Origin: a virus
Lineage: Duplodnaviria > Caudoviricetes
IMG/VR virus record: IMGVR_UViG_3300045971_000096
Span: 1 to 54,559 of that record
Strand: one strand, 5' to 3'
DNA length: 54,559 nucleotides
Shown: in pieces, positions 1-54,559 of the stretch
Layout of the letters: each line of letters starts with the position of its first letter
Position numbering within the stretch: position 1 is the stretch's first letter
Program-made: the position numbers and the translations under genes
Notes under the pieces: generated by a model
Database searches by the model: none
Told to the model about the DNA's origin: nothing
What the model saw: only the letters and a program-made list of their open reading frames with translations

Positions 1-101
1 GTTGCTACGAAGAACAATGGAACTGTTGGCGCCGCCGCTGGGATGTAGAATGACTCATCAATAACGGTGACTGACACGCCTGGGGAAACAAGGGTTGCCA
101 T
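1..101 (-). CDS. gp18: Tail sheath protein, N-terminus (runs off the window edge)
   Basis: Manual translation from ATG at 101: MATLVSPGVSVTVIDESFYIPAAAPTVPLFFVA, the typical SPGV.V...D.S sheath start. GGAGA RBS and TAAATA upstream. Follows gp15. Confidence 0.88.
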   Translation of the reverse strand, partial: MATLVSPGVSVTVIDESFYIPAAAPTVPLFFVA

Positions 102-171
102 ATGAAAATTCTCCTTAATATATCGCTTAGACTTACCGTAGAATATTATTACAATGCGGTTTTCGTACTAG

Positions 172-177
172 TATTTA
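172..177 (-). promoter_or_regulatory. Late promoter TAAATA for tail sheath gene
   Basis: ATAAATA on minus strand about 70 nt upstream of sheath ATG; motif recurs before structural genes and matches the T4 gp55 core. Confidence 0.7.
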
Positions 178-218
178 TGTTTTAGTCGGGTTTTCGGGCC
201 CGAATACGCTTACTTTCT

Positions 219-965
219 TTATCCACCAACCACCATTGTGCCCCAAAGAGCACTGCTATCAAACGGAACCATATTGCCATTCTCGTCAAACTCATTAACC
301 TGAAACTTATCAAGGTCACCAAGCTTAATAACGATCTTTTTAACGACATCATCTTTAATATCAACAGGAGCAGAGATGTAAATTGGCATGTCAAATGATA
401 GAGACCATGTTATCATACGACGATCACCACCTGGAGGATAGTTTTCTTCATTGTTCAGGCCCACCAACTCAACTGATGCTATCTTAGTCCAGTCTAATGC
501 TGAATCTGACGTTTGGATTTGTAACACCGGATCAAACAGCATTAAAAGCTGCTCAAGGATTTGGTGCATTTGCTGCGTGTTGGATGCATATATCGAAAGT
601 TCTGTTGTCATGATATACGGGATAGGCATAACACGCGTAACAGTACGTAAGTCATTAGGATAGACTCCGCCTGCCGGTAGGAATGTTCTACGATCTACAA
701 TGCCAACACCTTTTCTATTTGGCGATAGTGCCAAGCTTGTCATGTTTGCTACCATAGCTGGTACAGAGAACGGTCTGTTCTGCGTATTGCCAGCTTGAAT
801 AGCAGCAACAACTCTATCTCTGCTACCAATAGAAATTGGAACAGTGATGAATTCTGGGACATCACATTCTCCTTTACCAGTTTGAACTTGCAACCCAGTA
901 AAGATATTACAGAATTGAAGAAGGTAACTTCTAAGTTGTCCTTCGTAGAAATAATTCGCTATCAT
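219..965 (-). CDS. gp15: Tail terminator / sheath stabilizer (T4 gp15-like)
   Basis: YFYEGQLR..LLQF..IF, VPISIG, PIPY....ELSIYA....QMHQILEQLLMLFDP; position between neck genes and sheath. Confidence 0.85.
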   Translation of the reverse strand: MIANYFYEGQLRSYLLQFCNIFTGLQVQTGKGECDVPEFITVPISIGSRDRVVAAIQAGNTQNRPFSVPAMVANMTSLALSPNRKGVGIVDRRTFLPAGGVYPNDLRTVTRVMPIPYIMTTELSIYASNTQQMHQILEQLLMLFDPVLQIQTSDSALDWTKIASVELVGLNNEENYPPGGDRRMITWSLSFDMPIYISAPVDIKDDVVKKIVIKLGDLDKFQVNEFDENGNMVPFDSSALWGTMVVGG

Positions 966-1690
966 TAATCGTCCTCATCAAATGAATGGGTAAGCTTTAC
1001 TGCACCTTTGTATTTAAGGACTTTAGTGTTGAACCAAGCTGTTGATTCAACATCCCAACCATAGGTGAAAGAATCAGAACCATACGAATACGTGTGACGA
1101 ACGCCATCGAAATGACGAGCCATTGTGTCCCATGGATAGTTGGTTCTCATTTGATCAGTGCCCCAATAGTTCTTAGCCCAGTCAGGAACTTCCTTGGTGA
1201 ACTTGTGGGCGAATTCAGCCCATTCATAGAACTGATCAAGATGAGATGCGCCAAGCACTAATGCAGAACTGTCAACTTCAAATAGGTAACCATAATCGGT
1301 CTGCCACTCTGGAAATGTTTTTTGTACAAATCTATACCAATCGCTGGTATATCCATCCCCGCTTTTAATAGCTGAAGATGTCCAGAAAGCGCCTGACGGC
1401 TTGCTATCACCTGCCCATGGACTCTCTTTAAATGATGTTAGAATCGGAATTGATTCTTCTTTAATTTCATCAGGGAACTGTTTCTTAATGTCCCGCCAAT
1501 CTCTATCGCGTTTACGTTCTAGCTCGCGCTTGGGGTCTCTACGTTTCGGCACAAAGAGCTGTGTGGCCATATTCTTTTCAGTACATGCACGTTGAATGTC
1601 CTTTAAGCGAGCATAGCCAGAGGAATAATCATCTGCCCATGAAGGCTCAACAACCTTCTTCTTTTCATAAAGAAAGTCTTTGAATCTCAT
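965..1690 (-). CDS. Putative capsid-packaged protein, ADP-ribosyltransferase-like fold
   Basis: N-terminus MRFKDFLYE resembles T4 capsid-targeting sequence; KPSGAFWTSS...FDGV...GWDVESTAWFN pattern; coupled to neighbours. Confidence 0.5.
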   Translation of the reverse strand: MRFKDFLYEKKKVVEPSWADDYSSGYARLKDIQRACTEKNMATQLFVPKRRDPKRELERKRDRDWRDIKKQFPDEIKEESIPILTSFKESPWAGDSKPSGAFWTSSAIKSGDGYTSDWYRFVQKTFPEWQTDYGYLFEVDSSALVLGASHLDQFYEWAEFAHKFTKEVPDWAKNYWGTDQMRTNYPWDTMARHFDGVRHTYSYGSDSFTYGWDVESTAWFNTKVLKYKGAVKLTHSFDEDD

Positions 1691-2583
1691 AATATAAAAT
1701 ACTTCACGTCTATTTTAAGAGCTGAGCAAAATTCCTGAAGCTCTTTGGTTGGCTTAGGCTGCATTCTAACTGCACAAAATTTACCATTGAACCAGATTTC
1801 TCTGTTGGTTGGAAATGGCTGACCTATTGTTTGGATTAAGAATCCATTCTCTCCAGGTGACATTAGAATATTGAGTGCATCAAATAAAGTTGGTGCATCT
1901 GTAGCATCCATCATCCCCGCATAATGCTTAAAGGCGCTCGTCTTTGTTTCTTCAATAGCCTTCTCGATCATAGGAAGAGTTATCTTCTTTAGACTGGGAA
2001 TGAAATTAGGAGTCTTCTTGCTGTTTGAAGCAGCAGCATTATCAAAGATAGCAGCAATCAATTGACCAACACCTCTAGCAATCCCAGTAGCATTGAGACC
2101 ACTACCAGCTGTTGGGCCCAAGCCAGAAATACCTTTCCACTTTCCTTGATGTATATCTGCTAATGGGCTAACAACTAACTTTGTTCCATTCTCTGGCAAA
2201 ATAACGTATGGGACTCCAGCATCACCATGAGTGTCACCAGCTTTTATCTTATCACTAGAGCAGATGAACGCTTTTTTGCGTGGTGCAATAGCGTTGATTT
2301 CTTTCCATGCAGGAAGAGCATCTAGTAATGAATGAAAATTGCCGCCATGATCTGAGTGAGCATCTCTAAAATCTTTTTCCTGATAACCATAATTGAAAAG
2401 GAATGCGCCTTTACCATGTGAGCCTAATCCTCTGTAAAGAACATGTCCATGTTCTAACTGTTTAACAGCATCAGTAAAATCATAGAGCTTCTTTTTTAAC
2501 CCGGCCAAGATAGCAGATGGGTGTCTATCCAAATACTCTGGTAGAGATTGCTCAGCTAGTAAAAATTCTTTGAAGCCTATCAT
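1687..2583 (-). CDS. Putative capsid-packaged protein, ART-like (R-S-E pattern)
   Basis: N-terminus MIGFKEFLLAE (CTS-like); LYRG...FICSS...G..YVILP...REIWF. Confidence 0.55.
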   Translation of the reverse strand: MIGFKEFLLAEQSLPEYLDRHPSAILAGLKKKLYDFTDAVKQLEHGHVLYRGLGSHGKGAFLFNYGYQEKDFRDAHSDHGGNFHSLLDALPAWKEINAIAPRKKAFICSSDKIKAGDTHGDAGVPYVILPENGTKLVVSPLADIHQGKWKGISGLGPTAGSGLNATGIARGVGQLIAAIFDNAAASNSKKTPNFIPSLKKITLPMIEKAIEETKTSAFKHYAGMMDATDAPTLFDALNILMSPGENGFLIQTIGQPFPTNREIWFNGKFCAVRMQPKPTKELQEFCSALKIDVKYFIL

Positions 2584-4481
2584 ACTGTCTTCTTGTTAAT
2601 GGATTGTTTTGTTGCAGACTGCAGAATGTTTCTTACAGAAGGTTTGTGCGAACTATAATCAGCTCGTCTATCTGTCTCTAAGTATAACCACTTGTTCTTC
2701 ACCATAGAGTATCTATACAGACGAGGCGCAATGTTTAAATGTGGTGCATAGTTAAGACGGAAAAAGTCACCATCATGCGCAGTGGTTAAATCTGGTAGTG
2801 CATAACCCTCACCATATGGTTCGCCACCCTTTGGTAAACCATCTTCAATGTATCCATTGAGTGTGCCATGTGGTCCTTGAGGTGGAGGATTGCCCTTAGG
2901 TGTTGAGGATTGCGGCTTGACAGGATATGGAACTGGTCCCATAGTAGTCCCATCATCTGAACCACGTTCTGGAACTGCATCTGCAGCTTCCTTCATTATC
3001 TCTTCCATCGAGGCAAGTGGCATGACATCTATCTGGTCTGCTACACCATTATTAAGAACTGAGTCAGCAATAAGATACTTCTGTGAATCAATAGTACCAA
3101 AGATGTCTCTATTTTCTTGTGAAGGTGTTGCTTGAGATGCAGAGAATCTGTATACTGTTGGGCGCCATGTAGTGCTGAACCCTTCTGATGCCCAACCAGT
3201 ATCAGTAACTTCCAAGAACTTTCTAACTGGTTTCAGGTTATGATCGTATTGCATTTCAGGAATGACTTCAACGATATCACCTACAATAATTGGTCTACCT
3301 AACTGCTGAACCATGGTCACGAATGACACAGTGAACGAGTATGAGTCAAGGATACTGAGACCGAATCTGCTAAGGTCAGACATTGAATCTGCAGGAGAGT
3401 ACTGCATCTTCATTAGAATAGGTTCAACACTATAATCACGATCTCTATTCTCATTAAAGAATAGGTCTTGAATATTATTAATATCTGTGGGCGCTGAATC
3501 TAGTACGTCCAATGCAAGCACTTCCCAATTTCCTGAACCTTGAAATAAGGTAGGAACTATACGTACTGCTTTTACTGTTAATGGAGTCTTAAAGCCCAAT
3601 GTTTGAGGAAGCGGGGATTGAACAAGATTAAATATGCCAATGCGTTTCCATACATAATTGACAGCAATAGTAAACATGTCACCGATAGCAAATGGAGCAA
3701 CTCCCTGCTCAAGGGTAACATTAATGATAGTGCTTAAAAATGGTACGCCTACGAATGCATTATTAAGCTGCAGAGTGCTTCCATCTGGCATTGATGCATG
3801 AACAGTAAATGCTGATGAAGATATAGCTACAATAGAAACAGTACATCTAGTAGCATTGGGACCAAATCCATTAAATGATATAGAACCATTACCTAAACCT
3901 GAATAAAGCGGATCAATAACCTCACATGATCCATCTGCAATTTCTACCTTGACCTGTCTAGCAAATTCATTGGGCGTATTCGCCTGTGTGATTTGTAATG
4001 CACCGACTTTAGTCCATTTAGCTTTCTCTGGAGCGTACTCGGTTCTTAGATTAACTAATCGTTTGATGCCAAAATCTATGCCAACATAAGCATTTGCAGC
4101 AACCGCTGCACCCGTTTGGAAAGATTTCCAAGAGGTGCTATTAATACCAGTTATCGGGAATCCAGGATAAGCCATAGATGCTATCACTGAACCTTCAGAT
4201 AAAATAGATCCGGTTCCTTGCTCGTGTACGCCTAATAACTTGTAAAGATTTATTGGGGCTCCAGATATACGAAGAGCTTCGGCTACGTAAGTTTCTTGTC
4301 TAAGCTGATCATTCTGCTCGCATAGATCCGGGTTAATGCTATTTAATTCCCATTCGCCTGACGGAAGACTTGGAGCTATATAAGGAGCAAGCGCAGGGTT
4401 ATTTAGTCCAGTTTGAACAGCTGAACCATTTGGATTGTTGATGCTGCCTGCACCATTTTCGCAAGGTAGTGTCTGTGGCAT
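2580..4481 (-). CDS. gp14: Neck / head-closure protein (gp14-like) with large insertion
   Basis: NIQDLFFNENRDRDY, DLSRFGL, LGRPIIVGDIVE motifs; directly downstream of gp13-like gene. Confidence 0.75.
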   Translation of the reverse strand: MPQTLPCENGAGSINNPNGSAVQTGLNNPALAPYIAPSLPSGEWELNSINPDLCEQNDQLRQETYVAEALRISGAPINLYKLLGVHEQGTGSILSEGSVIASMAYPGFPITGINSTSWKSFQTGAAVAANAYVGIDFGIKRLVNLRTEYAPEKAKWTKVGALQITQANTPNEFARQVKVEIADGSCEVIDPLYSGLGNGSISFNGFGPNATRCTVSIVAISSSAFTVHASMPDGSTLQLNNAFVGVPFLSTIINVTLEQGVAPFAIGDMFTIAVNYVWKRIGIFNLVQSPLPQTLGFKTPLTVKAVRIVPTLFQGSGNWEVLALDVLDSAPTDINNIQDLFFNENRDRDYSVEPILMKMQYSPADSMSDLSRFGLSILDSYSFTVSFVTMVQQLGRPIIVGDIVEVIPEMQYDHNLKPVRKFLEVTDTGWASEGFSTTWRPTVYRFSASQATPSQENRDIFGTIDSQKYLIADSVLNNGVADQIDVMPLASMEEIMKEAADAVPERGSDDGTTMGPVPYPVKPQSSTPKGNPPPQGPHGTLNGYIEDGLPKGGEPYGEGYALPDLTTAHDGDFFRLNYAPHLNIAPRLYRYSMVKNKWLYLETDRRADYSSHKPSVRNILQSATKQSINKKTV

Positions 4482-4485
4482 CTGG

Positions 4486-6363
4486 CTATCCGATCATGAA
4501 GGCCGTATTGCCGAAGTTTACACCACCATTACCAGCTTCATAGTCGGTAATCTGACGTAGTAGTTCATTCTGGAGTTCTGTTGCCATATTTAGCAGTGTA
4601 TCACCATTCAGCGTAATACCGCCATTAGGGCCAGGCAAATTGCCATACTTAGAACGAATCATACCCAGCATTTCCAATGCTTCAGATTGAGCCCAACCTT
4701 GAAGCCATTGCTTAGCCCATCTGTCAAGAAGTAATTCTTGCTCAGTGCGCTCCATAACTACTTCAAGGATAACACGTTCTTGTTCTAGCGAGATGTTGCG
4801 CAAGATAATGAGCTGACGCGATGCTTCATCCCAGGTGAAGACTAAATTACCAGCAAAGATTTTCTCGTAAGTTTCTGCTAGCTGAGACATTAAATGAATT
4901 GATAATACATCAACATTTGAGCCTTGATACAATTGATTAAAGAATGCTTGGGCATACAATCCATTCTCTGCAGACAAAGAACTAATGCCTAACATGTTAA
5001 CTCGATGTATTTTTAACACGTTTACAATTTTGTCTGTCTTATCACGAGGATCATTTAGATAATATGTGCTCTGACCACGCTTGAGTGTAAATGCAATATG
5101 ACGGTGCAAATAAGCATTATCGGCGCGACGTCTAAATTCATCTAAAGAATTGTCAATGGCTACGTTGAATTGTTCTTCTGAGAGCTCAACACATAAAGCT
5201 GGCCACCCAAGCTGATGTTTTAAAACCTTAATAAGTCTTAAACGCTCGTCATATGAGCCATCTGTACCAACACCAATTTTATCGGTTGTAGGTGCACCCT
5301 CATTATCAGTATCAGCTTTTAACCAATTATCACCAGTCCACACCATTAGGTCGCGTGTGCTTTGCTGATAAAAGAAATCTCCTATACTAGGAACACTTAT
5401 ATCAGCTGAGCCAGCGATTGTTCCACTTGGAACAATATTCTGCCATGTTGCAGCTGGCGTTCCAGGTATCAATACTCTTACTAAATCCGAGGCTGGTAAA
5501 TACCATGACCCTAAAGAATAAAATTTAATTACACTTTGCTGAATAGTACTAGCACTAGTTCTAAGCGTCAAGTAAATAAAATCGCCTATTGCTGGTGTTA
5601 TGGGGAGAGTACCGGTAACAGAAACACTATTGAATGGAGCCCATGCCGCGCCCATTTTTACTTGCGTGTTCGTAGAGTCGCAAATGGTCCAAGATGTACC
5701 ATTAAAATACTTTAACGCTTGTTCAGAAGTATTAAAGAAAATCTGGTTTTTTACAATGGGAAGAAGCTCGCCAACTGGAACAGTGTTTTGAGTACCTTGT
5801 ACCCAAGCGCCCATCGTTTCATTCCATACTTGAACAATATTTGACAATGGGTCAAAGTAAGCTTGACCATTTGTTGGATTAGATGGAGGGACTAGTCCTG
5901 TCGGAATAGAGCCTGCATATGTCTCTGATTGTTTTTCGAAACGAGATGATTCTAACGGATAGGACTGATTGCCAACTGTATAATACTGCAGTACATTAGA
6001 TGCGGCGTGAATAGACGCATAATACAGCTTAGTCGGATCGATGTTGGTAACATCTACTGTCTTCGTAGTTATCGGGTCACCGAAGAATCCATAAAAAGCT
6101 GCTACTACTTGAGCTGTGTTTATCGTATCAGCAGGTGATGCCCAGTTTGAAGATGCAGTGTAGCGTGTTCCATCGACTGGAAAATGGATAGAAGAAAACC
6201 GTGATTCCGATAAAAGAACAACGGCACCATCGTATGCTTGAGGCACAGAAGGCAAATCCCACGACAGTCTAAGTGTAGTAGGATTGACTTTAGTCGCCGT
6301 AATGTTTAGTGAGCGGCCCTCAACCCATAGTTCATGGGTGGTTAACTGAATCGAATCTGACAT
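4486..6363 (-). CDS. gp13: Neck / head-tail adaptor (gp13-like C-terminal domain) with ~370-aa N-terminal extension
   Basis: LGWPALCVELSEEQFNVAIDNSL and LGMIRSKYGNLPGPNGGITLNGDTL are gp13 hallmarks. Confidence 0.85.
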   Translation of the reverse strand: MSDSIQLTTHELWVEGRSLNITATKVNPTTLRLSWDLPSVPQAYDGAVVLLSESRFSSIHFPVDGTRYTASSNWASPADTINTAQVVAAFYGFFGDPITTKTVDVTNIDPTKLYYASIHAASNVLQYYTVGNQSYPLESSRFEKQSETYAGSIPTGLVPPSNPTNGQAYFDPLSNIVQVWNETMGAWVQGTQNTVPVGELLPIVKNQIFFNTSEQALKYFNGTSWTICDSTNTQVKMGAAWAPFNSVSVTGTLPITPAIGDFIYLTLRTSASTIQQSVIKFYSLGSWYLPASDLVRVLIPGTPAATWQNIVPSGTIAGSADISVPSIGDFFYQQSTRDLMVWTGDNWLKADTDNEGAPTTDKIGVGTDGSYDERLRLIKVLKHQLGWPALCVELSEEQFNVAIDNSLDEFRRRADNAYLHRHIAFTLKRGQSTYYLNDPRDKTDKIVNVLKIHRVNMLGISSLSAENGLYAQAFFNQLYQGSNVDVLSIHLMSQLAETYEKIFAGNLVFTWDEASRQLIILRNISLEQERVILEVVMERTEQELLLDRWAKQWLQGWAQSEALEMLGMIRSKYGNLPGPNGGITLNGDTLLNMATELQNELLRQITDYEAGNGGVNFGNTAFMIG

Positions 6364-6396
6364 TAACGTATCCTGACAACATAAAATGATATTACA

Positions 6397-6402
6397 TATT
6401 TA
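6397..6402 (-). promoter_or_regulatory. Late promoter TAAATA for gp13-gp14-gp15 operon
   Basis: ATAAATA about 34 nt upstream of gp13 ATG. Confidence 0.7.
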
Positions 6403-6434
6403 TGCTATCTGGAAAGTTTTAGTCGTTCAATCAG

Positions 6435-6440
6435 TAAATA
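6435..6440 (+). promoter_or_regulatory. Late promoter TAAATA for LysM-like ORF
   Basis: TAAATA followed by GGAGA RBS and ATG at 6463. Confidence 0.65.
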
Positions 6441-6462
6441 GACTATCAATCGGAGATAAGAA

Positions 6463-6687
6463 ATGAAAATCAGCAAACGTATACAAGCCAAATCACATAT
6501 GTTTATGCCAGGCGATACAGTGCAAGCAGTTGTCAAAAAGTTCAACTTGCATGATGTTACTAAAGAAGAAATGTGTCAACTAATCGATCAGTTTAAGGAT
6601 ATAAACCCACCATTAGTTCTTAAGCCAGGGATAAATGCCTTAATCCCAATCTTAGATAGACATCAAGATAAAGTCTTTACCCATTGA
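6463..6687 (+). CDS. Small LysM-like domain protein
   Basis: H.FMPGDTVQAVVKKFN...FKDINP..VLKPG...LIP matches the LysM pattern; good RBS. Confidence 0.55.
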   Translation: MKISKRIQAKSHMFMPGDTVQAVVKKFNLHDVTKEEMCQLIDQFKDINPPLVLKPGINALIPILDRHQDKVFTH

Positions 6688-6889
6688 GATAATCAGCTAG
6701 AGTGTCAATATAAGCTTCTAGCTCTACTTTCCTGCTAGTCATGGTAGATAGAGCCATACTGACTGCAGCAGCACCATGATTACGTGAATGTCGATTAAAA
6801 TCTTCGCCCCGTAATCTTGCTATGCTTGCTGATACTAGCTTGTGCTCAGCAATAAGCTTCTCCAGATACTCTTGGGAGAAATGATTCAT
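6677..6889 (-). CDS. Hypothetical small helical protein (probable start MNHFSQ at 6889)
   Basis: AAGGA RBS before ATG 6889; own sigma70/T4-early-type promoter. ORF track starts at 6931. Confidence 0.6.
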   Translation of the reverse strand: MNHFSQEYLEKLIAEHKLVSASIARLRGEDFNRHSRNHGAAAVSMALSTMTSRKVELEAYIDTLADYLNG

Positions 6890-6910
6890 ATGTTTTTCCT
6901 TAGGTTTCGG

Positions 6911-6960
6911 CTTACGCCACCATTTTAGCATTATTCATTATAATCTAATGGTGGCGTAAG
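6911..6960. repeat. Perfect 14-bp inverted repeat
   Basis: CTTACGCCACCATT (6911-6924) and AATGGTGGCGTAAG (6947-6960). Confidence 0.9.
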
Positions 6961-6965
6961 TAAAC
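6937..6965 (-). promoter_or_regulatory. Early-type promoter GTTTAC-N17-TATAAT
   Basis: Minus strand reads GTTTAC TTACGCCACCATTAGAT TATAAT; GTTTAC is the T4 early -35 consensus. Confidence 0.7.
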
Positions 6966-6971
6966 TTGAGC

Positions 6972-7367
6972 TTAGAAGAAGTCTGATAATTTATCGTCGT
7001 TTCGATCTTCAGTTAATTTTTCTATTCTTCTGCGTTCTCTGTATAAGGATAGAATAAAGTAGCTGTTTAGAAACATGTAGAAGCCAACCAAGAAGTCATA
7101 TGATAGCCAATCGTGACTTTCAAAATCTTTACCCTGTGTTATGATGTAAAAAATTCTGAACGTAAAGAAACATGCTGTGAGTATCGAAATACCTGCGACA
7201 ATATATCCATTACGAATAACTTTTGGATTCAACTCAGCATCAAACTTTATGGATATGTAGTCTGGGTAATGAAGCAGAAAAGGCAGCATGATCAATCCAC
7301 CTACTAATGATAGCAGTCCTGAAAAGAAGGACACTGCTAAATCAGCAAAAATCATTTCCATTGTCAT
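6972..7367 (-). CDS. Membrane protein with about 3 TM helices (holin-like candidate)
   Basis: Three hydrophobic stretches and a highly charged C-terminus; starts 1 nt after the upstream late gene. Confidence 0.55.
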   Translation of the reverse strand: MTMEMIFADLAVSFFSGLLSLVGGLIMLPFLLHYPDYISIKFDAELNPKVIRNGYIVAGISILTACFFTFRIFYIITQGKDFESHDWLSYDFLVGFYMFLNSYFILSLYRERRRIEKLTEDRNDDKLSDFF

Positions 7368-7368
7368 A

Positions 7369-9678
7369 TTATAAACTCGCTAGGTGATCTTTCTCTTCTT
7401 TGCCTAAACGCTTTTCAGCGGCAGCAATAATCTCTTTCTTGTGTTTCTTAACTTCAATGTCTCCCCACTTGTCAGCTGTCACAAGCTCTGGTTCTGTACC
7501 TGGCTTCCCGAATACCACGTTGACACCATTGTAGTCGTCAAAGTTGCTACTCATTTCGCTGCCCATAACAAGAACCATTACTCCATCAGGCATATGGCTT
7601 ACATCATAGCCTTTGTATGTTGGGGTTGCTGCTTCACCAACATATTCAGATGGCTGCTTTAGAAGCGTGAGACGATCTTTTACGTCATAAGCCATAACCA
7701 AATATTGCTGCGATGCTGCTAAGTTGCGGCGATCTTGATCATCCCATGCCTTCTCATATCCTTCTTCATAGTCCTTGTTTGACTTTGATCCCTTTGGGTA
7801 AGGGTTCTTTGGTTCTTTCTTACCCTTAGCAGTGTAAGTGTAGTACACATACTTTCCAAGAGCCTTAGCTTTTGGGTCAGACTCTTCAGCGGCTTCTTCA
7901 ACATACCCTGCTGAATCTCTACGCTTAGCTTCTGCTTTCAAAGCCTTAAGACCTGAAGTTGCATTGCTATCACCCATCTTAAGTTGTGATTCAAAGTCCT
8001 TGATCATCTCTTTAAGCTTGTCATCTGACAAAGCTCTTACAGCTTCCATATCAACTTCTTCAGCTACTTTAGTTGGGGCTGTAATGCCATATACTTGTTT
8101 CAAATGATTCTTATATGCAAGGCGCATATCCTTCCATTCCTTCATTCCTTCTTCAAATGACTTCTTGAAAGCACGTGCGACCCCATCAATGTCATAAGCA
8201 AATGCTTTTGAGAATTCACCCTTCTTATCATCTTCAGTATGAGCAGCTCTCATAAGCTGTTGCCAAAATGGTTCACCTTCTTCGCCAAGGATGCCGCGAG
8301 GGATCATCTTCATCATATCGCGAATCAAGCTTTCACCAACACGATTTTTAGCTTCATGTTCTGCTTGATTGTTGTCGCGTCCTTTCTTAACAGCCCGGAA
8401 GAAATCATCCCAATCAAGCGGGTCAGACTCAGCAAAATCAGCAAAATCGTTTTTGTTAACGTACTTCTCAACGTCGATAAGCTTCTTAACTTTAATAACA
8501 CTACCATCAGTAGCTACTAGAGTTGTCGGTTTAGTTACGTCCATCAAGTATGAGTAGTCATCACCCTTGAACCACATCTTGCCACCCTTCTTCTTAAGGT
8601 ATGCAATAATTTCTTTTTCTAGTTGTGCTGGTGTAATGTTCTTTTTCCAATCTTTATTGTCATATGTCAAGCCCCATTCTTTGAGAGCTTCTTCTTTAAC
8701 AGTTTTAGACTTGAAGATGTTCCAAGTGCGATCACCTTCACCATCAATGTCGCTCAACGCAACTTGAACTCCATCTTTATCTTTGAAGATCCAACGACCA
8801 TCTTTGTCTGTTGATTTAGTTGTAGGACCAAAACGTTCCTTCATAAGCTCAGTAGCTTTAGAAGAAGATGTTGTGTAGTAGGAATCGTCCTTAGCTTCTG
8901 ATGTAAGACCACGCTTCTTCATTTCACGATCAAGAACTTTGCGCTGTAAGCCGCGAGGAGTCTTGTCACCAGCTTTAGCATCCTTGCCAAATGGGAATCC
9001 AAAATCACCCGTCTTAGCTAGACGTTGAACTGTTTCGTCGTCATAACCTTTATTACGCTTGACAATATCTTTAGGGTCAGCAGGTTTTTCGCCACCTGGA
9101 CCTTCAGCTTCCTTATCCCATCCAGCCATACCACGCTTAACGCTCTTGATACCCTTCTTGATGGTATCAACAACACCTTCTTGTGCAAGATGCTTCTTCA
9201 TGAATGCTTGACCAAGTGACTCATATGTTTGACCACTCAATGCACCAAGTGGTGTAGCTTCTTTGTATGCTGATACGAAGTCGCTTGCGAAGTCTTCATC
9301 ATACTGGAAGTAATAGACTGCTGAACGACGACCAATATCTTTCTCAGCAAGCTTAAAACCAGCTGCAAGAATTTCTTCTTCTGTTGTGAGGTCTTTAGGA
9401 AGACGTGATGCAAGATCATCAGCATAACGCATTTCTTGCTTGGGCGTCATTTCATTTTCTGGTTGTGGTATCACTTGTTCTTCCTCTTTTACTTTAGTTA
9501 TCTTTGTTAGTTCTAAGACATCAGTCTTGTACCATTCTTTGATCTGGCTTGATGTCCAAGATGCAGGAAATGATGCTATTGATGTAATCTTTTTGCCATC
9601 TTTCTTGACAATTACTTTATAGTCTTGCTTTTTCTCTTTAGCTTCTGCCTCAGCAATAGTAGTAAGTTGTTTGAGCAT
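7369..9678 (-). CDS. Putative internal head polyprotein, 769 aa, K/E-rich
   Basis: Late promoter; leader MLKQLTTIAEA; about 10 hydrophobic-X-E sites separating unrelated segments; immediately downstream of gp23. Confidence 0.6.
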   Translation of the reverse strand: MLKQLTTIAEAEAKEKKQDYKVIVKKDGKKITSIASFPASWTSSQIKEWYKTDVLELTKITKVKEEEQVIPQPENEMTPKQEMRYADDLASRLPKDLTTEEEILAAGFKLAEKDIGRRSAVYYFQYDEDFASDFVSAYKEATPLGALSGQTYESLGQAFMKKHLAQEGVVDTIKKGIKSVKRGMAGWDKEAEGPGGEKPADPKDIVKRNKGYDDETVQRLAKTGDFGFPFGKDAKAGDKTPRGLQRKVLDREMKKRGLTSEAKDDSYYTTSSSKATELMKERFGPTTKSTDKDGRWIFKDKDGVQVALSDIDGEGDRTWNIFKSKTVKEEALKEWGLTYDNKDWKKNITPAQLEKEIIAYLKKKGGKMWFKGDDYSYLMDVTKPTTLVATDGSVIKVKKLIDVEKYVNKNDFADFAESDPLDWDDFFRAVKKGRDNNQAEHEAKNRVGESLIRDMMKMIPRGILGEEGEPFWQQLMRAAHTEDDKKGEFSKAFAYDIDGVARAFKKSFEEGMKEWKDMRLAYKNHLKQVYGITAPTKVAEEVDMEAVRALSDDKLKEMIKDFESQLKMGDSNATSGLKALKAEAKRRDSAGYVEEAAEESDPKAKALGKYVYYTYTAKGKKEPKNPYPKGSKSNKDYEEGYEKAWDDQDRRNLAASQQYLVMAYDVKDRLTLLKQPSEYVGEAATPTYKGYDVSHMPDGVMVLVMGSEMSSNFDDYNGVNVVFGKPGTEPELVTADKWGDIEVKKHKKEIIAAAEKRLGKEEKDHLASL

Positions 9679-9705
9679 TGTGTCATCCTGGAATAGTATT
9701 GATTC

Positions 9706-9711
9706 TATTTA
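9706..9711 (-). promoter_or_regulatory. Late promoter TAAATA
   Basis: ATAAATA between the gp23 terminator and the AGGA RBS of the 769-aa ORF. Confidence 0.7.
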
Positions 9712-9731
9712 TCACTATTCTATCCCGAGGC

Positions 9732-9759
9732 AAAAAGAAACCCGCCGAAGCGGGTTTCT
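9732..9759 (-). terminator. Rho-independent terminator after gp23 (UUCG tetraloop)
   Basis: Minus strand AGAAACCCGC-TTCG-GCGGGTTTCT-TTTT. Confidence 0.93.
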
Positions 9760-9784
9760 AATATCTTACTTACCTAATTCACTA

Positions 9785-11029
9785 TTACATGAATGAAAGG
9801 CTAGCAACGGAGATACGACCGTAGTAGTCAGCACTGTTACCAAGAGATGTAGTGCTTGAAGTAAAGGTAGCTTTACCGTAGCGTGTCATCAATGATACAT
9901 GTGGGTTGAATGTTTGTGGGTCAACAACAACACCAGAAGACATAAGAGGAATGTATGGGCAGTAGAAATAACCGCTGTCCATTTCACCAGAGCCACCCTT
10001 AAAGCCCATCAAGATTGGCTCAGTGCCTGTATCGTGATAGATGTAAGTGTAAACCTTGATAGAACCATTCAAAGTACCAACCAACTTAGTGTTGTTTGGA
10101 CCATCGAATGAACCGCTTACAGCTGGTGCGAAGACGGACTTAGCAGCAGATTGCAATACGGAAACAACAAGTGGAGAAACTACGATCCAGTTAGCTGGAC
10201 CACGGCGTGTCTTACGAGCAATTTCGTTAGCAACCTTGTTGATCAAGATGCCAAGAACCGCGTGACGATCACCAACATAGTTAGGAACACCAGTGAATGT
10301 TGTAGCTGCCATGTCAAAAGATTCTGTAGTACCAGCAAGAGCGATCAAGTCATTGATCAATTCATTGTCGATTTCAGAAACAACTGCTGCAGAAAGGGAT
10401 GCTGTGATTTCAGCTTCAAGGTCAAGACCATGAGATGCTTTCAAATCTTGCATAGCTTCTGGAGTCCAACGTGCTTGCAACTTGCGTGAGCCAGCTGTAA
10501 CAGTTTGCTTCAATACTTCAAGAGTAAGTGAACGACCACCGAATGCTTCGTAGTCAGATGTGATAGAAGCTGCACCAGTAGAAGAACCAGCACCAGCAGG
10601 CAATGCACCGCCGACAGCTGCTACGTCAGATGAAGAGTAGAAACGCTTCATTTTACCAAGGTTAGACCACATTTCTGTACCAGTTGTTACACCGAAAGCT
10701 TCATCAAGACCTGATGGAGTTGTTGCTGGGCCGTTAACAGCTTCAGCAAACAAGAAACGCATAGAGTATACAAGACCAACTGGACCGCTCATTGGCTGTA
10801 CGCCGACAAGTTCAGTAGCAATTGTGCCAGGGATAATACGGCGGATCATAGGGATCATGATCTTCTGGAAGGCTTGGATGCCACCAGCAGTGTTTGTGCC
10901 AGCGCCAGCAGTTTCCTGAAGGTGTTGCATTTGGTTTTCTAAGACAGGGCCTAGAATACGCTTCTTGCTTTCGGAAAGACCTTCAAGAAGTGTCTCTTTG
11001 GTTTCTGCCCAGTTTTCATATAGTTCCAT
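9785..11029 (-). CDS. gp23: Major capsid protein (T4 gp23-like)
   Basis: IPMIRRIIP..IATELVGVQPMSGPVG, SRKLQARWTPEAMQDLKASHGLDLEAE, YFYCPYIPL, MTRYG. Confidence 0.97.
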   Translation of the reverse strand: MELYENWAETKETLLEGLSESKKRILGPVLENQMQHLQETAGAGTNTAGGIQAFQKIMIPMIRRIIPGTIATELVGVQPMSGPVGLVYSMRFLFAEAVNGPATTPSGLDEAFGVTTGTEMWSNLGKMKRFYSSSDVAAVGGALPAGAGSSTGAASITSDYEAFGGRSLTLEVLKQTVTAGSRKLQARWTPEAMQDLKASHGLDLEAEITASLSAAVVSEIDNELINDLIALAGTTESFDMAATTFTGVPNYVGDRHAVLGILINKVANEIARKTRRGPANWIVVSPLVVSVLQSAAKSVFAPAVSGSFDGPNNTKLVGTLNGSIKVYTYIYHDTGTEPILMGFKGGSGEMDSGYFYCPYIPLMSSGVVVDPQTFNPHVSLMTRYGKATFTSSTTSLGNSADYYGRISVASLSFM

Positions 11030-11050
11030 TGAAATTCTCCTTAGGACTAA

Positions 11051-11923
11051 TTAAGAGTTCATACCAGCAAGTTTTCTCAATTGAGAAAATTTATCGCTAG
11101 CTACGGGTTTGGTTGGAGCAGACTGCTCATCACCTGTTACAACAACTGACTCAACCAAAGGCTGTGTCTTTGCATCTGCTTCTGGAGCTGCTTCTTCTTT
11201 AAGAACGCGGCCGATGAAGTGGTTATATGCTTCCTCTAGACGTGATGTTTCTACGTTCTGAAGAACGAAAGACATTTGTTCACGCTTCTTACCATTAAGA
11301 GGAGCAAGTATTTTTTCTAGTTTGGATTCGCGAACCATCTTAGCTTGTGACTCTTCGAGTTTAGCAATTGTGGATTCTGCGTCGCCGAGTTTAGCAACGG
11401 CCGCTTGTAACTTAGATTGAATTGAATCTTCGTCGATGTGAGCACCATTGAATTCAGTAGCGAATGCTTCAAAGATCTTACGGCCAAATTCGTTTTGTTT
11501 AACGATTTCTAGATCTTCACGAAGCTCTTTGAATTCTTCGCTAAGGCGAAGGTCAAAGAATGCATCCATCTTATCTACCAATTGGTCTAGTTCTTCTGAA
11601 AGTGTTTCTGCCATAGCATGCTTTTCTTCAACGATCTTTTCAGCATATTCTGCTTCAAGGTCGCGGAAGCGTTCGATGTCATGACGAAGCTCTTCGATTT
11701 CTTCTTCAAGTTTCTTAGCAACGAAAGTTTCGACGTTTTCAATCAAGCTGTCGCGTTCGTTAGCCCACTGTTCAGCAATTTCACCTCTTACCGTCATAGT
11801 AACATCTTCACGAACAGTAGTTTTATACTCTTCGATTGCTGTTGTCCATTGGGTAGAGATTTCTGCTCTTGCCTCTTCGCTTAATAGCTCAGAGTTTAGC
11901 AATTTCTGAAGGATTTCATCCAT
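11051..11923 (-). CDS. gp22: Prohead core scaffolding protein
   Basis: Acidic coiled-coil, FGRKIFEAF motif, position directly upstream of gp23. Confidence 0.85.
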   Translation of the reverse strand: MDEILQKLLNSELLSEEARAEISTQWTTAIEEYKTTVREDVTMTVRGEIAEQWANERDSLIENVETFVAKKLEEEIEELRHDIERFRDLEAEYAEKIVEEKHAMAETLSEELDQLVDKMDAFFDLRLSEEFKELREDLEIVKQNEFGRKIFEAFATEFNGAHIDEDSIQSKLQAAVAKLGDAESTIAKLEESQAKMVRESKLEKILAPLNGKKREQMSFVLQNVETSRLEEAYNHFIGRVLKEEAAPEADAKTQPLVESVVVTGDEQSAPTKPVASDKFSQLRKLAGMNS

Positions 11924-11949
11924 GCAGTTCTCCTTATTTGTTGGGGGAA

Positions 11950-11979
11950 TTAAAGACTGAATAGCCGTCTTTAATGGCT
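11950..11979 (-). promoter_or_regulatory. Candidate H-type RNA pseudoknot in gp22/gp23 leader
   Basis: mRNA AGCC-A-UUAAAGAC-GGCU-AUUCA-GUCUUUAA: two interleaved perfect stems. Confidence 0.5.
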
Positions 11980-12036
11980 TAGAACTTTAACGCGTTCAAT
12001 ATTATAAATATAAACATCGCGTGAAACGTACAATTT

Positions 12037-12044
12037 TATTTATA
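12037..12044 (-). promoter_or_regulatory. Late promoter TATAAATA for gp22-gp23
   Basis: Exact T4 late consensus in the intergenic region. Confidence 0.8.
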
Positions 12045-12105
12045 CGAACGCGTAAAAATCCATAAAAATCAAGCATATTTTATATGCTATCAAACTATTT
12101 CAAAC

Positions 12106-12294
12106 TTACTCTGTATCAATCTCGTCATTAGCAGTGAGTTCTTCTTCCTCTGCTGGAGCAACGGCTGGTTGGCCGATACCGGAAATTTCTTGCATCTTAG
12201 CTGTCATGTAACCATGTAGGTCCATGGATGCTTCTTCATGTTTATCGTTGATCAAGTTATTGAGCATCGACTTTAGTGCTTCTCTTTTGTCCAT
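12106..12294 (-). CDS. Small acidic prohead core protein (gp67-like)
   Basis: Acidic 62-aa ORF, AAGGAG RBS, in head cluster; pattern L..ML..LI.D..EEA...L...M..KM. Confidence 0.6.
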   Translation of the reverse strand: MDKREALKSMLNNLINDKHEEASMDLHGYMTAKMQEISGIGQPAVAPAEEEELTANDEIDTE

Positions 12295-12356
12295 ATTTTA
12301 TACTCCTTTGGCTGTGAGCCAGTGGGTGAGGAGGCTACCGGCCCCCGATCGGTTTA

Positions 12357-13091
12357 TTAATAGTTACCAGTCTTCTTGTTGAAGCGGCCCACTTCTTCGC
12401 CATTGTCATCGCGAGCAACGACTTCATCTTTCTCATCTTTGAATGTTAGACTCTTGAAGTTAGACTTCATGTCAGCTTTGAATGCTTCCAATTTTTTAGC
12501 AATGTCATCAGAAGATTCCATCAAACCTTTGTCTTGAAGCTCAGCAGCAACAAGTGCAAGAAGATGCTTTGTATCTGTCTCAGCCTTACCAACCATAGAA
12601 AGATACTTCTTAACCAATGGCTCAAGTGTAGCCATCTTTAGGTTAGGCGTTCCTTGGATCTTAGCTGCAATTTTCTTTGCCGCAAGTTCATCACTAATGC
12701 CCATAGGAGCGAGTGCTTCCTTGACATCTTCTTCTTTAGGAGCTTCTTCTTTTTCTTCCTTAGTGGAAGCTACGCCGTCTTTGAAGCCAGCGTCATAAAC
12801 TTTCTGAAGCAAACCTTCAAGGTCTTCACCCGTCTTGCCTTCAGCTTTCTTTGCAATCTTCTTGATGATAGCTGGAATGTCGTCTTCAGCTTCTTCACCT
12901 TCAGCTGGAGCAGCTGCATCATCTGCTGGCTCTTCTTCAGCTTCTTCCTTTTCAAGAACTGGTGCAATACCAGCCATCTTGCGAAGCAAGTCAAAAGATT
13001 CTTGAAGTTCTGTTTTCTTTGATTTCTTTGCAAGAGCAGCACGGTCTGTTGAAAGGCCGGCTAGCTGTCTAAGTCTTAAAATGTCGCTCAT
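12357..13091 (-). CDS. Prohead core / internal head protein
   Basis: LRQLAGL and LRKMAGI motifs shared with the gp22 C-terminus (LRKLAGM); LQE-S, VLE-K, VKE-A, LME-S gp21-type sites. Confidence 0.6.
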   Translation of the reverse strand: MSDILRLRQLAGLSTDRAALAKKSKKTELQESFDLLRKMAGIAPVLEKEEAEEEPADDAAAPAEGEEAEDDIPAIIKKIAKKAEGKTGEDLEGLLQKVYDAGFKDGVASTKEEKEEAPKEEDVKEALAPMGISDELAAKKIAAKIQGTPNLKMATLEPLVKKYLSMVGKAETDTKHLLALVAAELQDKGLMESSDDIAKKLEAFKADMKSNFKSLTFKDEKDEVVARDDNGEEVGRFNKKTGNY

Positions 13092-13104
13092 GATGTTCCT
13101 TTAA

Positions 13105-13395
13105 TTAAGAAGCTTCTTCTTCGAAGTGGGTTAATAGGTCGCCGAGTTCACCAATAGAGCTCTGAATAGCTTTAACAATATCGTTGTTACGACTTACACC
13201 ATTCGTGCTGAAGTTCTTATCTGTATCGCGCATGTGCTTTTTCCAATCAGCAGATGTAACGATTGCAAGAGCATCTTTAAGATGTTTTTCTGCCTTGTCA
13301 AATTCAGCGTCAAAGTCTGAAGACTCTTCGTAAGCTTCAACAACTTTAGATGGCTGCGAAGATTCTTGAATTTTAATTAGTTGTTGTAATAGCAT
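13105..13395 (-). CDS. Small internal head protein
   Basis: Leader MLLQQLIKIQES; lies between gp21 and core genes. Confidence 0.55.
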   Translation of the reverse strand: MLLQQLIKIQESSQPSKVVEAYEESSDFDAEFDKAEKHLKDALAIVTSADWKKHMRDTDKNFSTNGVSRNNDIVKAIQSSIGELGDLLTHFEEEAS

Positions 13396-13398
13396 GAT

Positions 13399-14013
13399 TT
13401 ATTTCTTTGTAATAGAGTCAATGAACTTCTTGATCTCAGCCGTCAAATACTTTTGAGCTTTCTTGTCATGCTGAACTGCTTCAGCAAGAGACATGATCTT
13501 TTGGTTTTCTACTGACTCACGGACTACATCTGGATAGCAGCCTGGACCAGAAGGTTGAGCTACAATGTCAAGAGTAACGAAAGCGAAGTCTTCAACTACA
13601 CCTTCTGAAGTTACATTGCCAGTACCGCGGGAAGATACTCCAAGCTTAACGCCACCTTCAATAAGGTTCTGAACAATAAGTCCAGATGGTGTGTTCAAAA
13701 CTTTGCACTTACCAACGGCATTGTCACCATCCATCCAAGCTTCAGTGATGATGTGAGATACATTCTTAAGGTCAACAGAAAGATTATCTGGGTGGTTAAG
13801 TTCACCCATAATGAAAGCACCTTCTTTTGCTTTTTCTGCAATAAGTCCAACAGCTCTTTGAATTTCAGCTCTAGGATATACTCTCTTGTTTAGATTTTGC
13901 TGCTCTGCAGCCATGATGCGACCAGAAAGATATAAATTCTTTAGTTGATCGCGAGACTCTACAAGAGCTGCGGCCACTGGCGTTAAGTGTTCAATGAGAA
14001 GTTGTTGTTTCAC
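13399..14013 (-). CDS. gp21: Prohead protease (GTG start)
   Basis: N.NKRVYP, GELNHP, VSHII, LNTPSG, LGVSSRGTG, DIVAQPS. Confidence 0.96.
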   Translation of the reverse strand: MKQQLLIEHLTPVAAALVESRDQLKNLYLSGRIMAAEQQNLNKRVYPRAEIQRAVGLIAEKAKEGAFIMGELNHPDNLSVDLKNVSHIITEAWMDGDNAVGKCKVLNTPSGLIVQNLIEGGVKLGVSSRGTGNVTSEGVVEDFAFVTLDIVAQPSGPGCYPDVVRESVENQKIMSLAEAVQHDKKAQKYLTAEIKKFIDSITKK

Positions 14014-14043
14014 TGGGAAATCTCCTGTGCATTTCTGATAAAT

Positions 14044-14051
14044 TATTTATA
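14044..14051 (-). promoter_or_regulatory. Late promoter TATAAATA for gp21, overlapped by an 11-bp inverted repeat (14046-14076)
   Basis: Exact consensus; TTTATAAGGGA / TCCCTTATAAA arms. Confidence 0.75.
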
Positions 14052-14076
14052 AGGGAACTAAGTGCTCCCTTATAAA

Positions 14077-15678
14077 TTATGCTGCAGGAGGTGTTTCTTC
14101 TGCTGGGGCATCAACTTCTGTGTTGATTTCTGCTGGTGCTTCAGCTTCTTCTGGAGGAGCTTCAACTGAAATGTCCTTACGATTTTCGTAAACAGCTGGG
14201 TCATATATCTGTTGAAGTTCATCAACCATCTGCTGGTCTTGAATATTACGTTCTTGCTTAAGCATTGCTTCATTCATCTGGATATCGTCTTCTGTCAATC
14301 CCAAGTAACGCTTCATAATGAATCGACGACTCAAATACTTGTTAGGTTCGATAGCGTTGAATGAATTAATAAGGTCAGTATCAAGAGCAGCTTGACGATA
14401 AAGATCGAAATTCTGTGGTTCAGCAAGCTTTAACACAAACATATCTGGGTCGATATTAATGCCTGTAACTTGAAGATAAACCTTAAATTGAGCATCTAAT
14501 ACTTCTTCAACGCAGGTCTGAAGACGTTGGACAAAGTTACCAAAGATACGTTCTTCCATGTAAGCAACACCAGTCTTACCGTCATTATAGGTAGCACCTG
14601 GAGCTGCAGCATCTGCACCCTTCATGTATGATGTAGGAACACGCAGAGCACGGAAGACTTTGTTCTGGAAGTAATCTAACTCAGGAATTTCCCATGTTGA
14701 ACCACCTGGAAGAGTTTCAACTCTAGAACCGCGACCAGCAGCTGTAGTTGGAAAGAAGTAATCTTCTTGAATAGATTCTGGGTTGTATGTTGAATCTGTA
14801 CCCTTTGTATCTTGTGTACTTGGCATACGCTTCTGACGAATGTCATTGCGAATCTGTTCAATGTATTGCTTGACACGCTGAGGAGGCATATTACCTACGT
14901 CAATGTAGAACACTCTACGCTCTGGTGCGCGTACAATACGATAGATAATAGCAGAGTCTTCCAGCATAGTAAGCTTCTGATAGTCTTTAAATGCTGGCTG
15001 AAGAATAGACAGACCAAATGGAGCCATATCACCAGTGTCATCTGACAATGTGAAGTGAATCATTGCTGAAGTTGGTGTGATTTCAACAGTTTCTTGCTTA
15101 CCCTGATTACCGTTTACTGTATTTCTAAAGCTAGATGGACGGACATGATATGCAACATTCTTTCCGTCTTGATCTATTTCAATACCAATAATGCGTGTTG
15201 GGTCTATATATTCCCAAGCTTTAGTGTCAGATGTTTTTCGGAAGAAGCAATCACCGTACTTGACAAGGTTTCGAGAAATATTAAACATTCTCTTATTAAG
15301 ATTATGGAACTTAGACCAATGGCGTAGTGCCGCTCTTAATGTAGTGACAGTAGTGTCTGGGACTTCTTGATTTTCTTCAGTTTGATAATCAACTATGAAC
15401 GGTAGATCTGTGCGTTTATCGGGATTAGAAATTTCTTCTGCTACAATATCGAGTGCTCGGGAAATATCTCCCATATCCATAGCATCATACTGTTTATATC
15501 GTTGTAAGCGAGCAGTTGCTCCCTTCATTAAATTTGTGAACCACGATACAGTAGAAAATGCTGCATACCCCGCAGTATTCAAATTCATACCATCATCCAT
15601 CACTACTGGTGGTTGATTATATGTAGTTTTTCTAGAAGGTGGAGTTACTATTCTCCAGTAGTTGGTCCATTGTGCCAT
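14077..15678 (-). CDS. gp20: Portal protein
   Basis: LEDSAIIYRIVRAPERRVFYIDVGNMP, EDYFFP...GRGSRVETLPGG, ALRVPTSY. Confidence 0.97.
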   Translation of the reverse strand: MAQWTNYWRIVTPPSRKTTYNQPPVVMDDGMNLNTAGYAAFSTVSWFTNLMKGATARLQRYKQYDAMDMGDISRALDIVAEEISNPDKRTDLPFIVDYQTEENQEVPDTTVTTLRAALRHWSKFHNLNKRMFNISRNLVKYGDCFFRKTSDTKAWEYIDPTRIIGIEIDQDGKNVAYHVRPSSFRNTVNGNQGKQETVEITPTSAMIHFTLSDDTGDMAPFGLSILQPAFKDYQKLTMLEDSAIIYRIVRAPERRVFYIDVGNMPPQRVKQYIEQIRNDIRQKRMPSTQDTKGTDSTYNPESIQEDYFFPTTAAGRGSRVETLPGGSTWEIPELDYFQNKVFRALRVPTSYMKGADAAAPGATYNDGKTGVAYMEERIFGNFVQRLQTCVEEVLDAQFKVYLQVTGINIDPDMFVLKLAEPQNFDLYRQAALDTDLINSFNAIEPNKYLSRRFIMKRYLGLTEDDIQMNEAMLKQERNIQDQQMVDELQQIYDPAVYENRKDISVEAPPEEAEAPAEINTEVDAPAEETPPAA

Positions 15679-15690
15679 AGTTTCTCTTAG

Positions 15691-18600
15691 TTAAGCCCTA
15701 AATCCTGTCTGTTTTTCGAAAATGGTTGGTATTTTCGCTGGACTGAATCTAGATTCAGGTGCTGTTGAACTCGTCTTATCATTTACCATTTGCTGTAATA
15801 ATTGTGCCGATAAGGCAGTATTATCAGCAATTGCTGTTAGCTGTTTTATAGATGCAGCATCAGCTACATTCATAATGTTTGTTGTAGCATTTACACTAGA
15901 AGAGTCTGCAACAACTGGCTTATTATTTACTTGCTGATTTTGTTGATCAGTACCTGCTAAAGTAGAAATAGGAGCGACTGGAGCTTTAATTACTGGTTGA
16001 GCAACGATAGGTTGAACTGCAGGAATCTCTGATACAGGAGGAATTGCAGGTACAGGAGGAATTGCAGGTACAGGAGGAATTAGCGTTGAAGATAAAGCCT
16101 TCATCTCTCTAGGCGATGGTAATACAACTGGAATTTCTGGTTCTACTTGTTCCTGCTGTACAGGCTTTGCTATTTGTACTTTATCTTCTTGAACCTTTTG
16201 AACAGGCTTTGCAACTTGTATCGCAACTGGTGCAGCCGGAATTGGCGGTGCTGCTTGAACTATAGGTGAAACATTTATTTCAGGTTTAACAATAAGTGGT
16301 AAGTCTGTTTTAACAGGCTCCTTTTCCCTAGTGTCAACCTTAGTTGGTGTAACATCAGAAGTCTTGACAACTGGCTGATCAAGCGCCTTAGTGATAGGCT
16401 TAGTAATATCTGAAGCATTCTGAAGTATTACAGCAGTGGCTGCACTTATGCCACTCGCAGGTCCAGCAGTCATTTTTGATGCTTGATCAGCAATGTCTTG
16501 TGGTATTAATGATGTTGCTAATTGCTTCTGCTCTTTAGGCACAGCTTTCACAGGAGGAGGTGTAACTGGTTCCTCTTTTTTCGGTGTAACTTTAACTACT
16601 GGAGGTGCAACTGGTTCTGGTGCAGGCTCAGCCTTTACAGTTTGTTTCGCTACAGGAGGTGGTGTAACTGGTTCCTCTTTTTTCGGTGTAACTTTAACTA
16701 CTGGAGGTGCAACTGGTTCTGGTTCTGGCTTCACAACCGGTTTTGCTACAGGAGGAGGTGTAACTGGTTCCTCTTTTTTTGGTGCAGGTTTTGCTACTGG
16801 TGTTTCATCTTTAGGATTTTCCTTCGATGGTCCAAACAGTTCGTCTTTGTGCTTATATAAACTTATGCCACCACCAAGTGCGGCGCCTAATGCACCTCCA
16901 ACAACTGTACCCATAGGTCCAAGAAATGAGCCAAGCATTGCTCCTGTTGATGCGCCTTCTAAAGCAGCACTACCTACCTGTAACCCAGCACCAACTTTTT
17001 CATGCCCAGATGCAGTAGCTGCATCACCTAGCATGCTAACACCCATACCAGCAATACCTGCAACGCCAGCCTTGCCAAGGCCTGTGCTCATTACACCCTT
17101 AGCTGCACCAGGTAATCCTCCGGCAGCCTTACCTTCAGTAATCGCTGTACCTAATTTGCCGAGTGCACTATCCTTACCGAAGCCGCCAAGGGCCTTAGTC
17201 GTAAAGCCAGCTTGAACAGCTAGTCCTAATAACCCTGTTGTCGCGCCATATAAACCTGTTAATAGAGCATTATTTGCAATAGATTCAACGGTGTTAGCAA
17301 CATTACCAGCTGTTGCAACTGCTTGTGAAGGCTTAGCTAATTCTTTAGCTTTATCAAACTGATCTTTACTAATAGCTTGATTAGTTTGCGTTGCTTTAAC
17401 TAATGGTTCATTCGCTTTAATAGCTGCTTCACCAGCACCTGTACCCTGAATAACTTCATATTTAGCTTCTAGCCCTGCCTGAGCGGCAAGATTACCACTA
17501 CCAACATACTGTGCTTGATCTTTTACTCTGCGTTTTGCTAGCTCTTCTCTATTAGCATTTAATGCAGTTGTTTCCTCACCCGTTGCAGCTACACCCTTCA
17601 TTGCTGTCTGCATAGATGTCATAGCCTCTTCGGCGCTGAATCCATTCGTGATCATCTGTTGATACAGCTGACCAGCTTCTGTTATACGTGAATCTAATTT
17701 TTCACGTTTGGCTGCTTCTTGCGCTTGAATAAGTACTTGTGCTTGTTCATTTGATATTCCGCGAAGTACTAATTCTTTTCTACGGGATACTAGATCATCT
17801 GCATACACTTTAGCACTTTGCTTATCTAATCCGAGGAGTGTCTGTGAAATACCTTCGGTATTATAAAGTTCTGAATTAAGCTTGAAGAATTGTTCAGCTG
17901 TTATACCTGTAACCTGTGCAACATCTTGCCACGCCTTCATTGACTTATCAATATATGCGTTAAGTTCATCGCCATTCTGAGAATCGATATGGGCAGTATC
18001 AAGTGCAGCAGTAACAGCAGGCCCAATTAATCCAGCCGATTGTTTAAGGTTGAACCCATATGCTTTAAAAGTATCACCAAACTGAGCACGCAAACCATCA
18101 AATTCTTTTTTGCCATAAAGAGCCATGACTCTTTTATTTTCTTGAAGAAACTTTACAGTTTCTTCAAATGACATTCCCATCTTAGCTGACAAAACTGACA
18201 CATCTGCGAATGATGCAGATATCTGTGCTATATTAAAATCGAATAGCTCTTTTGAAAATCTACTTAAACCTTCTTTAGCTTTAGAATATCCCGCAGCAAT
18301 AGTTGCATCTGCAGCTAAATGTTTTGCTAGAGCTACACCAACACCATCTGACAGCTTAGCTTGAATTTTTATTAATGTTCTGCCAGCTTCTGTTGCTACT
18401 TTGACAACTTGCTTATCAATTTCCTTAGCTGTACCATCTAGATTATTAGCAAATTCTGCAATAGCAGCCGATGCAACATCGGTTTTCATTGCAAAATCTT
18501 CAATCTGTTTGTCGGTAGCGTTTGCGTCTAATCCTCGTACAGTTAACCCTTGCGAAATTAATTGCTTAAGACCTATACGTAGAACCTTCTCTATCTCGTC

Positions 18601-19410
18601 GACAGCGCCGACTTGTCCTTTTATATTCTCTTTATCCTTATCACTGCCGCCAGTCTGTTTAGCTAGATCATGAATGTCTTTGATACCAAATTGCTCAAGG
18701 TTACCAAATGTATCAGAAATTGCAGTCTGCGCATCGCCCATTTTAAGACGAAGTTTCTTAAAATGCTCCGGCTTAAGATTATCCTGTATGCCTTTAGCTG
18801 TATCATCCCATAAATCGTTTTGTCTTAGCATACTTTCGCCAAGACCTTCAGCGGACTTACTTAATTTACTAATGAAGAAATCATATTCTTCTGTGCCTTC
18901 ATAAAACATGTCGCGGCTTGTCAACAGCGAAGCACTTAGTAATGACGCATTTAGTTGTGACTTAGCAAGTGTATTTGTAAATGCACCTGTAGTTTTAGAT
19001 AGTTTACTCATCGCCAAGGAATGAGCGGCAATACTATTCAGACTAGTCTTTGTAAATGATTCGGTTGCATCAGCGTAGCTGCTAACTAAACCCGAAGATT
19101 GTTTTAAAATCTCATTATATGCTTCTTGAATAGCAATGGATTCTTTAGTAGCAACTCCTAGACGACTGGTCTGTTTACCATAATTATCAGCAGCTTCTTT
19201 AAGAGCTGCTGCATAATTTTTTAAACCTTTAACTGTTACTTTTGTTGCTTCTTCAGTATCTTTTTGTCCACTATCTGATCTAGACGTTTGACGCGGTTCA
19301 GAATCTGACCGCGAAGACTGTCTAACAGTAGCCATCCGTCCGTTCAATAACATTTCTGTTAAGGCGGTCGTAAGTCTATCAATTTCCTGCGGGTTTAAGC
19401 GTGTTGCCAT
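15691..19410 (-). CDS. Tape-measure-like / tail-length protein with Pro-rich C-terminal region
   Basis: Long Ala/Lys/Gln helical protein, Gly-rich hydrophobic segment, divergent from gp26, late promoter. Confidence 0.6.
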   Translation of the reverse strand: MATRLNPQEIDRLTTALTEMLLNGRMATVRQSSRSDSEPRQTSRSDSGQKDTEEATKVTVKGLKNYAAALKEAADNYGKQTSRLGVATKESIAIQEAYNEILKQSSGLVSSYADATESFTKTSLNSIAAHSLAMSKLSKTTGAFTNTLAKSQLNASLLSASLLTSRDMFYEGTEEYDFFISKLSKSAEGLGESMLRQNDLWDDTAKGIQDNLKPEHFKKLRLKMGDAQTAISDTFGNLEQFGIKDIHDLAKQTGGSDKDKENIKGQVGAVDEIEKVLRIGLKQLISQGLTVRGLDANATDKQIEDFAMKTDVASAAIAEFANNLDGTAKEIDKQVVKVATEAGRTLIKIQAKLSDGVGVALAKHLAADATIAAGYSKAKEGLSRFSKELFDFNIAQISASFADVSVLSAKMGMSFEETVKFLQENKRVMALYGKKEFDGLRAQFGDTFKAYGFNLKQSAGLIGPAVTAALDTAHIDSQNGDELNAYIDKSMKAWQDVAQVTGITAEQFFKLNSELYNTEGISQTLLGLDKQSAKVYADDLVSRRKELVLRGISNEQAQVLIQAQEAAKREKLDSRITEAGQLYQQMITNGFSAEEAMTSMQTAMKGVAATGEETTALNANREELAKRRVKDQAQYVGSGNLAAQAGLEAKYEVIQGTGAGEAAIKANEPLVKATQTNQAISKDQFDKAKELAKPSQAVATAGNVANTVESIANNALLTGLYGATTGLLGLAVQAGFTTKALGGFGKDSALGKLGTAITEGKAAGGLPGAAKGVMSTGLGKAGVAGIAGMGVSMLGDAATASGHEKVGAGLQVGSAALEGASTGAMLGSFLGPMGTVVGGALGAALGGGISLYKHKDELFGPSKENPKDETPVAKPAPKKEEPVTPPPVAKPVVKPEPEPVAPPVVKVTPKKEEPVTPPPVAKQTVKAEPAPEPVAPPVVKVTPKKEEPVTPPPVKAVPKEQKQLATSLIPQDIADQASKMTAGPASGISAATAVILQNASDITKPITKALDQPVVKTSDVTPTKVDTREKEPVKTDLPLIVKPEINVSPIVQAAPPIPAAPVAIQVAKPVQKVQEDKVQIAKPVQQEQVEPEIPVVLPSPREMKALSSTLIPPVPAIPPVPAIPPVSEIPAVQPIVAQPVIKAPVAPISTLAGTDQQNQQVNNKPVVADSSSVNATTNIMNVADAASIKQLTAIADNTALSAQLLQQMVNDKTSSTAPESRFSPAKIPTIFEKQTGFRA
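16033..16081. repeat. 18-nt tandem repeat, ~2.7 copies (encodes PAIPPV)
   Basis: TACAGGAGGAATTGCAGG x2 plus a partial copy. Confidence 0.9.
16550..16785. repeat. ~100-nt tandem repeats (periods 102 and 96 nt) encoding PEPVAPPVVKVTPKKEEPVTPPPV
   Basis: Near-identical copies start at 16550 and 16652; partial copy at 16748. Confidence 0.9.
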
Positions 19411-19437
19411 GTGATTCTAAAAGATCCCAGATTGATG

Positions 19438-19460
19438 TAAATACAAGTATAGGTTATTTA
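19438..19460. promoter_or_regulatory. Overlapping face-to-face late promoters (TAAATA + at 19438-19443; TAAATA - at 19455-19460)
   Basis: Serve gp26 (+) and the tape-measure/portal unit (-). Confidence 0.7.
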
Positions 19461-19495
19461 TTACATAATCAGATTATCAAAAATAGGAGTCCAGG

Positions 19496-20284
19496 ATGTC
19501 AGATACAACTAATCCGTTGCTAGCCAATCTAAAATTACCAGGTCGAATTTTCCAGCTGCCATCTAGAGGTATCTTCTATAAGAATGGAGAGCTTGCAGAT
19601 AACATCAAGGAAGGTGAATTGCATATTCACCCAATGTCCGCCTTAGACGAAATTAACATGAAGAACCCTGACCAATTGTTCAGTGGTGCAGCAGTTAATA
19701 CTGTCTTCAAGCAGTGTATATCAGGAGTTGAGAAACCGGCAGAGCTTCTTTCTAAAGACGTAGATGCAATTATGGTTTTCCTTCGCACAGTTACATACGG
19801 TGCTGGATATGAATTCTCCGCTAAGCATGGATGTGAAGGAGCGAAGGATCATTCCTATGTTGCTGACATTGATCAGATGATTGACAAAATGAAGATGATT
19901 GACCCAACTACTGTTGATGCGATGTATACAGTATCGCTGCCAAATGGACAGGTTGTTAAGCTTCGACCTAACCGTTATCAGCAGGTTCTAGATTTGATTC
20001 GTGCAAATGAAAATAAGAAAGAAATTTCCGCTGAAGATCAACAGAAGAATTTAGTGCAAATGCTGATGGGTGTTATTCAGTCAGTAGATGGTCTTACAGA
20101 TATTCCGCAGATCACTGAATGGGTAACACGTATTCCATCTCCATACGTTAATCGTATTGCAGAGAAGATTGAAAATCTTAATGAATGGGGACCAAGCCTT
20201 CGCTGGACTTGTAACTGTAAAGATTGTGGTAAGGACTATGAGGTTGAAATTCCAATCAACCCAGTGTCTTTTTTCACCGAATGA
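19496..20284 (+). CDS. gp26: Baseplate hub assembly protein (gp26-like)
   Basis: LPSRG.FY, MSALDEI, DVDAIMVFLR..TYG, C-terminal CKDC...INPVSFF. Confidence 0.8.
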   Translation: MSDTTNPLLANLKLPGRIFQLPSRGIFYKNGELADNIKEGELHIHPMSALDEINMKNPDQLFSGAAVNTVFKQCISGVEKPAELLSKDVDAIMVFLRTVTYGAGYEFSAKHGCEGAKDHSYVADIDQMIDKMKMIDPTTVDAMYTVSLPNGQVVKLRPNRYQQVLDLIRANENKKEISAEDQQKNLVQMLMGVIQSVDGLTDIPQITEWVTRIPSPYVNRIAEKIENLNEWGPSLRWTCNCKDCGKDYEVEIPINPVSFFTE

Positions 20285-20505
20285 TCAAAGCAGGGGACAT
20301 GGGAGCAGTTCAAAAGCTCATCACTAGATTAGGTAATGAGATTAAAGGGTTAGTAAAATCAGCCCTTGAAATTTCTTACTACTCTAGAGGTGCATGGAGT
20401 TATGATACTGTGCTTCACATGTCTCAAGGTGAACGTGAATTGGCTGTAGAATTTATTAATGAACGATTGAAAATTGCAGCCAAGTCAATGTACCCCGTTT
20501 ATTGA
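20281..20505 (+). CDS. gp51: Baseplate hub assembly catalyst (gp51-like)
   Basis: WSYDTVLHMSQGERE pattern; ATGA-coupled after gp26. Confidence 0.7.
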   Translation: MIKAGDMGAVQKLITRLGNEIKGLVKSALEISYYSRGAWSYDTVLHMSQGERELAVEFINERLKIAAKSMYPVY

Positions 20506-20537
20506 TCAAGCCTACGAATTCATATACTTGTAGAGGC

Positions 20538-20570
20538 AAAAGAAAAGGGCTCCAATTGGAGCCCTTTGTT
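20538..20570. terminator. Bidirectional intrinsic terminator between convergent operons
   Basis: AAAAGAAAAGGGCTCC-AATT-GGAGCCCTTTGTT. Confidence 0.88.
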
Positions 20571-20572
20571 CG

Positions 20573-21079
20573 TCATACTAATACTAATCGATTGTTGCGC
20601 AGTAGATGTTCTTCATAGAACTTATCACGATCGTAAATTCTGTATTCGGTGTTCTCGACTTGCGGCTTAAGTGGATCACAATGCCACATCAACTCACCAT
20701 GACAGAACAGAATCAAGCTTGTATCTTGGTAATCGTCTAGAACAGCTTTCACTCTCAATCGAACTGATTCATTCGATTCAAATGCATCACCCTTCCTAAA
20801 GACTTGCTGACATTCATTCAACCGATGGTCTCTATGGATTTCTTGCCCTGTATGGTGGCAAGCAATATCAGCAGTAAGCATTGCTCTAATAAGTCTGGAT
20901 GAAATGATTTTTGTTGTCCCAGTAATATCCAATAAGCTGTTTATTTTCTTAGACAATTCCATAGCTTGTTGCACACCTTTCTCTGAAAGAATGATTGCTG
21001 GATCTGGCCAATAGTAATAATTGGGGTTTACGTTCGCTAGGCTCTCGCCGTGTCTAATTAGAATAACTTTATAACTCAT
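20573..21079 (-). CDS. Histidine phosphatase (phosphoglycerate-mutase family)
   Basis: LIRHGES, SSRLIRA..TA, RLNE, FCHG; start 21079 gives ATGA overlap with upstream stop. Confidence 0.9.
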   Translation of the reverse strand: MSYKVILIRHGESLANVNPNYYYWPDPAIILSEKGVQQAMELSKKINSLLDITGTTKIISSRLIRAMLTADIACHHTGQEIHRDHRLNECQQVFRKGDAFESNESVRLRVKAVLDDYQDTSLILFCHGELMWHCDPLKPQVENTEYRIYDRDKFYEEHLLRNNRLVLV

Positions 21080-22353
21080 GCTGTACATGCATCCGGTGTA
21101 TCGACACTGACACGTATCGATGTTTGTTTTTCAATGAGCTCAATGAGCTCGTTCTCATCCATACTATTCATTACCCCGTCAAGTCCATCATGGAGATGGA
21201 GCCCGGTTCTACCAGTAGCATTCCAAATAGCATAGCGTGATGTTCGCTCCCAATCAAAATACATCTTGAAGATTTTCTTTTGGTTCTCACGTGTAGGTTT
21301 AATCTTCAACACATGCAAACATAAATCTTTCTTGACGCTCTTAAATTGTTTTGCAATAGAGGATAGTTTGTTCCCTATTACAATTAGATCCGAAGGTAGC
21401 AAGTCAGGGTTCATCTCGTGAACAATCCGTACTGCTTCAGATCTGCCAGACCCATTCGTCATGAGCGCTGGTGTTGCATTAGATCCGTTTGCTAAGGACA
21501 TAATCAGTCTCTTAACGAGAGAGATGTTGTCTTCAGTGGGTTCTAATTTTAGGTCTCTACAAAGTTCAATGCGATAGTTTGTTTTATCCGTATCCAAACG
21601 AACTAAGTCTGGATACTTCATCGCCATCTTTGCTTGATTACCTTTATACTTTGGTGCAATCGTTTTGATAATGAATTGACAGTAAGCATTCTCAATGTCA
21701 ATCACTCTGCCAAACAGCATCGTACGTAGCCAGCCAGGCCACATCTCAATTGCTTTGATAGGCCAAACAGACTTATCACGTGCAAGTAAAGTTCCAGCAC
21801 GTTCATAGTAGAACTTATGGGTGTCCTGCTTTAGAAGCCATCTAACTGCTGGGATAAGGTCTTCACGTTCTTCGTCTTCAAGTTTACGAATAACAGAGAC
21901 TGCAATACCTGGTTGGATCTTAACTGTGGATACCGTTAGATCCTTTTTAAGTGGAGGCAAGCCTGGAGCAAACTGCACTTCATCAATGATGTTGATGATT
22001 GCAGCCATCATCTTACCACTCAATCTCTTGGGACTGATTTGGGTTGCTTGCTTGTTGCCATTACCAAAATTATAACCGATCTGGTTTATCGTGAAGAATT
22101 TCTCAAGGATAACTTTCGCGTCCTTAACTTGTTTAGTCAAGGAGGTAATTAGCACTTCTTCGCCGATAAAACCAGGGGCGGTAGAATTCCGTTTAGTTAA
22201 CCGATACCAAGCTACTGCCATTGACAAGATTAGACCCTGTCGTTGCTTTCGTTTTCTCCACCACATACCATCAAGATTAAAGAAATTGCCGACGAACAAA
22301 GGATTATCACGATTCAAATCCTGTTCTACTTCTACTGGGTGGAATACTAACAT
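21076..22353 (-). CDS. Minimal family-A-like polymerase (TV-Pol-like), no exonuclease domain evident
   Basis: Motif A IDIENAY, motif B K-x7-NG (VKRLIMSLANG), motif C LHLHDGLD; start 22353 gives TAATG overlap. Confidence 0.65.
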   Translation of the reverse strand: MLVFHPVEVEQDLNRDNPLFVGNFFNLDGMWWRKRKQRQGLILSMAVAWYRLTKRNSTAPGFIGEEVLITSLTKQVKDAKVILEKFFTINQIGYNFGNGNKQATQISPKRLSGKMMAAIINIIDEVQFAPGLPPLKKDLTVSTVKIQPGIAVSVIRKLEDEEREDLIPAVRWLLKQDTHKFYYERAGTLLARDKSVWPIKAIEMWPGWLRTMLFGRVIDIENAYCQFIIKTIAPKYKGNQAKMAMKYPDLVRLDTDKTNYRIELCRDLKLEPTEDNISLVKRLIMSLANGSNATPALMTNGSGRSEAVRIVHEMNPDLLPSDLIVIGNKLSSIAKQFKSVKKDLCLHVLKIKPTRENQKKIFKMYFDWERTSRYAIWNATGRTGLHLHDGLDGVMNSMDENELIELIEKQTSIRVSVDTPDACTA

Positions 22354-22844
22354 TAGAATCCTGTGCAATATTTCTTAACAGCTTTAACTAGCTTTGGATA
22401 ACTATCGACTAATTGTATACCATAACGCTTGCAAACGATATCTACATTACCCTTACGGAAATAACCATCTGGGCAGCAGACAATGACCGCCTTATCTGCT
22501 TGGTATTGCTGCTGTTCAGCTTGCATGCCTAGTTCCATTAAGGTGATAGGTGATGTTGTATTAGGATCAAAATAGAAAACAACTAAGTCTGCTCTATCAA
22601 GAGCATCTAACTCCCAGATAACTTGCGCTCTGAAATTATCATTGGCGATTGTTTGTTCCCAAGTTGGGTCCCAGTCATCTCGTCTAGGATTAAATGCTAC
22701 TACATCTAATTGTTGAAGATCATAAATGAGCTTCTTCTGCCAATCTTCAGCAGTTCCCATCTCAATAGAACCAGCTAAAAATAACGCCAAGACAAATGAA
22801 TTAATAGATTCAACTGCTGCAGGTGGTTGAAGAACTTTAATCAT
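22353..22844 (-). CDS. Nucleoside 2-deoxyribosyltransferase-like protein (Nuc_deoxyri_tr2-type)
   Basis: LFLAGSIEMG.AEDWQ, FNPRRDDWD, QVIWELDAL..AD, SPITLMELG. Confidence 0.85.
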   Translation of the reverse strand: MIKVLQPPAAVESINSFVLALFLAGSIEMGTAEDWQKKLIYDLQQLDVVAFNPRRDDWDPTWEQTIANDNFRAQVIWELDALDRADLVVFYFDPNTTSPITLMELGMQAEQQQYQADKAVIVCCPDGYFRKGNVDIVCKRYGIQLVDSYPKLVKAVKKYCTGF

Positions 22845-23062
22845 AGCATTGCCCGCTTCTTCATTGCTTTATAAACAGCTTGCCCACATTCTGGTTTAAG
22901 GACACTCTGCTTTACTGAAGTCATTGTGCCCATCACCACATCATCCATAGTAGGGCGATCGTGTGAGATGCTTCCTCCTACCTTCCACTCCTTATCTACT
23001 ACACCCTTGTCTTGCATAACTCGGGTGAGCTGTCTGAGTTTCTTCGCCTTTTTGCTGTTCAT
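22841..23062 (-). CDS. Small basic hypothetical protein (start MNSKKAKKLR)
   Basis: AGGA RBS before ATG 23062; ATGA overlap with the NDT-like gene. Confidence 0.65.
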   Translation of the reverse strand: MNSKKAKKLRQLTRVMQDKGVVDKEWKVGGSISHDRPTMDDVVMGTMTSVKQSVLKPECGQAVYKAMKKRAML

Positions 23063-23073
23063 ATATATTTTTC

Positions 23074-23733
23074 CTACATCAAACCACTCCACCTCGGGTT
23101 AAGATGGGAGTCCACATGCTCCACAATATACCCGTGATGGCGCTTATAAAATAATGCTTCCCATCTATTAGCACTAGCTGTTCCTAACTTACCAAGCTTA
23201 GGACGCAAGATGATAAAACTAATTTGATCTGGTGGGATAACTAGATTCTCTACATAGACTGGTTCTTGCGCATTTGCAAACTCAATCTTATGAAGTGTTC
23301 TAACTTCCTTCCGAATCATCTTATCATCTCTAAGTCTAGGATGAGCATCCTTTACTTCACTAATCTCAAATGTTCCAGACGGGAACTGTGCAGAGTGGTG
23401 AGAGCTAGGACTAGGAGTGATCAATGTTTTCTTTCCTTTGTTCTTAGAAAGATAACTAATGATAGCATCAATGAATGCTGTCCTAGCTCTGAAGCTAATC
23501 GCTGGTCTCTGCGTTCCTAAAGCTGCTTCCATTTGCTCTTTTGTAGGAGCAAAGAACATTGTATTGCCAAACTGCTTTGCAATCCATGGTCCTAAGAATG
23601 TTGATGCACGAGAATACTGTTCATAGTAGCATGCAACAATCTTTAGCAAGTCTGAAAACTCTGTCGTTGGACGGTAAACATCAAGCTTAGCATTCCAACG
23701 GTTAATATCTTCTACTGTTTTTACAGTATCCAT
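23074..23733 (-). CDS. Hypothetical protein (weak resemblance to TnpB N-terminal WED/REC region)
   Basis: 219-aa ORF, GGGAG RBS, TAATG-coupled to the HNH gene; family call is speculative. Confidence 0.6.
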   Translation of the reverse strand: MDTVKTVEDINRWNAKLDVYRPTTEFSDLLKIVACYYEQYSRASTFLGPWIAKQFGNTMFFAPTKEQMEAALGTQRPAISFRARTAFIDAIISYLSKNKGKKTLITPSPSSHHSAQFPSGTFEISEVKDAHPRLRDDKMIRKEVRTLHKIEFANAQEPVYVENLVIPPDQISFIILRPKLGKLGTASANRWEALFYKRHHGYIVEHVDSHLNPRWSGLM

Positions 23734-24467
23734 TATACACTACTCCCATTATCTAGGTATAAGAAATGTGGCGAACCTGCCCCGCTCTTGCCCCATCCTA
23801 GATTAATAGCCATTTCTTTCTTGCTGGGATAAACTGTTGCACCATTATCTATAGTGCACTTACGACTTTTTGCTGCTTTCATTTTTTGAATAGCCTCCGG
23901 TGTTCTGTTTCTGGCTGCATGTCCTATTTTCTCTCTAGTTTCTAGGCTAGGATTTTTAGTCCATGAACTTACAATATCTCTAGCACTTTTATTTTTAAAC
24001 CTTTTATACTGTGCGTCGCTCATTTTTTTCCGAGTTTCTGCAGAAAACTCTCTTCCTTTCTGGGTTTCACTTAATAGCTTTCTGCTATATTCATACCACT
24101 TAGAATTTGGAAAATATCTTTCCTGCAGTTTACTATTTCGTATTAACATAAAGGAAAATGCATATGACATTTTGCATCTTTTAAGTCCGGTTGTCATTTT
24201 AGTTAGCAGCAAATGCACTATAAAATGTTCTCTAGCACTTAGACTAACTATATTATCTGCGGTATCTGGACCACCTAAAGATGATGGCACAATATGATGC
24301 CCCTCTGAATATGTTAACTTATCTATTCTTACTAATGCTTTTTCTATTAGCATTGCATACCATCGAGTATACTTATTCTTTTGAAACAGCGGCACGCCAG
24401 AACTCTGGATGTTTAATAAGTTCGTCAAAATACGAGACATAGATTTTTCTTTCATTTGGAATTTCAA
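23733..24467 (-). mobile_element. Free-standing HNH homing endonuclease with NUMOD3-type repeats (true start possibly GTG near 24395)
   Basis: NKYTRWY, EGHHIVPSSLGG.D...NIV.LSAREHFIVHLLL, SAETRKKMS, SLETREKIG; AT-richer than neighbours. Confidence 0.9.
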
Positions 24468-24969
24468 GGCTAAGCATTACACACGGGGTAGGTATAAATG
24501 TAGCAACAAGAATATTTATATTATTCCACTTGAAGATAAGAACAGGATTACGATTTATTTTTGCAGCATCTGTTTCTGCTTCTTTGATCCACTTAAAAAC
24601 ATTTGCTGTGCCTGATACTAGTTGCGGAAAACTGTCGGGAGTTTTATAGGCCTTACACTCTATAGAATGAAGGAATGTAAATCCTTCTTTCTTTTCATTT
24701 ATAGGAACAACGTCAGACGTGAAGAGGGCGAGTGCCTCATCACCAAACATCTGTCCAAACTTTTCAAAATTCTTTCCACCTGTCCTTGCACCAGAGCCAG
24801 GTGTGCGCATAAAATTCAACGGCTCTAAAGCAGCCGATAATTTTTTAGCTATTTGAAGCTCGAATCCCGAACCTTTTGCTTTACCCATTCCTGGCTTAAG
24901 CTTCCGCTTCTCTTTTTTAAGCGGTGTCTTTTGTGCTGGTTGTTCACCAATAGATAGTTGATCTGTCAT
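24373..24969 (-). CDS. Holliday junction resolvase-like PD-(D/E)XK nuclease
   Basis: KAKGSGFE..IAK.L, RTPGSGA, SDVV, IECK, PVLIFK. Confidence 0.8.
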   Translation of the reverse strand: MTDQLSIGEQPAQKTPLKKEKRKLKPGMGKAKGSGFELQIAKKLSAALEPLNFMRTPGSGARTGGKNFEKFGQMFGDEALALFTSDVVPINEKKEGFTFLHSIECKAYKTPDSFPQLVSGTANVFKWIKEAETDAAKINRNPVLIFKWNNINILVATFIPTPCVMLSLEIPNERKIYVSYFDELIKHPEFWRAAVSKE

Positions 24970-24972
24970 AGT

Positions 24973-25025
24973 CCTGATTATGTTTAGTTGATATGCGATT
25001 GCATAATCTATTTAACATAATCAGG
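24973..25025 (-). promoter_or_regulatory. RBS-sequestering hairpin containing a late promoter (TAAATA 25009-25014)
   Basis: CCTGATTATGTT / AACATAATCAGG 12-bp arms; the downstream arm overlaps the AGGA SD of the resolvase. Confidence 0.75.
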
Positions 25026-25041
25026 GAACAGAAAATCAGGT

Positions 25042-25356
25042 TTACTTCATAATGTTAGCCATGAAAATAACAAACCCAAGGATAACACCTGCCTTAGCAA
25101 AGCCGCCCCACCATTTGGTTGGATGCTCTTCTGAATAAACGTCTGATGCTCTCCAGCATCCAACCCATGCCCAAACCAAATACGGGATAGATGTAATGTA
25201 AGATGCTTTTACAATAGATGTTTCTGCAACCCCGCTGGCAGCTAATAGGAATCCAATAATAAATCCTATTACCCAAGATAGAACAACGGAGTTTATCCAA
25301 TACGTTCTTACTAGCGATTGTCTACCAAACCAATGCTCTACAATATAATTTGTCAT
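25042..25356 (-). CDS. Small membrane protein (about 3 TM)
   Basis: Hydrophobic Trp-rich 104-aa ORF abutting the gp46 stop. Confidence 0.7.
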   Translation of the reverse strand: MTNYIVEHWFGRQSLVRTYWINSVVLSWVIGFIIGFLLAASGVAETSIVKASYITSIPYLVWAWVGCWRASDVYSEEHPTKWWGGFAKAGVILGFVIFMANIMK

Positions 25357-27117
25357 TTATGTTACTCCGAGTTCCGATCCACTCTCATCTAAAATCTTAG
25401 AGAACCCGTTTTCCTTGCGGATAATAACAGCTCTGTCAAACCGACCAACTGCTTCTGGTCTGTGAGAAATAATCCAAAGTCCAAGATGTTCATCTCGTGC
25501 TTTAGTCTTTAGCAGTTTGAAAATACTTTCAACACCAGACCCATCTAGTGAAGCATCGATCTCATCAATGAATAAACAATTTACCCATGCATGCAAATGA
25601 TGCAGCACATCTCTAAATGCTAATGATAGAGAAAGGTTAACACGTTTCTTTTCACCACCAGATAGATTACCGAAGTCTAACTCACGGCCATATTCAGAAA
25701 CGGTACAGCTCATATCATCGTCAAACTTTACAACGTGGGGTAGTCCAGTCTCCTTTGTATAACGCATAAGCTGCTTGTTAAGGAAAGGAATTGTCTTGCT
25801 GATAATCTTACGACGAATGAACGAGTTCTTATCTGTAAGAAGCTTCAACAGGAATTGCTGATGCTCTAACTCTTTACGGATGTTATCAAGATCAGAATAG
25901 GAAACAGTTTTGACTGCTTGCTTTTTCAGTTCTTCATGAGCCTCAATGTGAGGGTTAGTAGAAGCAACGAGATCGTCGATCTTAGACTGTGCTGTGAGAG
26001 CAGAACTTTCTGCTTTGAGTGCTGCTTCGAGGCTAGCAAACTTCATAACACCATCAGCTTGATAGCGCTGATCTTCTAACTCTACAGATTCAGCTGCCAT
26101 GTTATCAATCTTGAGAGTAAGAGCAGCAAGCTGAACCTTCTTACGTTCGAATGATTGCTGCTTCTCAACCAATTTATCTGCAGCTCCTTCATATGCTTGC
26201 AAACAGTAAGGGCACTTAGCTTCAATAAGGTGCTTCAGTTCTCCATCGAGCTTCTTTACATCACTTGTGAGAGTTACCTTTTCACTGCCGAGGATACGAA
26301 GCTGACTGTTGATTTCATTCTCTTGCTTCTTCAAGTCAGCCACAAGTGAATGGAGTTCTTTTTCCTCTTCCATGTTCACCGTGCTGATCAAAGCAAGATC
26401 ACCCTTAAGGGTTGCTACTTGCTTATCACGATCTTCATCCCAACGAACTACACGGGCTGCCGCATCTTTAAGCTGCCGATTGTAAAGAGCTACTTGACCT
26501 TCTTGTTCCTTGATGATAGCTTCTTGAATTGAAATGCTACCTTCAGTTGTCTTAATGATTTCCTTCAGCTTGATTGCTTTCTCTGTAAGCAAGGTGATGT
26601 TGAATAGCTCTTCAATCTGTGCACGCTGCTGTGAGACAGGCATCTGCAAGAATGGAGTTGAACTACCAGAGAAGATAACAACCTTCGTGAATAGTTCGTA
26701 GCTCATGCCAACTATCTCACATACAAACCGATCATTCTCAGCAACACTGTCAAGTGTTACGTCTTCACCATTCATTGAGATGTTGATGTTGAACGTTTCA
26801 CCGCGTTGACGATGGATTTCAAACTCGTCTTCACCCTTCTCAAAGATCAATCTAACTTCCATTAGAGTGTTCTTTGAACTGTTAGTGGAGTTGATTAGCT
26901 TCTGAAGAGAGATGTTGTCAAATGGTTTGTTATAGAGAGCATAACAGATTGCGTTGATGATCGTTGTTTTACCTGCACCGTTATTGCTTGAGGTATCAAT
27001 GTTCTCACCCTGAATAAGGGTGCTCATGATATCGGAAAGATCAATGGACGTAGCCACGGCTCCGAAACTCATGAAGTTTCGGACTATCAGCTCTTTGAAT
27101 TTAAAAGGTGTGCTCAT
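25357..27117 (-). CDS. gp46: Recombination ATPase, Rad50/SbcC-like
   Basis: NFMSFG, NGAGKTT, CPYC hook, LSGGE, LFIDE, ISH. Confidence 0.96.
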   Translation of the reverse strand: MSTPFKFKELIVRNFMSFGAVATSIDLSDIMSTLIQGENIDTSSNNGAGKTTIINAICYALYNKPFDNISLQKLINSTNSSKNTLMEVRLIFEKGEDEFEIHRQRGETFNINISMNGEDVTLDSVAENDRFVCEIVGMSYELFTKVVIFSGSSTPFLQMPVSQQRAQIEELFNITLLTEKAIKLKEIIKTTEGSISIQEAIIKEQEGQVALYNRQLKDAAARVVRWDEDRDKQVATLKGDLALISTVNMEEEKELHSLVADLKKQENEINSQLRILGSEKVTLTSDVKKLDGELKHLIEAKCPYCLQAYEGAADKLVEKQQSFERKKVQLAALTLKIDNMAAESVELEDQRYQADGVMKFASLEAALKAESSALTAQSKIDDLVASTNPHIEAHEELKKQAVKTVSYSDLDNIRKELEHQQFLLKLLTDKNSFIRRKIISKTIPFLNKQLMRYTKETGLPHVVKFDDDMSCTVSEYGRELDFGNLSGGEKKRVNLSLSLAFRDVLHHLHAWVNCLFIDEIDASLDGSGVESIFKLLKTKARDEHLGLWIISHRPEAVGRFDRAVIIRKENGFSKILDESGSELGVT

Positions 27118-27518
27118 TGAAAGAATTTAATTAGGTGACCTGAAGATACGATAGGTCTAAATGCATACATCCATTCTTTATCGATATTGACTTTACTATG
27201 GACAAACATCAGATCTAATTTTATACCCTGTAGTCTGTTAGGTCCATGCAGTAATTTTATCATACTTCCATTATCAAAGACAATGCAACCATTGGATTGA
27301 CCTCGGCGGGTAATGGTAGACTTCATCCAGTTTGGAACTGTTTTCTCTTCATCGAGTATCTCATGGAATATTTCAGCTAACCATACTTGCTCTGGAACTA
27401 CAATACCGATAGTCTTATTATCAGCACGCCAACAGTCTGCTAAAGTATAACGAATCATGTCAATGACAGTCATAGTATATGTGTCATCTAGAATATCAAA
27501 GTTGTCCATATATTTCAA
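27114..27518 (-). CDS. Degenerate large-terminase ATPase-like fragment
   Basis: KTIGIV...AEI...VPNWM...IVFDNGS.I...LQG..LDLMFV...RPIVSSG parallels the gp17 ATPase core; Walker A and Walker B acidic pair absent. Confidence 0.6.
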   Translation of the reverse strand: MKYMDNFDILDDTYTMTVIDMIRYTLADCWRADNKTIGIVVPEQVWLAEIFHEILDEEKTVPNWMKSTITRRGQSNGCIVFDNGSMIKLLHGPNRLQGIKLDLMFVHSKVNIDKEWMYAFRPIVSSGHLIKFFQ

Positions 27519-28542
27519 TCAGCTTTTCAGCATTAATGGTTGTTGTTCCTGAGATACCAGTTTGAAGCATTCTGATAACAGCATCATTCAATGATCCCAT
27601 ATCAAAGTCTTCCATCTCTTCACCAGCAATTGCTTCCTTACGTTCAGCAAAGTTTTCTTCTAAAGAGAATTCACGCAGCCCCAGGGTCTTAATCATTTCT
27701 TCACGTAGCGTTTGCGCTTCTGAATAACCAATGTCGATGTCAATCAAACACCGAACACGACACTTAGCAGGAAAATCTAACTGTCCATTCAATACGTCAG
27801 AGAGTTTTACTTTACGGTACTTAGGGCAATCACCCCAATCAATAAAGGCCACATCGTCATCTCGTACATCCAAAATGCACATCCCACGGGCATCATCCCA
27901 TGCATCACCGTAGTCCATTGGGAAAGTGTTTCCGATATAAACGACATTGTCAATTGATTGTCTCTTGTGGTAGTGACCAGAGAAAATGTAAGTAGGTCCA
28001 GCAAACAACTTGTGGTCTGGTCCGTGCTCCATCTTACGATCTGTTCCAGTGATGATGAAGTTTCTAAATTCGAAGTGGCCTAGCCAATAAGGAAGTCTAG
28101 AATATTGTGCAAGGTCTGCATACTCATTCTTGAAAAGGAATGGGCACACTAGCATCTTGTCAATGACAGTTGGTTCATTCACTAATGTAACGTTAGCGTA
28201 CTGTTCAAAAATCTTAGTTGAAAATACTTTTCTATTCTCTCTGTGATATAGATCGTGGTTACCAATGATGATGTAAACAGGAAGTCCTAGAGAGTTTAGA
28301 TCTTCTAGAGCTTGCTGTGCATAGGTCATCGTCATTACGTTGACAGCATTCCGATTTTCAAACCAATCGCCCATGAATACTACGTGAGTGATGTCTCCGT
28401 CTTCACGGACATTCTTACAGAACCAGTGGACGAAGTCCACACAGTCCTGATTATGAATTGCAGAGTTGTTCTTCTTACCAAAGTGGATGTCGGTAAACAT
28501 CGCAACCTTTTTCATCGAAGAAACCTTCTTGCTTATTTGCAT
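27496..28542 (-). CDS. gp47: Recombination nuclease, Mre11/SbcD-like
   Basis: TDIHFG, GDWFE, GNHD, GHFE, SGHYH. Confidence 0.96.
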   Translation of the reverse strand: MQISKKVSSMKKVAMFTDIHFGKKNNSAIHNQDCVDFVHWFCKNVREDGDITHVVFMGDWFENRNAVNVMTMTYAQQALEDLNSLGLPVYIIIGNHDLYHRENRKVFSTKIFEQYANVTLVNEPTVIDKMLVCPFLFKNEYADLAQYSRLPYWLGHFEFRNFIITGTDRKMEHGPDHKLFAGPTYIFSGHYHKRQSIDNVVYIGNTFPMDYGDAWDDARGMCILDVRDDDVAFIDWGDCPKYRKVKLSDVLNGQLDFPAKCRVRCLIDIDIGYSEAQTLREEMIKTLGLREFSLEENFAERKEAIAGEEMEDFDMGSLNDAVIRMLQTGISGTTTINAEKLIEIYGQL

Positions 28543-28553
28543 AGGTCCTCCGA

Positions 28554-29432
28554 TTACTTAGCGGTTTTCTTTGCGACAACTTTCTTTACAGCAACCTTCT
28601 TTGCTGGTTTTTCTATAACCTTCTTAGCAGCAGGCTTCTTTACAGATACAACTTTATGTACAGTTGATGCTTTTTGTGCTTTTGCGACAGGGGTCGCTTT
28701 GGCCGGAACACTTCGCACCTTCTTTGGCTTAGGTTCAGGTTTGGGTTTGATTGTAATGTTTCCATCTGCGTCAATCTCAATATCTTTCGGACCATATCGG
28801 GTGACGGGGCCTGGGACTCGGTGCTGATAGCGAAGTTTTGCTTCCTTCGGAGTCTTAGGAATAAATTCCACGTCGCCTGCTGGGACTGCGTCAACTTTAA
28901 GAACTGTTGCTGCTTCTGCATCCAGTTCCGCGATCTCGTTCTCATCCAATTCTGGTAGAAAGTATTCATCTGATTCCTTAATTTCAAAGTGAACTTCTTC
29001 CTTTTCGCCTTCACCAAAATTATAACTTGGGTTTGAACCTGCATCAATCAGAAGGGCATCACGAATGTTACGATGCTTCTTTTCGTCAGCAAGATACTGA
29101 AGGAAGGAGTTATGGATACCTGTGGTGTAATAGGAGAAGGGGTTGTTAGACTTTTCTGGATTAAACTTGAGTGCATTATTACACAAGTTCATCACAGCTG
29201 CAGAGACCATATCTTCGCGGAATGAATAGCCGATGAAGTTAGCCTTACGCGAATAACGTTCAGCGATCATCTGAATCATTCGGATTAGTTTGTCTGTTAC
29301 CTTGCCACCAGCTTTAGCTTCAATAACTGCTGGTAGAAGAACGCCATTGGTAACGTAATGTCCCTTAGTAGAAGTTGATTTCTCTCTCTTCTGTTTAGGC
29401 TTCTTTTCTTTTGTCTTTTCTTTGGTAATCAA
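28554..29432 (-). CDS. gp55: Late transcription sigma factor with Lys/Ala-rich C-terminal tail (TTG start)
   Basis: HYVTN..L, IAERYS...NFIGYSFREDM, FNPEKSNNPFSYYT...NSFLQ....EKK; GGAGA RBS. Confidence 0.93.
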   Translation of the reverse strand: MITKEKTKEKKPKQKREKSTSTKGHYVTNGVLLPAVIEAKAGGKVTDKLIRMIQMIAERYSRKANFIGYSFREDMVSAAVMNLCNNALKFNPEKSNNPFSYYTTGIHNSFLQYLADEKKHRNIRDALLIDAGSNPSYNFGEGEKEEVHFEIKESDEYFLPELDENEIAELDAEAATVLKVDAVPAGDVEFIPKTPKEAKLRYQHRVPGPVTRYGPKDIEIDADGNITIKPKPEPKPKKVRSVPAKATPVAKAQKASTVHKVVSVKKPAAKKVIEKPAKKVAVKKVVAKKTAK

Positions 29433-29471
29433 AATTTAATTCTCCATATGTGAACAACGGAGATTAGAATT

Positions 29472-29501
29472 ATTATACACCGTTATTATAATTTAGTAAA
29501 C
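29472..29501 (-). promoter_or_regulatory. Sigma70/early-type promoter for gp55-47-46 (G-TTTACT-N17-TATAAT)
   Basis: Minus strand GTTTACT AAATTATAATAACGGTG TATAAT. Confidence 0.7.
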
Positions 29502-29531
29502 TGGTGACCAGAAACGGATTGGTCTGATCAA

Positions 29532-29537
29532 TAAATA
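29532..29537 (+). promoter_or_regulatory. Late promoter TAAATA for baseplate operon
   Basis: ATAAATA about 34 nt before ATG 29571. Confidence 0.7.
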
Positions 29538-29570
29538 TCTTATAACCTTTACCGCCTTACAGGACACGCC

Positions 29571-30278
29571 ATGGACATCAACGAACAATTAGAACTGAAT
29601 GCACTTTATGAAGATATGTCACCTATGGGAAGCAAGAAAGTTGCTGTTGTCATTGGTCGATTCAATCCTCCAACAAAAGGTCACTATGCTGTGATTAATA
29701 TGGTAAAGAAGTTCATCAGAGATAATACAAAACTAGGGCTTGATGTATCTCCTGTAGTAGTTGTTATTGGCGGTTCAAAATCTGATGCTGACAAGAAGAG
29801 AAATCCTCTCTCAGTAGATGAGAGACTCTCATTCATGAAAGGTTCAGGTAAGGCAAATGGTGTTACTTTCATGACAGCTGTGAATGCTTTTGCAGCATTA
29901 GCTCAGTGCAGAGAGAAAGGATTAGAGCCAGTAGCAGTTGCAGCAGGAACAGATCGCATAGATGATTACATTAAAATTTTAGATAAGAATTTTCTTACAC
30001 CTGAAGGTAAACTAATTCAACATCACAAAATTCACCTTGCTCGTGATGAGGATGCTACACTTACTAAAAAAGCCGATAAGGCAACAGCTATCGATTCAAC
30101 ACTTGACGGTATGAAAAAGAAAGGTAGCGTTGATACCGATTTAGTTTCGGGATCATTAGCTAGACGAGCAGTAGAATTAGGATATGAGAAGGAATTCGCG
30201 GAGATTGTCGATCTAGTGGATAAACCTTCTTTAGCAAAAAAGATGTTCGACAAGGTCGCAGCATCCATTAAGGAATAA
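29571..30278 (+). CDS. Cytidylyltransferase/NMNAT-superfamily nucleotidyltransferase
   Basis: IGRFNPPTKGH (T/HxGH), NPLS..ER, AGTDR, VSGS..R. Confidence 0.85.
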   Translation: MDINEQLELNALYEDMSPMGSKKVAVVIGRFNPPTKGHYAVINMVKKFIRDNTKLGLDVSPVVVVIGGSKSDADKKRNPLSVDERLSFMKGSGKANGVTFMTAVNAFAALAQCREKGLEPVAVAAGTDRIDDYIKILDKNFLTPEGKLIQHHKIHLARDEDATLTKKADKATAIDSTLDGMKKKGSVDTDLVSGSLARRAVELGYEKEFAEIVDLVDKPSLAKKMFDKVAASIKE

Positions 30279-30280
30279 AA

Positions 30281-31633
30281 ATGGCAGCTCCTGATCTTTA
30301 TGCTGGCATTGATGGTAGTGATCACAGATTTTACAGTCCTATTAATGATACCTACTCAACATCTCCTACTCCGCCCACTCAAGATACGTTAGATTATACT
30401 AATTCTGTAACAAAGTATATTGGTGCTGCCGCCAATGGAATTAAAAATTATGCAGTATTAGGTACTAATTTGGTAATGAAGGCGACACAAATGTTGCCAA
30501 CATCTATTTCAAGTTTTGCTAAAGACCCGCTCGCAATTCTTAATACAGATTATACTAAAGCAGCAGCTAGCAAGTTGGGAGATGAACTTGCTGGCAAGAT
30601 GAACTTATCAGGCCTTGGAGATAAATTCAAAAACCTATCAACGAAGGAAACGCTTGATACAGTTGGCGGGATGAGAGCGATTAGAAATGTCGATAATGGT
30701 TTAATAGCTGGCATTATGGGACCAGCAGAGGAAAAAGGTGGTGTGCCCTCTAATCTAATTCAGCAAGATGAGATTGATCGCACTAGCAAATTCAAAGTAT
30801 CTATTTCTCAACAGCCTACTAATGACTCATACAGTGAAGTTATTTTTGATGTTATGCCGACAATTAATGAAGGTAGAACAGCGTCATATGATGCATTTGC
30901 TCCACTGCATGCAGCAGGCGAAATACTCCGTTTCAAAAATACAGCAAATAGAACGTGGTCAATAAGTGCTAAGTTAATATCACGCACTATTAGCGAAGCC
31001 ACTATTAATATGATCCGTCTTAACACTATACGTGGATGGACTATGCCGTATTATGGTCAAGGAACTGCGATGAACCCTAATACATCTGAATACTTAGGTG
31101 CTCCTCCACCAATACTAACGCTGAAGGCATATGGCGATAGAATGATCGGCCCAGTAAAATGCGTACTTGAAAGTTATAGCTGGGAGTTCCCAAATGATGT
31201 GGATTATATTCAAACTGCATATCAGGAACCGTTTCCAGTAATTTTATCAGTGTCACTTCAACTTAAGGAAGCTTGGTCTCCTGCCGAATTAAGCAATTTT
31301 GACATTATGCAATATAGATCAGGCAATTTGCCAGCAACATATGCTAAGGCAGAGCAACCAGATCAAGAAAGTATTAGTGGACCAGCAAATGCTGGCGGGG
31401 CAATGGGTGGTAGAGGTGGACAGGGCGGCACAACTGCTAATGAGATGCTGGATAATGCAAGGTCACAAGCTATTAGTGCAACCTCGCAACAAATAAATGC
31501 AGCATCAGATATACGCAAATTAGATATTGCTTCTATGGGTGACATCACCAGTTTTGGTGATAAAATGTTGGTTGGTGCCAGAAATTTAGCTAAGAGTATA
31601 AATCTAACCCCTTCTAATATTGAGAAGTTATAA
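30281..31633 (+). CDS. Baseplate tail-tube initiator/cap (gp48/gp54-like)
   Basis: P.INE...ASY...H....I..FKNT..R, GAPPPILTL.AYG, FPVILSVSLQLKE; precedes gp53. Confidence 0.6.
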   Translation: MAAPDLYAGIDGSDHRFYSPINDTYSTSPTPPTQDTLDYTNSVTKYIGAAANGIKNYAVLGTNLVMKATQMLPTSISSFAKDPLAILNTDYTKAAASKLGDELAGKMNLSGLGDKFKNLSTKETLDTVGGMRAIRNVDNGLIAGIMGPAEEKGGVPSNLIQQDEIDRTSKFKVSISQQPTNDSYSEVIFDVMPTINEGRTASYDAFAPLHAAGEILRFKNTANRTWSISAKLISRTISEATINMIRLNTIRGWTMPYYGQGTAMNPNTSEYLGAPPPILTLKAYGDRMIGPVKCVLESYSWEFPNDVDYIQTAYQEPFPVILSVSLQLKEAWSPAELSNFDIMQYRSGNLPATYAKAEQPDQESISGPANAGGAMGGRGGQGGTTANEMLDNARSQAISATSQQINAASDIRKLDIASMGDITSFGDKMLVGARNLAKSINLTPSNIEKL

Positions 31634-31634
31634 T

Positions 31635-32009
31635 ATGGCAAATGCAAATAGTCTCTTTAACAAATATTCCAGATATGTTGCCGGGGGTACCACAGAAACA
31701 GCTGATGGGAAAATAGAATGGTGGGAAAAGACTGTCTTTGAGTCTGACAACTCTGACATAGTTTATGCTGTTGAGAATTTTTATGAAGGCAGAATGGATT
31801 TAATCGCCAATGTGTTCTACAATGAGCCTCGCTATTGGTGGGTCATTGCTCAGTACAATAATATTCTTGATCCATTTACAGAAACCACAGCTGGTAGAAT
31901 GCTTCTCATTCCTAAAAAAGAACGTTTAGATTTGATGTTAGGAACAAAAATGGGTGGCGTAGATTCTACTCGCCAATCAATCAATACTATCTCTCCAGTA
32001 GTAATATAA
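31635..32009 (+). CDS. gp53: Baseplate wedge protein (gp53-like)
   Basis: YEGRMDLIANVFYNEPRYWWVIAQYNNILDPF. Confidence 0.8.
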   Translation: MANANSLFNKYSRYVAGGTTETADGKIEWWEKTVFESDNSDIVYAVENFYEGRMDLIANVFYNEPRYWWVIAQYNNILDPFTETTAGRMLLIPKKERLDLMLGTKMGGVDSTRQSINTISPVVI

Positions 32010-32013
32010 ACAT

Positions 32014-34023
32014 ATGACAACAAGCGCAGACTATGCCAATCCATTGGACAACTTCAGATCATACTCATATCATTATGTGATAGCAGCCGGCTCTACAACA
32101 GAATCACTTCGTAAGATGCTTGGTGATGATAGTGGTACCGGCAAATCAGCGTTGCTTAGCGCTGTACAAAGTGTTAGTTTAGGCGGAGAATTCGCAGTAG
32201 AAGAATCAGTAGGGTATCTTGTTATGGATACACGTCGATTCCCCCAATACAGTATTGTTGATTTAACATTTGACCATGTGCCAGGTGGCGGTAATAATCC
32301 CGTAGCAATGATTAACACAGGGACAATGAAGATTCAAGATACGACAGGTATTTCATTCTTTAATTATCTATCATCGCTCATGCAAGATAAGCTGAAGTCT
32401 ACACAGGCTTCTTCATTCTTTTTAATGTCAATTATTTTTATTGGACATAAGGATGATGGCACCACAGAAACAGTGTCTACATGCTTCTTCCCATTCTCTA
32501 TTTTACGATTTGGTTTTAATTTTACTAGCTCTGGATCTGTTTATGATGTAACATTTTTACCATTAGAAGGTGGATCAAGTGCTACAAAATATGGCCACCA
32601 ACTTGAAAATAGAAATGATGTAAGTACAGTCACAACTCAGGGAAATGCTAAGACTATTGGTGGGTTATTAAATTCGCTGGAATCACAGCTTAACACAAAA
32701 TCGATAGAAGTGTTCAGCAAATATAGCAGTAACACAGACGGAATTAAGAAGCCTGGTAAGCTAGTACAGTACATGATAACTCTTCCTGATGAATGGAAAG
32801 ATTTTGAACCAGATTTAGCAGCAGCATCTGTTAATAGTGAGCAGCGTTTTGTATCTCGTGGAACTGGTACGCAGCAACGGAAAAAACTTGTAGCTGATGT
32901 TCAAGTATCTTTCTCTGAATCTATGGGAATTACTGATGCGGTGAAGATGATACTTGAAACATCTACAGCTTTCATGGAGCAAAGTAGCACAGAAAAATTA
33001 AAGAATGGAGATGCTATTTCATATCGATGTGTTAGAATGATTACGTCTGATGAATCTACTTTCATTGTCCACTATGATATTTTCCCAGTGAAAGCGCATT
33101 CTTCAGAAAAAGTTAAAGCAAATAAAATAAATCTAATAGAGTATGATTATATTTTTACTGGATTTAACAGTCATATACATGATCTAAAAATTGAGTATCA
33201 GCCAGAAGTTGCTGCTGCAGCATTAGATGGAAATTTTAGGGTGGGTCGCAATAGAAGTGCTGAATTAGCAGCGCAAGGGCAAAAGACTTCAGACGTAAAG
33301 AAGGAAGCTAAGTCTGATGCTAAGAAGACAGAAGAGAAGGAAGTATTAGTTAGAGAAAATGATCCGATATTTAAAGGCATGAAAACTGCCGCGCAAAGAG
33401 ATAATACAGCAGATCACTTTAATGAAGATTCTGGTACTGATGGTGGCAGGGTGTCTGTTAAAGCACGCCAAGAATATTCTAATACAATGGCTTCATTGCA
33501 TTTTGTAAAATCACTACAGCTAGACATGGTTATTAGAGGCAACCCAAATTTGATGCGTAAGTTTTCAGATGCAAAATCTAGAGGTGGACTAGCTCCACAC
33601 TTTCCTATTGTTTATGCCCGAGAAATTCCAGCATTATTATCATCAGGTAAACTAGAATCAGCAGTAAAATCTGGATTTGCAAGTTCAAAGGAAGCATACG
33701 TCAGACAATATGTTGCTCCAAAAATAAAATCAGCGGGCGCATTCAATAAGAGCGGCGATCCGGTTATGTCTGGACCCGATATAACAGTTTGCGGGTTGTA
33801 TGCAAAAATAAATATTAAAGCACCTAACATTGATTTTGTTGGTGATCAGGGTGGCGTAGGTAATTATGTAACAAGTGGACCAATGTTTACTGATAGTATG
33901 TTCTATGATGGATTATATCTAGTCCTAAGAATGACGTCATCATTTAATGGTGGTGAGTTTCAGCAGCACCTAACAATGATTGCAAGCCCAACTGAAGACT
34001 TCAACGAAAAAGCAAAGAAATGA
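32014..34023 (+). CDS. Baseplate hub protein (gp27-like)
   Basis: NPLDNFRSYSY start; LDMVIRGNP and YDGLYLV...SSFNGGEFQQHL; directly before gp5. Confidence 0.6.
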   Translation: MTTSADYANPLDNFRSYSYHYVIAAGSTTESLRKMLGDDSGTGKSALLSAVQSVSLGGEFAVEESVGYLVMDTRRFPQYSIVDLTFDHVPGGGNNPVAMINTGTMKIQDTTGISFFNYLSSLMQDKLKSTQASSFFLMSIIFIGHKDDGTTETVSTCFFPFSILRFGFNFTSSGSVYDVTFLPLEGGSSATKYGHQLENRNDVSTVTTQGNAKTIGGLLNSLESQLNTKSIEVFSKYSSNTDGIKKPGKLVQYMITLPDEWKDFEPDLAAASVNSEQRFVSRGTGTQQRKKLVADVQVSFSESMGITDAVKMILETSTAFMEQSSTEKLKNGDAISYRCVRMITSDESTFIVHYDIFPVKAHSSEKVKANKINLIEYDYIFTGFNSHIHDLKIEYQPEVAAAALDGNFRVGRNRSAELAAQGQKTSDVKKEAKSDAKKTEEKEVLVRENDPIFKGMKTAAQRDNTADHFNEDSGTDGGRVSVKARQEYSNTMASLHFVKSLQLDMVIRGNPNLMRKFSDAKSRGGLAPHFPIVYAREIPALLSSGKLESAVKSGFASSKEAYVRQYVAPKIKSAGAFNKSGDPVMSGPDITVCGLYAKINIKAPNIDFVGDQGGVGNYVTSGPMFTDSMFYDGLYLVLRMTSSFNGGEFQQHLTMIASPTEDFNEKAKK

Positions 34024-35339
34024 CATCATCATTAGATTATATCCCAGATGCAGTTCCATATATCATGGAAGGGCAAGTTGTTTCAACAGATGACCCTGAT
34101 CAGATGGGTCGCGTTAGACTCTGGGTGCCAGCATTGGACGGCGAAAATTTTGTAATTGAACAACTTCCTTGGGCTGAGTACGCATCACCATTTGGTGGGT
34201 TTACGGTTGAATATCAAGCAGGGAATGGTACCTCTGATAATAAAGCTCAAACTGCATATGGCTTCTGGGCTATACCGAAAGTTGGTGCAACAGTTTTAGT
34301 TTTTTGTTTGAATGCAAACCCTGCTGCAAGATTTTATTTTGCATCTACTACTCGCCTCCACCGTAATCGTTCATTACCAGCTGGTAGAAATACCGATTTT
34401 AATGGAGCCATTGGCCCATTTGGCGATGATGGCGATGAGAAAGGCAATCTTGTCAAGCTTCAACCAGCATATGATAACTTACGTGAACAGTTCCAGAGCA
34501 AGGTTACGGCTTCTGAAGCGGTAACACGTGGCGCGTATGAGCGCCAAGTAGCGCAAGCTAAGGACGATAAAGATGGTAAAGAAGGTTATTCAAAGAGCCC
34601 AGTAGATACTTACTTAGACCCACAGACTTATTGCATTGTCACTCCTGGTAGACATGCAATAATTATGCAAGATGATCCAAATGGTTCGCGCATTAGATTC
34701 AAAACCGGTGAAGGTCATCAGATTATTTTTGATGACACCAACGAACGCATCTACATGTCAACAGCAAAAGGAAAGAGCTGGGTGGAGTTAGATCAGGATG
34801 GACACATTAATATATTTGGTTCGGATTCTATTAGTGTTAGATCAGGCAAAGACATAAACTTTTTTGCAGATAGAGACATTAATTTAGAAGCTGTTAGAGC
34901 AGTAAACGTCAAAGCAAACACAGGCGATATCAGACTTCATACTGGCAAATCATTCCAACTTAAAGCTGACGCAGACATTAAGCAAAGCGCGTGCGGTATA
35001 TTTGATTTAGACTGCGAAGGAAGCATTAAAGCTACTGCAGCAGCTAGCATGGATTTAAAAGCTGGTTCTAATTTAGCACTTACAGGTGGTTCAGGAGTTG
35101 ATGTTAAGGCAGGTTCAGGCCTAGCACTTACAGGTGGTTCAGGAGTTGACATCAAAGGTGGTGGTGCTGTGAATGTTCAGGGTTCAGCTATTAATCTTAA
35201 CGGCTCAGCTAGGGATGCATCTTCTGCTGCAGCTGCCTCTTGCCCAGAGTTAGCGTTAGATCCAACGGTTGTCCCAGGACATGAACCATGGACACGTCCT
35301 AAATCAACGCAGACCCGTAATAAGAGATGGAAAGAGTGA
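34020..35339 (+). CDS. gp5: Baseplate central spike (gp5/VgrG-like OB-fold plus beta-helix, no lysozyme domain)
   Basis: GQVVSTDDPDQMGRVRLWVP, LPWA, P.VGATVLV, TPGRH..IMQD, 8-aa beta repeats. Confidence 0.88.
   Translation: MTSSLDYIPDAVPYIMEGQVVSTDDPDQMGRVRLWVPALDGENFVIEQLPWAEYASPFGGFTVEYQAGNGTSDNKAQTAYGFWAIPKVGATVLVFCLNANPAARFYFASTTRLHRNRSLPAGRNTDFNGAIGPFGDDGDEKGNLVKLQPAYDNLREQFQSKVTASEAVTRGAYERQVAQAKDDKDGKEGYSKSPVDTYLDPQTYCIVTPGRHAIIMQDDPNGSRIRFKTGEGHQIIFDDTNERIYMSTAKGKSWVELDQDGHINIFGSDSISVRSGKDINFFADRDINLEAVRAVNVKANTGDIRLHTGKSFQLKADADIKQSACGIFDLDCEGSIKATAAASMDLKAGSNLALTGGSGVDVKAGSGLALTGGSGVDIKGGGAVNVQGSAINLNGSARDASSAAAASCPELALDPTVVPGHEPWTRPKSTQTRNKRWKE
35074..35149 (+). repeat. 28-nt direct repeat at 48-nt period inside gp5 beta-helix
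   Basis: TAGCACTTACAGGTGGTTCAGGAGTTGA at 35074 and 35122. Confidence 0.9.
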
Positions 35340-35361
35340 TCTGAGACTTTAGAAAGATTGA

Positions 35362-35367
35362 TAAATA
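35362..35367 (+). promoter_or_regulatory. Late promoter TAAATA for gp25-gp6
   Basis: ATAAATA about 20 nt before ATG 35388. Confidence 0.7.
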
Positions 35368-35387
35368 CATGATAACTTCCTTATGAT

Positions 35388-35759
35388 ATGACTAAAGCGA
35401 TTTACCGCGGATTCTCTACAGCTAACTGGATTACTAATTCAACATTAGGACTGTCTAACATCGAGCTTGTAAAGCGCGATTTGCTAAACCATATCTACAC
35501 TGTTAAGGGTGAACGAGTAATGATGCCGAATTTTGGCACACGTATTCCTACTTTGACATTTGAACCTAATGATGAATTTACTAAAAGAATCATCGAAGAA
35601 GATTTGACAGAAGTGTTTAACTATGACCCACGTGTTAAGCTTATTGGGCTAAACGTCCTAAGTCTACCAGACAATAATTCAATTTTAGCCCTTGCCGATT
35701 TACTGTATGTTGAGTTTAACGTACGCGATACACTCAATATTGAGGTACCTTCCAAATGA
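35388..35759 (+). CDS. gp25: Baseplate wedge / sheath initiator
   Basis: DLLNHIYTVKGERVMMPNFGT.I....FEP, YDPRV. Confidence 0.92.
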   Translation: MTKAIYRGFSTANWITNSTLGLSNIELVKRDLLNHIYTVKGERVMMPNFGTRIPTLTFEPNDEFTKRIIEEDLTEVFNYDPRVKLIGLNVLSLPDNNSILALADLLYVEFNVRDTLNIEVPSK

Positions 35760-38700
35760 CAATTAGAAATACGTATGCTGCAGAAGCATGGGACAAAGTC
35801 TATAATGCTTTCTCTCAGATCAATTTTACGTCTTATGACTATGATACTGTAAAGGAATCCCTTTTACAGTACCTTAAAATTTATCATCCAGAAAACTTCA
35901 ATGACTTCATTGAAAGTTCTGAAATGATTGCACTGCTTGAAATGTTTGCTTATGTAGCGGAACTTCTTGCATACCGTATCGACATGGCATCTCATGAAAA
36001 CTTTATCACAACTGCACAACGCAAGCAGTCTGTCTTGAAGCTTGCACGCCTTATCTCCTATAGAGCATCACGTAATATTCCTGCTCGTGGTCTTGTAAAG
36101 ATAAACACTGTTAAGACAACAGAAGATATTTTTGACTCATTAGGCAACAACATTGCTGGAACAACTATTACTTGGAACGATCCAAATAATACAAACTGGA
36201 AAGAACAGTTCTTCCTAGTAATGAACAAGACGATGACGTCAAAGTTTGGTCAGCCTTCTAAAGCATTCCAAATTGGCGATGTGTCAATGCAATTGTATAC
36301 ACTCAACAATGCTCCTAACACATTTAGAAATGGTGTGTTCGCATTCTCTGCTAGTAGCACATCTGAACAAGTGCAAATGGAATTAGTTCCATCAGACATC
36401 GATTCGAACGGTCCATTCGAACGTGCTCCAGATATGAATGCCCAATTCAATATCATTTACGCGGCTGACGGTAAGGGTGATGGCTCTGACTTCACAGGCT
36501 TTTTAGGTTTCGTTAAGCAAGGTACACTTCTTAAGACCGATTATGCAATCACTGAACCGATTGCCAACCGTCGTATTGCGATCAATGCTATCAATGTAAA
36601 TGATACTGACGTATGGGTTTACCGTGTTAACGACCTTAATGCTATTATTGAAAATTGGATTAGAGTTGAGACTCTTAATGAACAAAATATCTATTTTAAC
36701 AACACTGAAGCATCACGTAAGAAGTATGAAATTGAAACACTTGAGAATGATCAGATCGCTTTAGTATTTGGTGATGGTAATTTTAGTGATACAGCTGTTG
36801 GCAACTTCCAGTTCTGGGCTCGTGTTTCTGTTAACCAGACTTTGACTATTCCTAAGAATAGAATCTCCGGTCAGCAAATGAGCTTCTCATATGTTAATAA
36901 GAGTAACGTTACCCAAGAATGTGCGTTAACATTCTCACTGACCGCTCCTATCCAAAACAATGCTGCATCTGAATCAATCGAACACGTACGTCAATCTGCT
37001 CCATCAACATACTACGCTCAAAATCGTATGGTTAACGGACAAGATTACAACACTTACATGTTGAAGGATCCAACTATCCTTCGCTTGAAGACAGTTAATA
37101 GAACGTTTGCTGGCCAACCAAAATATATTGAGTGGAACGATTCATCACGTACTTATGAAAATGTGAAATTGTTTGGTGATGATCTTACACTACTTTATGA
37201 TATTACTGCAGACCAAGTGGACACCACGTCAAGTTCTAAGACTCTTATTGATAGCTTCATTGAACCAGTTTTTCAATCTAGTGCTCTTCTTAATGTGCTG
37301 TCTTATGTGTTATCAGCGTCAAATAATTCTGAAGGAATTATTAGTTATCCTCGCAGAAAATTTATCGAAGATAACCGTCAGATTTATTTCCAAGCAGACG
37401 GGGTAACACCTGTTGCTCCATATGCAAGTGCCGGAGATGGTAGCTTGAATGAAAAAACAGTTATTCAGTCAGCGCTTGATCAACATTGGTACGGTGAAGC
37501 AGTTACATATGCTATCATTAATGGTATTAGACATGGCGTTATTCTTGACCCTGTTTTAAATCCTAAGGATGATAGCCGAATTTATATGGCTGACTTACCG
37601 CGGACTATTGATAGTATTAACACATGGCCACCAGGCGATACTGGGTCTGGAGTGCAACAAGTTGGTAGACAGCCTAGCTTCGGTTTAAAATTTAACCGCT
37701 TCTTAGGAATGTTTGGTAATGGAACTATTGAGTTAAGCCAATTAGATAATGAGATGTCGGATGGCTATTTAAGTGGATTTAAAAATGCGGTTGAGACACT
37801 TACTATTGAAATGACATCTGATGGTGTGAACTTCACCGTCATTAGTAATTTACGCGGAAAACTTCCAAACTACAGTTTAGATATGAGCGTCACGAATGCT
37901 AGCTCATATTGGTCTGCACAAACAGTTAAGAAACTTCCTGTAGATTTTTCTATTGTTCAAGGCACTACAGTTTTCGAACAAGGCGATGCATTTATCATTG
38001 ATCTCCAGTATTATCCTGGCGACGGATGGGGATACAGCCTTAGAAATATGGGATCAGCTATAGGACGTCAAGGAACAAATCTTAATGGCTGGTGGGAATT
38101 AATTCCTTCTAACATTATTGCAAGTGCTTTCCCTTCAGGACCAAATGCTGTCAATGGTATGACATTTGACCCTAACAATAAAGCTGACGGTACAGTCAAT
38201 CCTAATTCCTGGGTATTCCTAGTTTTTAGAAATGATAATCCTGGAACTGGTGAAGTAAAAAGCTGGTCTATTTTCAGCAGAAATATGAAGGTAGTTGCCG
38301 AGAGTTTGTCAACTAAGTTCTGGTTTAACCAGGATACTCAGATCATTGACTCAAGTACAAAGAAGCCAGTGTTTGACAAGATTAGAATTCTACGTTCTAA
38401 TCTAGATGAAAATAATTTACCGCTACAAAAGGCTGATGTGTATGACACGGTTGGATTTGTGTATGATAATGATGGTGTCGTAAACTTTAATCGTATTGAA
38501 CTATTACCAACTGATACTATTAATTTTACACAAGCTGGTGATTCAACTCCCGATAATCTACTTCAGTTTATTTCATTCTCAAAGAACTCATTTGACTTCT
38601 TTGTTATAGATACACAGGACCCTAAGAATCCTATAACAGGATCTGCATTACCAATTACAACACCCGCAACATTCGATTATTACTTCAATAATAGCAGTGG

Positions 38701-39457
38701 CAAGTATGAAATTTCGGTACCATCATATGATACACAACCATTTGTTTTTGCTAATGATAGCATTAATGTTGCGTATGTTATGCTTGGGGGTGTAATTGAC
38801 ACCAGCGTTCAGTTCCAAATCTTACGTAGAAGAACAGTAAAGAATTTAGATTTTATGTGGCAGCACTTTAGCCCAGTAACGCACCTAATTGATCCGTCAG
38901 TTACCAATATCCATGACGCATTTTTAATGACTCGTGGTTACTATACTAATGTGACAAACTACATTAAGGGTTATACTGACATCGAGCCACAACCGCCGAC
39001 TCCTTTAGACCTACGAACTTCATATGGTTATCTTTTGACTAACAAGATGCTATCAGATACTGTAGTTCTTCATTCTGGCAGAATCAAGTTACTGTTTGGT
39101 GCTAAAGCAGATCAACGCTTAAGAGCAATCTTTAAGGTTGTAAAGGCACAGGGTGCAACCTTCTCTGATGAACGCATTAAATCTGAAACAGTTGGTGTTA
39201 TCGATACATATTTCGATATTCAGAACTGGGAATTCGGTGATAAATTTTATGCTACTGAGCTAATTTCATTGATTCACCAGAAGATGCCTACTCAGATTGC
39301 TTCCGTTGTTCTTGTACCTACATACTCCGTTAACTCTTTTGGTTCATTATTCACTATTGATTCAGGATTCGATGAAATTCTTCAATCAGCAGCCACCGTT
39401 AATGACATCGAGATAGTTGATGCGCTTACACCTACAGTCCTACGTCAAGTAAGATAA
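35756..39457 (+). CDS. gp6: Baseplate wedge protein, enlarged (1233 aa)
   Basis: FNDFIESSE.IAL, ENFITTAQR..SVLKLA..ISY, FGDGNF, ESIEHVRQSAP..YYAQNRMVNGQDY. Confidence 0.88.
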   Translation: MTIRNTYAAEAWDKVYNAFSQINFTSYDYDTVKESLLQYLKIYHPENFNDFIESSEMIALLEMFAYVAELLAYRIDMASHENFITTAQRKQSVLKLARLISYRASRNIPARGLVKINTVKTTEDIFDSLGNNIAGTTITWNDPNNTNWKEQFFLVMNKTMTSKFGQPSKAFQIGDVSMQLYTLNNAPNTFRNGVFAFSASSTSEQVQMELVPSDIDSNGPFERAPDMNAQFNIIYAADGKGDGSDFTGFLGFVKQGTLLKTDYAITEPIANRRIAINAINVNDTDVWVYRVNDLNAIIENWIRVETLNEQNIYFNNTEASRKKYEIETLENDQIALVFGDGNFSDTAVGNFQFWARVSVNQTLTIPKNRISGQQMSFSYVNKSNVTQECALTFSLTAPIQNNAASESIEHVRQSAPSTYYAQNRMVNGQDYNTYMLKDPTILRLKTVNRTFAGQPKYIEWNDSSRTYENVKLFGDDLTLLYDITADQVDTTSSSKTLIDSFIEPVFQSSALLNVLSYVLSASNNSEGIISYPRRKFIEDNRQIYFQADGVTPVAPYASAGDGSLNEKTVIQSALDQHWYGEAVTYAIINGIRHGVILDPVLNPKDDSRIYMADLPRTIDSINTWPPGDTGSGVQQVGRQPSFGLKFNRFLGMFGNGTIELSQLDNEMSDGYLSGFKNAVETLTIEMTSDGVNFTVISNLRGKLPNYSLDMSVTNASSYWSAQTVKKLPVDFSIVQGTTVFEQGDAFIIDLQYYPGDGWGYSLRNMGSAIGRQGTNLNGWWELIPSNIIASAFPSGPNAVNGMTFDPNNKADGTVNPNSWVFLVFRNDNPGTGEVKSWSIFSRNMKVVAESLSTKFWFNQDTQIIDSSTKKPVFDKIRILRSNLDENNLPLQKADVYDTVGFVYDNDGVVNFNRIELLPTDTINFTQAGDSTPDNLLQFISFSKNSFDFFVIDTQDPKNPITGSALPITTPATFDYYFNNSSGKYEISVPSYDTQPFVFANDSINVAYVMLGGVIDTSVQFQILRRRTVKNLDFMWQHFSPVTHLIDPSVTNIHDAFLMTRGYYTNVTNYIKGYTDIEPQPPTPLDLRTSYGYLLTNKMLSDTVVLHSGRIKLLFGAKADQRLRAIFKVVKAQGATFSDERIKSETVGVIDTYFDIQNWEFGDKFYATELISLIHQKMPTQIASVVLVPTYSVNSFGSLFTIDSGFDEILQSAATVNDIEIVDALTPTVLRQVR

Positions 39458-39480
39458 TCAGGTAATCACATTTTGGGGCT

Positions 39481-39516
39481 TTAAGAAGATGGATAAATAC
39501 ATTATCCACTTCTTAA
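39481..39516 (+). promoter_or_regulatory. Late promoter TAAATA (39494-39499) at the centre of an inverted repeat
   Basis: TTAAGAAG-A-TGGATAA / TTATCCA-CTTCTTAA. Confidence 0.7.
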
Positions 39517-39538
39517 GACTACTGGGCACGCTCCAAAT

Positions 39539-42500
39539 ATGGCAAGTCAAAATCTAGACCTAAAAAAATTACTACCACTTTCAACTAGAAATGAGATGTT
39601 GGACAGTTTGATGTCTAACATGTTCAATAACTTTGTCTCAGAAGAACAGAGCGTTTTAGTTAATGGTAGAGTAGGTAAAACCGCAGACGGTGATTCTAAC
39701 ATTCAAGCAGCTAATCTCGATCGCGAAATTAATGCTCTTATACCTGCATTATACACTAAGGTCGGGTCTGAAGAAAACATTTTTACATTTGAAGATATTC
39801 TTAATAAGCTTAATGCGCTTGATACTGATACCGGTAATCTTCGTGAGTGGATGGCTGAGCAGTCATTCAATTACTCCTTGCCGGTTAATTACGATAAGTT
39901 TATTAACTACACCAACTATTACTGGATAGGTAAAGAATTATTGGCTGGTGGAAAAATAGCAGCACGTGCTTACAACCCAACTGTCGAACCTGAGTTCTAT
40001 TTAATATCAAAGCCCGCTCCAGATGATCTAGTTAAGATGGATGTCGATCTGGCTACGAACACTGCAACAGACGGGTATACCCAACTATGGGCTAATGGAA
40101 GACCACCAGAAGTATTCACGATTGCGTTTACTTCTAATCGTACATTCACTGTTACTAGTGATTTCGATGGCATGCAGAATTTACCTGGTAATGCTACACC
40201 AATTCAAATACGTATTAATAATGGTCCGTTAATGATGGTTGGCAATTTACCGTCAATTGTACCAACAGCACAGACACTAGTTACACTTTATGCAAGTGGT
40301 ATGGATCTAGTGTCATTCGTTGTAACAGTTGGATCAAACCATTTTTCTTCTGGTGACGTGTTCACTTTGAAGATTACATATTTCACGAGTAACATTGTTG
40401 TTACACTAGATACGATTAATCCTATTGGTAAGGGTGCGATAAGCGGTTCGCAGACAGTATCGCAGATGGCTACTATTGATGGGGTCAGGCTCACTGGCGG
40501 CGAACGCATCTTAGTTAAAGATAACCATGATGGCACCGACGGTATATACCACGTGTATACAGATAGACAGTGGGAAAGAACAAGCGACGCTGCTTTAGAT
40601 TCAAACTTAGTGATTGATTCAACTGTCCACGTTTTGAATGGCACTCAAGCCGGTAGTAACTGGATAATTTCATCTGAAACATTAAATGTTAATCCTACTA
40701 GTTCATTTACCAAGTCAGTTAATTTTACGTATGAATCTAATTTCGAATCTCAGATAAATGAATGGCAAAGAGTTAACTACTGGCTACATCGCGATGACTT
40801 TGCAGATGCTGCATCATTAGGAGTTACCTTTAATAAATCTATTCGTGCTAACAGACCTATTATCGAATATCGCAATTCTATTGAAAAGAATTTAGCTAAA
40901 GATGCTAATGGACGCCCAACAGTCGGTAGAAATATTCGTCAAGATAAAACTGAATTTAATCAAATTCCGCAATTTAATCTTTATAGATATGATGGCACGC
41001 ACCAAAGCTCATCATCTGGTTTGTTTTATTATGTAGAAGATCCAGATTATCCAACTGACTTGGTACTTCGCCGCCGCGTAAAGACTACTGCTGATTATGA
41101 TTTTATTTTTGGTATGGGTATCAAGGATGCAGATGGTCGCTTGCTGTATTATAAAGATAATGGCCGTCTAGTATCCGTTTGGCGTGAGGGTGTTATTGCT
41201 AACACGTCAACTCAACCTGTTATTTGGTCGGGTGCACTCAATAAGGGCATGCTAGTTCTTGATGAAATTACTTCCATTGCTGATAATCAAGCATGGACAA
41301 TATCTGCCATAAATGACACTACATTTTCTGTTATTGGTTCGCGCAGCGGTAGATTAGCTGATGCAACTGTCGGAGTACCATACCCTGGATTAGATCCATA
41401 TTCTACAGCAGAAGTAAAATTTACTATTAATGCTGGAGCTGAGCCTTTTGTTTATGGCGAAAATTTTACGTTCATTATTCACACAAAGATTACTCCTCGT
41501 TATGTAAAAAAGAATCTTGACGGATCAATTGTAAATTATCCAGGTGGTGTTAACGCCGATTTTAATGATGGCACAATAACTGGTGCATGGATGAATCCAG
41601 CCCGCATGTTTGAAAATCTTGAACGTGAAACTAGATCAGAAATTAATTTCGGTGACTTGCTTAATCATACTCGTAATGTAATTAAAAACCAAAATGGATT
41701 TATTGGTACATCATACGGTATTAACAATCTTCGTACACTCACATTCAATCCTGGCCTTGGCGGATCAATCAGAGAGTTTGGCAGCAACTTTCCGCTACTT
41801 GCGTCGATGATGATTCAAAATGACATATCACCACTGACTATTTTAGATTTTGCTGAACAACAGTATTTAACAGCACTATCTAGTATAGATCAGTTTATGG
41901 TCAACGATTATCCTGTATATCTTACTGAAAAGACAGGCGTAACCACCACTACTATTTCACCAGATGCAGTCGATATTCAAGCACTAGAAACCTATTTTGA
42001 AGATCTTCGTACTAGTAATATACTACTTAAGAATACATTTACAGATACATCTGCTAAGGTAGCCTGCTGGCCCGCAACACTCCCTATGATGGGCATATGC
42101 CCAGCAGTATTGCCAACTATTGTATTCGACAATGAGCTTGGCCTGGATATGATTGTTCACCATGATGGTCATATTACCCCAGTCTCTCATAGAAATATAG
42201 ATTTTGATATGTTACTCGTCAAGACACAGGTAACACGATCAGATGGAACTGTTGCTGCTGGTATTTTTTCAGATACTACACCGTTAAGTCCATATGCTAG
42301 ACAGTTATGGTACAAAACTTCCACAACACGAGTGTGGATGTTTAATGTTACCACTGATGCTGTTTCTCCTGGCACCGGAAAAGACGGTGATATTTGGTTT
42401 ATTCGTGCTATTGGCGAGTTTAGATACTGGGATTCAATTGGTCAAACATGGTTGACATTAGCAGATCAAAACCCACTTAGTTACTGGGTAGAAATTTCAA

Positions 42501-45500
42501 CAGCCAATATTCGTAATAGCTTAGTCTTAGCTGTTGAAAATAAGTTGTTTGCTTCTGTACATCCTTCTATGAATGTTTCAGTTGATATATTTGGCGCGAC
42601 AAGTTCAGCATACTCTAAAATTGAACTTGCAAAATATTCTGCAAAATATGGATATGACACATATGTTCCTGACTATAATGCAGCAGATCCATTCACCTGG
42701 AACTATAGAATTAAATTAGGTCAAGCCCGTTGGTTTGACGTATATAAAGCTTACTTTAACGGGTTGGCTGCTACTACATGCAGACCCAATCTTGAGCCCT
42801 GGAGATTTGGAACAGTAAGTATTCCACCATCTATTAATAAGCCAGCAAATTGGGACAGTACATATAAATCTAATGTCCAGACAACTGGCAATACTACTAA
42901 TGCAACAGTCGTAGCTACTGACAATATTCCACTCTTGAGTGGAGAAATTTTCATAGATGGAATAGTTGTCGGTGCCGGCGATATAGTATTGGTTATTAAC
43001 CAGAGTGATCCAATCTATAATGGACTGTATACTGCCGGTGTTGGTGGATGGGCACGGGTTGCTGTACCCATTGTTCATGGGCTAACAGTTATTGTTGCTG
43101 ATGGCGATAAGTATAAGGGCACAACTTGGGTGCAAACTGCAGTAGACCCAATATATGTTGCGCCTAATGTTGACCCATCATCTAATGCTCCATCTGTAAT
43201 AACTTTTGAACAATATAGACTTTGGTTATCGGTAATGTGGGATGATGTTAAAGCATATCGTGACATTCATTACCCTGGGCTCAAGCTTTGCGTTAACATT
43301 TACAATGATGAATTGCTCCCACCATACGTAAGTTCTGATAATATTGCTGGCAATGAATCACTGCTAACCGTACAACCATCAAATGCTGATATAGTTGGAT
43401 ACGCAAGTAGCTATTCTTTTGGCGAAAATGGTCCAATTGAAACTGCTTGGAAGAAATCTATTGAGTATTACTATGGTCTCGCACGTAGTTACTTCAGAAC
43501 AAACCCGCTTAAATTCCTGGACAAAACATGGGGTGACACTTACATAACAGTACCTGGCAATGTACGTGTAGAGCGAAATTTGATGGCTCCTATCCCTGCT
43601 AACAAGTTCCTACTACATGGTGAAAAGCTCAATATTATTAATTCATATCTTCCATATGAAGTCGCTAATCGTATTTCAGGTCTACCAACGCCATTAGATT
43701 TACCAGTTGCCATTGCCACTACTTCTGACATACTATTGACTGGCCTGCAAAAGATAGATGGCATAGACGTTGTTGTTAATGATCGAGTATTAGTTAAAAA
43801 TCAAATCATCCCTGCTGACAATGGCATTTATATTGTCTCTGCTGGCGCATGGACTAGAGCAACAGATTTTGATCAACCAGTGCAGATTAACTCTTCAGTT
43901 GTTTATGTCTTAGGTGGATTGTCAAATAAGTTAACTCATTGGGTCCAGACAGCCGCACTTACAGCTTTAGGTGATCAAATAGCATTTGAATATATCAGTG
44001 CATATGATTTTGAAGTAACATATTGCGGTGACGATTTAACTGTTGTTAGCATGACCAGCAGTGGAACATTTAAATCGTACATTACTGTTAATGATTTAAC
44101 TGCTCCAGTAAGCATCGTTGATAAAGGAATTCCTTATTCATTAGGCGAAAAATTATCTGTACGCTTTACAGCAGGTGTAATTGTTTATTCACATACACCT
44201 GCAATAGTTAAGAAATTTAATGGGCTTGGCCAAATATTCACAAACCTTTTAAGATATAATTATGTTGATACTGAACTATCAACAGCGGTTGCTTCTTACC
44301 GTGGATGGGCCGTTAAGCTTGTTCATAGACTTGGTGCGATGATTCGTCCAGATACGCTTACAATTAATACTACACAGGGCGATTTACCATCTACTGGTTT
44401 CAATGTCATATTGAAGAAGTCCATTGATACACAGAGTCTTTGGATTTCAGCATTACGTATTCAATTAGTTAAGCAGGGTTCTCGCAAGTTAAATTCAGAC
44501 GGTCTGTATGTTCCGCTTTCCGATGCTAGTGATTGGATCTTTAGAATCGAATCATATAATCCGCAGCACCCTGTTATTGATAAGTATACATTAGATGATG
44601 CTGGAGAATTCCAGACATTCTATGCACTTAATAAAGTAAACACAGATATAGCTTGGAAGAAATTTACTTCTAAAACTGTTCTAGAAACAGTTACTGTTCC
44701 AGTAGTAATAACCGGTCTTCAGAATGTTATCACTTATGTTTACGGGTATACTGATAGATTAGATGATATTGGCTGGACTATCAATACAGACTTTCCTATT
44801 ACAGATAGTGAGACTGGTAGAAACATAAATTGGCAATTAGAAATAGAAAAGCTTATTAATCGTGTTTATGGTGGAATGACTATTGGTCAAGGTCACATCT
44901 TGAATCCATTTATGGATAAATTATCCATTAATACTCCAGTTGGATTGTTAGGCAAATTTTCAGAGTCAAATTATATTGACGCGTATTCTATGCAAGCAGC
45001 ATATGACGTGTATGGTAAGGTGATACCTGTTAAATCTCTAAATGTTATTCGTACTGATGCTGGTACTACAGCCTATTCAAATACTCCAATATTTTCTGCC
45101 CATGTATTCATTGATGAATATGAACACGTTATCTTAATGAACCAAAAGTTCTCTGATGAATTCTCATCAGCTACTGTGTTCGATACATTCTTAGGTCTCC
45201 GCCTAAACACTGCTTATCTAAGTTTCATTAGACAGGCATATGCGAACCGCAAGCCAACGTTTAATGGTTTCTTCTTGAATGGCAATGACGTAAATCGTAA
45301 CATGTCATCCTCAATTAGCACCATATCAAATTACTATGATGCTAGTCAGACATTCTATGAACCAACAACTGCACGACATGGTTTGGCATTGTTAGGTTTC
45401 ACTCATAAAGATTACTTTAAAGCAATCAATGTAAATGATACTACACAGTTTAATTTCTGGAGAGGGTTGATTCAGGCTAAAGGTACTAACATGGCTATCG

Positions 45501-48500
45501 ACGCCTTTGTTAACTACAAGAAGTTTACATCTGCTTCTACTGATGAATACTGGGCTTATAAGATTGCAACATTTGGCGATGCACGTGAACGTTCATTCCC
45601 TGAAGTTAAGATCAACCCAACAGATGTAGTTCAGAAGTTTACTAAACTTCAGTTCTATTCGCGTGATGATATTAATTATGACCCACTTCCACTGTTCACA
45701 CAAATTGAGAACATGGATGATACTCGTTGGTACTCTGTAGATGATCTTGGCAAAGGGATTCACTTCGAAGCTACTCCTATTTCTGAAATAGTTGATGTGA
45801 CGATTGATAAGTTCCCAGATATATTCTGTCATGTTGTAGCAGCATCATATCCAAGCAACCCACTTGTTGACATTACTTCGTCTGACAGATACATAGATGG
45901 TATACATCTCAGTAACAATGATTTAGTTCTTATCAAAGACAATGCTACACTTCCTAATGGCATTTATGCATGGTCTTCGGACGGACTCTTTTACAGTAAT
46001 ACACAGCCAACAATTGGACAAGCTGTTTATGTTGATGATGGCAATACTAATGCTCAAACAATTTGGGTTGAAGGTGATGCAGGCTGGTCACAAAGCAAGC
46101 TTTACATAAGACTAGCTAACATCTATCATAATGGAGATGTATCTGCTCCAACAGTAACACCTACTGGAGCAGAAATTATCAATGCTAGTTTGCTAAGAGT
46201 TAATATTCCTGGCACTTACTTTGTTAATGGCTTCACTTGGAACAACCCAACAAAACATTCGCCAATTAAACTATTTGATTATACTGACAATGTATTGATA
46301 GATGAAATTAGCCTGTGGCATCCAGCTATTGGCATCCACACCACTGAACCTTTGGAAATTATCAACATAATTTCTAATGAGGATCCAGCTCATTACGATT
46401 ACTCAACCAAGACAACCAACAATCCTAACTATAGAACTCTTAAACCTTGGGGTAAAAGAGAAGTAGGTCGTGTATTCTGGGACACTAGCAACCTTGCATA
46501 TATCCCATACCATGATGCTACAGTGTTTGCAGATATTGAAGCACGTCATGCACGTTGGGGAGCATTATCAGAATGGGCGTCAATCGATCTTTATGAATGG
46601 ATCGAAAGCAATGTTCACCCATCAGAATACAATGCCCTTGCTGCATTAGAAGAAGGTAATTCTGCAATTGATGAATCAATTCGTTCATCTGGTAAAGTTG
46701 CATTTGCTAATTACTACAAGCGCAATCGTGCTATCACTACTAGACCAATCGCATGGTCTTATGTACCAACAGGACTTGCTAACGGTCACCCATCATTCGA
46801 GTATGCTGTTAACGTCAATGTTTATAAGGCTGGTAATCAGCTGATTATTGGCGAAGGTAGAGCAAATGAAGTAGGAATTTCAGCAGGAAGAACCTTTGGT
46901 GGATGGGTTAATAACCCGGTAACTCTCATTGGTAAACCAGTTGGTGAGGTATTAATTGACACAACAATATCTTATGACATTGGTAATTCAACAGAACCAT
47001 CAGCACCTATTCTCCAGTTAACAGTAAGCATTACGCCTATCGTAAATGGTCTATTTGGCAACAAAATTGGTGCAGTTTATCTTAGCACGTATAGTGTTGC
47101 TGGCAAGGTAATGCTTAGAATGTCAGATTCATTTGGTTTCTACCAAGATGTAATTGTTGAAGAACCTGCATCCATAGATAAGTATAAGACGATTCCGTTT
47201 GACACTTTTGGTTTACAAGTTAATGTCAGTAATCTTCCATCATCAGCCGCTGCAATAGTTGCAGTGGTATGCAACATAACTAACGATATTTATGTTCGCG
47301 AAACTGTTACATTTATTGAGACTGTTCCACTTCAAAAATCAAAATTCGTTAATGATGGCTCTGATATTTCTGGAGATAGCAGCGAGTGGCGCACATGGGC
47401 TATACCTACTCAAGCACAGTTAGATGGTGATTTATTATCTCCTAATAATTCTTGGCTTCCTGTTCTTGGTGATGCTGTTACATGGGCAGGAATTGCTAAT
47501 GCTTCAACAATAGCTGCTATGAAGGCTGATAGTAATACAATGACACTTAAGTCGGGCGTTGCTATAAAGCGCTATGCATCTACATGGACTCGTTGGGAAA
47601 GTTTAAATCAGCTGAAGATAGAAATAATCTCAGATGGAGTGAACACACTAACTTTCACTCCAGGCGGAACAATTGATTTACACCGTCTGTCTATCTACGT
47701 TAATGGTGTACAGGTTAATCCTGACGGTTATGTGATTGACGGATTAACTGTTAGTTTAGTAAATAAACCAGCAGAAGGTTATGTTGCTACAATGCTCTAT
47801 AGAGCATACCAGCCAACAAAAGATGAGTTGGGATTCAATCCCGATGTAACTGATGATGTGTCAATTCAAGTTCAATACAAGCTAGATTATCAGTATACTC
47901 AGCTTGACATTAGAAATGAAGAAGGCAACATCACTAGCAAGAAATATTACTTCTGGGTGCAAGATAAAACAATTCCTCAGGCTAATAAATCAATGTCACT
48001 AGTGCAAGCTAAAGCGCTTCTAAAGTCTGGTCCAAGCGTGTTCACAGTCTTCTCTAGATTATTACCAGATAGTACAGTGACAGTTCAACCTGCGGCTGCA
48101 TTCGATTCTTGCGCTATTTCTGGTCTTAGCATGTATGTAACAAAGAATGATTCATTCAAATTGCGTATGCTTAAGAACTTTACTCTTCTTGACGATCCAG
48201 AAGAATTAAGCCTTAAGAACATCCACACAGAATGGGTTATGATTAGAAAGAAACAAACATCTAAGATTCCAGCCGCTTTGTGGGCTGTTCTAACCAATGC
48301 TGTATGTGGCACAGATATAGGTGGTAATCTTTTACCATCTCAAACTCGTATAGACTATGATGCTAGAAATGGTACTAGAAGTAAGTTTGGCTTTGGCCCC
48401 GGACAAATTTTTGCTGATACTCAGTTGTTAAGAACATCGGTCACGCGTACACTCCTCAATACCCAACTTACTTTACATCTCGTAAATAAGATAGTACCGG

Positions 48501-48757
48501 ATTATATTACTGCTCTTGATTTCAACAACAGTGATAAATGGTTTGCAGACGCAACATCAGCTAGGATAACAATGAATCTCATTTGGAATACAGGAAGACC
48601 ACATCAAGTCAATGAAGTATTTTTCGATGCTTTAGAAGATGCTCTTGCCAATAATTACGAGTTTAGCGATATTTTCAAAACATCATTAATCACCGTTAAT
48701 TCTGCTACTACAATTGCTGATAGTTCTGTTCAGGAGCAAGCAGATGAGCTCTACTAA
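39539..48757 (+). CDS. Giant virion structural protein (baseplate wedge gp7-like position), 3072 aa
   Basis: Follows gp6; PVNYDKFINYTNYYW, EYWAYKIA.FG, IDLYEWIES, YYFWV, IFKTS motifs; repeated fibre-type modules. Confidence 0.7.
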   Translation: MASQNLDLKKLLPLSTRNEMLDSLMSNMFNNFVSEEQSVLVNGRVGKTADGDSNIQAANLDREINALIPALYTKVGSEENIFTFEDILNKLNALDTDTGNLREWMAEQSFNYSLPVNYDKFINYTNYYWIGKELLAGGKIAARAYNPTVEPEFYLISKPAPDDLVKMDVDLATNTATDGYTQLWANGRPPEVFTIAFTSNRTFTVTSDFDGMQNLPGNATPIQIRINNGPLMMVGNLPSIVPTAQTLVTLYASGMDLVSFVVTVGSNHFSSGDVFTLKITYFTSNIVVTLDTINPIGKGAISGSQTVSQMATIDGVRLTGGERILVKDNHDGTDGIYHVYTDRQWERTSDAALDSNLVIDSTVHVLNGTQAGSNWIISSETLNVNPTSSFTKSVNFTYESNFESQINEWQRVNYWLHRDDFADAASLGVTFNKSIRANRPIIEYRNSIEKNLAKDANGRPTVGRNIRQDKTEFNQIPQFNLYRYDGTHQSSSSGLFYYVEDPDYPTDLVLRRRVKTTADYDFIFGMGIKDADGRLLYYKDNGRLVSVWREGVIANTSTQPVIWSGALNKGMLVLDEITSIADNQAWTISAINDTTFSVIGSRSGRLADATVGVPYPGLDPYSTAEVKFTINAGAEPFVYGENFTFIIHTKITPRYVKKNLDGSIVNYPGGVNADFNDGTITGAWMNPARMFENLERETRSEINFGDLLNHTRNVIKNQNGFIGTSYGINNLRTLTFNPGLGGSIREFGSNFPLLASMMIQNDISPLTILDFAEQQYLTALSSIDQFMVNDYPVYLTEKTGVTTTTISPDAVDIQALETYFEDLRTSNILLKNTFTDTSAKVACWPATLPMMGICPAVLPTIVFDNELGLDMIVHHDGHITPVSHRNIDFDMLLVKTQVTRSDGTVAAGIFSDTTPLSPYARQLWYKTSTTRVWMFNVTTDAVSPGTGKDGDIWFIRAIGEFRYWDSIGQTWLTLADQNPLSYWVEISTANIRNSLVLAVENKLFASVHPSMNVSVDIFGATSSAYSKIELAKYSAKYGYDTYVPDYNAADPFTWNYRIKLGQARWFDVYKAYFNGLAATTCRPNLEPWRFGTVSIPPSINKPANWDSTYKSNVQTTGNTTNATVVATDNIPLLSGEIFIDGIVVGAGDIVLVINQSDPIYNGLYTAGVGGWARVAVPIVHGLTVIVADGDKYKGTTWVQTAVDPIYVAPNVDPSSNAPSVITFEQYRLWLSVMWDDVKAYRDIHYPGLKLCVNIYNDELLPPYVSSDNIAGNESLLTVQPSNADIVGYASSYSFGENGPIETAWKKSIEYYYGLARSYFRTNPLKFLDKTWGDTYITVPGNVRVERNLMAPIPANKFLLHGEKLNIINSYLPYEVANRISGLPTPLDLPVAIATTSDILLTGLQKIDGIDVVVNDRVLVKNQIIPADNGIYIVSAGAWTRATDFDQPVQINSSVVYVLGGLSNKLTHWVQTAALTALGDQIAFEYISAYDFEVTYCGDDLTVVSMTSSGTFKSYITVNDLTAPVSIVDKGIPYSLGEKLSVRFTAGVIVYSHTPAIVKKFNGLGQIFTNLLRYNYVDTELSTAVASYRGWAVKLVHRLGAMIRPDTLTINTTQGDLPSTGFNVILKKSIDTQSLWISALRIQLVKQGSRKLNSDGLYVPLSDASDWIFRIESYNPQHPVIDKYTLDDAGEFQTFYALNKVNTDIAWKKFTSKTVLETVTVPVVITGLQNVITYVYGYTDRLDDIGWTINTDFPITDSETGRNINWQLEIEKLINRVYGGMTIGQGHILNPFMDKLSINTPVGLLGKFSESNYIDAYSMQAAYDVYGKVIPVKSLNVIRTDAGTTAYSNTPIFSAHVFIDEYEHVILMNQKFSDEFSSATVFDTFLGLRLNTAYLSFIRQAYANRKPTFNGFFLNGNDVNRNMSSSISTISNYYDASQTFYEPTTARHGLALLGFTHKDYFKAINVNDTTQFNFWRGLIQAKGTNMAIDAFVNYKKFTSASTDEYWAYKIATFGDARERSFPEVKINPTDVVQKFTKLQFYSRDDINYDPLPLFTQIENMDDTRWYSVDDLGKGIHFEATPISEIVDVTIDKFPDIFCHVVAASYPSNPLVDITSSDRYIDGIHLSNNDLVLIKDNATLPNGIYAWSSDGLFYSNTQPTIGQAVYVDDGNTNAQTIWVEGDAGWSQSKLYIRLANIYHNGDVSAPTVTPTGAEIINASLLRVNIPGTYFVNGFTWNNPTKHSPIKLFDYTDNVLIDEISLWHPAIGIHTTEPLEIINIISNEDPAHYDYSTKTTNNPNYRTLKPWGKREVGRVFWDTSNLAYIPYHDATVFADIEARHARWGALSEWASIDLYEWIESNVHPSEYNALAALEEGNSAIDESIRSSGKVAFANYYKRNRAITTRPIAWSYVPTGLANGHPSFEYAVNVNVYKAGNQLIIGEGRANEVGISAGRTFGGWVNNPVTLIGKPVGEVLIDTTISYDIGNSTEPSAPILQLTVSITPIVNGLFGNKIGAVYLSTYSVAGKVMLRMSDSFGFYQDVIVEEPASIDKYKTIPFDTFGLQVNVSNLPSSAAAIVAVVCNITNDIYVRETVTFIETVPLQKSKFVNDGSDISGDSSEWRTWAIPTQAQLDGDLLSPNNSWLPVLGDAVTWAGIANASTIAAMKADSNTMTLKSGVAIKRYASTWTRWESLNQLKIEIISDGVNTLTFTPGGTIDLHRLSIYVNGVQVNPDGYVIDGLTVSLVNKPAEGYVATMLYRAYQPTKDELGFNPDVTDDVSIQVQYKLDYQYTQLDIRNEEGNITSKKYYFWVQDKTIPQANKSMSLVQAKALLKSGPSVFTVFSRLLPDSTVTVQPAAAFDSCAISGLSMYVTKNDSFKLRMLKNFTLLDDPEELSLKNIHTEWVMIRKKQTSKIPAALWAVLTNAVCGTDIGGNLLPSQTRIDYDARNGTRSKFGFGPGQIFADTQLLRTSVTRTLLNTQLTLHLVNKIVPDYITALDFNNSDKWFADATSARITMNLIWNTGRPHQVNEVFFDALEDALANNYEFSDIFKTSLITVNSATTIADSSVQEQADELY

Positions 48758-51700
48758 TAGTCGCTATCTATCGGTGGCTTCAGGCCACATTGATAGCTTA
48801 ATTAGCTATGTGCTAGACGTAAAGCCATATCACGTAAAGCTTTCTGAAATTGTTGAAGAATATCTTTTCAATGATACTGTTAATGTAAAAATAGCTGATC
48901 ACCAAGAGACATTGGCTTTCTTGGGTGCAGACATTCTTCCAGCATATTCGTCACAGCATAATGTTAGACGTCGTAGAGCCACTAGCTGGTATAAAGATTT
49001 AACATCTGACGGTACTAGAACAATTTGGCAAGTACCACTAACCGTTATTAATAAGTTAGCAAGTAAGAGTGATCAAGCTGGATTAGGATTTAATACTACA
49101 CGTAGCTTAGCGCAAGAACCATTCATTCACGGCAGAACACGTAGCACAACAAATGTGCCACCAGCTTATATCGATCCGCTTGAAGCTGCAGTGCTAGGAT
49201 TTAATACCAACAATGTCGAAACTGATAATGATTTTCAGATTCCGGGTATCGACACTATTCACTATGTTAATGATCAGCCAATGCGTTCAGGTGCATTTAA
49301 TCCTAAGCGCTGGAGTGGTCCAGGGGTTCCGACTGTTACCAAAAATGGTACAGCTCAAATAGATTCAGTCGATTACTTTTTAAGTCATGGCGCATTCTCT
49401 GTTGACATTCGTGCCAACATGATGTGGAAGGAATTAAACCTCCATGATGTATCAACGTTTGCTCCTAAGTCTGGTGCTCTTGTCTATAACAAGCTTATTA
49501 AGACATACGGTACTATTGATAAAGTTGAGCTAGGCAATTATGAAGAGTGGACTATTACGTGGATTAAACCAGACAATTCTACTTCAGCTATAATAGACAT
49601 TGAAGGTTCACAGTCCGGGGCTTTGCTTGGTGGCTCATGGGGAAGCAACATGCTTCTGTCGAGCCAATTGGTTTATGACAATGGCGTAACTATCCCTGTT
49701 AGTAATTTTGCATACGGTGTGGTGTACTTTGCCGGGTTCAAACCAGACTTATTGGCAGCTAATGTTTGGAATGTTGACACTACTCTTCCACTGCCAGTAA
49801 ATGTACCTAGCATTTATGATCTAAAATTATCTGCTACTACTGCTACCACTTTGCCAGCCTGCAAAGTATTGTCAACGGCTCTTGGCGTTAACTATGCAGA
49901 TGCTAATACGGTATTTTATTTCAAGGATGGTTCGTCTGCTCAGTTAAAGAATACAACTGACGTTATTGTATCTGGGACAGTTAATGCAACACTTGCTGCT
50001 GGCACGTCTATAACAATTCATGGTGGGCAAACAGTAATACTTAATTCTGCAACAGACATTGTCTTTAATGAAGTCGAGTTAGTAACAAGCGCAGCTGGAA
50101 TTGTTACCACATATCCAGTTGTAATAAAGCATACCATGGCGCAGGGTAAAAGTGTCACACTGCCAGATGGCACCACCCATACTCTTATTGCAGCAACAGC
50201 AATAGATATCGCTGGCGGCACCGTAGTTACACTTGCTGGATACAATGCTGCTCAAGCTGCTGTAAGACCTGTCCCTGTTGAGATAGCACATAACATCGAT
50301 ATTCTTATTCCTAACGGAACAATCATCAACCCTGATTTTGATTACAGTTATGATAATCCTAAATTAGTATTCCATCTGTTTACTAATCCTAGTGAATACA
50401 TTGACGATGGCGAAAGTTTCGTCATTACTCCTTCAAACAAGATAACAGTTGCTCCTGATGCTCCGCTAGAATCATGGACACTTATAAAGACAAATCCTAT
50501 AACATCTGGTGATCGTGAAGAACACTATTTGGTTTATGGCAGTGTGTCTGGCTGGACGCCTAATTTAAGTCTATCTGCAACTGAGCAAGCAAAGAGTGTT
50601 GGTGCTGCTATTGGTGAATGGTATTGGAATGGTAAAATTGGTTTCAAGATTCCTGAACTTAAATGCTTCCCAAAGATTCAAAATGCAACTATCATTTCAT
50701 CTGCGCTAGGTGACAATAATACTTGGACAACTGAAGTAAGCAATAATCAGATTATTAAGAACATCTCTTTTGACCCAGCTGTTAGCAATGGTAAAGGAGC
50801 ATTCTTTATCACTGGTGAAGAATCGATTGCTGGTACATCTTCTGATGGTAAGACTTGGGTATCCGATGTTGGCACTACGTATTCGTTTGATGCAACTAAT
50901 CCGTTTAGAGTTCTTTCTATTACTGGTGATAATGGCAAAATATATCTAAGCACTCCAATACCTAGTGTTGATAGTTTAGGAAACCCAATTACTGTCATTA
51001 AGTGGATAGAACAACGTGTTCCAACACTGGGCGCAATTAATTCAATTACCCAGATCCCAAATGCACTTCGTGCACATGCGTCGGATCCTTCACCAACTAT
51101 TACGTGTATTCTTGCAGTAGGTGAGCAAGGTATTATCCTATCATCTGTTAATGGTATGGGCTGGCAGCCATGTAATAGTGGTACAACAGAAAACTTAACT
51201 GACGTTACTTGGTCTCCACAGAATATCGTTGCAATTGGCGATCATGGTACCATTGTCAGAGCTATTAGTCGTAATGATGTAACAGGTATAATTACTTGGG
51301 CAAAGCAGACATATGGACCACTAAATTCTAACTTTACAGAGTTCAATCTTAAGTCTGTAATTTATGTTGCTTCATTGGGTAAATTTATTGCTGTTGGTGA
51401 GTATGGCACTATCTTGACATCAGTTGATGGAACTTCATGGTTAAATCTTGGAGTCTTCCCAGCACCTCAACTACCTCCGCTTAATTCATCAGATGCAGTA
51501 GTAAGTGCATATACTGCAGCAATGAATGCGCTACCTTCATTCACAGATGTTGTCTTTGGCAATGGTAAATTAGTAGCAGTTTCAGCTAACGGAATAATTG
51601 CTACTTCAACAGATGGGTCTATTTGGACAGCATATGCTGGAAAATCGCTTAACTCTATTGCATATGGTAATGGCGTATTCGTTGGTGTCGGTGGCTCGCG

Positions 51701-54455
51701 CAATGAGGTTGAACACCTTGTTCCAAATCCATTAAAGCCATCTGTTAATCCACTAGCTGAACCATCTGAATACACTATTACGTTTTACACACAGCAGACT
51801 GATACTGAAGAGGGTCTAGCCACTGTAACAAATAACGTTTATGGATTTAGAGCAGGCTTAGTAACTAACACGTTATGGGATGATGGTCTAGTATCATTCA
51901 CCTTAGCAACAACACCAAGCCAGACAAAATACCAAACTGGCGACGTTGTTAAAATCTATCTTGCGCCAGAGTATCGCTATGTAGACTTCGCTGGTTACGA
52001 TGAAACTAACTATGCTATCAGCAAATACGAAAGTGATGTTGCTCTTGCTGAATTTAGCGTGCCATTGCTTTATAATCAGGAATTATTCCCGCTATATCAC
52101 AGTCATGGCTCGGTTATTTTTAAGGATACACTTGAACTAAATGATAGCATTGTAATTGACAAAGCATCTTCCGATGCCTTTAGACTTCGAATCATTGGTT
52201 CAGGGTTAGCATTCCCAGAACTTGCTCCAGTAGATGACTGGATTCCGTTAGAAATTAGAACTGACGTGCCATTCCCTGGGTTAGTAAAATACATCTATGC
52301 GTATTCTTCCGCAAATCCTAACTTACTTATTTTAACTATTGAGCAGCCGCAGTATAATACTGAAGATATAAATGCATCAGCGTTATTAAAGTTTGAGCCA
52401 GCATTTGTCACACAGTACTTGAAGTTCAATACCAAATTCTCTTTGGCTTTCTACCCAGATGAATCATATGGACAGAAAATTAGAGTTAAGATAACAGAAG
52501 ACTATAAAATCTTTTCACGTTTCCGCGAAGAATTCTTTGAAGGTCCTTTACAAGGATCGTATATCTGGCACTGGAACTATCCAACAGTTATTAGATACCC
52601 ACTATATGATGCTAATGATGTACCAATTGTTGACGCTGCTGGATTGCCAGTCTACACCTACCCACGTGATGCCTTTGGTAACTTGACGTACACTGCTGGT
52701 TACTACAGCTTAGTACCAGCTACTGCAGCTAACCCATACCCATTTAATTTGAACATCTCTGATGCTCCTATTAAACACTATGACACTGGCGATAAAATTA
52801 CATTCTTTGATGGTCCAGCAATTGGTTACCATTTCTGGGAATACATTACTAAGTATGCTGATCCATTAAGAATACCACGTAATAAAATTACTAAAGATGC
52901 AAATGGTGTGTTCATTGAAGAACCTATCGACCCAGTACCAAATCCTATTGTGTGGCAAGGTTGGGGTATTAAACATGTCACAGATTCTGGATACGATTTC
53001 TATAAGCAATTAACTGAAAGAGTTCCACCACAACCAATTCTTTGGACACAAGCAGAGGTAGATGCCATTGCTGCTGCAGAAGCAATTAGACAAGCAAATG
53101 ATCCACTAAATGAAACAACTGCTCCAAAGACATACTACTGGTATAATGATACCCCACAGTCACCTGTAAAAGTGCTGTTACCGGTAGCAGGTTCTGAAAA
53201 GACGGTGCAAGATGTGACGCCTATTATTCAGAGAACTGATCATAATGGTACAGTATTAGGACCACTACTGACACTTAATGTTGATGCAGCTGGTACTAAG
53301 ACATGGACTCCAACACCTAACACTGATATTACACCAGCTCGTACTGCTGAAATTGAAACTACTTGGAAATTGTTGTATCATACTGATCCATATCCGCTTA
53401 ATCATGAGTGGTATAACACTGACACATGGCCTTCAAAGCTTATAAACGGTGTGGCTCATCATAAAGCATTTTACGTAGCGATCACTGAAGGTGGTGCTTT
53501 ACCGCTAGATGATGGTTTCGGCTACTCGCCATATCAAACCATTAAGAATGGTGTTATGAAGGGTCTAAAGAAGATTGTTGCCCCATCATATACAGCCCAC
53601 CCACCTATTTCGCTAGCAGACCACTTGCCTCAACCTGCGACGCCAGACTCACTATCACCTGCACAGTTTGCGGCACTAGCAGAAACAATTACTTATTCGC
53701 AACAAGTTTTTAATCCTGGAACATTCCTTTGGTCTGGTAATCCAGCTGACTGGACATTCCCTAAGGTAACAGCTGGTCCAAGTATTCAGGTTAAACAGTC
53801 ATATCCTTCAAAACCTGGTTACGAATATTTTCCTTATGGCACATCGCCATTAAATGAATTCCCGTATAATCTTCCACCATACAAAAATTGGCAAGACAAG
53901 AATGGTGCCCCACCTGCAGCCGATACCGGCATATCTGAAGCATCAATCACCGAGGGTTTGTTTATTACTGAACGTGCTATTGATACTCGTTGGTTATCCG
54001 GATATGATACTACACCATATGACGTTACTTGGACGAATCCGATAGCTGCGCCAGGAACAATAGTATTAGGATATCCGTATGATACTCCTCTGGATTATGT
54101 TGCAGCTAAAGTGAACTTTACACTTGACTTTAAGAATATTAAAACAATTCTAACACCAGGTATTCATTATGGTGAACAGTATATGGATATAATGCCACCG
54201 CAGTTTACTAATCTACCAAGTGCTGTTGATGAATATATGGTTACTATTCTTAATAAGACATTCACTTCGACTCCTACATTTACCCTTCAGGCACTTGTAG
54301 CAGCACCAGGTGGTGGTTACATGACAACTGGACCTATAGAAAATCCAGCTACCAACCTGCATAATCCATTCCCAGAGTTGCCAGATATCACAAGTAAGAA
54401 TGCGTATGTGTTCATCACCTCGATTCCTATGCCTTTCAGGCTAACCATAATATAA
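48744..54455 (+). CDS. Giant baseplate/tail-associated protein with Asp-box beta-propeller
   Basis: YVLDVKPYHVKL N-terminal motif; SxDGxxW repeats; GYD...YD motifs; probable ATG at 48744. Confidence 0.7.
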   Translation: MSSTNSRYLSVASGHIDSLISYVLDVKPYHVKLSEIVEEYLFNDTVNVKIADHQETLAFLGADILPAYSSQHNVRRRRATSWYKDLTSDGTRTIWQVPLTVINKLASKSDQAGLGFNTTRSLAQEPFIHGRTRSTTNVPPAYIDPLEAAVLGFNTNNVETDNDFQIPGIDTIHYVNDQPMRSGAFNPKRWSGPGVPTVTKNGTAQIDSVDYFLSHGAFSVDIRANMMWKELNLHDVSTFAPKSGALVYNKLIKTYGTIDKVELGNYEEWTITWIKPDNSTSAIIDIEGSQSGALLGGSWGSNMLLSSQLVYDNGVTIPVSNFAYGVVYFAGFKPDLLAANVWNVDTTLPLPVNVPSIYDLKLSATTATTLPACKVLSTALGVNYADANTVFYFKDGSSAQLKNTTDVIVSGTVNATLAAGTSITIHGGQTVILNSATDIVFNEVELVTSAAGIVTTYPVVIKHTMAQGKSVTLPDGTTHTLIAATAIDIAGGTVVTLAGYNAAQAAVRPVPVEIAHNIDILIPNGTIINPDFDYSYDNPKLVFHLFTNPSEYIDDGESFVITPSNKITVAPDAPLESWTLIKTNPITSGDREEHYLVYGSVSGWTPNLSLSATEQAKSVGAAIGEWYWNGKIGFKIPELKCFPKIQNATIISSALGDNNTWTTEVSNNQIIKNISFDPAVSNGKGAFFITGEESIAGTSSDGKTWVSDVGTTYSFDATNPFRVLSITGDNGKIYLSTPIPSVDSLGNPITVIKWIEQRVPTLGAINSITQIPNALRAHASDPSPTITCILAVGEQGIILSSVNGMGWQPCNSGTTENLTDVTWSPQNIVAIGDHGTIVRAISRNDVTGIITWAKQTYGPLNSNFTEFNLKSVIYVASLGKFIAVGEYGTILTSVDGTSWLNLGVFPAPQLPPLNSSDAVVSAYTAAMNALPSFTDVVFGNGKLVAVSANGIIATSTDGSIWTAYAGKSLNSIAYGNGVFVGVGGSRNEVEHLVPNPLKPSVNPLAEPSEYTITFYTQQTDTEEGLATVTNNVYGFRAGLVTNTLWDDGLVSFTLATTPSQTKYQTGDVVKIYLAPEYRYVDFAGYDETNYAISKYESDVALAEFSVPLLYNQELFPLYHSHGSVIFKDTLELNDSIVIDKASSDAFRLRIIGSGLAFPELAPVDDWIPLEIRTDVPFPGLVKYIYAYSSANPNLLILTIEQPQYNTEDINASALLKFEPAFVTQYLKFNTKFSLAFYPDESYGQKIRVKITEDYKIFSRFREEFFEGPLQGSYIWHWNYPTVIRYPLYDANDVPIVDAAGLPVYTYPRDAFGNLTYTAGYYSLVPATAANPYPFNLNISDAPIKHYDTGDKITFFDGPAIGYHFWEYITKYADPLRIPRNKITKDANGVFIEEPIDPVPNPIVWQGWGIKHVTDSGYDFYKQLTERVPPQPILWTQAEVDAIAAAEAIRQANDPLNETTAPKTYYWYNDTPQSPVKVLLPVAGSEKTVQDVTPIIQRTDHNGTVLGPLLTLNVDAAGTKTWTPTPNTDITPARTAEIETTWKLLYHTDPYPLNHEWYNTDTWPSKLINGVAHHKAFYVAITEGGALPLDDGFGYSPYQTIKNGVMKGLKKIVAPSYTAHPPISLADHLPQPATPDSLSPAQFAALAETITYSQQVFNPGTFLWSGNPADWTFPKVTAGPSIQVKQSYPSKPGYEYFPYGTSPLNEFPYNLPPYKNWQDKNGAPPAADTGISEASITEGLFITERAIDTRWLSGYDTTPYDVTWTNPIAAPGTIVLGYPYDTPLDYVAAKVNFTLDFKNIKTILTPGIHYGEQYMDIMPPQFTNLPSAVDEYMVTILNKTFTSTPTFTLQALVAAPGGGYMTTGPIENPATNLHNPFPELPDITSKNAYVFITSIPMPFRLTII

Positions 54456-54468
54456 TTCGTATTAACCA

Positions 54469-54474
54469 TAAATA
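54469..54474 (+). promoter_or_regulatory. Late promoter TAAATA
   Basis: ATAAATA followed by GGAGA RBS and ATG 54513. Confidence 0.65.
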
Positions 54475-54512
54475 CTCTATGCTTTTAAGCCTAAGAAGAT
54501 AACGGAGAAAAA

Positions 54513-54559
54513 ATGACTGCAGCTACAATTACGACAAAAGTTATTGGCCACGTACATGT
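54513..54559 (+). CDS. Start of next late gene (MTAATITTKVIGHVH...), truncated
   Basis: GGAGA RBS plus ATG, open to window end. Confidence 0.6.
   Translation, partial: MTAATITTKVIGHVH

Follow-up and report, generated by a model that had tools for sequence, protein, structure and literature searches.

The window studied here, a stretch of 54,559 nucleotides from a viral record of the Caudoviricetes (IMGVR_UViG_3300045971_000096), carries on its minus strand a real and selected gene for a 131-amino-acid, non-enzymatic paralogue of the ATPase core of T4-type large terminases (TerL). This gene, here called mini-TerL, is an optional cassette found at the junction between the gp47 and gp46 homologues in one clade of jumbo T4-core phages, all of them uncultured. 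The data suggest that its product acts by mimicry in host-phage or phage-phage conflict and, with a probability that we would place at about one in three, that it imitates the ATPase domain of TerL where this fold meets the host sensors that detect it (Avs1-3, Upx).

The mini-TerL gene and its neighbours

The open reading frame originally described at 27114..27518 of the minus strand, which begins with a TTG codon and encodes 134 amino acids, exists as reported, and all the peptide strings quoted from it were found in its translation. Translation almost certainly begins at the ATG at 27509, since the close homologues (7/7) have 129-131 amino acids and begin at the equivalent methionine, which would leave a gene of 131 codons plus stop at 27114..27509 (minus strand). 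Upstream lies a gp47 homologue of the Mre11/SbcD metallophosphoesterase type (27496..28542, minus strand; Pfam Metallophos, E 9.6e-8), with tblastn identities of 46.7% to Ralstonia phage RsoM2USA and of 41.2% to the 'recombination endonuclease subunit' of phage XacN1. Downstream is a gp46 homologue, an SMC-like ATPase of the Rad50/SbcC type (25357..27117, minus strand; Pfam SMC_N, E 2.3e-21, and AAA_23, E 6e-16). The same-strand run gp55-gp47-mini-TerL-gp46 is headed by a gp55-like late sigma factor (28554..29432, minus strand; phrog_234, E 1.4e-26).

Both ends of mini-TerL overlap with these neighbours: its start is embedded in the stop region of gp47 (14 nt, 27496..27509, minus strand), and its stop codon shares an ATGA with the start codon of gp46 (4 nt, 27114..27117, minus strand). 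The ATGA overlap is also present at two other loci, L028 and L042, and the first of them, which carries a 28%-identical allele, keeps a gp47 overlap of identical length as well. In the L042 allele the overlap with gp47 is instead an ATGA of 4 nt. Regarding expression, a sigma-70-like promoter match (TTTACT-17-TATAAT, 10/12 positions) upstream of the gp55-like gene (29472..29500, minus strand) is weak evidence, as the region contains no more promoter-like sites than chance would give (9 against 12.2 +/- 3.8 expected after shuffling). Nor is there any enrichment of TATAAATA, the late-promoter motif of T4 (4 found against 4.26 expected), and none of its occurrences falls near mini-TerL. We infer early/middle expression of the run only from the homology of its members with T4 genes 55, 47 and 46.

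Homology to the large-terminase ATPase core

The kinship with TerL emerges from profile comparisons. When a 15-member profile of the family was compared by hhalign with T4 gp17 (sequence taken from NC_000866), gp17 residues 179-277 matched family positions 27-122 with a probability of 96.7% and an E-value of 4.2e-10, reproducing far beyond chance nearly every residue of the alignment by eye on which the original prediction was built. Similar probabilities were obtained for the TerLs of XacN1 (96.2%) and RsoM2USA (92.3%). Moreover, a family HMM detected all eight T4-type TerLs tested (hmmsearch, 29-57 bits), and six of the seven close members matched PHROG 5989, annotated as 'terminase large subunit'. 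For a distant member, P0009, a plain tblastn already matched 676 phage records, and among the matches listed (best 20) all fell on TerL genes. Relative to TerL, the small protein starts where the P-loop once was and stops just short of motif III. The expected relationship with Terminase_6N/gp17 held for gp17 and found no counterpart in Pfam, where Terminase_6N (PF03237) gave no match with the window protein at E<=10, with the six-frame window at E<=1, or with any of the 16 members at E<=0.1.

Other searches were silent. The single mini-TerL protein retrieved chance-level matches only from Pfam, the sequences of the PDB gave nothing relevant with either phmmer or a profile hmmsearch, and 50,697 phage records contained no match to the region by megablast or to the window protein by tblastn. 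No relative turned up when viral contigs were scanned with the alignment of the close family, or with P0009 and P0010, and four family members had no match in PADLOC and NCBIfam. A wider alignment gave 13 viral loci, all of which were full-length TerL genes rather than small homologues. P0012, a repeat protein of 1507 amino acids matching query residues 4-26 only, was dropped as spurious, and a second Terminase_6N match in RsoM2USA (L009) looks, from its sequence, like a PhoH-type P-loop protein and not a terminase fragment. The 140-amino-acid ORF lying between terS and terL of AbTZA1 had no significant similarity to the family (probability 4.6%). In a tree of the 16 mini-TerLs, eight TerL cores and T4 vs.8, the minis were nested in no TerL clade and sat on long branches, and the tree singled out no TerL lineage as their source. 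A Pfam Terminase_6N search of the 54.6-kb fragment, which CheckV estimates to be 15% complete, detected no terminase, so that the phage's own TerL does not lie on it.

Structure prediction is in line with the profiles. AlphaFold2 models reached a pLDDT of 76.4 with a 7-row alignment and of 83.6 with a 15-row one (82.0-83.6 for all five models), and for both the best four Foldseek matches in the PDB were T4 gp17 entries (E 3e-6 and 9e-7, TMq 0.68 and 0.75, respectively). The ATPase domain of gp17 (PDB 3CPE, 3EZK, 2O0H, 2O0J) is thus homologous to mini-TerL by both profile and predicted fold. In BFVD, 81 matches were found at E<=1e-3, the named ones at the top being mostly terminases, and an ESM Atlas look-up returned unnamed viral clusters only, with terminase ATPase families at a lead-level similarity of 0.87-0.89. 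In the better model residues 1-12, the stretch aligned with Walker A, are predicted to be disordered.

A close-up view of the motifs indicates what has been kept and what has been lost. The retained elements are VPxW, FDNGSxI, the glycine of the RG motif and the proline of the TerL motif LxPxxSxG, which gp17 shares as LPxW/VPxW, DNGSxI and the same G and P residues. Neither the Walker A signature GxxxxGK[ST] nor the Walker B hhhDE occurs in any of the 16 members. In the window, LMFVHS takes the place of gp17 MIYIDE (251-256) in the hhalign alignment, and the pair at the Asp-Glu position is H-R in nine members and H-S, H-D, H-E, D-R, S-T, S-Q or W-T in one each. Motif III is also absent, as the protein ends at T4 residue ~282 (XacN1 residue 198), before the S/T-T-P motif of TerL. 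In comparison with the 610 amino acids of gp17, the 131 of mini-TerL include neither the lid subdomain nor the N-terminal region and leave no room for a nuclease domain. With the P-loop, the Walker B Asp-Glu, motif III, the lid and the nuclease all lost, the protein would therefore act by binding alone, and the description of a catalytically dead mini-terminase ATPase between gp47 and gp46 is borne out by profile, fold and motif tests alike. As a separate observation, the position of the RG arginine is not conserved among the 16 minis (K in six, Q in four, R in three, I in two and C in one), which goes against TerL mimicry.

An optional cassette at the gp47/gp46 junction

Among 15 related gp47/gp46 junctions, mini-TerL was present in four and absent from 11, in six of which gp47 directly abuts gp46. 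In RsoM2USA the two genes are adjacent and in XacN1 they are fused; neither phage has a mini-TerL, the family profile matching only their TerLs. The gene is also missing from close relatives of its carriers: L050, which lacks it, is the sister of the mini-bearing L048 in the gp47 tree (support 100/100) and groups beside the window and L048 in the gp46 tree (99/100). Where it is present and the context is visible, mini-TerL directly follows gp47 (6/6 loci), and at one of them (L005) what comes next is an ORF on the opposite strand and not gp46. Two further loci, L044 and L049, carry in the same slot unrelated small ORFs with no match to the profile. The junction is thus an insertion hotspot for accessory cargo in jumbo T4-core phages.

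This distribution bears on a first alternative, according to which mini-TerL would be an accessory subunit or regulator of the Rad50/Mre11-like gp46/gp47 nuclease produced by translational coupling. The constant position after gp47 and the start and stop overlaps maintained in the window, L028 and L042 alleles, which share just ~20-28% identity, fit such a partnership. An obligate subunit would nevertheless be expected to co-occur with the nuclease across the clade, whereas the gene is missing at most junctions, including those with abutting, adjacent or fused gp47 and gp46, can be replaced by unrelated ORFs and is not followed by gp46 in L005. Nor does its divergence (see below) resemble that of a co-evolving partner, and we consider this explanation quite unlikely. 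The same dispensability weakens the original suggestion of a regulator linking recombination to packaging.

Divergence and selection

No other gene of the region comes near mini-TerL in divergence, its highly divergent alleles lying between near-identical flanks. Between the window and a 239-kb relative, protein identity is 28% for mini-TerL, compared with 86% for gp46, 84% for the portal, 86% for the major capsid protein, 80% for the gp55-like factor and 71% for gp47, the C-terminus of which reaches ~97%. At the nucleotide level, the 90-nt bin immediately preceding mini-TerL is 99% identical, four bins that cover most of the gene drop to 41-61%, a fifth that extends into gp46 is at 69%, and gp46 stands at ~88%. 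Two family members, P0003 and P0006, are the same apart from an exchanged block at residues 21-33. The differences between alleles could be of old date and have been shuffled by recombination at the insertion hotspot, instead of resulting from positive selection that is still under way.

Mini-TerL is under purifying selection, as judged from the only pair of homologues with DNA (window versus L005), which gave a dN/dS of 0.195 against 0.034 for the adjoining C-terminus of gp47; the neutral decay that would have spoken against a functional gene is not seen in this pair. The lengths of the members stay within 99-158 amino acids despite mutual identities of 20-87%, and in all 16 of them the frame is intact and the fold-defining motifs are invariant, down to 20% identity.

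These data weigh heavily against the idea of a functionless passenger, that is, a relic of an ectopic TerL fragment that recombination, or the traffic of homing endonucleases or inteins, would have carried into the hotspot and that has still to be erased. The setting is one where such relics might be expected, as the hotspot takes varied cargo, homing endonucleases lie nearby (an HNH enzyme at 23733-24467 of the window and a GIY-YIG one in L028), intein-like inserts occur in gp46 and TerL of relatives, and the TerL homology starts no more than a few residues from the P-loop intein site seen in the TerLs of L020, L022 and L023. A relic would hardly keep, however, a dN/dS of this kind, an open frame of stable length with its motifs, an alignment that yields a confident predicted fold, or start and stop overlaps in three divergent alleles, which makes a mere passenger very unlikely.

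Proposed role at the terminase-sensing interface

The finding that mini-TerL is both an optional cassette and the most divergent gene of its region favours some role in an arms race. One candidate target is the packaging motor itself. The protein might bind a natural partner of the TerL ATPase domain, be it an adjacent TerL subunit of the motor, TerS, the portal or gp55-type sigma, and in this way either delay the phage's own packaging or nuclease activity at an early stage of infection or poison the motor of a co-infecting relative. T4 gp17 contacts gp55, and mini-TerL appears to be co-transcribed with early/middle genes near a gp55-like sigma gene. The core fold and the most conserved motifs of T4-type TerLs are kept, a basic residue occupies the RG arginine position in nine of the 16 minis, and divergent alleles could be explained by competition between phages. 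On the other hand, the partners of the phage's own TerL are conserved, so that fast allele turnover would be left unexplained unless the target were a competitor; the lid and the N-terminal region of TerL are missing, the RG equivalent is a glutamine in the window allele, and close relatives do without the gene. Altogether, a modulator of packaging seems rather unlikely.

Bacterial Avs1-3 and Upx sensors recognise tailed phages chiefly by one protein pattern, the large terminase, and the reading preferred here, that of a TerL ATPase-domain mimic, places mini-TerL at this interface. Made together with the early/middle recombination genes and ahead of TerL, it would sit in the pocket of the sensor and bring none of the ATP/Mg carried by terminase, which EcAvs2 bridges by a second ATP; it would thereby compete with TerL and leave the activating interface incomplete. 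The opposite outcome may occur in the same arena, with mini-TerL itself being sensed and the diversity of its alleles representing escape. PMC13601566 describes the bridging ATP that links EcAvs2 to terminase-bound ATP, as well as small TerL-like proteins that occupy the Avs2 pocket and are proposed by the authors as possible anti-defence factors.

The decoy against Avs put forward in the original prediction is weakened by other data of the same literature, because the isolated TerL ATPase domain activates EcAvs2 (PMC13601566) and because Ksap1, Ksap2 and vs.8 are, according to PMC13601566 and PMC11564622, activators of Avs2 and not blockers. Furthermore, sequence diversification would be a poor escape route, since terminases less than 10% identical are still recognised by Avs (PMC13601566). 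A more specific version of the preferred reading, in which mini-TerL is a non-activating ligand mimic, early and nucleotide-free, that plugs the pockets of Avs1-3 (and possibly of Upx) before TerL appears, with loss of the ATP site uncoupling binding from activation and with divergent, recombining alleles tracking host sensors, is unlikely. If this were true, mini-TerL would be the first protein to counter a defence by mimicking the very pattern that the sensor recognises.

Papers of 2024-2026 leave unanswered why some phages encode small terminase-like proteins to which the same sensors also bind. To this question the mini-TerL family adds a bare fold stripped of every catalytic element, with a clear TerL origin, and both optional and very divergent between similar genomes. 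It offers a compact natural probe of whether mimics trigger, evade or block terminase sensing, and comparing its alleles reveals what surfaces the TerL core retains once catalysis is irrelevant. Literature searches found no published account of dead terminase paralogues or pseudoenzymes. Unlike gp17, which is encoded beside terS and portal genes, mini-TerL lies in the gp55-gp47-gp46 run and is dispensable.

The closest published parallels are T4 vs.8 and Ksap2. T4 vs.8 (219 amino acids; NC_000866 64253-64912) is likewise a stand-alone, lineage-restricted and non-packaging derivative of the TerL ATPase encoded among early-type genes. PMC13601566 describes vs.8 as ATPase-like, homologous to the ATPase domain of T4 terminase and toxic in combination with EcAvs2. 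Its translation, in agreement with that paper, keeps Walker A (GK[ST]) and Walker B (IIDE), whereas the mini-TerL family has neither. Direct kinship between the two is not detectable (hhalign probability 0.2%, hmmsearch E 0.89), they belong to different families (phrog_1488 and PHROG 5989), and they also differ in locus and size. Ksap2 (Bas60_220 of phage PaulScherrer, MZ501100.1; 111 amino acids, phrog_17458) triggers KpAvs2, and its binding to Avs2 is experimental (PMC11564622). It shows no sequence relationship to mini-TerL (hhalign probability 0.2%), and in contrast to Ksap2, for which that paper obtained no HHpred or Foldseek match to a known protein, the mini-TerL family is clearly homologous to TerL.

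Gene Context of the mini-TerL

The ORF originally predicted between homologues of gp47 (Mre11-like) and gp46 (Rad50-like) is present on the minus strand at 27114..27518 and contains all the peptides quoted for it. Translation probably begins at the ATG at position 27509, where its seven close homologues (129-131 aa, 49-100% identical) all begin too, which gives a protein of 131 aa, here called mini-TerL for its likeness to the large terminase (TerL). The gene begins 14 nt within the 3' end of the gp47 homologue (27496-28542, minus strand; Pfam Metallophos), and at its other end an ATGA joins its stop to the start codon of gp46 (25357-27117, minus strand; SMC_N/AAA_23). Just upstream of gp47, in the same orientation, is a gp55-like late sigma factor gene (phrog_234). 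With T4 genes 55, 47 and 46 as a model, this run would be expressed early or in the middle of infection; promoter-like and terminator-like sites in the region, as well as the T4 late-promoter motif, showed no excess over chance.

The window, an IMG/VR viral contig put at about 15% completeness by CheckV, has core genes of T4 type (tail-sheath stabiliser, neck protein, major head protein, prohead protease and portal) and no terminase gene within its 54,559 bp. The nearest cultured-phage relatives of its gp47 homologue belong to the jumbo phages Ralstonia RsoM2USA (46.7%) and Xanthomonas XacN1 (41.2%), and uncultured relatives have contigs of up to 358-368 kb. A gene for an HNH homing endonuclease (phrog_655; 23733-24467, minus strand) and the end of a PDDEXK_15 endonuclease gene (24373-24969, minus strand; labelled RusA-like resolvase in PHROG) share 95 nt; at the matching place, a related contig of 239 kb, G001, encodes a GIY-YIG endonuclease. 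Very large ORFs are found at 15691-19410 (minus strand, 1239 aa, without PHROG match), 39539-48757 (plus strand, 3072 aa) and 48714-54455 (plus strand, 1913 aa).

A Terminase ATPase Relic

The alignment to T4 gp17 (the TerL of T4) first made by eye was reproduced by hhalign, in which a 15-member family profile matched gp17 residues 179-277 (96.7%, E 4.2e-10), as well as the TerLs of XacN1 (96.2%) and RsoM2USA (92.3%). The family HMM matched 8/8 T4-type TerLs with 29-57 bits, from the P-loop position onward, and PHROG 5989 'terminase large subunit' was matched by the window mini-TerL alone (E 2e-7) and also by six of its seven close homologues. A plain tblastn with a distant member, P0009, returned 676 records, and all 20 matches listed fall on TerL genes. 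An exhaustive phmmer search over 1.84 billion representatives (E<=1e-3) retrieved nine proteins, eight of them small (99-133 aa, 27-51% identical) and none a longer or fused form; the ninth, a repeat protein, was dropped as spurious. Pfam Terminase_6N gave no score for the window, its protein or any of the 16 family members, and PDB sequence searches came back empty.

Modelling with AlphaFold2 gave a single good model from a 7-row alignment (pLDDT 76.4) and a better one from 15 rows (pLDDT 83.6, five models 82.0-83.6, pTM 0.79). For both, four T4 gp17 PDB entries rank first (E 3e-6 and 9e-7, TMq 0.68 and 0.75), followed by the P74-26 and D6E TerLs, with Sf6 gp2 5th in the first search and 20th in the second. 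In BFVD, 81 matches were obtained at E<=1e-3, the named top ones being mostly terminases, alongside a handful of other uncharacterised small proteins from phages. The predicted fold agrees with the sequence comparisons, which point to mini-TerL being a relic of the terminase ATPase.

Uncharacterised proteins of 101-162 aa from Gordonia phages (Hedwig, NancyRae, Yeezy) and others also match the model in BFVD (E 2e-5 to 4e-4), and proteins resembling a bare terminase core may recur among unrelated phages. BFVD also lists a 140-aa protein of Acinetobacter phage AbTZA1 as a fold match; it may be the product of a 140-aa ORF between terS and terL of that phage (L036 573-995; phrog_28229, unknown function), which has a local NGS...KG...hhhh pattern akin to the family and no significant hhalign score.

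As for catalysis, the proposed absence of Walker A and loss of Walker B extend to the whole family, where GK[ST] or hhhDE occurs in 0/16 members. Opposite gp17 MIYIDE, the window mini-TerL reads LMFVHS, and H-R takes the place of DE in nine of the 16. The P-loop-aligned stretch is disordered in the better model, and the protein ends just short of motif III, without a nuclease domain. What is kept invariant or nearly so is common to TerL: VPxW, DNGSxI, the G of RG and a Pro. By its motifs, mini-TerL is catalytically dead, and the original structural reading, a dead mini-terminase ATPase, is supported.

In another T4-like clade, a large intein directly follows the Walker A lysine of TerL (949-aa ORFs in loci L020, L022 and L023; also L018), at the point where mini-TerL homology to TerL begins. 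The TerL of G001 (L032 1273-2157 + 2618-3355) has intact Walker A and B motifs and an intein-like insert after the ATPase domain; its halves lie in separate ORFs, and the insert could be an intein that is split or frame-broken.

Selection, Optional Presence and Allele Turnover

Comparison of the window with L005, a 1,040-bp metagenome contig (78% identical; the only close pair for which DNA is available), gave a dN/dS of 0.195 (dS 0.64), the adjoining gp47 C-terminus showing 0.034. In this single pair the gene is under selection, and the neutral decay held by the original prediction to speak against it does not apply. In L005 the place of gp46 after mini-TerL is taken by an ORF on the opposite strand (679-1038, minus strand; at least 119 aa, without PHROG match), another variant of the slot.

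The gp47/gp46 junction could be inspected in 15 of 17 viral loci that carry a relative of gp47 (63-76% identity, and 36% in one). Four of the 15 contain a mini-TerL (a new 158-aa allele in L042, E 6e-11; the allele of member P0015 in L047, L048 and L027), six have gp47 directly abutting or overlapping gp46 (L041, L043, L045, L046, L050, L054), two hold an unrelated small ORF (L044, L049), and three show a short spacer and then a gp46 with an intein-like insert at the P-loop (L039, L040, L053). In these three loci (about 5134-7404 in each) the insert sits exactly at the gp46 Walker A lysine and is divided between two ORFs: the N piece, of 87 aa, has an intein-like start at its end, and in the second, of 658 aa, ...SHN closes the first ~125 residues, after which gp46 sequence resumes. 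In RsoM2USA the gp47 and gp46 genes are adjacent and in XacN1 they are fused, and in neither phage is there a mini-TerL, the family profile matching only the real TerL; the XacN1 fusion (L003 3986-7285), of 1099 aa, is annotated as a 'recombination endonuclease subunit'.

In the gp47 tree, L050, without mini-TerL, is sister to L048, which has it (support 100/100), and in the gp46 tree L050 adjoins window plus L048 (99/100); L042 pairs with L044, which has other cargo. Altogether, junction contents and trees indicate that mini-TerL was gained, lost or replaced among close relatives, which speaks against mini-TerL being an obligate part of the Mre11/Rad50-like complex. That it is an accessory of gp46/gp47 is unlikely. 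A functionless passenger of an insertion hotspot would be in keeping with such varied cargo and at odds with the dN/dS of 0.195, and seems still less probable.

In G001 the P0015 allele fills an identical slot, overlapping its neighbours by 14 nt and 4 nt as in the window. Window and G001 are 86% identical in gp46, 84% in portal, 86% in major head protein, 80% in the gp55-like protein and 71% in gp47 (about 97% over its last ~110 residues), and 28% in mini-TerL, the most divergent gene of its neighbourhood. Along the DNA, the two agree at 99% of positions in the 90-nt bin immediately before mini-TerL, at 41-61% in four bins within it, at 69% in a fifth reaching into gp46, and at about 88% in gp46. 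Such a mosaic suggests that old divergent alleles were shuffled between otherwise similar genomes, and a block swap at residues 21-33 between members P0006 and P0003 points the same way. The N-terminal two thirds of gp47, its nuclease domain, are also unusually divergent (window 28542-27920 against L028, the G001 gp47/gp46 locus; 36-66% nucleotide identity per 90-nt bin), its last ~110 codons being 87-99% identical, so that the locus is a mosaic formed by recombination, with two breakpoints or more.

Possible Function

Mini-TerL is shown to be an inert, selected, optional and very divergent mimic of the TerL core and, being inert, can act by binding only. One partner might be the packaging motor, its own phage's or a competitor's; modulation of that machine would suit a TerL-like core, and we regard it as possible, at rather long odds. 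The favoured reading, to which we give a probability of roughly 0.35, places mini-TerL at the interface with terminase-sensing immunity (the bacterial Avs1-3 and Upx proteins), on the grounds that such folds are known to enter the Avs2 pocket, that expression is presumed to be early, ahead of TerL, and that the gene is dispensable and its alleles turn over.

According to a recent report (PMC13601566), EcAvs2 is activated by the TerL ATPase domain alone, sealing the interface via a bridging ATP that touches the terminase-bound ATP/Mg, and Upx is modelled as binding unfolded core strands of that domain. The same text describes three small non-terminase activators, Ksap1, Ksap2 and T4 vs.8, the last of them homologous to the TerL ATPase, with its Walker motifs intact, and calls their role an open question, suggesting anti-defence. 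Lacking an ATP site, mini-TerL would be unable to form the ATP-bridged activating interface. A blocking mimic of the sensor is attractive by logic alone, all known precedents being activators, and we consider it doubtful; the decoy of the original prediction is a candidate role, somewhat weakened by this literature. A literature search found no dead terminase paralogues, and vs.8 together with terminase only in PMC13601566.

Mini-TerL is a new family among the recently recognised stand-alone terminase-ATPase-like accessory proteins. T4 vs.8 and Ksap2 belong to other PHROGs and have no detectable kinship with it (hhalign Prob 0.2% each). The Ksap2 gene, wedged between the NrdA and NrdB genes for early enzyme subunits, parallels the gp47-mini-TerL-gp46 arrangement. 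Ksap2, a published Avs2 trigger, is bas60_0220 of Bas60/PaulScherrer (L025 24605-24940), and its gene overlaps the RNR beta gene.
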